Shown here: one piece after another, positions 1-24,932 of the stretch
How the letters are laid out: each line of letters begins with the position of its first letter
Position numbering within the stretch: the first letter of the stretch is position 1
Source of the DNA: an uncultured bacterium
Lineage (GTDB): Bacteria; Lernaellota; Lernaellaia; Lernaellales; Lernaellaceae
DNA: 24,932 bases
Direction: 5' to 3'
Assembly: GCA_964534375.1 (NCBI GenBank)
Contig: CAZHPN010000081.1
Span: 1 to 24,932, forward strand
Notes under the pieces: generated by a model
What the model saw: only the letters and a program-made list of their open reading frames with translations
What the model was told of the DNA's origin: nothing
The model's database searches: none
Translations under genes and position numbers: made by a program

Positions 1-580
1 GTTTCTCGACGGGCGGTTTCGCGGGCGGCGGCGGGAGCGCGCCGGCGCCGCCCGACGCGACCGCCCAAACGGCGACCATGGACCCCGCCAGATACGCGGC
101 GACGATCCAGGCCTCGACGATCGGGGTCTGGGCGGCCCAGGCGCCAACGGCGACGCCCAGCGCGCCGGGCGCGACGAACAACCCGAGCGGCGCCGAACGG
201 CCGACGGCGGCGCGGATGGCCAGTCCGCCCGCGCCGACATGGAACACGGCGTTGCCCAGCGCCCCGACGACGACGGCCGCCGCCGCATTCAGCGGCAGCA
301 GCAAGACCGCCGCGAAACAGAGGCCGAGACCCGCCAGGGCGCCGTCGCGCAGCCGCCCCAAACGGTCGAGCGCCCACCCGAGCGCCGGTTGGACGGCGAA
401 AGCGAGCAGATCGTAAGCGATGATCAGGCGAAAGAAATCGTCGCGCGGCGTGTGAAAAATCGCGTGGCCGCGAAACAGCACCCAGATCGTCGTCGCGTCG
501 ACCACGCCGTGGACGACGCCCAGCGCGAGCGGCAGCGTTCGCGGCGGCCGGGCCGTCGCCTGAAGGCCGTGGTCGGTCAT
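1..580 (-). CDS. MFS transporter, FSR (fosmidomycin-resistance)-like; partial, runs off the window start
   Basis: Not in the ORF track. Hand translation from ATG at 580: MTDHGLQATARPPRTLPLALGVVHGVVDATTIWVLF...AYDLLAFAVQPALGWALDRLG...GALGNAVFHVGAGG...LGLFVAPGALGVAVG. Several hydrophobic segments; HxxxD, QPxxGxxxDR and GNAxFH motifs typical of FSR-type MFS proteins. Confidence 0.8.
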   Translation of the reverse strand, partial: MTDHGLQATARPPRTLPLALGVVHGVVDATTIWVLFRGHAIFHTPRDDFFRLIIAYDLLAFAVQPALGWALDRLGRLRDGALAGLGLCFAAVLLLPLNAAAAVVVGALGNAVFHVGAGGLAIRAAVGRSAPLGLFVAPGALGVAVGAWAAQTPIVEAWIVAAYLAGSMVAVWAVASGGAGALPPPPAKPPVEK

Positions 581-692
581 CGCCCTTGCGCCATGTGAAA
601 GTTGCCTTCTGTCCGTTGGGTGAGATTCTACGCGGCTTCCGCCGGCGGGGAAATGGTTCTTCTGTGTGCGAATTGCGGCTCGGCGTTGCGCG

Positions 693-781
693 TAGGGCCG
701 CGCCTGAATCCCGACTTGGCCGCGCCTTAGGTAAGATCCCGGCCCTGCCCGACATACAGTTCGCGAACACTGTCATAAATT
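693..781 (+). promoter_or_regulatory. Phased-box promoter cassette, copy 1 (upstream of the beta-barrel genes)
   Basis: Boxes end at 707 (GCGCCTGA), 729 (GCGCCTTA) and 752 (GCCCGA, followed by CATAC). TAAATT at 776-781 lies 21 bp after CCGACA. Confidence 0.7.
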
Positions 782-824
782 GCCGCCGAGCCATTTCTAT
801 CGACCTTGTCGCGAAGGACCAACC

Positions 825-2132
825 ATGAGACGAATGTTGCTCGTCCTGATTTTGATTTTCGCTGCCTTCACGGCGACGGCGCGCGCGTCCTGGGAAATCG
901 AGGCGATGGGCGGTTCCGCGTACAACCTGCCGCTGCCGTTGTCCATCCATCAACACGACGAACCCAATATGGACTTTCTCGCGCGCTACGACGAGCGAAC
1001 GTTCGTCAGCACGCCGTATTACGCCTGGCGGACCGGTTGGTGGTTCGACAACAACCAGGCTATCGAATTCGAACAGATTCACCACAAAATCACGCTGACC
1101 AACCGGGGCGACGCCGGACCGGGCAACATCGAATGGTTCGAAATTTCGCACGGCTGCAACCTGATGTACTTCGACTGGGCGATCAACGTCTGCCCGGCGC
1201 TCGACGCGGCGGGCAACCCGATCTGGTGGCACGATTTCATCGTGCGTTTGGGCGCCGGCCCGGTGATCACGCATCCGGAAGGCGAAGTGCGCCACCGGCG
1301 ATTGCCCAGCGGCTCCGGTTTGCTGCGCATGGGCTACTACCTTTCCGGCGAAACCGTCCAGGTCGCGGTGGAAAAGCGATTTTACCTCTGGAAGAGGCTG
1401 TTCCTGTCCCTGGAAGTCAAAAACACCGATTCCTACGTAACGGTTCCCGTGTGGCACGGCAATGCGGACGTGCCCAATGCGGCCTGGCACGGCTTGCTCG
1501 GCGTCGGCTACGAATTTTTCCGCAAAGACCCCAAGAAGAGCGTCGTCATCCAGGAAAGCACCCCGGCGCGAAACCCCGCGCCGGACAGCATCGCAGGGTT
1601 TCCGCCGCCGGAAACGCCGCCGAAGCCGCCCGTGGCCCTGCTCACCGCCCGCCCCGAGTACGGCATCGGCGGCGCGTTCAACCCGCGTGCGCATTGGGGC
1701 GGCGCGGCGCTCGAACCGTACATCATGCCGACCCCGGATCGCGGGTTTATCGTCTCGCCGTTGCTGACCTTCGGCTGGGGGTCCAGCGGGACGCTCAGCA
1801 GCTACAATTTTTCGCAATACGCGATCGCGGTCGGCCTCGGCTACCAATGGTATTTCGGGGCCGAAAAGGCGACGAGTTTGTATTTGATGGCGCACTTCGG
1901 CGGCGGCCAGATCACGCGGCAAAAATACCTTTCGGGCGGATTCGGGTATGCCGACGCGACGATCGGCTCGTTGCACCGCTGGAAAAACGGCTTCCTGCTC
2001 GGCGGCGCGTTGATCGCGGACGGCCTCTTCGGGCGCCACACGCAATCCAGCGAGATTTTTGGCGGCTCGAACGCCGTCGGCGACCTTGAGATGTGGCGGC
2101 TGGGCGCCGTGCTGGGTTACGCGATCAAGTGA
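825..2132 (+). CDS. Secreted two-domain outer-membrane beta-barrel protein (LpxQ-like N-terminal barrel plus a second barrel-like domain)
   Basis: ATG 825 follows GAAGGA; signal peptide MRRMLLVLILIFAAFTATARA. Domain 1 has PYYAWRTGWW, EQIHHK, FEISHGCN and GAGPVITHPE and ends GVGYEF (nt 1517). A Pro-rich linker leads to domain 2, with alternating aromatic/Gly strands, homologous to CDS 2262-2858. Confidence 0.7.
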   Translation: MRRMLLVLILIFAAFTATARASWEIEAMGGSAYNLPLPLSIHQHDEPNMDFLARYDERTFVSTPYYAWRTGWWFDNNQAIEFEQIHHKITLTNRGDAGPGNIEWFEISHGCNLMYFDWAINVCPALDAAGNPIWWHDFIVRLGAGPVITHPEGEVRHRRLPSGSGLLRMGYYLSGETVQVAVEKRFYLWKRLFLSLEVKNTDSYVTVPVWHGNADVPNAAWHGLLGVGYEFFRKDPKKSVVIQESTPARNPAPDSIAGFPPPETPPKPPVALLTARPEYGIGGAFNPRAHWGGAALEPYIMPTPDRGFIVSPLLTFGWGSSGTLSSYNFSQYAIAVGLGYQWYFGAEKATSLYLMAHFGGGQITRQKYLSGGFGYADATIGSLHRWKNGFLLGGALIADGLFGRHTQSSEIFGGSNAVGDLEMWRLGAVLGYAIK

Positions 2133-2261
2133 TGCGGCGCTGCGCGACGCCGGAAGGGAGCGTCATTATGATAGTGATGCGCCCGGACAGCGTTCCGGAG
2201 CCGGCGGCATGGCGCCGGCGCAGGTGGGTTTGGAACCACGCGCGCGCAGGAGGGAGCCGCG

Positions 2262-2858
2262 ATGAAGCGATTGGCCTTGATCGTTTGGCTGGCGACGGCG
2301 TCAACGCTCGTCATTTCCGCGGGGTCGTCGGCGCAGGATCTTCCGGAAATGCCGCCCTGGTTGCCCGCGACCGTGCTCACGGCCCGCCCGGAGTTCGGCG
2401 TCAGCGGCGCCTTCGGCCCGCGCACGGCGTGGGGCGGCTTGACGCTCGAACCGTGGTTCATGCCGACGCCGGATCGCCAGTTCATCGCGGCGCCAATGGC
2501 GTCGTTCGGCTGGGGCGCGGGCCGTCTTGACGTGTTTTCGCAGTGGGCCGTCGCGATCGGCCTCGGATACCAATGGTATTTCGGCGCCGCGCAAGCGACG
2601 AATGTGTACCTCATGGCGCACGTCGGCGGCGGCCAGATCACCCGACGAGAATTTCCCACCATGCCGTTCGGCTACGGCGACGTGACGCTCGGCTCGCTGC
2701 ACCGCTGGAAAAACGGCTTCGTGTTCGGCGGCGCGTTGATCGCCGACGGCCTCGTCGGACGCACGACGCGCTCGGACAAGATCTTCGGCGGCCCGGCGTG
2801 GCCCGGCTATCTCGAGATGTGGCGGCTCGGTTTGGTTTTCGGTTACGCGGTGCATTGA
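2262..2858 (+). CDS. Putative small outer-membrane beta-barrel protein, paralogue of the C-terminal domain of the upstream gene
   Basis: GGAGGGAG RBS; signal peptide; shares LTARPE, MPTPDR, GLGYQWYFGA, YLMAHxGGGQITR, GSLHRWKNGF, GGALIADGL and LEMWRLG with the upstream protein. Confidence 0.75.
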   Translation: MKRLALIVWLATASTLVISAGSSAQDLPEMPPWLPATVLTARPEFGVSGAFGPRTAWGGLTLEPWFMPTPDRQFIAAPMASFGWGAGRLDVFSQWAVAIGLGYQWYFGAAQATNVYLMAHVGGGQITRREFPTMPFGYGDVTLGSLHRWKNGFVFGGALIADGLVGRTTRSDKIFGGPAWPGYLEMWRLGLVFGYAVH

Positions 2859-2897
2859 CGCGCCCCGGCGCCGCGTCGCGACCATCGCGGCCGTGCG

Positions 2898-2987
2898 TAG
2901 GGCCGCGCCTTAGGCGAAACCCCGCTTGCGCCTTATGCGAAATGTCGGCCTCGCCCGACATACGGACCGCCCATGATTCCTTAGACT
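2898..2987 (+). promoter_or_regulatory. Phased-box promoter cassette, copy 2 (upstream of the response regulator)
   Basis: Boxes end at 2912, 2935 and 2958. Perfect inverted repeat ATGTCGG-N6-CCGACAT at 2942-2961. TAGACT at 2982-2987 lies 21 bp after CCGACA. Confidence 0.7.
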
Positions 2988-3009
2988 CCGGCGTCAACAA
3001 GCTTGCGAC

Positions 3010-3711
3010 TTGTTTCGCGACGGAAACAAGCCGGCGAAAACTCCGGGGGCGGCATTGGGTGGAATCAGGAAAACGCGCGTCTTTCTGGTCGACGACCATC
3101 CGCTCGTGCGCGAGTGGCTCACCAACATGATCAACCAGCAGCCCGACCTGGTCGTTTGCGGCGAGGCCGACGGCGCGCCGCAGGCCCTGGAAGCGATCGG
3201 CGGCGCCAGGCCGCAGGTGGCCATCGTCGATCTTTCGCTGAAAAGCGGCTCCGGTTTGGAGCTGGTCAAGAACCTCAAGCAAACGTGCCCGGACGTCGCG
3301 GTCGTCGTTCTCTCGATGCACGACGAAATGCTCTACGCCGAACGCGTGTTCCGCGCCGGCGCGCGCGGCTACGTCATGAAACGGGAATCGACCTCAAAAG
3401 TGGTCGAGGCGATTCGCAGCGTCGTCAACGGCAAGCGCTTCATCAGCGAGCGCGTCGCCGCGGCGATGGTCGAGAGACTGGTCGAGGGCCCGCCGGACGG
3501 CGCGTCGCCCGTCGCTTCGCTGACCGATCGCGAGTTGGAAGTCTTCGAGCTGCTGGGGCAAGGCAAGGAAACACGCGAAATCGCCGCGATGTTGCACGTC
3601 AGCGTCAAAACCGTGCAAGCGTTTTACGCCCTCATCAAGAGAAAATTGAACGTGGCGACCGAGCGCGAACTGCTGCGCGAAGCCATTCGCTGGCACGAAA
3701 ACCGTTCGTGA
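3010..3711 (+). CDS. NarL/FixJ-family DNA-binding response regulator (REC + LuxR HTH); start uncertain
   Basis: VFLVDDHPLVR, phosphoacceptor IVDLSL, LSMH and GYVMK in the receiver domain; C-terminal LTDRELEVFELLGQGKETREIAAMLHVSVKTV. Confidence 0.93.
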   Translation: MFRDGNKPAKTPGAALGGIRKTRVFLVDDHPLVREWLTNMINQQPDLVVCGEADGAPQALEAIGGARPQVAIVDLSLKSGSGLELVKNLKQTCPDVAVVVLSMHDEMLYAERVFRAGARGYVMKRESTSKVVEAIRSVVNGKRFISERVAAAMVERLVEGPPDGASPVASLTDRELEVFELLGQGKETREIAAMLHVSVKTVQAFYALIKRKLNVATERELLREAIRWHENRS

Positions 3712-3736
3712 CGCCGCGCGCAATCGGCTGGGCGCA

Positions 3737-3848
3737 TAGGGCGGCGCCTTATGTGGTTCGGTGGTCGCGCCCTATGCAAGAATTCGGCCTCGCCCGACGA
3801 GATATTCGGCTCCGCCCGACATACATTTCATAAGTGTTTCTTTAGAAT
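3737..3848 (+). promoter_or_regulatory. Phased-box promoter cassette, copy 3 (upstream of the RND operon)
   Basis: Four boxes end at 3751, 3774, 3797 and 3819. TAGAAT at 3843-3848 lies 21 bp after CCGACA. Confidence 0.7.
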
Positions 3849-4176
3849 TTTTTCCGTGACGGCCGGTTGACGGCGTCGGTTTGCCGAACGAACGAAGCGC
3901 GATGGCAAACATTCGGCGCGCCGGGCGGCACAGGCGAGCCGCCGCCGATCGGGCGCGGGCCGCCGCTTCGCTTCGTTTTTTCGCTCTTTTGCATTGATGA
4001 ATTCTTTGCGCCACGGCGCCCCGTCTTTACGATTTCTTGATCTGCGGAGCGTTACGTTTTTCGTGCGGAGCGGCAGCGGAGCCATCCGCAAGCTTCCGAG
4101 GCGCGTGAAATTTCAAGAAGTGCGGCCGCTTGGCGGCGGGCGGGGCGGCCCGCCGCGCAGGGAAAGGAAGTGTTTG

Positions 4177-5556
4177 ATGAGAAGAACCGGGATCGAGCTC
4201 GCGAGCCTGTTCGCGGCGCCGATGTTGCTGGCGGCGGCGCTGTGCCTCGCGATCCCGGCCGCGTTCGCCGCGGAACCGGCGGCGTCGGCGAACCGCGACG
4301 CTGACGATGCGGTCCCCGCGAGCCTCTCGCTGGCCGAGGCCGAGCGCATTTTTCTCGAACGCGGACTCGATCTGCTGATCGCCGAAAACGGCGTCGAGGG
4401 CGCCCAGGGCGATCTGGCCGCGGCCGGCGCCGTTCCCAATCCGAACCTCGCCGTGACGGCCGACGTCGTGCCCAAACTCAATCGCGACATCCTCTACAAA
4501 AACATCGGCAAGTACATTCCGGCGAACGTCTGGGGGTTGGGCATCGGCTTGAGCGACAACGCCGCCATCGAAGACCAACTCTCGGGCAAGCGTTCGCTGC
4601 GCATCCTGGCAATGTCGAAGGCCTTGGCCGCGGCGCGGCTGAACGTCGAGGACATCAAACGCGTCGAACTGCCGCAACTGCGCGAGGCGTATGTTGCGGC
4701 GGTGATGGCCAAACTCAATCTCGACGCCGCGAAGGAATCCTTCGAAACGTTCGACACGCAGCTCAAGCTGAACCAGATGCGGTACGACCACGGCGCCATC
4801 AACGCGTTGGACCTTTCCCGCGTCCTGCAGGCGCAACTCGAAGCGCTGCAAGCGATCGACCAGGCGCAGGACGGCGTGCAGCAGGCGATGTCCGCGCTGC
4901 TGTTCCTGCTCGGCGTGCGCAGCGGCCTGCCGCAGGTCGCGCTCACCTCCGGCATCGGGTACGCGCCGTCAACGCTGCTCAAAGCCGCCACGATTCAGTC
5001 GCTCCACGAACTGGCGACGAAAAATCGCACGGACGTCAAGATCGCCGTCGCCAACATGGAGCAAGCCGATGCGGCGTTGCGTCAAGCCAAACGGTCGCGC
5101 CTGCCCGACATTCAACTGAATCTGGGGTACTCGGAAATTTGCGAGGGCGCCAACTGTTCGTCCGAGCCGGCGTTCAGCTTCGGCCTGCAAGGAAACCTGC
5201 CGATTTTCTATCAGCAGCACGGCGAAATTCAACGCGCGAGCGCCAATGTTCTGGCCGCCCAACGAACGGTCGAGAAGGCCAAAGCCCAGGTGCTTTCCGA
5301 TGTTGCGCAGGCCTATGCCGGCTTTGACGCGGCCCGCAAGCAAGTCGAGCGGATGGAAAGCAAACTCCTCGAACAGGCCAAGCTGTCGCGCGATCTCGCG
5401 CAGCACATGTACCAGAACGGCGCCGCCTCGCTCATCGACTTCTTCGATGCGCAGCGGCAGTACGTCGCCACGAAGCTCGAATACAACCAGGACCTCGCGA
5501 ACTATTGGTCCGCCGTCTACCAGCTCGAACAAGCCACGGCCACCCCCCTGCGGTGA
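4177..5556 (+). CDS. czcC: TolC/CzcC-family outer-membrane efflux channel
   Basis: ATG 4177 follows GGAAAGGAAG; signal peptide; LSLAEA, PNPNL, RLPDIQL, LPIFYQQHGEIQRA, YQNGAASLIDFFDAQR and LEQATA. First gene of a C-B-A operon. Confidence 0.88.
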   Translation: MRRTGIELASLFAAPMLLAAALCLAIPAAFAAEPAASANRDADDAVPASLSLAEAERIFLERGLDLLIAENGVEGAQGDLAAAGAVPNPNLAVTADVVPKLNRDILYKNIGKYIPANVWGLGIGLSDNAAIEDQLSGKRSLRILAMSKALAAARLNVEDIKRVELPQLREAYVAAVMAKLNLDAAKESFETFDTQLKLNQMRYDHGAINALDLSRVLQAQLEALQAIDQAQDGVQQAMSALLFLLGVRSGLPQVALTSGIGYAPSTLLKAATIQSLHELATKNRTDVKIAVANMEQADAALRQAKRSRLPDIQLNLGYSEICEGANCSSEPAFSFGLQGNLPIFYQQHGEIQRASANVLAAQRTVEKAKAQVLSDVAQAYAGFDAARKQVERMESKLLEQAKLSRDLAQHMYQNGAASLIDFFDAQRQYVATKLEYNQDLANYWSAVYQLEQATATPLR

Positions 5557-5567
5557 GGAGCAACGAC

Positions 5568-7835
5568 ATGACTTTGGCAAGAGCACTGATTCTTCTCATC
5601 CTCGGCGCCTTGCTGGCCGCCTGCGCGGAAAGCGCGGCCAACGCGCCGGACAACGTCCCGCGCGCGGGCCCGGAATGGCGGTACATGCGCGGCTCGGGCT
5701 GGGTGCGCGTCAGGCCGACCGACATCCCGCCCGCCGACGAGGTGTGGCTATCCGAGGCGCAAATGACGAAGGCCGGCATCCGGATCGCCGTGGCCGCCGA
5801 GCAGGACATTCCGCAGGCGATTACGGTCGGCGGGCGCATCGCGTTCAACGATCTTCGCGTCACGCACGTCTTTTCGCCGGTCACGGGCCGCGTGACGCGC
5901 GTGTTTGCGCAGCCGGGGCAGCGACTCAAGAAGGGCGCGCCGTTGCTGGCCATCGCGTCGCCCGATGTCGGCCAGGCGTTCTCCGACGTCGTGAAGGCGC
6001 AGGCGGGTTTGGCGGCCGGGGAAGCCGATTTTCACCGCCAGGAAATTCTGTTCCGGTCCGGCGCCGCGCCGCAACGCGATTTCGAAGGCGCCGAGGACAA
6101 TTACCGCAAGGCGAAGGCGGAATATGACCGCGCGCAGCAACGGGCAGCAGCGCTCAAGTCCGGCTCGCTCGACGCGGTGACGCAGGAATACACGCTTCGC
6201 AGCTTTATCGAGGGCGAGGTCATCGCCCGCATGGCGAATCCGGGCGCCGAGGTGCAGGGCCAATACTCGGGCGGAACCTCCAACGAACTTTTCACGATTG
6301 GCGACATCAAAGAGGTTTGGCTTTTCGCGGACGTGCAGGACACCGACTTGCCGCGCGTCCATGTTGGCGGCGACGCGGAAATCCGCGTCGTCGCGTATCC
6401 GGGCCGGGTTTTCCGCGGGAAAATCGACTGGATCTCGGAGACCGTGGACCCGGTCCTGCGCACCGCGCGGGTTCGTTGCGTGCTGCCCAACGAGAGTGAA
6501 GAGTTGAAACCCGAGATGTTCGCGACCGCGTCGCTCGTGCAGCCGCCGGTGCGCCGGCTTGCCGTGCCCGCCGAGACGGTTGTCCGCATCAACGAGACTT
6601 CGTTCGTCTTCGTCGCGGACGGCAAGCGGCCCGACGGGCGCATGATCTTCAAGCGCCGGGCCGTGGCCCTGGGCCAACGCGAGGGGGATTTGGCGGTGAT
6701 TGCCGGCGGCCTGAACCCCGGCGAACGCGTGGTCACCGAGGGCTCGATCAGCCGCGACCAGCCGAACGACGAGGCGTGGCCGACGCAAGAGCAACTCGAG
6801 GCCGCCGGCATCAAGACGGCCGTGGTCGAGGAGCGCGACGTGGATGACGCGGTGTCGGTCGGCGGTCGCCTGACTTTCGACGACCTGCGCATCAGCCATG
6901 TCTTCTCGCCCGTGAACGGCCGCATCACGAAAGTCTTGGCCAAGCTCGGCCAGCAGGTGGAAAAAGGCACGCCGCTGGCGGCCATCTCGTCGCCCGACGT
7001 GGGCCAGTTCGTTTCGGACGTGGTCAAGGCGAAGGCCGACCTCATCGCGGCCGAGCACGAGCATCAGCGGCAGAAAGATTTGTACGGCTATTCCCCGACC
7101 GCACACGCCGGCACACTGAAAGACCTCGAAGCCGCCGAAAGCGCCTGGCGCAACGCCAAAGCCGAATTCGATCGCGCGCAGCAAAAAGCCCAATTGCTGA
7201 AGGCCGGGTCGGTCGACGATGTCACGCAGGAGTACATCCTGCGCAGCCCGATCGCCGGCGAGGTCGTGGCGCGGGCCGCCAATCCGGGCCTCGAGGTTCA
7301 GGGCCAGTACTCGACCGGCAGCAACGTCGTCGAGCTGTTTACGATCGGCAACGTCGATCGCTTGTTGGTGTTGGGCGACGTCTACGAGATGGACCTGCCG
7401 CACATCGCGAAGGGCGACGACGCGGCGGTCACGGTAGCCGCGTACCCGAATCTGCACTTGCACGGCGTCGTCGATTGGGTGGCGAGCGCACTCGACCCCG
7501 TGCTGCGCACCGCGAAAGTGCGCTGCATCATCGACAACCCAGACCATTTATTGAAGCCGGAAATGTATGAATCGCTGCGCATCTCTGTGCCGGGCAAGCG
7601 AATGCTGGCGATCCCGCGGCAGGCGCTGATGCGCGTCGAAAAGGACACCGTGGTGTTCGTCGCCACCGGCGAGCGCAAGGATGGCGGCGCGGTGGTCTTT
7701 AAGCGCCGCAAGGTCGTCGCGCTGGAAGACCGCCCCGGGGCCATGGTGCCGGTGCTGAACGGGCTCGAACCGGGCGAAACCATCGCCATCGAACACCCGA
7801 TGCTGCTCCTCGGGATGATCGAGGCGCGTTCATGA
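5568..7835 (+). CDS. RND periplasmic adaptor (CzcB-like) lipoprotein containing two complete tandem MFP units
   Basis: GAGGAG RBS; lipobox LAAC. Repeats begin at about 5736 and 6768 (344-aa period). Each has HVFSPVxGR(V/I)T, an alpha-hairpin, LRSxIxGEV, ELFTIG, DPVLRTA, LKPEM, FKRRxV and GLxPGE. Confidence 0.92.
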   Translation: MTLARALILLILGALLAACAESAANAPDNVPRAGPEWRYMRGSGWVRVRPTDIPPADEVWLSEAQMTKAGIRIAVAAEQDIPQAITVGGRIAFNDLRVTHVFSPVTGRVTRVFAQPGQRLKKGAPLLAIASPDVGQAFSDVVKAQAGLAAGEADFHRQEILFRSGAAPQRDFEGAEDNYRKAKAEYDRAQQRAAALKSGSLDAVTQEYTLRSFIEGEVIARMANPGAEVQGQYSGGTSNELFTIGDIKEVWLFADVQDTDLPRVHVGGDAEIRVVAYPGRVFRGKIDWISETVDPVLRTARVRCVLPNESEELKPEMFATASLVQPPVRRLAVPAETVVRINETSFVFVADGKRPDGRMIFKRRAVALGQREGDLAVIAGGLNPGERVVTEGSISRDQPNDEAWPTQEQLEAAGIKTAVVEERDVDDAVSVGGRLTFDDLRISHVFSPVNGRITKVLAKLGQQVEKGTPLAAISSPDVGQFVSDVVKAKADLIAAEHEHQRQKDLYGYSPTAHAGTLKDLEAAESAWRNAKAEFDRAQQKAQLLKAGSVDDVTQEYILRSPIAGEVVARAANPGLEVQGQYSTGSNVVELFTIGNVDRLLVLGDVYEMDLPHIAKGDDAAVTVAAYPNLHLHGVVDWVASALDPVLRTAKVRCIIDNPDHLLKPEMYESLRISVPGKRMLAIPRQALMRVEKDTVVFVATGERKDGGAVVFKRRKVVALEDRPGAMVPVLNGLEPGETIAIEHPMLLLGMIEARS

Positions 7836-10800
7836 TGCAGCGCATCGTCGGTTTTGTCCTGCGGTACCGCGTCGCGGTCGCGGCGCTCGCCGCCTGCCTC
7901 GTCGTCGCCGGGCTCGCCGCGTTTCACGAGTTGCCGATCGAGGCCTACCCGAACCCGGTGCCGCCGCTGGTCGAAGTGATCGCCCAGCCGCCCGGGTGGA
8001 GCGCCGAGGAAACCGAGCGCTACGTCACGATTCCGCTCGAAATCGGTCTCTCGGGGATTCCGGGCCTCGACCACATCCGCTCGCAGTCGCTCTTCGGTCT
8101 GGCGGACGTGAAGTGCTATTTCAAATGGGGCACGGCCTACAAAGACGCGCGCCAGGAAGTCATCAATCGGCTGCAATTCATCACGCTCCCGTCGGGCATT
8201 CAGGGGCAGTTGTCGCCATGGAACGCCATTGGCGAGATCTTTCGCTACCGGCTCGTCGACCGGATTTACGAGGACCAAAAACAGCAACTTGAGAAAGAGA
8301 TTAAAGACCCCGGCGAACTCGAAGCGAAACTCAAACCGCTGAGAGAAACGAGCCTGCTCAAACTCAAAGCGATCGAAGACTGGGTGATGGAGCGCCAGTG
8401 GAAGCAGGTGCCCGGCGTCATCGACGTGACCAGCTACGGCGGGCTTTCGAAGGAGTACCACGTCGAGGTTGACCCCTACCGCCTGAAAGGCCGCGGGGCG
8501 ACGCTGGCGCAGCTCACGACGGCGATCGCCAACGCCAACCAAAACGTCGGCGGCCAGCGGCTCGAGTTGGGCGACCAGTCGTTCACGGTCCGCGGCATCG
8601 GGCTGATCGGCTCGCTCAAGGATATCGGCGATATCGTCGTGCTCGAACAAAAGGGCATCCCGGTGCGCGTCCGCGACGTGGCCGACGTGCGCATCGGCTG
8701 GTCGCCGCGCCTGGGCATCGTGGGCAAGGACGACGACGCGGACATCGTGCAGGGCATCGTGTTGATGCAGTACGGCGCGGAGACGGCGAAAACGCTCGCC
8801 GGCGTCCGGCAACGCCTCAAGCATATCCGCCAATTCGTCCTGCCCCCCGACCAGGGCGTCGAAATCGTGCCGTATTACGACCGCGGCGCCTTGGTGGATA
8901 TCACAACACGCACCGTCATGGAAAACCTCCTCATGGGGATGGGCCTCGTCGTTGTGATATTGATCCTGTTCCTGGGCAACGTGCGCGCCGCGCTGGTGAC
9001 GGCGCTCAACATCCCCCTGGCGCTGCTCGTCGCGTTCTGCGGCATGGTCGTCATGGGCGCCTCGGCGAACCTGATTTCTCTGGGCGCGGTCGATTTCGGC
9101 ATTGTCGTCGACTCGACGGTCATCATGGTGGAGAACATCTTCCGCCATCTCGGCAAGCACGGGACCGGCGGGATTCGCAAGCGCGTCTGGACCGCCGCCG
9201 GCGAAGTCGGACGGCCGATGGCCTATTCCACCGTGATTATCGGCGTCGCATTCCTGCCCTTGTTCATGATGAAAGGCACCTCGGGCGTCATTTTCTCCCC
9301 GATGGCCCACACCTACGCCCTCGCGATCGGCGGCGCGATCATCCTCGCGTTGACGCTGACGCCGGCGGTCGCCACGTGGGTTTTGCCGGCAACGGCTGAA
9401 GAGAAAGAAAGCCGCGTCATGCAGTTTTTGCAGCGCCTGTACGCCCCGCTCTTCGACCGGGCGTTGCGGCATCCGAAGGGCGCGTTGCTGTTGATGCTCG
9501 TGCCGATTCTGCTGTGCGTCGTGCTTTTTCCGTTCCTCGGCGGCGAATTCATGCCCAAGCTCGAAGAGGGAAATTTCTGGATTCGCGCCACCCTGCCAAT
9601 GTCCATTTCGCTGACCGAATCGGCGACGCAGGTGGGCGGGATGCGCAGCATTCTGAAGAGCCACCCGGAAGTGCTGTCGGTCGTCTCGCAACTCGGGCGG
9701 CCCGACGACGGCACCGACGTCGCCGGCTTTAACAACATCGAACTGTTCGCGCCGCTCAAGCCGTTTGGCGAGTGGCCGCGCGGGCTCACCAAGGAGAAGC
9801 TGACGGCGCAATTGGAGAAGGAATTCGAGCGCGGCTTCCCCGGCGTGATTTTCAATTTCTCCCAATACATCTCGGACAATGTCGAGGAAGCCGTCTCCGG
9901 CGTGAAGGGCGAAAACAGCGTCAAGGTTTACGGCCCCGACGTCGCCAAGAACGATTCGGCGGCGGGCGCGATTGTCGACGCTATGGGCAAGGTCCCCGGC
10001 ATCGAAGATCTCGGTCTGTTCCGTTCGATGGGCCAGCCCAGCATCAAGATCGCGCCGGATCGCGTGGCGCTGGAACGCTACGGCCTCAACACGGGCGATG
10101 TCATGGCGGTGGTCGCCGCGACGATCGGCGGCCAGGCCGTGACGCAGGTCTACGAAGGCGAGAAGAGTTTCGCGCTGACGGTCCGCTGGAAGGAGCAATA
10201 TCGCAACGGCGTCGACGCCATCCGGCAAATCGCCGTGGCCTCGCCCGACGGCAGCCAGATTCCGCTGGGGCAACTCGCGTCCGTGACCGAGGAGCCGAGC
10301 CCGTCGGTCATATACCGGGAAGACGGCCAGCGGTATTCGCCGGTGAAATTCTCGGTGCGCGGCCGCGACCTGCAATCCACCATCGCCGCGTCGCAGCGCA
10401 CGATCGCGCAGGCGGTCCGGCTGCCGGCCGACAGCCACCTCGAATGGAGCGGCGAAATCAACGAACTCGAAGAGGCGAGGGGGCGCCTGAGTCTCATCAT
10501 TCCGTTGACGCTCCTCATCATCGCGTTCCTCACGTATAGCGCCGTGAGAAACTGGATCGACACGGTGATCGTCCTGATCGATATCCCGCTGGCCTGCACC
10601 GGTGGCCTGCTGGCGCTGCTCATCACCGGCGAGCCGTTCTCGGTGTCCGCCGCGATGGGTTTCATCTCCATCTTCGGCATCGCCATTCAGAGCGCGATTC
10701 TCGTTGTGACCTATGCGCAACGGCAATGGGCCGAAGGCAAATCCCTGGTCGAAGGCGCACGCGAAGCCGCGAAACAGCGCTTCCGCCCGATTCTGATGAC

Positions 10801-11032
10801 GACCGTGGTGGCGATGCTCGGCTTGCTGCCCGCGGCGCTGTCGCACGGCATCGGCGCGCAGACGCAGCGGCCGCTGGCGATCGTCGTAATCGGCGGCTCG
10901 CTGATCCTCGCCGTTTTGACCCAGGTGCTCCAGCCGCCGCTGCTGGTGCTCGCGCACGGGTGGCTCGACAAGAAAAACGGCGGGGCGACGCCCTCACCGA
11001 CGATTCCGGCGCCCATCGTCCCAGCCGATTGA
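7832..11032 (+). CDS. czcA: CzcA/CusA-family heavy-metal efflux RND transporter
   Basis: 1066 aa; ATGA overlap with the adaptor gene; LPIEAYP, TM4 motif GAVDFGIVVDSTVIMVEN, EFMPKLEEG, RFRPILMT and QRPLAIVVIGG. Confidence 0.93.
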   Translation: MMQRIVGFVLRYRVAVAALAACLVVAGLAAFHELPIEAYPNPVPPLVEVIAQPPGWSAEETERYVTIPLEIGLSGIPGLDHIRSQSLFGLADVKCYFKWGTAYKDARQEVINRLQFITLPSGIQGQLSPWNAIGEIFRYRLVDRIYEDQKQQLEKEIKDPGELEAKLKPLRETSLLKLKAIEDWVMERQWKQVPGVIDVTSYGGLSKEYHVEVDPYRLKGRGATLAQLTTAIANANQNVGGQRLELGDQSFTVRGIGLIGSLKDIGDIVVLEQKGIPVRVRDVADVRIGWSPRLGIVGKDDDADIVQGIVLMQYGAETAKTLAGVRQRLKHIRQFVLPPDQGVEIVPYYDRGALVDITTRTVMENLLMGMGLVVVILILFLGNVRAALVTALNIPLALLVAFCGMVVMGASANLISLGAVDFGIVVDSTVIMVENIFRHLGKHGTGGIRKRVWTAAGEVGRPMAYSTVIIGVAFLPLFMMKGTSGVIFSPMAHTYALAIGGAIILALTLTPAVATWVLPATAEEKESRVMQFLQRLYAPLFDRALRHPKGALLLMLVPILLCVVLFPFLGGEFMPKLEEGNFWIRATLPMSISLTESATQVGGMRSILKSHPEVLSVVSQLGRPDDGTDVAGFNNIELFAPLKPFGEWPRGLTKEKLTAQLEKEFERGFPGVIFNFSQYISDNVEEAVSGVKGENSVKVYGPDVAKNDSAAGAIVDAMGKVPGIEDLGLFRSMGQPSIKIAPDRVALERYGLNTGDVMAVVAATIGGQAVTQVYEGEKSFALTVRWKEQYRNGVDAIRQIAVASPDGSQIPLGQLASVTEEPSPSVIYREDGQRYSPVKFSVRGRDLQSTIAASQRTIAQAVRLPADSHLEWSGEINELEEARGRLSLIIPLTLLIIAFLTYSAVRNWIDTVIVLIDIPLACTGGLLALLITGEPFSVSAAMGFISIFGIAIQSAILVVTYAQRQWAEGKSLVEGAREAAKQRFRPILMTTVVAMLGLLPAALSHGIGAQTQRPLAIVVIGGSLILAVLTQVLQPPLLVLAHGWLDKKNGGATPSPTIPAPIVPAD

Positions 11033-11110
11033 ACTTTCTTCTGTCCTCCGAAATTCACGGCTTCGCCTCCGCGCCGGATGTCCGCCGAGCGCGCCTTGTC
11101 CCGCGCACCA

Positions 11111-11177
11111 GGGGTCCGAAGCGCCGGGGGTCCGAAGCGCCGGGTGTCCGAAGCGCCGGGTGTCCGAAGCGCCGGGT
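11111..11177. repeat. 16-bp tandem repeat, 4 copies (TCCGAAGCGCCGGG(T/G)G)
   Basis: Core TCCGAAGCGCCGGG starts at 11115, 11131, 11147 and 11163. Confidence 0.95.
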
Positions 11178-11232
11178 TGCCCACCCTGTGGCGAGACGGT
11201 ACCATGCCGGCCCTGCTTCACGAGGTTTCCAC

Positions 11233-13038
11233 ATGAAACGCACGACGATTGCGATGGTGTTCCTGGTCCTGATTCTGACGGTCGGCGTCTCCCCCGGACT
11301 GACCACAGGCGCCGATAGCGCCGCCGCCGACCCGTTCGCCGCGTTCCCGAAGACGTCGGACCCCGCGCTGACCTGGCCGTGGGCGACCTGGGCCGTTTAT
11401 TACGACGCCCTCGAGCACGACACGCTCACCGCCGCGAACGTCGGCGACTGGCTGACCCGCTGGACGCGCATCGCCGACATGGAAGGCGAGTGCGAAACGC
11501 GGCTGGCGATACTCAAGTCGGCAAACACCGCCGACGAAGCGGCCGAGAAACGGCACGACGAATTTCTCGAGAAGATCCAAACGCCCTCGGAAGAGCGCAA
11601 CCAGAAGCTGCGCAACAAATTGCTCGCCAGCAAATTGTCGCCCGCCGGCTTCGCGTTGCCGCTGAAAAAGATGCGCGTGCAGGCCGACATCTTTCGCGAG
11701 GCGAATCTGCCGCTGCTCGTCGACGAGCAGAAACTGTCCGACGAATACATGAAAATCCGCGGGGCCCAGACCGTGTCGTGGGACGGCAAGGAAATCACGG
11801 AATCCCAGTTGACCGCGGTCTATCAGAAAACCGACCGCGGCGTCCGCGAAAAGGCCTGGCGCCTCAGCTCCGCCCGGTGGCTGCAGGATCGCGCCGCGAT
11901 CGGCAAGCTGTGGAGCAAGCTGCTGGCGCTGCGGCTGAAGATCGCGGCCAACGCCGGCTTCGCGGACTACCGCAGTTTCCGCTGGCAGGATTTCCAGCGT
12001 TTCGACTACACGCCCGACGAGGTCAAACGCTTCCACGAGGTCATCCGCAAGGTCGTCGTGCCGGCCGCGGTGCGCATTTACGAGCGCCATCGCCGGCAAC
12101 TCGGCATCGACCAGACGCGGCCGTGGGATATCGACGTCGATCCGACCGGCAAGCCGCCGCTGAAGCCGTTCGCGACGGTCGACGAACTCGTCGAAAAAAC
12201 GCAGGCGGTCTTCAACGCGATCGATCCGGAACTGGGCGCGCGCTTCGCGACGATGCGCCGCGAGAAAACGCTCGACCTGGACAACCGCAAGAACAAGGAG
12301 CCGGGCGGCTTTCAGGCCGACCTGCCGGTGCGCGGCCTGCCGTTCATCTTCATGAACGCCATCGGCGTCCACGACGACGTGCAGACGCTGTTTCACGAAT
12401 CGGGCCACTCGTTCCATTTCTTCGAGGCGTCGCGCCTGCCGTGGTTCCAGCAGCGGGCCGTGCCCACCGAATTCGCCGAGGTCGCTTCGATGTCGATGGA
12501 ACTGATGGCGGGCCGGATGTTGGATCGGCAGCCGAACGCGTTCTACAGCCCTGCCGACGCCGCGCGGGCGCGCATTTCGGTGCTCGAAGGCGTGCTGCAG
12601 TTCTGGCCGTATATGTCGGTCGTCGATCTGTTCCAGCACTGGGTGTACGAGCACCCGGACGCTGCCGCGGAGCCGAAGAACTGCGATCGCGAATGGGCGC
12701 GGCTGTGGGACATCTACATGCAGGGCGTCGACTGGAGCGGCCTTGGCGACGCCAAGGAAACCGGCTGGCAGCGCAAGCTGCACATTCACACGATTCCGTT
12801 CTACTACATCGAATACGGCATGGCCGAACTCGGCGCGGTGCAGGTCTTCGGCCGCGCGCTGAAAGACCCGAAACAGGCGCTGGCCGACTACCGCCACGCC
12901 CTGTCCCTCGGCGGCACGGCCACCCTGCCCGAGTTGTTCGCCGCGGCCGGCGGCAAATTCTCGCTCGACGAGAAGACGATGGGCGACGCCGTGGCGCTGC
13001 TGGAAAACACGATCCTCGAGTTGGAACGCCGCAAATGA
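11233..13038 (+). CDS. M3B oligoendopeptidase F-family zinc peptidase with N-terminal signal peptide
   Basis: GAGG RBS then ATG 11233; RKNKEPGGF, TLFHESGHSFH (HExxH), EFAEVASMSME and KLHIHTIPFYYIEYG. Confidence 0.92.
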   Translation: MKRTTIAMVFLVLILTVGVSPGLTTGADSAAADPFAAFPKTSDPALTWPWATWAVYYDALEHDTLTAANVGDWLTRWTRIADMEGECETRLAILKSANTADEAAEKRHDEFLEKIQTPSEERNQKLRNKLLASKLSPAGFALPLKKMRVQADIFREANLPLLVDEQKLSDEYMKIRGAQTVSWDGKEITESQLTAVYQKTDRGVREKAWRLSSARWLQDRAAIGKLWSKLLALRLKIAANAGFADYRSFRWQDFQRFDYTPDEVKRFHEVIRKVVVPAAVRIYERHRRQLGIDQTRPWDIDVDPTGKPPLKPFATVDELVEKTQAVFNAIDPELGARFATMRREKTLDLDNRKNKEPGGFQADLPVRGLPFIFMNAIGVHDDVQTLFHESGHSFHFFEASRLPWFQQRAVPTEFAEVASMSMELMAGRMLDRQPNAFYSPADAARARISVLEGVLQFWPYMSVVDLFQHWVYEHPDAAAEPKNCDREWARLWDIYMQGVDWSGLGDAKETGWQRKLHIHTIPFYYIEYGMAELGAVQVFGRALKDPKQALADYRHALSLGGTATLPELFAAAGGKFSLDEKTMGDAVALLENTILELERRK

Positions 13039-13042
13039 TTCA

Positions 13043-13214
13043 ACCGCGAAGGGTTTCGGCGCGAAGGATTTGTTTGACCGCGAATTCACGCGAATTCACG
13101 GGAATATGAAACAACCGGCAGGAACTCGCAGTTAATAAGAACCCATCGTCGTCGTGCCGTATTCGCGTGCATTCGCGCGAATTCGCGGTTAAAAAATTCC
13201 TCATCCTTCGCGGT
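13043..13214. repeat. Nested inverted repeats (REP/MITE-like)
   Basis: Inner 30-bp arms at 13077-13106 and 13160-13189 (3 mismatches), each built of three CG(C/G)GAAT units. Outer arms ACCGCGAAGGGT (13043) and ATCCTTCGCGGT (13203-13214). Confidence 0.85.
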
Positions 13215-13221
13215 AATTAAA

Positions 13222-13519
13222 CCGAAGTTCCCGGAAGTTTTAAGGCATGGAACCGGGATGTCTCTTTGACAAGGCAGGAGATTTTCCCGCAAGAACCGCG
13301 CCCAATGTACCCATGTATTTGAAATGTTTATCTTGAGTTCATTGGCGATGTGTTCTATTTAGTTGCCATGCACATCGAAGCAGTCCCCAATCGCAATTCC
13401 CCGCCGGCCATCCTGCTGCGCGAAACGTGGCGCGAGGACGGCAAGATCAAAAAACGCACCATCGCCAATCTCACGCATGGGCCGGCCAAGAAGATCGAAG
13501 CCCTGCGCCGGGCGCCTTT
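13222..13519 (+). mobile_element. IS1634-family element, left-end remnant with a 5' fragment of the transposase (ATG 13368)
   Basis: MHIEAVPNRNSPPAILLRETWREDGKIKKRTIANLTHGPAKKIEALRRA matches the N-terminus I recognise for IS1634 transposases; similarity stops after about 49 aa. AT-rich leader. CCGAAGTTCC at 13222 is an inferred left end. Confidence 0.75.
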
Positions 13520-13608
13520 GGTTGCGGCCAACTGCCGCGCTGCGCTACCGACGTTTCGTTTGTTGCGGCGGCGACAAGATTTTCGCGGTTCGGCGTATTC
13601 CTTTCGCC

Positions 13609-14337
13609 CTACTCCATTCGCTTCAACTGGCGCGTCGTGAAGAGGTCGTCCGAGAGGCCCGTGTTGAACGTCGGTTCGATCATTTTCACGACGGTCTTGT
13701 GGCCGGTCTTGACGCTGGCGATCTCGAGCAACATGCAATACCACTGCCCCGTGATCTTCTGGTAATCGCTGCGAACTTCCGTTTTCTCTTTTTCGCCCTT
13801 GGGATTGTAGTATTCGAGGCGGACGATCGCGTTGATCTCGCGGTCCACGTGGATGACGATCTTGGAATATGACGACGCCTTGCCGGCTTTGGGCGTCAGT
13901 TCGAGCGCGAACTCCTTGGGCGTCGTTTCGAGCAGTTTCGGCGCGTACACGTCGTCATAACGCGTGATCGCCATGTCATCCGCGTTGTAATCCGTGCCCA
14001 TGAAGCTCTGGTTGTGCGTGTGCGCGGCGATGCGGCGGACTTTTTGGTCCTCGGGCAGATACACGTAGCTTGTGTCCGGATCGAGCGACATGAACGCCAT
14101 GCCGGTGTCGAAAAAGCGGTACAGCCGCTTTGGGCCTTTCTGCAGCGTGAGGCCGTTGGCGGTTTTTTCCACGCCATCCGCGCCGCGGACGATGATCTTC
14201 AGTTTGGTCTTCAGATCTTTGAATTGCGTGGCCTGGTCGTCCACGCTTTTGAGGATTTCGTCGGCTGTTTGTTCCGCCCACACGGGCGCAACGAAACAAA
14301 AGACCGCGGCCAACACCAGGCAGAGAAAGCGTTTCAT
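13609..14337 (-). CDS. Outer-membrane lipoprotein-sorting (LolA-like) periplasmic protein
   Basis: AAGGAG RBS; signal peptide; YLPEDQKVRRIA...QSFMGTDYNADDM, YSKIVIHVD and FNTGLSDDLFTTRQL. Confidence 0.85.
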   Translation of the reverse strand: MKRFLCLVLAAVFCFVAPVWAEQTADEILKSVDDQATQFKDLKTKLKIIVRGADGVEKTANGLTLQKGPKRLYRFFDTGMAFMSLDPDTSYVYLPEDQKVRRIAAHTHNQSFMGTDYNADDMAITRYDDVYAPKLLETTPKEFALELTPKAGKASSYSKIVIHVDREINAIVRLEYYNPKGEKEKTEVRSDYQKITGQWYCMLLEIASVKTGHKTVVKMIEPTFNTGLSDDLFTTRQLKRME

Positions 14338-14501
14338 GGTCTCTCCTTATCGATCGTTCGCAAATTCCCGTCGGTGAAAAATCGGGCGATTATACTGTCT
14401 CATGTGACACATTCCAAGCCCGGAGAGTTCAAAAATGAAGATCAGCCACAGAAACGCGGTGTTCTTAGCACGACCCTTCGAACCGCAACCAAGCGTTTTT
14501 T

Positions 14502-14768
14502 CAGCCACAGATGTCGCCGATGACCGCAGACTTCGCACGGGCCACGACGTGTTCCGCCCTGTCGAACGCCATTCGCGGCCCCTGCGTCTGCGTCAATCTG
14601 CGCAATCTGCGGCTGCCCGGAAAATCAAAGAGTTTCCTGTTAATATTTGCTCTGTGCCCTCAACCGGGCGCAATAAAACCACGCCGGCCCCACGCCGGTT
14701 CATTCCGCAATCCGCAATCCGCAATCCGAAATTCGGTTGCGGCTTTGCCGCGCTGTGCCTCTGTGGTT
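14502..14768. repeat. Intergenic repeat mosaic (imperfect inverted repeat, 7-bp tandem, 38-bp dispersed element)
   Basis: Imperfect inverted arms at 14502-14531 and 14586-14615; (TCCGCAA)3 TCCGAAA at 14704-14731; 14731-14768 matches 20267-20304 at 37/38 positions. Confidence 0.85.
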
Positions 14769-14804
14769 GACCGCCATAGAACGCGGCGCGAAGCGCCGCC
14801 CACC

Positions 14805-16145
14805 TCAGTTCTTCGCCTTCGCCGTCACGTAGTCCCACTCGGCCAGCGCGCTGCGGAAATCGCCGACGGCGCCGATCAGGTCCGACTTGGATTGCAAATA
14901 CGCGAGTTGCGAATCGAGTTGGTCGAGGGTGGTCGCCGTGCCGATTTCGGCGCGTTTGTTGATGATCGCCAGATCCATCTCCGCCGCGACGACGCCTTTG
15001 CGCCCGGCGACGACGCGCAGGGCCGCGCTATGGAGATTCATCTGGGCGGCGTGCGCCCGTTGCAGGAACGTGCGCTCGAACAGTTCGACGCTCTCCGCCG
15101 TCGCCTGCTGCAACTCGACCGACTGGCCGACGCCGGTGATGGCGCTGCCGCCCTGGAAAAGCGGGATTTCCACGCCGATCCCCATGACCCAACTGGTCAT
15201 GCCGTTCGGCTGGATCTGATCGTTGGTCGTCCAGTTGTAGTTGTACAGAAAATTGATCCGCGGCAGGAAGCGGCCGACGGCGCCGACGGTCTGCTGTTTC
15301 GCCAGATCGTTGTTGGTCTCCATCGCCTTCACCGCCGGGTGGACCTTGATCGGCAACGGCGTCTTCACGCCGGCCAGCGTCGCCTCCTGCACGCGGCCCA
15401 AGTCGCTGTCCGCCACCTGCAAATCGATCGCGGGCAAGGTGTACTCGGCTTCGACCGCGCCGCCAATCAGCGTCGCCAGTTGCATTTTCGCCAACGCCAA
15501 ACTGTTCTCGGCCGCCGCGAGCGCGCCGTCGGCGCTGGCTTCCTGCGCTTCCCACCGCAGCACGTCGCTGGGCGTGGACATGCCGACCGCGAGCCGGCTT
15601 TGGTACATCCGCAACGATTCGTGCGCCAGGTTGAGCGACTCGCGCGCGACGCCGGCCAGCGCGTGGGTTTTGAGCACGTTGTAATACGCTTCCTTGACGT
15701 TCAGCACGACCTGCAACCGCGTGTCTTCGTCGGCCAGACGCGCGCCCATGCGGTTCAGATACGCCGAGTCGATCGCCACCCACTCGCCGATGCCGTTGAA
15801 GATCGGCTGCGTGACGCCGAGGGTTTTCGAGTAACTGTCGCGGTAGACCGGCGCGCTCGTGCCCGGCGCCAACCGGTTGATCAAATTCGCTTCGTCGCGC
15901 GCCGCGGTGTAACTGTTCAAATCGAGGCGGCTCCAGTTTTCGTCGTAGACGACGCGCGGCAGCCACGCGGAAAACGATTTGGCGAAGTTCCAATCCGACG
16001 ACGACGCTTGGTAGTCCGCCTGCTTGACGCTCTGGTTGAGCTGCATCGCCAGGTCGATGGCTTTATCCAGGGTCAGTTCTTCGGCTTGCGCCGCCGCCGC
16101 CAGCAACAACACGGCGGCGACAATCGCCACGAAATGCTTCTTCAT
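14805..16145 (-). CDS. TolC-family outer-membrane protein
   Basis: GAGGAG RBS; signal peptide; LTLDKAIDLAMQLN, VTQPIFNG, VKEAYYNVL, FLPRINF, EIPLFQGG and GTATTLDQLDSQ. Confidence 0.9.
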   Translation of the reverse strand: MKKHFVAIVAAVLLLAAAAQAEELTLDKAIDLAMQLNQSVKQADYQASSSDWNFAKSFSAWLPRVVYDENWSRLDLNSYTAARDEANLINRLAPGTSAPVYRDSYSKTLGVTQPIFNGIGEWVAIDSAYLNRMGARLADEDTRLQVVLNVKEAYYNVLKTHALAGVARESLNLAHESLRMYQSRLAVGMSTPSDVLRWEAQEASADGALAAAENSLALAKMQLATLIGGAVEAEYTLPAIDLQVADSDLGRVQEATLAGVKTPLPIKVHPAVKAMETNNDLAKQQTVGAVGRFLPRINFLYNYNWTTNDQIQPNGMTSWVMGIGVEIPLFQGGSAITGVGQSVELQQATAESVELFERTFLQRAHAAQMNLHSAALRVVAGRKGVVAAEMDLAIINKRAEIGTATTLDQLDSQLAYLQSKSDLIGAVGDFRSALAEWDYVTAKAKN

Positions 16146-16452
16146 GCGTCACTCTCCTCATCGGCGAACGGGAAAATGGCTGGGGCCCTTCTCCGCCGCT
16201 CGCCGGTCTCAATCGTCTGGGTTTTCGGTCTGACAAAAACCGCCATTAAAATAGGCCAAGACGGCGGCGAATCAAGCGGCCCGACACCGCGGCGCTCTTC
16301 GTCAGGAAAGCAGGCCTCCGGTTGTCCGAAAAAAACCGCCGTTCCGACCCGCCGAGGCGCTTTTCCTGTTAACCTTCGGGCGTTATTCTGCATCCAATCA
16401 GCAAATACGTGACAGGCCAGACAGTAGTCGGCCGGGAAAGGAGAAAGCAGCG

Positions 16453-17148
16453 ATGAGGATTCTATCGAAGAAAGTGGTGCTGATGGCGCTGTTCGCGGCC
16501 GCTTATTGCGTCCCCGTGGCCGTGTGGGCCGCTCCGGCGGATACGGCGACGGCTGCCCCCCAATGGAATGGTCAAAACATGGCCGAGCGCGTCAATGCGA
16601 TTGCCGACCGGGTGACTGAAAAACTCGGTTTGTCGGCGGAGCAGCGGTCGTTGTTCGTGGCGATGAAGACCGCCCAGTTCCAATTCCTCGCTTTGAAGCG
16701 GCAGGCCCGCCAGGATGCGGCGGCGAAGATTCAACCCGCCGATTTGTCCGCGGCCCGCACGGCGATGCGCGAAGCGATCAAGGCTTTCCGCGCCTCGTTG
16801 AGCGACACGCAAAAGACGGAATGGAAAGCGATGCGCGCTCAATTCCGTGAATCTCGCCTCGACGCGATCTCGAACCGCGTTTCCGAGAAGCTCAATTTGA
16901 CGCCGGCGCAAAGCGCGCTGTTTGTCGATCTGGTGACCGCGCGGTCCAACTTCCGCAGCATTATGCGCATGTCGCGGCATTCCGCCGATGTGACGCCCGC
17001 CGAAATCACCGCGGCGCGTGAAGCGGTGAAGAACGCCAAACAGGCGTTTGTCGCCTCGTTGAACCCGACGCAAGCGCAGGAATTTGAAGCGCTCCGCGCC
17101 CAGTTCCATATGAATCATCCGGAACTGGCGAAAGAGCCGGCGGCCTAG
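16453..17148 (+). CDS. Periplasmic Spy/CpxP-like helical protein with an internal duplication (LTxxQ-type motifs)
   Basis: Signal peptide ending AVWA; two roughly 87-aa repeats, EKLGLSAEQ...SLSDTQ...MRAQF and EKLNLTPAQ...SLNPTQ...LRAQF. Confidence 0.7.
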   Translation: MRILSKKVVLMALFAAAYCVPVAVWAAPADTATAAPQWNGQNMAERVNAIADRVTEKLGLSAEQRSLFVAMKTAQFQFLALKRQARQDAAAKIQPADLSAARTAMREAIKAFRASLSDTQKTEWKAMRAQFRESRLDAISNRVSEKLNLTPAQSALFVDLVTARSNFRSIMRMSRHSADVTPAEITAAREAVKNAKQAFVASLNPTQAQEFEALRAQFHMNHPELAKEPAA

Positions 17149-17182
17149 CCCGCCCGTTCGTCAGCAAACGCGTCTCGCACGG

Positions 17183-17224
17183 CGCGACGGCCCGGTCGGT
17201 TGACGGGGCCGCCGCGTTTTTTTT
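17183..17224 (+). terminator. Rho-independent terminator
   Basis: Stem CGCGACGGCCCGGTC / GACGGGGCCGCCGCG (2 mismatches), GGTT loop, then T8; starts 35 nt after the stop at 17148. Confidence 0.8.
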
Positions 17225-17251
17225 CGGCCAACGTTTGGCAGCGCGAACAAT

Positions 17252-17945
17252 ATTCGCCATTCCCCATTCGCCATTCGAACGCCGCGACGGCGGCCGCGAT
17301 CTACGGCGCCCGCGCCGCCGGCCGCCCTGCCCATAAGCGCTGACTCCAGCGGCGCCAACTGTCGAAAAGGCGAAAATGCATCATTTTCCCGGACGCGCAG
17401 ACCTCTCCCCCGGCCACGCACCGCGTGGCCGCGCCCCTCCCCGGCACAGGGAGGGGCGAGCGGACGCCTTTGCGGACCCGGGTTGCAGAGAGGCGCTGCA
17501 CAGATCACAACTTCGCCTTCCGCCTTCTGAACTCCTTGTAGAAATCGCTTCTTGCGTCTGCGAAAGGGAATTCGAGGGTTATGCGAGATTATTTGCTGAC
17601 CCGACCCCGACGGCGGGTCGCCCCGTTGGCCCCTCTCCGCGTCGGGGAGGGGCGGAAAATTTCGGGAACCGAAATTTTCGGGGAGGGGTCGGCGCGACGA
17701 GTCGCGCATTGAACAGGCGCTTATGCAAGAGGCTCTAGAGACTGTCGACAAATTGCACCTCCGCCCGCCGACCACCGATAGCCGCGATGTCAGAGTTTTT
17801 GGGTAGCGCAAACCGGAAGGTAGAACGGCGAACGGCAAACGGAGAATTTCGGGCGGCGTCGGCAATTCGCCATTCCCCATTCGCCATTCGAACGCAGCGA
17901 CGGCGGCCGCGATCTACGGCGCCCGCGCCGCCGGCCGCCCTGCCC
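17252..17945. repeat. 81-bp direct repeat (17252-17332 and 17865-17945) flanking a 532-bp repeat-rich non-coding segment
   Basis: Copies are 80/81 identical. The second copy contains the stop codon and last 10 or so codons of the solute-binding gene. Confidence 0.92.
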
Positions 17946-19197
17946 CTGCCGCCGCGATGCGCGCGGCGGCCTGGCCGGCGGCCTGCCAGGGCGGCGCTTT
18001 GTCGCGGCAGACCGCGGCGACCATCTCCGTGATGACCGCGAGCGCGGCGGGCAGCGCCGGGTGCAGCGGCAGCCCGACGCCGTTCGTCAGCGCCAGCCGC
18101 AGCGCCGGGCCGTCCGGGTCGGTCGCGAACCACGAATCGCCCAGCAATTCGCGAAAAACCGGCGCGGAACCGCTTTCGTGCAGTTTGTCGCGCTGCAGCG
18201 CCGCCGACCACAACGCCGCCAGCAGGTCGAACGCGGCCGGCGCCGCCCCGCGAAAAACGACAAACGACCAGCCTTCGATCAACGTGACGCCGGGCTGCGC
18301 GCCGGGGCCCGGAATCGGCAGCGCCGCGACTTCCGCCGCCAGCGGCCCCGCCTGACGGATCGCCGCGCGCCTCGCCCACGTCGCCAACGCCATCGCGCAA
18401 CGGCCGTCGACGAGGCAGTCCGGCGCCTCGTCGGCGTCGCTGGGGGCGGCTTTCGCTCTCGTCGGGCGGTCGCGCGCCAGAACCAACTGCGACAACGCGC
18501 CGTCGGCCGCATCGATGTCGAATGTCAGCAGGCCGGTGGCGTCGACCAGGGCGCCGCCGCGCGAAAAATACCAGGGCAGAAACGCCGCCGCCGCCTCTCG
18601 GCCGTGCGTGGGGAAGGCAAAACCCCGCCGGCCGATGCCTCCGGCGTGCGCGAGAATTTCGAAGCGCGTCAGATTCCACCGCCGGCCGTCGGGGACGACG
18701 CCTTTCGCCGCGGCCGAATCGCGCCGCAGCCACAACAGCCACGGATCCGCCTCGTACGGCGCGGCGACGATCTTCCCCCGCGCGCCGACGGAATCCGCGA
18801 GCGCCGGCAGGCAATCCAGCCGGATGCGTGCGGCCAGCGCGTCCGGCAGCGGTCGGAGCGCTTCGTCGGCGGTTAGCGGCCCCAGCCATTCGTTCGGCAC
18901 CAGCGCGGCGGCCGCCCCGTCGCCGTGCAGCAGCGCCGCCCGCGCGGCCGGCGTCGGCGCTCCCAACTCGGCGGGCAAAATCTCGACGACGGCCGGCGTC
19001 GCGGCGTGCGCGGCGTTCCAGTCGGCCAGCGCCTTTTGCAACGCGGGCGAGCCGTCCGGCGCGTGCGACGGCGCAAAGGCGATCGTAAACGGGCGCGGCG
19101 GCGGCGGGCTCGGCTTGCGGCAACCGCCCACCGGCAATTGCGCGCAGGCCAGCAGCAACGCGGCCGCGACGGCGCGCCAGACGGCTGCGCGCCGGCT
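17914..19197 (-). CDS. ABC-transporter extracellular solute-binding lipoprotein (carbohydrate/family 1-like); start codon unresolved
   Basis: Lipoprotein-type signal SRRAAVWRAVAAALLLAC; EWLGPLTADEALRPL, GKIVAAPYEADPWLLWLRRD, PWYFSRGGALVD, DGRCAMAL and TLIEGWSFVV. Confidence 0.7.
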   Translation of the reverse strand, partial: SRRAAVWRAVAAALLLACAQLPVGGCRKPSPPPPRPFTIAFAPSHAPDGSPALQKALADWNAAHAATPAVVEILPAELGAPTPAARAALLHGDGAAAALVPNEWLGPLTADEALRPLPDALAARIRLDCLPALADSVGARGKIVAAPYEADPWLLWLRRDSAAAKGVVPDGRRWNLTRFEILAHAGGIGRRGFAFPTHGREAAAAFLPWYFSRGGALVDATGLLTFDIDAADGALSQLVLARDRPTRAKAAPSDADEAPDCLVDGRCAMALATWARRAAIRQAGPLAAEVAALPIPGPGAQPGVTLIEGWSFVVFRGAAPAAFDLLAALWSAALQRDKLHESGSAPVFRELLGDSWFATDPDGPALRLALTNGVGLPLHPALPAALAVITEMVAAVCRDKAPPWQAAGQAAARIAAAGAGRPAARAP

Positions 19198-19849
19198 ACT
19201 CCGGCGGCAGAATTTCGAGCAGGATTCGTTGCGGATTCTCGCACCCTTTGAGCGTGCCGACCGCGCCGCGCACCACGCCGGCGAGGAAATCGGCGGTGAA
19301 CGTGTTGAGCCCGATGCGGCGGCCGTCGACGAGCAGCCGCGCCGCCTGGCGTTCGCGGCCGGCCAGAAAACGCTGCTCGATGAAGTCCGCCAGCTTTTCC
19401 GGGGCCGCAAGATCGTACACCGGCGCCGTGGTCGTCACCGGCGCATCCGCCGCGACGGCCGCCAGCCGCGGATCGTCGCCGCACACGAGCGCGCCGCCCG
19501 CCGCCGCCCGCCAGACCTCGATTTTCGGGACCGCCGCCTGCTTCCAGCCTTCGACGAGCAACAGGTCGGCGTCGCCGGCGAGCGTCGCGGCGAATTCGTC
19601 GAGCGTCATGGCCTGCGCCAGCGGCCGCACCAAGGCGACCTGCGCCGGCGAAACGACCGCGGTCTGGCACGCCCCGGCCGCGGCGTGCCGCTGCGAATCC
19701 TTGCCCGGCTGATCGAACGCGAACGCGCCGTGCGTGTGTTTGACGGTCGCCACGCGATGGCCGCGGCGCGTCAACTCTTCGACCAGGCGGCAGAGCAACG
19801 TGGTCTTGCCGACGCCGGACGCGCCGACGACGGCGACAAGCGGAATCAT
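19196..19849 (-). CDS. mobB: Molybdopterin-guanine dinucleotide biosynthesis protein B with C-terminal extension
   Basis: GGAGG RBS then ATG 19849; GASGVGKTT Walker A, VATVKHTH, DQPGKDS and DLLLVEGWK. Confidence 0.92.
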   Translation of the reverse strand: MIPLVAVVGASGVGKTTLLCRLVEELTRRGHRVATVKHTHGAFAFDQPGKDSQRHAAAGACQTAVVSPAQVALVRPLAQAMTLDEFAATLAGDADLLLVEGWKQAAVPKIEVWRAAAGGALVCGDDPRLAAVAADAPVTTTAPVYDLAAPEKLADFIEQRFLAGRERQAARLLVDGRRIGLNTFTADFLAGVVRGAVGTLKGCENPQRILLEILPPE

Positions 19850-19957
19850 CGCGCCTCCCGCGCCGGCCCGCGGCGCAAAGCGAGCCAACAAGGCCGGCGA
19901 AAACGTGGTCTGGACATCATTGGCGCTCGCCGGCGGGAAATCAACCCGAAGGGTTTT

Positions 19958-20304
19958 TCACCGCAAAGACGCAAGGGCCGCAGAAAAAAAATAGGGTTTC
20001 ATGCTTCGCACTATGCACGGTCCGCTACTCGCTGCTGCGCAAAGATTTTCGCCACAGCCGCAGATAAAGATTTTCACTTAAACCGCGGCGGGCGCCGAGG
20101 ACGCCGAGGTTCGGATTTGTGTTGATTAACCAAACCTTTGCGGTCGGCGCGTGTCCTGAGCGGAGTCGTGCGGCGTCTTTGCGATCAAAAACAATAACAT
20201 CGTCATATCCTACCGACTTTTGCGACCTCTGCGACCTCTGCGCCCCCGGCGGTTTAAGTGCGGCCCATTCGGTTGCGGCTTTGCCGCGCTGTGTCTCTGT
20301 GGTT
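19958..20304. repeat. Intergenic REP-like repeat mosaic
   Basis: Perfect 12-bp inverted repeat CACTTAAACCGC (20075-20086) / GCGGTTTAAGTG (20249-20260), continued inward by 9-bp periodic units (CGCCGAGG / CCTCTGCG). AAAGATTTTC occurs at 20041 and 20066. The 38-bp dispersed element sits at 20267-20304. Confidence 0.8.
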
Positions 20305-20327
20305 TAAGTTAATCAGCTTTCGGGCCG

Positions 20328-21158
20328 CTATTTGCACCCCAACTGCATCATGTCTTTCCCGGAAATCAAGAATTGCTCAATCCACGAGCGAATCGGCGAC
20401 TTGGCGCGCTTGAGGAAGTCCGCGACATCGGCGTCCTGATCCGCCGCCTGCTGCATGCACGCGCTGTCGAGGTTGATGAGCCCGTCGGCGCCGCCCAGCC
20501 CCGGAATTTTCGTCGACAGCCGGTGCACGCCCGCGCCTTCCGCCCAATAATCGTTGGGGTCCGTCGTCGGCAGCAGGCCCGGAATGTCCGACCAGGCTTC
20601 GATGAACGTCATTTGCCCCTGGTCGTTGAACGTAAATTCTTCATAGATCGCGCAGGGCGTATCCTGATAATGAAACACGACGTGGCAGCGGCCGAACGGC
20701 TGCACGGGGAAGGCCTCGCAGTCGTGCTCGGGAATGGTCGTCGGATACAGCCGCAGCAGCAGATCGATGACGACCATCGCCCGATCGCCAAGGCCGGTGA
20801 GTTTGAGCCAGGGCGGCCATTCCCACCGCGCCACGAGTTCCGAGTAATTCGGGATGTTGCGCGGATCGGCGTCGGAATCGAGCGTGGCGAAGTATTTCAG
20901 GCTTTGCGCGACGTAATACGCCGGCGCCTGGCGCGGCGTCATGCCGGCGGAGGTCGCCGAGTCGCCCGGTTCGTCCCAACACGCCAGCGGGGACGCGTCG
21001 TCGTCATCGTCGGCCGTATTGTCGTTGTTCTCGTCGTCGTCCGGATTTTCACTAGCATCGTTGCCCGCATTGTGCGACGCAGCGCCGCCGCACGCCGCAG
21101 CGAACGACAGCAGACAAAACAGCAGGAGCGCCAACGGCTGCCGGGAATGGGGCATCAT
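20328..21158 (-). CDS. Uncharacterised lipoprotein with an Asp-rich linker
   Basis: GGAGGA RBS then ATG 21158; lipobox AAAC; DDDENNDNTADDDDD linker; globular region with VARWEWPPWLKLTG and IYEEFTFNDQGQMTFIEAWSD. Confidence 0.8.
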   Translation of the reverse strand: MMPHSRQPLALLLFCLLSFAAACGGAASHNAGNDASENPDDDENNDNTADDDDDASPLACWDEPGDSATSAGMTPRQAPAYYVAQSLKYFATLDSDADPRNIPNYSELVARWEWPPWLKLTGLGDRAMVVIDLLLRLYPTTIPEHDCEAFPVQPFGRCHVVFHYQDTPCAIYEEFTFNDQGQMTFIEAWSDIPGLLPTTDPNDYWAEGAGVHRLSTKIPGLGGADGLINLDSACMQQAADQDADVADFLKRAKSPIRSWIEQFLISGKDMMQLGCK

Positions 21159-21207
21159 CCGATCCTCCGCACAAGCGCCTTCATCGTTTCTCCGCGTGTC
21201 TGCCGGC

Positions 21208-22785
21208 TCACCTGTCCGGCGGGCCGCTGGGCACGCAGGCCAGCACATCGCCGACCATCTGGCACGTGCCGTTGATGATTTGCCCGCCCAGGCCGGTGAA
21301 TTCGCAGGCGGCGCCGATCGCCTTGCCCTCGCAGGCGGCGACGGCCTGCTGCGGGGGCGGCGAGACATCGTCGTCCGGCGGCGGCGTGTTGTCGTCGTCA
21401 TCCGGCGGCGGACCGCTGTCGTCGTCCGGCGGCGGCGTGGTGTCGTCATTGTCGTCATTGTCGTCGTCGTCATCGGCGGGCGCGGGCCCGGCGGCGCCGC
21501 CGCGCACGAGGCGCACGAAATTGTCGATGCGGACGACATCGCCTTGCGGACCGCGGCCGTAGACGGGCTTGCCGCTCGCGTTGACGCCGAGTTGGTAACT
21601 CGACAGCGATCCGCTTTTCGGGTCGCTGCGCTGGGCCCCGGCGCCATGCACGTCCAGCAGCGAATAGTACGTTTGCGAACCTGCTTGCATCCAACCCAGG
21701 GCGCGGCCGAAGGCGATATACACGCCGCTGAGGCTCGGCGAGCCGTCGTCGAGGGTGGTGCCGGTCCAGTAATAGGGATAGTCGGCCTCGCCGCCCTCGT
21801 TCGCGATTTGGGTGCAATGGAACGCCGGATCGATCGCCGCCGAGCCGGTGGCGTCGGGCGAGCGCGAGTAATCCACGATGCTCTGGAGCTCTTTCACGTT
21901 GGGCAGCCGCCAGTCGTTGCGCCCCAGATAATTCGCCGCGTTCTGGGTCTGCGCCCACGCCAGCGCGTCCTGCCAGTCCATGCCCACGGCGCTGTCGTTT
22001 TGGCTCCACATCAACCCGGTCGCGTTGTCGGCGATGACGCCGGCGCCGTTGTCCTGGAACCGGTTGACCCCGTAATTCGCATTGCCGCGCACGTAGCGGA
22101 CATAGTGCGTTTCGGGGACGCTGTTCGTGGGCGGTTGGTAGATCGGGTAGCCCTTGAGGTGGCCGTCGGCGAAATTGACGCCGAATTGCGTCGGCGCGTC
22201 GTTCATGGTCTTGCTGACATAGGCGGTCGACGACCAGTCCTGGCAGTCGATGACGCGTTCGCCTTCCGCCGTGCCGGTTCCGGGCCCGTAGGCGAATCCG
22301 AACACCGCGGCGTCGAGGAACGGCGTGTAGCCGGCCGTGCTCGTCATGCTCTGCCCCGCGGCGCCGCTGAACTCGATGAGCGAATAGAGTTCCTTGACCG
22401 TCGGCATGCGCCAGTCCGCGTGGCCGCCCACGTTGCAAGCGGCGGCGCCGGAAACGGCGTCGCTCAGCGTCACCTGCGAGCCGCGGGCTTTCACCCACAT
22501 GAGCCCCGTCCGCAAATCGGTGACCGTGCCGTCGCCGTTGTCGCGATACGAAGGCTGATTGCCCTCGATCTGCGCATCCTGCCCATAAAAAGGCATGCCC
22601 GACGCAGGGCAGGCGATGACGGCGCTCGCGTTGTAGCAAAGGCTCTGGTTCGAGTCGACGATCGGATAGTCGACCGCGACCGCCGGGCCGCCCTTCCCCG
22701 CGCTTCCCGCGTTGGAACAAGCGAAAACACCCCAGCAACAAAGACCGGCAAGAATGACGAGCGCCGCATAGAAGAACGTTTTCAC
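21208..22785 (-). CDS. DUF1566 (Lcl C-terminal domain) lipoprotein with two domains, an acidic linker and a 4-Cys tail
   Basis: GAGGA RBS, GTG start, lipobox VFAC; DNGDGTVTDLRTGLMW...DWRMPTVKELYSL and DNGAGVIADNATGLMW...DWRLPNVKELQSI. Confidence 0.88.
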   Translation of the reverse strand: MKTFFYAALVILAGLCCWGVFACSNAGSAGKGGPAVAVDYPIVDSNQSLCYNASAVIACPASGMPFYGQDAQIEGNQPSYRDNGDGTVTDLRTGLMWVKARGSQVTLSDAVSGAAACNVGGHADWRMPTVKELYSLIEFSGAAGQSMTSTAGYTPFLDAAVFGFAYGPGTGTAEGERVIDCQDWSSTAYVSKTMNDAPTQFGVNFADGHLKGYPIYQPPTNSVPETHYVRYVRGNANYGVNRFQDNGAGVIADNATGLMWSQNDSAVGMDWQDALAWAQTQNAANYLGRNDWRLPNVKELQSIVDYSRSPDATGSAAIDPAFHCTQIANEGGEADYPYYWTGTTLDDGSPSLSGVYIAFGRALGWMQAGSQTYYSLLDVHGAGAQRSDPKSGSLSSYQLGVNASGKPVYGRGPQGDVVRIDNFVRLVRGGAAGPAPADDDDDNDDNDDTTPPPDDDSGPPPDDDDNTPPPDDDVSPPPQQAVAACEGKAIGAACEFTGLGGQIINGTCQMVGDVLACVPSGPPDR

Positions 22786-23004
22786 CGTTGATTCCTCGCC
22801 TTCGCGTCAACCGCGTGTGATCCTCGTCGAAGGTATCTTTGCCGAGCAAATTCGTCAAACACGTCTCGCTGGCCAATCGTTTCAGATTCGAGCGGGTTCG
22901 CTGGCGCGATTCCCCGAATTCCCATGGCTTCCCTGCGCGTCCGGTTTTCGCGCCCGCGTTAATTTGCTACAACTCTCCGCGACAAATCTCCGAGGAGATC
23001 GACC

Positions 23005-24932
23005 GTGCGCAGGCGTTTGCTTTGTTTGACGCTGATCGTCGCCGCGTTTGGCGCGGGCGCGTGCAGTCCGGCGAAAAATCGCGCCGCGGCAAGCGCGCCG
23101 CCCGTAGCGGCGGGTTGGACGTGGAGCCTCGACGACCAGGGCGCGCTGAGTTTCACTAACAATGGCCGCGTTCTCTTCACGCTGGATTATGTGCACGCCA
23201 CCGGGTTCACGCCGGCGGTATGGAGCCTTTGGGGGTTCTTCCATTTCAGCGAATCGAATGTGCGCGACCGCGTCCTCAGCGTGTCGCCGACCCTTGACGC
23301 CGGCCGGTTCCTGCTGAGTTACGACGGCAACCAAGTCGGCGCGCTGACCGTCGCGGTGACGACGAACGGAAATCTCTGGGTCACGGCCTCGATCGTCCCG
23401 AGCCTCGCCGGACAAAGCATCAAGTTCCACTTCGCCCTCGGCGACAGCGATCGCTTCTGGGGTTTCGGCGAACAATACAACTTCATCGATCTGCGCGGCC
23501 GCTCGTTCCCGATCTGGACGCAGGAACAGGGCGTCGGCCGCGCCGCCCTGCCCGTCCTGCCGACGACCGGCACGCTGACCGACACGTATTACCCGCTGCC
23601 GTATTTCATGGACCCGCAACGCGGCGCCGGTTTCTTGCTCGAAAACAGCGAATACAGCATCTTCGACCTGGGCGTCAGCGATCCGGCGCACTGGTCGGTC
23701 GAGGTCTGGAACGGCGGCGGCGCCTCGTTTTTGCTCTTTCCCGGCCCGCGTCCGGCCGACATCGTCGCGCAACTGACCCGCGCGACCGGACGCCCGGCCG
23801 CGACGCCGCCGGATTGGGCGTTCGACGGCGTCTGGCTGGCCGCCCAAAACGGCGAGGACGCGGTGCGGCAGCGTCTGCAAACGGCGCTGGGCGCCGGCAT
23901 TCCGGTCACGGCGGTGTGGGTGCAGGATTGGGTCGGCGACCGCTCGATGGGGCCGTTCGGTTCGGGCGTCAAATATCACTGGACCGCCGACGAGACGCTC
24001 TACCCCAATTTATCCCAATTTATCGCGGAGCTGGCCGGCGAAGACATCCGCTTTTTGGGATATTTCAATCCGTTCATCGTGCCCGGGCTCGATCAATACG
24101 ACGAGGCCGTGCGGCAGGGCTATTTGATTCATCGCGCGAACGGCCAGCCGTACCTGCAGCTCATCAACACGTTTTCCGGCAGCCAGCTCGACGTGTTCAA
24201 CCCCGCGGCCGGCGCCTGGTTCCAGACCTACGCCCGCGCGGCGGCCGCGCTGGGCATGAAGGGCTGGATGGTCGATTTCGGCGAGTGGCTGCCGTTCGAC
24301 GCGGTCCTGGCGGTGGGCGATGCGCCCTCGGCGCACAACCTGTATCCGACGGCCTGGCACGAACTGAATCGCGCCGCGCTCGCCGCCGCGTATCCGGACG
24401 GCGATTACGTGATGTTCACGCGCTCCGGCTACACGGGCGAGGCCGGCGCCGCCCAAATCGTCTGGGCGGGCGACCAGACCGCCGACTGGGACCCGGGCGA
24501 CGGACTGCCGACGGTCGTCACGGCCGGCCTGACCGCCGGTTTGAGCGGCGTGCCGATTTTCACGCACGACATCGCCGGGTTCTCCGGCGGCCCGAGCACG
24601 CGCGAATTGTTCGAGCGCTGGGCGGAACTGGGCGCCCTGACGCCGGTGATGCGCACGCACGACGGCGCGCTCAAGAACGAGAACCATCACTTCGACAGCG
24701 ATCCGGAGACGTTGGCGCATTTCACGAAGATGTCGCAGTTGCACGCCTCGCTGGCGTCGTATTTCGAACAAGTCGCCGCCGAAACCGTCACGGACGGCCT
24801 GCCGATGGTTCGGCACACGGTGCTCGTGGACCCGGACTGGGACGCGGCCTACGAGGCGAATTGGCAATGGATGATCGGCAGCGACGTGCTCGTCGCGCCG
24901 GTCGTCACGGAAGGCGCCACGGCCGTGACCGT
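23005..24932 (+). CDS. GH31 glycoside hydrolase, YihQ/sulfoquinovosidase-like lipoprotein; partial, runs off the window end
   Basis: Not in the ORF track. GAGGAG RBS, GTG 23005; MRRRLLCLTLIVAAFGAGAC; WGFGEQY, WTQEQGVGR, WVQDW, GWMVDFGEWLP (nucleophile codon 24274), WAGDQ (acid/base codon 24472) and MRTHDG. Confidence 0.9.
   Translation, partial: MRRRLLCLTLIVAAFGAGACSPAKNRAAASAPPVAAGWTWSLDDQGALSFTNNGRVLFTLDYVHATGFTPAVWSLWGFFHFSESNVRDRVLSVSPTLDAGRFLLSYDGNQVGALTVAVTTNGNLWVTASIVPSLAGQSIKFHFALGDSDRFWGFGEQYNFIDLRGRSFPIWTQEQGVGRAALPVLPTTGTLTDTYYPLPYFMDPQRGAGFLLENSEYSIFDLGVSDPAHWSVEVWNGGGASFLLFPGPRPADIVAQLTRATGRPAATPPDWAFDGVWLAAQNGEDAVRQRLQTALGAGIPVTAVWVQDWVGDRSMGPFGSGVKYHWTADETLYPNLSQFIAELAGEDIRFLGYFNPFIVPGLDQYDEAVRQGYLIHRANGQPYLQLINTFSGSQLDVFNPAAGAWFQTYARAAAALGMKGWMVDFGEWLPFDAVLAVGDAPSAHNLYPTAWHELNRAALAAAYPDGDYVMFTRSGYTGEAGAAQIVWAGDQTADWDPGDGLPTVVTAGLTAGLSGVPIFTHDIAGFSGGPSTRELFERWAELGALTPVMRTHDGALKNENHHFDSDPETLAHFTKMSQLHASLASYFEQVAAETVTDGLPMVRHTVLVDPDWDAAYEANWQWMIGSDVLVAPVVTEGATAVT

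Follow-up and report, generated by a model that had tools for sequence, protein, structure and literature searches.

Tandem-box cassettes as candidate class II promoters of a NarL-family response regulator, outer-membrane barrels and a CzcCBA-type efflux operon

Main finding

Three intergenic regions of the window (the whole stretch of 24,932 nucleotides analysed here) carry the same cassette of tandem inverted-repeat boxes followed by a core promoter. We consider it probable, at roughly 0.7, that these cassettes are activator-dependent class II sigma-70 promoters, bound by the NarL/FixJ response regulator encoded in the window after its phosphorylation by a kinase encoded on another contig, C48. 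The sequences themselves show the anatomy of the cassettes, their rarity, their link to one regulator subfamily, the fixed offset of the -10 hexamer and the covariation of a flanking base with one regulator residue; binding, cooperativity, activation and the kinase pairing are what we infer. The promoter layout is a known design, already established for BvgA and DevR; the motif, the subfamily and a likely one-residue code appear to be new. No description of these three was found in the literature searched, which largely comprised work outside subscription journals.

With a motif and a promoter geometry assigned, the targets of this NarL subfamily, which is large and uncharacterised, become readable from sequence. 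The host genome also offers a test case for regulon splitting that involves two proteins with 87% identity and five promoters, besides a single candidate residue and a single base pair.

Anatomy of the cassettes

The original prediction described one architecture shared by three cassettes with ten boxes, and every coordinate was reproduced (box ends at 707/729/752, 2912/2935/2958 and 3751/3774/3797/3819). All three cassettes open with TAGGGC(C/G)GCGCCT(G/T)A and close with CCCGACATAC, and their boxes follow each other at 22, 23, 23, 23, 23, 23 and 22 bp. In line with tandem-site class II promoters, they contain 3, 3 and 4 inverted-repeat boxes about two helical turns apart, with the proximal box centred at -43 from a predicted start site and CATAC(A/G) placed 17 nt before a TAnnnT hexamer.

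The operator array of cassette 1 (693..752, forward strand, as are all features below) comprises boxes at 693-707, 715-729 and 738-752, centred at -88, -66 and -43 relative to a transcription start predicted near 788. Its core promoter (753..781) combines a poor -35 element, CATACA (753-758), with a -10 hexamer, TAAATT (776-781), 17 nt further on. In cassette 2 (2898..2958) the boxes lie at 2898-2912, 2921-2935 and 2944-2958, with centres at -89, -66 and -43; the core promoter (2959..2987) has CATACG in the -35 region and TAGACT (2982-2987) as -10. Transcription would start near 2994 and, as we infer, drive the regulator gene, which would thus be autoregulated. Cassette 3 (3737..3819) begins 25 nt past the regulator stop codon, a placement conserved across the subfamily, and has four boxes (3737-3751, 3760-3774, 3783-3797 and 3805-3819) centred at -111, -88, -65 and -43; in its core promoter (3820..3848), CATACA occupies the -35 region and TAGAAT (3843-3848) the -10. 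Its start is predicted near 3855, followed by a leader of about 320 nt.

As predicted, TAAATT, TAGACT and TAGAAT each begin exactly 21 nt downstream of CCGACA, and the intervening spacer is indeed unconserved, since only 6-7 of the 18 bases from CATAC to the hexamer are common between window copies. The closing CGG-N6 motif is present at the cassette ends, but CGG-N6-CCGA is no element of its own: it repeats the box in a weak, degenerate form at the proximal position, with its centre near -43, and the CATAC(A/G) behind it is the -35 region, a poor match. An arrangement of the boxes on one face of the helix holds only roughly. On DNA with 10.5 bp per turn, steps of 22-23 bp offset neighbouring boxes by about 35-70 degrees, and boxes 1 and 4 of cassette 3, which are 68 bp or about 6.5 turns apart, lie on different faces of straight B-DNA. 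The count of four boxes at the pump was right; the extra box, however, appears to be the proximal unit duplicated over 22 bp, and hence the larger number of boxes there does not necessarily imply graded tuning.

The leader of cassette 3 folded no better than shuffled sequences (z 0.28), so that the case for a riboswitch is absent. Rfam models gave nothing at gathering score in the window and two chance-level matches in 3700-4250, while terminators were at chance level. DNA contigs of four wetland runs, with gapped coverage, showed no other letters in those parts of the window cassettes that they span.

Genes behind the cassettes

Cassette 1 precedes a gene for an exported protein (825..2132). 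This protein matches no Pfam or NCBIfam model, but its C-terminal half is 65% identical to the second barrel (2262..2858), and it is probably a two-domain outer-membrane beta-barrel protein. The second gene encodes a small outer-membrane beta-barrel (Atlas feature scores 0.97-0.98; TM 0.64-0.75 to OMP barrels) and is probably co-transcribed as a target of cassette 1. Its family is native to the host class, being present in 11 of 17 class genomes.

Behind cassette 3 follow a CzcC-like outer-membrane efflux protein (4177..5556; PF02321), a membrane-fusion protein with two tandem CusB/HlyD modules (5565..7835; two HlyD_D23 and two TIGR01730 stretches) and a CusA/CzcA-family RND permease (7832..11032), which scores 821 bits against TIGR00914 (cutoff 701). 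Both pumps, in the window and on C48, exceed this cutoff and, with the outer-membrane and membrane-fusion genes adjoining the window permease, the window pump is predicted to be of the CusA/CzcA heavy-metal RND type.

Cassettes in the host genome

Only five copies of the full cassette exist in the 6.3-Mb genome, three in the window and one each on contigs C122 and C48. All five lie in sense orientation upstream of a gene, whereas a dispersed repeat had been expected to ignore gene orientation. The C122 copy precedes a lipoprotein gene; the C48 copy sits behind an 87%-identical paralogous regulator, within a complete kinase-regulator-CzcCBA locus. The proposed regulon of barrels, regulator and pump, supported by cross-genome footprinting (see below), therefore extends beyond the window, and its cassette is shared by the C48 paralog.

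The first-box pattern is met three times in the genome, each time inside the window; an order-5 Markov model would predict 0.025, a contrast flattered by the definition of the pattern on these same sites. The word CC(C/T)GACATAC occurs eight times, five of them with an upstream box 22-23 bp away. At the exact offset, four of these five carry TAnnnT and the remaining one TAGATC, whereas neither hexamer follows any of the three words without a box (background 0.002 per position). Partial matches on contigs C143 and C11, in which either the -10 or CATAC is missing, were left out of the cassette count.

The regulator, its paralog and the kinase

The window regulator (3055..3711) is an orphan NarL/FixJ protein with receiver and GerE domains, both above their Pfam cutoffs (PF00072, 83.5 bits; PF00196, 51.2 bits). 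The longest reading frame opens at 3010; the probable start is TTG 3055, judging from the start of the C48 paralog. Assignment as a named ortholog was rejected, because the protein falls below every NCBIfam equivalog cutoff tried (UvrY/GacA 131 against 280 bits, NarL 108 against 250, EvgA 82 against 251, RcsB 67 against 235, FixJ 63 against 255). Its phosphorylation residues (D10, D11, D56, S84 and K106) are invariant in 22 sequences, its own included. Divergence from the C48 paralog has a dN/dS of 0.13, and receiver helix 1 is identical in both.

No kinase gene was found beside the regulator within the window. The HisKA_3 kinase on C48 is the only protein of the host genome with the kinase N-terminus typical of the subfamily, which is present in 68 of 91 subfamily loci versus 8 of 60 others, and its sensor domain has sub-threshold DUF4118 matches only. 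Probably, the window regulator is phosphorylated in trans by this membrane kinase. A second kinase may be missing from the assembly, since the latter is 94% complete and the window contig (C81) ends 690 bp upstream of cassette 1.

In the proposed mechanism, a phosphorylated dimer would bind the strong inverted repeat (core TAGG-N7-CCTA) and recruit further dimers to the weaker boxes every 22-23 bp; the last dimer, near -43, would adjoin the poor -35 and bring RNA polymerase to the -10 hexamer. Duplication of the C48 regulator would have given rise to the window regulator, which lacks its own kinase and, activated by the C48 kinase, would bind the window and C122 cassettes. In this way it would increase its own abundance and turn on the barrels, the CzcCBA-type pump and the lipoprotein, while the C48 paralog would drive the second CzcCBA pump. 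As to the signal, we would guess at a cue from the envelope or from divalent metals, because CzcA-type pumps are the commonest targets and an Nramp gene lies divergent from the C48 kinase.

Helix position +8 and the flanking base

In the alignment, residue +8 of the recognition helix is Leu in the window regulator (codon 3631-3633) but Arg in the subfamily. Positions 0, +3 and +4, which are the same in both paralogs, are the base-contacting ones in LiaR and RcsB, according to the available parts of the accounts (PMC4482077, PMC5829831). At Arg(+8) loci, 48 of 48 unique sites carried G...C flanks, scored with the flank columns zeroed in a motif model that had been seeded with G...C sites. Loci with His(+8) (L088, L101 and L197) have A...T flanks instead. 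The 3' flanks of the seven non-terminal window boxes read A, G, G, T, T, T and C, and the C122 box has A...T, whereas the C48 box, next to an Arg regulator, has G...C.

On a tree built from 60 chosen rows with the helix left unmasked, Leu and His arose separately, and the rule inside the subfamily rests on two independent events. Beyond the subfamily, in a few cases where not every site is assured, flank-free scans found Arg with C (L067, L075) and His or Asn with T (L035, L036, L205), but also His with G...C (L210), contrary to a strict rule. Pattern searches for non-Arg regulators in overlapping samples of 351 and 401 Verrucomicrobiota genomes added three subfamily cases (L165, L176 and L197), one of them with a site. 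No site was found near the non-Arg regulators L127, L128, L165 and L176, and searches of genomes G140 and G041 returned coding or unrelated matches and no true site. Likely, the +8 residue sets the flanking base read by the regulator. Leu(+8), combined with the absence of the 3' C from six of seven non-terminal window boxes, suggests that the window and C122 promoters belong to the window regulator.

An alternative explanation might be that the promoters are of the same type but the paralogs are redundant, or that all five depend chiefly on the C48 regulator for activation, with the window copy as an amplifier whose Leu relaxes specificity. The 87% identity and the shared residues at 0, +3 and +4 would fit this, as would the mixed flanks at non-Arg regulators. 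Moreover, cassettes 1 and 2 retain the 5' G of their first box (at 693 and 2898) and all proximal boxes the 3' C, so that the C48 paralog may act at the window cassettes too. Redundancy does not sit well, however, with a 3' C that is constant on the Arg-type distal boxes but absent from seven of eight non-terminal boxes of the window and C122, and we regard it as unlikely.

Under the preferred reading, ownership by the window regulator, a fuller history can be sketched, which as a whole we advance tentatively and with some doubt. A portable kinase-regulator module, with its output promoter behind the regulator stop codon, would capture any gene that came to lie downstream of it. Once the module had entered this lineage by transfer, the regulator would have been duplicated, and the Arg-to-Leu change at +8 would have freed one copy from the G:C flank requirement. 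One kinase would then serve two partly insulated regulons, the new copy having recruited native barrels and the lipoprotein. If so, +8 would be a determinant of base specificity beyond the positions 0, +3 and +4 known for LiaR, RcsB and DegU in the available parts of the literature on them.

Link to a regulator subfamily

In other genomes, 46 of 91 regulators with a KTV(Q/H) recognition helix have the two-box cassette behind their stop codon, versus 1 of 60 other NarL relatives. These counts are leave-one-out, with motif models trained on other genomes only, and exclude 9 of 160 fetched loci with too little downstream sequence; the remaining 45 of the 91 have no cassette directly behind them. 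The predicted link to the adjacent response regulator is thereby extended to its subfamily. The foreign-trained model ranks C48, C122 and the window site at 2896 first to third in the host genome, while window cassettes 1 and 3 fall below its threshold (2.0 and 10.0 at best). Of 51 unique foreign sites, 22 have a TAnnnT hexamer at offset 45-48, with the mode at 46 as in the host genome, against a mean of 2.6 and a maximum of 8 over 2000 shuffles.

The consensus box is TGTAGG-N7-CCTACA, and column information reaches 2.0 bits in the distal box but at most 1.3 in the proximal one. CAGAC is the most frequent word at the -35 position (13 of 51 foreign sites). The subfamily (of 8000 proteins scored, 4833 reach E <= 1e-60, more distant relatives included) is found chiefly in Verrucomicrobiota and in further bacteria from soils and wetlands. 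The same module precedes pilin-like or methyltransferase genes in other genomes.

A different, unlinked factor or an alternative sigma factor might recognise the cassettes, the regulator being merely one target. This would agree with a consensus scan that called no canonical sigma-70 promoter and with GACATAC being common to all five host copies. Yet CATAC varies freely in other genomes, the motif tracks the helix type across several phyla, and in 16 class relatives of the host neither motif nor regulator was detected; we therefore deem such a factor improbable. More improbable still is a GTAG-type REP-like repeat, RNA hairpin or terminator left behind stop codons: although the palindromes begin with GTAG in most genomes, usually 0-40 nt past a stop codon, five cassettes in the host genome and 0-3 perfect palindromes in five others are not the high copy number of such repeats, the copies at 693 and on C122 precede genes yet lack a preceding regulator stop codon, the -10 offset is fixed, and arm mismatches without strand bias are of every type (33 G-T, 25 A-C and 29 other, beside 228 paired), as in a protein site and unlike an RNA stem.

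Comparison with known systems

Among relatives of solved structure, DevR fits the subfamily profile best (E 8.7e-39), and it also has Arg at +8. According to the available part of the account, DevR/DosR promoters of Mycobacterium tuberculosis have at least two tandem boxes, a conserved primary and a degenerate secondary one, centred at -42.5 and -63.5, compared with -43 for the proximal box here; their 18-bp box and 21-bp period differ from the 15-19-bp box and 23-bp period of the cassettes (PMC3177182). At the BvgA promoters Pfha and Pptx of Bordetella, in the part of the study available, NarL-family dimers bind inverted repeats about 22 bp apart, a strong distal site and a weak proximal site abutting a non-consensus -35, with CTGACC 21 bp from the -10 in Pptx (PMC7250471). 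The cassettes share these tandem dimer sites, their strong-to-weak order and a CC/CTGACA 21 bp from the -10, in so far as that part describes them, but differ in their mostly 23-bp period and in the core of the box. They also differ in a regulon of few envelope genes and a regulator far under the EvgA cutoff. Our kinase lacks a match to the GAF/heme domain of the DevR system, whose targets are different as well. It is a small HisKA_3 membrane kinase, whereas BvgS is a hybrid sensor.

The UvrY/SirA/GacA box, TGTAAG-N6-CTTACA, has a half-site nearly equal to the subfamily consensus. In the available part of the source, however, its spacer is one base shorter and it acts with IHF from a single site far upstream (-183), in contrast to an array beside the -35 (PMC4682653). 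The window regulator, moreover, scores less than half the UvrY/GacA cutoff.

Like the CzcCBA heavy-metal systems, the loci described here combine an operon for outer-membrane, membrane-fusion and CzcA-type proteins with an adjacent two-component regulator. The classical CzcR and CusR belong to the OmpR family. Here, in contrast, the system placed at the pump belongs to the NarL family, and its membrane sensor is weakly DUF4118-like.

Cassette anatomy and rarity in the genome

Three operator-promoter cassettes stand at 693, 2898 and 3737, ahead of the barrel genes, the regulator gene and the pump operon, respectively. The original prediction of their places, box ends, terminal CCCGACATAC and TAnnnT hexamers 21 nt after CCGACA was borne out throughout, as was the lack of conservation in the spacers ahead of the hexamers (only 6–7 of 18 bases common between copies). 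The 6.3-Mb source genome was searched for a box, 22–23 bp, a second box, CA(T/G)AC, 17–19 nt and TA. This pattern occurs five times: in the three window copies and on two other contigs, at C122:18092 and C48:26323 (minus strand). All five copies face a gene on their own strand, so the genome scan speaks against a dispersed repeat.

Two points of the prediction need adjustment. The terminal element is better divided, with CATAC as the –35 region and CGG-N6-CCGA as the proximal box, because CAGAC is the most frequent word 3' of the proximal box in other genomes (13 of 51 sites). Binding on one face of the helix would hold for neighbouring boxes but not for the whole array, whose 23-bp period shifts the boxes progressively around the helix.

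Within 3783–3827, boxes 3 and 4 of the cassette at 3737 resemble a 22-bp duplication, and TACATT at 3822–3827 could be a second –10 element, for box 3. On the minus strand, the region 2–630 carries a divergent membrane-protein gene without a Pfam hit. The gene has its start at 580 and is preceded by TAGAAT at 630–625 on that strand, and the cassette at 693 might affect it too.

The window genes

The barrel genes lie at 825–2132 and 2262–2858, and the look-alikes of the second product, by features and predicted fold, are outer-membrane beta-barrels. The exported product of 825–2132 has an unknown N-terminal half, a proline-rich linker and a C-terminal half that is 65% identical to the product of the next gene. 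The regulator (3055..3711) combines REC and GerE domains; by family profile cutoffs, it is an ortholog of no named family tested. Domain and family profile matches identify the pump operon as OEP, tandem MFP and CzcA family, in which the membrane-fusion protein (5565–7835) consists of two CusB/HlyD modules fused head-to-tail. The window contains no kinase gene.

The cassette tracks the recognition helix of the regulator

Around relatives of the regulator, 160 loci were fetched, of which 151 were scored and nine dropped for too little downstream DNA. Groups were set from the protein alone, and the two-box model was seeded and trained without the source genome and evaluated leave-one-out. A cassette lay behind the regulator at 46 of 91 loci with a KT(V/I)(Q/H) recognition helix vs 1 of 60 with another helix, a contrast given without p-value since kin are not independent. 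This cross-genome scan links the cassette to the helix type.

The consensus is TGTAGG-N7-CCTACA, followed by an A-rich spacer and a weaker box at 23 bp. In 22 of 51 unique sites, TAnnnT lies 45–48 nt 3' of the distal box, with a mode of 46 (the offset of all copies in the source genome), compared with a mean of 2.6 and a maximum of 8 in 2000 shuffles. The cassette usually starts within 40 nt of the regulator stop codon (41 of 48 loci). Mismatches between box arms have no strand bias; this favours recognition of the boxes by a protein on duplex DNA. Within the source genome, the foreign-only model ranks the C48 copy first, C122 second and window 2896 third, and scores the cassettes at 693 and 3737 poorly. 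Additional cassettes upstream of kinase-regulator genes (L005:4435, L121:314, L162:695) suggest autoregulation elsewhere in the subfamily.

The next gene or genes were scanned at 35 of 48 cassette-bearing loci: 16 encode efflux components (OEP or MFP), 8 pilin-like proteins, 4 methyltransferases and 2 other products, and 5 gave no hit. In many Verrucomicrobiota, a type IV pilin-like gene, not a pump, stands behind the module (L006, L022, L023, L028, L104, L129, L131, L156).

Position +8 and the flanking bases

Where the regulator carries Arg at recognition-helix position +8, counted from the Lys of KTV, 48 of 48 unique sites are flanked by G...C (flank columns zeroed). Two His loci (L088, L101) have A...T; L197, a His locus of the same clade found later, has A...T as predicted. 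The window regulator carries Leu, unique among the 120 best protein hits bar one Ser and four unparsed by the pattern, and the seven non-terminal window boxes have the 3' flanks A, G, G, T, T, T and C. The C122 box has T, and the own box of the Arg-bearing C48 paralog has G...C. On the tree, the change to Leu and the change to His arose separately. Outside the subfamily sites are few: Arg goes with C in 2 of 2, and His or Asn with T in 3 of 4, the exception being L210 (C).

A fair reading of these sequences is that Arg at +8 would demand a G:C flank pair and that its loss would relax the demand. Against this rule, there are only two +8 events within the subfamily, no nearby site was found for four non-Arg regulators, and the 5' G is kept at 693 and 2898. 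In published solved complexes, base contacts are described for Lys174, Lys177 and Thr178 of LiaR (positions 0, +3 and +4; PMC4482077) and for K180 and S184 of RcsB (PMC5829831), and a DegU model likewise places them within 0, +3 and +4 (PMC9263151). Since position +4 in these accounts contacts the outer portion of the half-site, it is plausible that a long side chain located one turn beyond it could extend to the neighbouring outward base.

At the loci of more distant regulators (L035, L036, L205, L210), the cassette is of a related two-box kind whose centre is GGGGA(A/T)TCCCC-like. A second NarL two-component system, unrelated to that of the window, has its own phased cassette on contig C247, at 2979 and 6263 ahead of two similar exported-protein genes, with another copy at C329:3199. 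Its boxes are GTAGGCG-N4-CGCCTAC-like with a period of about 24 bp, and CATAAT lies downstream in both C247 copies. Here, too, the regulator carries Arg at +8 and the flanks are G...C.

Proposed origin and mechanism

The C48 locus is the complete ancestral layout of kinase, regulator, cassette and pump. It encodes a membrane HisKA_3 kinase of roughly 345 residues, the sole match to the subfamily's kinase N-terminus among proteins of the source genome, and a regulator 87% identical to that of the window, with a two-box cassette directly 3' of its stop codon. A second OEP-MFP-CzcA operon completes it, and the kinase gene has an Nramp gene as its divergent neighbour. The two regulators are sisters on the tree (support 100/98) under purifying selection (dN/dS 0.13). 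The gene that follows the C122 cassette belongs to an Lcl-domain lipoprotein family. Neither the regulator (E <= 1e-45) nor the cassette pattern was found in the 16 class relatives searched, and the barrel family is present in 11 of 17 class genomes; we therefore infer that the system was probably acquired laterally and then recruited native genes. No cassette of this type was found at the barrel loci of seven relatives scanned.

The C48 kinase probably phosphorylates both regulators, whose receiver helix 1 is identical. Regulator dimers would load first on the strong distal box and spread in 22–23 bp steps, until one sits at –43 and brings polymerase to a promoter whose –10 element is good and whose –35 is poor. 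The window copy would contribute positive autoregulation and a second set of outputs. Our guess for the signal is metal or envelope stress, in view of the pumps of the CzcA family and the Nramp gene next to the kinase.

Comparison with known systems

The cassettes are real and well supported, and the kind of promoter is already known. New are the assignment of the motif to the subfamily and a testable hypothesis of paralog specificity. In the literature covered, mainly non-subscription journals, a search on the subfamily, the motif or a helix-flank code returned nothing relevant. BvgA dimers bind head-to-head, 22 bp apart, and their proximal site directly adjoins a –35 element that is imperfect (PMC7250471), and DevR binds tandem boxes at –42.5 and –63.5, for which the +5/+10 bp insertion test has already been performed (PMC3177182). 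The window cassettes share this layout with both. The half-site of the subfamily consensus is like that of the UvrY box (PMC4682653), with one spacer base more here.

What the first reader, a model, noticed from the sequence alone, without database searches (positions are those of the whole stretch)
5568..7835. Natural single-chain tandem membrane-fusion protein (two full CzcB-like adaptors in one 755-aa lipoprotein)
Seen: two complete, diverged MFP units with a 344-aa period, joined in frame by a very short linker (VTEGSISRDQPNDEAWP), with only one lipoprotein anchor. The units differ throughout, so this is not a collapsed or duplicated assembly segment. Known: RND pumps use six adaptors per transporter trimer in two non-equivalent positions (CusBA, AcrAB-TolC); P. 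aeruginosa TriABC uses two separate MFPs. Inference: this protein hard-wires the adaptor pair, so three chains would form the pseudo-hexamer at 1:1 gene dosage and each half could specialise.
Basis: partly seen in the sequence, partly recalled or inferred. Interest (0 to 1): 0.8.

Follow-up and report, generated by a model that had tools for sequence, protein, structure and literature searches.

The report
Natural two-in-one efflux pump adaptor
One gene encodes two complete, diverged copies of the adaptor that links a metal-efflux pump to its outer-membrane channel, joined by a short conserved linker; the design recurs in soil and wetland bacteria, has not been studied, and the idea of naturally fused adaptors is already in print.

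Summary
Window 5568-7835 (+) is one intact 755-aa lipoprotein gene with two complete four-domain periplasmic adaptor (MFP/PAP) units. They are 50% identical over 341 aa and joined by a 9-residue linker. The gene lies between an outer-membrane factor gene and a ZneA/CzcA-like RND gene.

It is not an assembly artefact. Contigs from other sequencing runs bridge the junction without indels. A protein search found 424 relatives at E<=1e-3, and its 120 best rows are 648-779 aa with the same architecture.

N-halves and C-halves form separate clades with matching inner groupings, so one old event founded the family. Both halves are equally conserved. They differ most in the pump-contacting beta-barrel and membrane-proximal domains.

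Doubling arose independently in an 850-aa distant tandem and in unfused adjacent gene pairs.

Most likely three chains supply the six adaptor positions of one pump, as in the engineered TriA-TriB and AcrA-AcrA fusions. This is inferred, not shown.

The family is rare among species genomes: 0 of 16 others in the window's phylum, and 4 of 147 in one myxobacterial order. The operon was probably acquired horizontally.

Natural fused adaptors were noted in 2009 (DSY0927). I therefore rate this a new variant of a known kind, of moderate interest.

The parts
3010..3711 (+). NarL/LuxR-type response regulator upstream of the operon (context; a possible regulator, not shown)
   Evidence: Pfam Response_reg 1.6e-23 and GerE 9.5e-14. 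An 83% DNA-identical paralogue lies on the same contig as, and about 1.8 kb from, another single-unit adaptor match on G000 contig C48. It is not linked to tandem operons in other loci.
3994..5556 (+). Outer-membrane factor (TolC-like) gene, first gene of the operon. The true start is probably downstream of the TTG at 3994.
   Evidence: Pfam OEP in 2 stretches, 5.7e-38. An OMF lies upstream in 29 of 33 metagenomic tandem loci and in all 5 tandem loci from other genomes.
5568..7835 (+). Tandem periplasmic adaptor (two MFP/PAP units), a 755-aa lipoprotein including the stop codon
   Evidence: The AlphaFold2 model has pLDDT 87.9 and pTM 0.77. A GGAG lies 8 nt before the ATG at 5568.
5568..5624 (+). 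Signal peptide with lipobox L-A-A-C19, the only membrane anchor
   Evidence: Sequence. C19 is at least 90% conserved. A lipobox-like motif is present in 85 of 119 relatives' N-termini.
5625..5738 (+). Flexible tether, residues 20-57
   Evidence: pLDDT is below 50 for residues 21-45.
5739..6740 (+). Adaptor unit 1 (residues 58-391): membrane-proximal, beta-barrel, lipoyl and alpha-hairpin (H132-163, H169-197) domains
   Evidence: DSSP of the model. Structural matches over model residues 63-397 to MacA, MexA, AcrA and CusB, Z 12-16.
6741..6767 (+). Inter-unit linker, residues 392-400 (GSISRDQPN), of fixed length in the family
   Evidence: No length variation in the 60 printed rows of the 119-protein alignment, with a conserved 'S-R-E-Q-P-N-D-E-V-W-P' consensus. 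Mean pLDDT is 67 for block 391-400.
6768..7832 (+). Adaptor unit 2 (residues 401-755): the same four domains, hairpin H476-508 and H513-544, no signal peptide, and a hydrophobic C-terminal tail LLLGM
   Evidence: ZneB 3lnn_B, Z 16.4 over model 422-677, and an AcrA model aligned over 317 residues of model 407-751.
7832..11032 (+). HME-type RND transporter (ZneA/CzcA-like). Its ATG overlaps the adaptor's stop codon (ATGA).
   Evidence: TIGR00914 820.9 bits against a cutoff of 701.45. ZneA 4k0e E 8.3e-196. The overlap is shown.
8267..8347 (+). Insertion of about 27 residues in the RND porter region (residues 146-172), predicted to form a helical hairpin. Found only in RNDs linked to tandem adaptors, but not in all of them.
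   Evidence: Gap against ZneA. Present in 6 of 6 tandem loci of genomes (window included) and 0 of 6 single-unit loci. Among metagenome loci, 9 tandem loci have it, 11 do not, and 18 of 18 measurable complete single loci lack it. Model H144-156 and H160-191, pLDDT 84-90.

Best explanation
The gene encodes a covalent pair of periplasmic adaptor proteins for a three-gene heavy-metal RND efflux pump (OMF, tandem adaptor, ZneA/CzcA-like RND). The protein is exported and lipid-anchored once, at Cys19. Each half folds into a full adaptor with membrane-proximal, beta-barrel, lipoyl and alpha-hairpin domains. The chain leaves unit 1 at its membrane-proximal domain and enters unit 2 at its membrane-proximal domain through a 9-residue linker of fixed length. 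The two units can therefore stand side by side. Three chains would fill the six adaptor positions around one RND trimer. The N- and C-units would occupy the two non-equivalent positions known from CusBA, AcrAB-TolC and TriABC, in a fixed 1:1 ratio. The family goes back to one old duplication or fusion. The operon then spread patchily, probably by horizontal transfer, and reached the window's genome that way.

Shown: the architecture, its integrity, its conservation, the two clades, the operon context and the fold.

Inferred: the 3:3:3 chain stoichiometry, the side-by-side packing, the division of labour between the halves, and a divalent metal as substrate.
For: Architecture and integrity rest.

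Family: 424 proteins match at E<=1e-3. The 120 best are 648-779 aa long, 53-100% identical over 82-100% of the query, and are named only as generic adaptor subunits.

Operon order: OMF, tandem adaptor and RND lie in that order in the window and in all 5 tandem loci from other genomes. Of 80 metagenome loci, 33 carry the tandem as one ORF.

Trees: N-halves form one clade (96*). C-halves form one clade (98*), apart from one 405-aa protein that is probably a fragment. The inner groupings of the two clades match (and again).

Constraint: the halves are equally conserved (mean top-residue frequency 0.71 against 0.72). Within one protein the lipoyl domains are 65-67% identical. The beta-barrel and membrane-proximal parts are 35-44% identical. 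The only 4 positions fixed differently in the two halves (at least 80% each) all lie in the beta-barrel.

Fold: the model has pLDDT 87.9 and pTM 0.77. Both units match solved adaptors over all four domains. I read a pTM of 0.77 for the whole chain as a defined mutual arrangement of the two units; that is my inference.

Half against half: complex prediction gave weak support. The score was 0.32 and the best of 3 controls 0.01. That mark was reached by 116 of 157 solved complexes and 2 of 215 mismatched pairs. A score of 0.60 or under was seen in only 18 of those 157 and in both mismatches that passed. The runs agree in at least 72% of contacts and the partner's pLDDT is at least 74. Like complexes (CusB and AcrA pairs) are solved, so the pass may be from memory.

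Precedent from papers (passages read): fused AcrA dimers complement an acrA deletion, TriA and TriB have distinct roles, and natural fused adaptors exist (PMC4446572; PMC4338810; PMC13328181).

Recurrence: an 850-aa tandem (P0323) has halves 67% identical to each other but only about 32% identical to the query. Four loci carry two adjacent, separately anchored adaptor genes that form their own clade inside the single-unit clade (100*). The AU test rejects joining them to the N clade (p 1.5e-10), though I named that group after seeing the tree.

Substrate hint: the RND is closest to ZneA. It keeps the D-D-E pattern of TM4 (DFG..DST..VEN) and acidic residues at the ZneA positions that I recall as the proximal zinc site (the residue list is recalled).
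Against: No experiment or RNA data exist for this protein.

The inter-unit arrangement could not be compared with the solved fused TriA-TriB chain. Every structural match covers one unit only.

The half-half binding test gave only weak support.

The beta-barrel and membrane-proximal domains are also the least conserved within each half (N-N 47-59%, C-C 46-62%). Their greater divergence between the halves is therefore only modest evidence of specialisation.

The branching order of the N, C and single-unit clades is unresolved. joins C with the singles (96*). joins N with the singles (95*).

The zinc ligands of ZneB, as I recall them (H220, H284, E328), are not kept in either half, apart from a His in unit 2 at the first position. 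The adaptor's own role in metal handling is therefore open.

Only three lipid anchors per pump instead of six is untested.
Confidence: 0.7

Rival explanations
1. Polyprotein reading: the chain is cut at the conserved linker after export. This would give one lipid-anchored adaptor and one soluble adaptor, which then assemble like TriA and TriB.
For: The linker is fixed in length and conserved in sequence, which a processing site would also be. Its model confidence is lower, with mean pLDDT 67 for residues 391-400.
Against: The conserved D-E-V/A-W motif at the linker's end also stands at the start of unit 1 (D57-E58-V59-W60). It stands too at the start of the mature single-unit and split-pair adaptors (G-E-V-W-L-T-P). 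It is therefore part of the first strand of the fold and not a linker-specific site. No protease gene is linked to the operon. Engineered uncleaved fusions are reported functional.
Confidence: 0.1
2. Only one unit acts as the ring adaptor, with six chains per pump. The other unit hangs outside as an accessory, for example a metal-delivery or regulatory module.
For: Nothing here measures stoichiometry. Adaptors of metal pumps can carry extra metal-handling domains (passage on CusB and SilB in PMC4446572).
Against: Both units keep all four domains, including a full hairpin. R157/R501 are invariant and L161/L505 nearly invariant at matching hairpin positions. Both units are equally conserved. Neither unit keeps the ZneB zinc site. 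Twelve full adaptors around one trimer has no precedent that I know of (my own knowledge).
Confidence: 0.1
3. Artefact or decaying gene: a mis-assembled duplication, or two genes joined by a sequencing error.
For: The genome is a 381-contig metagenome bin with 3.56% estimated contamination.
Against: The halves are only 50% identical. Independent contigs bridge the junction with no indel. A metagenome contig is 100% identical over residues 1-755 (L032). The 120 best relatives and 33 of 80 metagenome loci carry the same uninterrupted architecture. Repeats and a peptidase gene shared with relatives tie the contig to its genome.
Confidence: 0.01

Closest known systems
TriA/TriB of Pseudomonas aeruginosa TriABC-OpmH and the engineered fused TriA-TriB chain (PDB 6vej chain P, 695 aa)
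   Same: Two different adaptors serve one RND pump and occupy non-equivalent positions. Joined in one chain they still work (review passages). The chain lengths are similar (695 against 755 aa).
   Different: TriA and TriB are natural separate genes of a triclosan (HAE1) pump, and their fusion is man-made. Here the fusion is natural, old, belongs to a metal-type (HME) pump and has a conserved 9-residue linker. Sequence similarity to 6vej_P is weak (E 7.2e-12). No two-unit structural superposition was obtained.
DSY0927 of Desulfitobacterium hafniense, the natural fused dimeric adaptor cited from Zgurskaya et al. 2009
   Same: A natural single chain made of two adaptor units. It is already used in reviews as an argument that adaptors work as dimers (PMC4446572; PMC4338810; passages only).
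   Different: It belongs to an ABC-type transporter of a Gram-positive bacterium. Its halves are of different adaptor types: the N-half is MFS-type without a coiled coil and the C-half is RND-type. Here both halves are of one type, 50% identical, in a diderm OMF-adaptor-RND operon, with a whole family behind it. I could not read the 2009 paper itself (not held).
ZneB of Cupriavidus metallidurans (PDB 3lnn) and CusB of E. coli (3ne5, CusBA complex)
   Same: ZneB is the closest solved relative of each unit (E 4.3e-36; Z 15.5-16.4, 31-32% identity). The partner pump is closest to ZneA. I recall from my own knowledge that CusBA shows two CusB per CusA in non-equivalent positions. The passage I read says only 'a trimer of dimers of CusB'.
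   Different: ZneB and CusB are single-unit proteins. The recalled ZneB zinc ligands are not kept. Residues 20-57 hold a single Met, so there is no CusB-like N-terminal methionine site (the motif is recalled).
Engineered tandem AcrA-AcrA fusions (Xu et al. 2011, cited in PMC4446572 and PMC13328181)
   Same: A covalent adaptor dimer supports a working RND pump (passages).
   Different: Those are artificial and made of two identical units. The natural protein here has two diverged units.

Membership tests
Efflux RND transporter periplasmic adaptor subunit (NCBIfam TIGR01730, RND_mfp) | Score above the curated cutoff | tested here: met
   236.1 bits against a cutoff of 94.9, in two stretches.
Efflux RND transporter periplasmic adaptor subunit | Four-domain fold: membrane-proximal, beta-barrel, lipoyl and alpha-hairpin | tested here: met
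   Both units. Model pLDDT 87.9. Matches to ZneB, MacA, MexA, AcrA and CusB cover model residues 63-397, and 407-751 or 422-677.
Efflux RND transporter periplasmic adaptor subunit | Encoded beside an RND transporter and an outer-membrane factor | tested here: met
   OMF at 3994-5556 and RND at 7832-11032, with an ATGA overlap. The same order is seen in 5 other genomes.
CzcB/NccB family metal efflux adaptor (NCBIfam TIGR00999) | Score above the curated cutoff | tested here: not met
   259.4 bits for the whole protein against a cutoff of 319.3. It is nevertheless the best-scoring NCBIfam model.
ZneB-type zinc-binding adaptor | Zinc ligands between the beta-barrel and membrane-proximal domains (His220, His284, Glu328; recalled, and consistent with H, H and E at chain positions 221, 285 and 329) | tested here: not met
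   In the alignment, unit 1 has R263, V and V at these positions. By my reading of the alignment, unit 2 has a His at the first position only.
CusB-type Cu(I)/Ag(I) adaptor | N-terminal three-methionine metal site (recalled), and CusB model NF007303 | tested here: not met
   Residues 20-57 hold a single Met. NF007303 scores 114.9 bits against a cutoff of 390.
Naturally fused dimeric adaptors (as named in PMC4446572) | Two complete adaptor units in one uninterrupted reading frame | tested here: met
Heavy-metal efflux (HME) RND pump, for the partner gene | CusA/CzcA family model TIGR00914 above its cutoff, and charged TM4 residues | tested here: met
   820.9 bits against 701.45. TM4 reads DFGIVVDSTVIMVEN beside ZneA's DFGIIVDGAIVVMEN. 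The meaning of this motif is recalled.
Bacterial lipoprotein | Signal peptide ending in a lipobox with an invariant Cys | tested here: met
   LLAAC19. C19 is at least 90% conserved among 78 relatives. Lipidation itself cannot be tested here.

The most novel reading that the evidence does not exclude
Metal-type RND pumps have repeatedly turned their adaptor into a heterodimer. I count at least three independent doublings: this old fused family, a younger 850-aa fused family, and unfused adjacent pairs. In one branch of the fused family the pump then evolved its own helical hairpin (RND residues about 146-172) as a docking site for the covalent pair. That would be a co-evolved pump-adaptor interface absent from every solved pump. 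It would also be a natural system in which the separate jobs of the two adaptor positions can be read from sequence.
Probability: 0.25. Interest if true: 0.6.

Novelty: new variant of a known kind. Interest (0 to 1): 0.45.

Why it matters
How the six adaptors of a tripartite pump divide their work is still debated. One set is thought to hold the outer channel and the other to activate the transporter. So far this question has been approached through TriAB and man-made fusions.

A natural, ancient and well-conserved covalent pair offers three things:
- A ready construct for cryo-EM with a fixed 1:1 ratio.
- A sequence record of which positions became different between the two seats. Here they lie in the beta-barrel.
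- A natural linker design.

The finding also shows that public annotation hides the architecture, since every source name seen is a generic adaptor name. Finally, adaptor doubling appears to be recurrent in metal pumps.

Tried and rejected
1. Two-unit structural match to the solved fused TriA-TriB chain (6vej). Foldseek on the PDB, VIA-align on Foldseek's top chains and VIA-align on 48,161 representatives returned only one-unit alignments. The predicted mutual arrangement of the units could therefore not be checked against an experimental pump.

2. RND insertion as a hallmark of tandem adaptors: rejected. It was 6 of 6 against 0 of 6 in genome loci. In metagenome loci, 11 of 20 measurable tandem loci lack it. 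It is a later gain in one subclade. The fast-evolving P0247 (which I equate with L031 by matching contig length) lies inside that subclade.

3. Adjacent split gene pairs (L058, L060, L061, L065) as the unfused ancestor of the tandem: rejected. They form their own clade within the single-unit adaptors, and the AU test gives p 1.5e-10.

4. Rooting and the order of the N, C and single-unit clades. The two quick trees disagree, so this stays unresolved.

5. Expression. No RNA holder was listed among 5 runs.

6. Response regulator as part of the system. It was not found beside tandem operons elsewhere.

7. Earlier notes of this scan. There was no note on this protein or on a look-alike.

8. Papers not held. 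These were Weeks 2015 (PMC4690728), Fabre 2021 (PMC7935746), Moraleda-Munoz 2010 on the six Myxococcus xanthus metal pumps (PMC2937488) and Zgurskaya 2009. Any of them may mention natural tandem adaptors beyond what the reviews quote. Only the first 300,000 characters of the Chem Rev review are held.

9. Searches for a description of this family found none in the held library.

10. The search for related loci on genome contigs used patterns from the query itself. It found only 3 tandem loci among 21, so it is not a census.
Full report
**What is there**

Window 5568-7835 (+) is one open frame of 755 codons. It begins with a signal peptide and the lipobox L-A-A-C19. A GGAG lies 8 nt before the ATG. 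The stop codon overlaps the ATG of the next gene (ATGA).

Residues 1-401 and 402-755 align over 341 positions with 170 identities (50%, E 3e-117). Pfam finds HlyD_D23 in two stretches. NCBIfam RND_mfp also matches in two stretches, at 236.1 bits against a cutoff of 94.9. The CzcB/NccB model is the best NCBIfam hit but stays under its cutoff (259.4 against 319.3).

The gene before it is an outer-membrane factor (OEP). The gene after it is a CusA/CzcA-family RND transporter (TIGR00914, 820.9 against 701.45).

**It is not an artefact**

The junction (6720-6800) reads through in frame. Contigs of other public runs cover it with no gap. Run X2 spans 5485-7874 with no difference and run X3 spans 6456-7017 with no difference. 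No insertion or deletion was listed in any of the four runs laid. The only difference, T>C at 5443, lies outside the gene. Run X1 may be the source sample and is not independent.

**A family stands behind it**

A search limited to proteins of 415-1322 aa found 424 with E<=1e-3 among 8000 candidates scored. The 120 listed are 648-779 aa, 53-100% identical over 82-100% of the query. Their sources name them only as adaptor or membrane fusion proteins, from Polyangia, Kofleriaceae, Myxococcaceae and Anaeromyxobacteraceae bins (names also).

In the library of 50%-identity representatives, the N-half alone matches 37,949 proteins at E<=1e-3. Among the best 150, seven chains of 673-850 aa show two or more matched stretches, and there are several shorter chains that look cut.

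**Structure**

With 78 aligned relatives, AlphaFold2 gives pLDDT 87.9 and pTM 0.77.

The model has these parts:
- Residues 21-45 are disordered and act as a tether.
- Unit 1 (58-391) and unit 2 (401-755) each show the strand and helix pattern of a full adaptor.
- Each unit has a two-helix hairpin (132-163/169-197 and 476-508/513-544).
- Residues 392-400 between the units are coil with lower confidence.

Solved adaptors match each unit over all four domains. ZneB 3lnn_B gives Z 16.4 over model 422-677. An AcrA model aligns 317 residues over 407-751. MacA, MexA, AcrA and CusB match over 63-397 at Z 12-16. No hit covers both units, so the predicted packing of the two units could not be compared with the solved engineered TriA-TriB chain (6vej_P, found by sequence).

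Folding the two halves as separate chains gave weak support for binding. The score was 0.32 and the best of 3 controls 0.01. The mark was reached by 116 of 157 solved complexes and 2 of 215 mismatches. A score of 0.60 or under was seen in only 18 of those 157 and in both passing mismatches. The runs agree in at least 72% of contacts and the partner's pLDDT is at least 74. Similar adaptor pairs are solved, so the pass may be from memory.

**The linker**

In an alignment of 119 tandem relatives, the 60 rows printed show no length variation at the junction. The consensus there is S-R-E-Q-P-N-D-E-V-W-P. None of the 119 has a cysteine between positions 375 and 425, so there is no second lipid anchor.

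The D-E-V/A-W motif is not special to the linker. It also opens unit 1 (D57-W60), and it opens the mature part of related single-unit and split-pair adaptors. Unit 2 is thus a whole adaptor that has lost its signal peptide and tether.

**History**

Two quick maximum-likelihood trees were built.

In the first, halves of 31 tandem proteins and 36 single-unit relatives give three groups:
- all N-halves (96*);
- all C-halves plus one 405-aa protein that is probably a fragment (98*);
- 34 of the 36 single-unit proteins (95*).
The groupings inside the N and C clades repeat each other.

A second tree with deeper tandem members gives the same N clade (96*), but the C-halves form a basal grade under its distant root rather than a clade; in both trees the window's C-half groups only with other C-halves. 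One old event therefore founded the family, and the two halves have evolved together since. The order of the three groups is not settled, because the two trees disagree.

Doubling has also happened elsewhere:
- P0323 (850 aa) has two HlyD_D23 stretches. Its halves are 67% identical to each other but far from the window's family (32% identity to the query; branch length 1.2).
- Four metagenome loci carry two adjacent adaptor genes in the same frame, separated by a single stop codon. Each gene has its own signal peptide and lipobox. These pairs form a clade inside the single-unit group (100*). Forcing their first genes to join the N clade costs 206 log-likelihood units (AU p 1.5e-10). I named that group after seeing the tree.

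**Constraint and divergence**

The two halves are equally conserved across the family (mean top-residue frequency 0.71 and 0.72). Within one protein, the lipoyl parts of the two halves are 65-67% identical, the hairpin 50%, and the beta-barrel and membrane-proximal parts 35-44%. The corresponding identities between different proteins run from 46% to 75%.

Only four positions are fixed differently in the two halves, each at 80% or more. They are V250/L599, A254/G603, D258/E607 and A319/E668, and all lie in the beta-barrel. By established knowledge of AcrAB-TolC and CusBA (recalled), the barrel and membrane-proximal domains contact the transporter. This fits two different seats on the pump. These domains are also the most variable overall, so the signal is modest.

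**The pump**

The RND protein is closest to ZneA (4k0e, E 8.3e-196), well ahead of CusA (1e-137). Its TM4 reads DFGIVVDSTVIMVEN. Acidic residues stand at the ZneA positions that I recall as its proximal zinc site: E136, D602, E610 and D654, with D658 replaced by E. A divalent metal is therefore the likely substrate.

The adaptor keeps neither the recalled ZneB zinc ligands nor a CusB-like methionine cluster.

Compared with ZneA, the RND carries about 27 extra residues at 146-172. They are modelled as part of a helical hairpin (H144-156, H160-191, pLDDT 84-90; whole model pLDDT 77.3, from 23 sequences).

The distribution of this insertion is as follows:
- It is present in the RND of all 6 tandem loci from genomes (window included) and in none of 6 single-unit loci.
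- The 80 metagenome loci split into 33 tandem in one ORF, 4 split pairs, 24 complete single-unit and 19 cut by a contig end.
- Of the 33 tandem loci, 9 have the insertion, 11 lack it and 13 could not be measured.
- All 18 measurable complete single-unit loci lack it.
It is therefore a later gain in one branch of the tandem family. It is a lead, not a hallmark.

**Distribution**

The window's genome is a 6.3-Mb bin of 381 contigs (94.4% complete, 3.56% contamination) with one tandem adaptor. None of the other 16 genomes of its phylum has a match at E<=1e-60. Thirteen of those 16 are at least 90% complete and at most 5% contaminated.

The contig itself belongs to the genome:
- Its peptidase M3 gene (11318-13026) is 73% identical in DNA to a same-family genome.
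- Two repeats (13216-13512 and 17394-17735) recur on other contigs of the same genome.
- The operon (3994-11032) has no DNA match in relatives beyond three short RND pieces.

In an even sample of 401 genomes of the phylum of a Kofleriaceae bin, only that bin itself had the full-length protein. In its order, 4 of 147 genomes had it. The closest relatives (71-73% identity) come from bins labelled Polyangia or 'delta proteobacterium'.

A patchy spread by horizontal transfer is the simplest reading. The G+C content of the operon (62-66%) does not differ from its flanks.

**What is known**

Reviews already state three things:
- Fused dimeric adaptors exist in nature. DSY0927 of Desulfitobacterium hafniense is a fusion of an MFS-type and an RND-type adaptor in an ABC system (PMC4446572; PMC4338810).
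- Tandem AcrA fusions are functional.
- TriA and TriB do different jobs in one pump.
I read passages only, not whole papers.

Six searches of the held library found no description of tandem adaptors of metal RND pumps or of this family. Four key papers are not held and may say more.

**Verdict**

The reading as a hard-wired adaptor pair is the best explanation (about 0.7) but is inferred. The concept is not new.

What is new here:
- a conserved family of same-type tandems in metal RND operons;
- its single old origin, with two further independent doublings;
- its fixed linker;
- a pump insertion confined to one of its branches.

I rate it a new variant of a known kind, with interest 0.45.

Noticed in passing
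window 8267-8347 (RND residues 146-172): A charged insertion of about 27 residues in the RND porter region, predicted to form a helical hairpin. In the loci examined it occurs only in RNDs that follow a tandem adaptor, and only in one subclade of them.
   Followed up: yes
L058 4103-6319, L060 3563-5779, L061 4013-6226, L065 1-1926: Operons with two adjacent adaptor genes in the same reading frame, separated by a single stop codon. Each gene has its own signal peptide and lipobox. This is an independent, unfused doubling of the adaptor, like TriA/TriB.
   Followed up: yes
protein P0323 (850 aa; no locus fetched): A distant second tandem adaptor. Its halves are 67% identical and each is preceded by a Cys-rich motif (C-D-H-x5-L-x-C-x-D-C-G). 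It has a hydrophobic N-terminal segment instead of a lipobox. Its 90%-identity cluster also holds a 416-aa and a 389-aa protein, each listed with a longest contig of 5202 bases, which may be one contig carrying a split or frameshifted copy.
   Followed up: partly
window 13216-13512 and 17394-17735: Two repeats of about 300-340 bp recur on many other contigs of the same genome. The first has at least 3 further copies at 90-92% identity. The second has 10 or more further copies or fragments at 82-89%. They may be small mobile or REP-like elements.
   Followed up: no
window 14697-14768, with a 38-nt copy at 20267-20304: A short element with three tandem ATCCGCA heptamers, followed by the palindrome CCGAAATTCGG and by GC-rich inverted repeats. 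Copies at 91-97% identity occur on many contigs of a same-family genome (G013) and in another family of the phylum (G008).
   Followed up: no
window 3010-3711 and G000 contig C48 26309-26990: The NarL-type response regulator in front of the operon has an 83% DNA-identical paralogue on the same contig as, and about 1.8 kb from, another single-unit adaptor match in the same genome. No histidine kinase domain was found in the ORFs upstream of it (1-3000).
   Followed up: partly
window 13609-16145 (- strand) and 16453-17148 (+): A LolA-like gene (13609-14337) and a second outer-membrane factor gene (14805-16145) lie on the minus strand. Both have 77-80% DNA-identical paralogues elsewhere in the genome. 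An LTXXQ-motif (Spy/CpxP-like) periplasmic protein gene follows.
   Followed up: no
L002 8111-11258: In this long-read-style bin, the RND gene after the tandem adaptor is broken into two frames near residue 642. This may be a frameshift or an assembly error.
   Followed up: no
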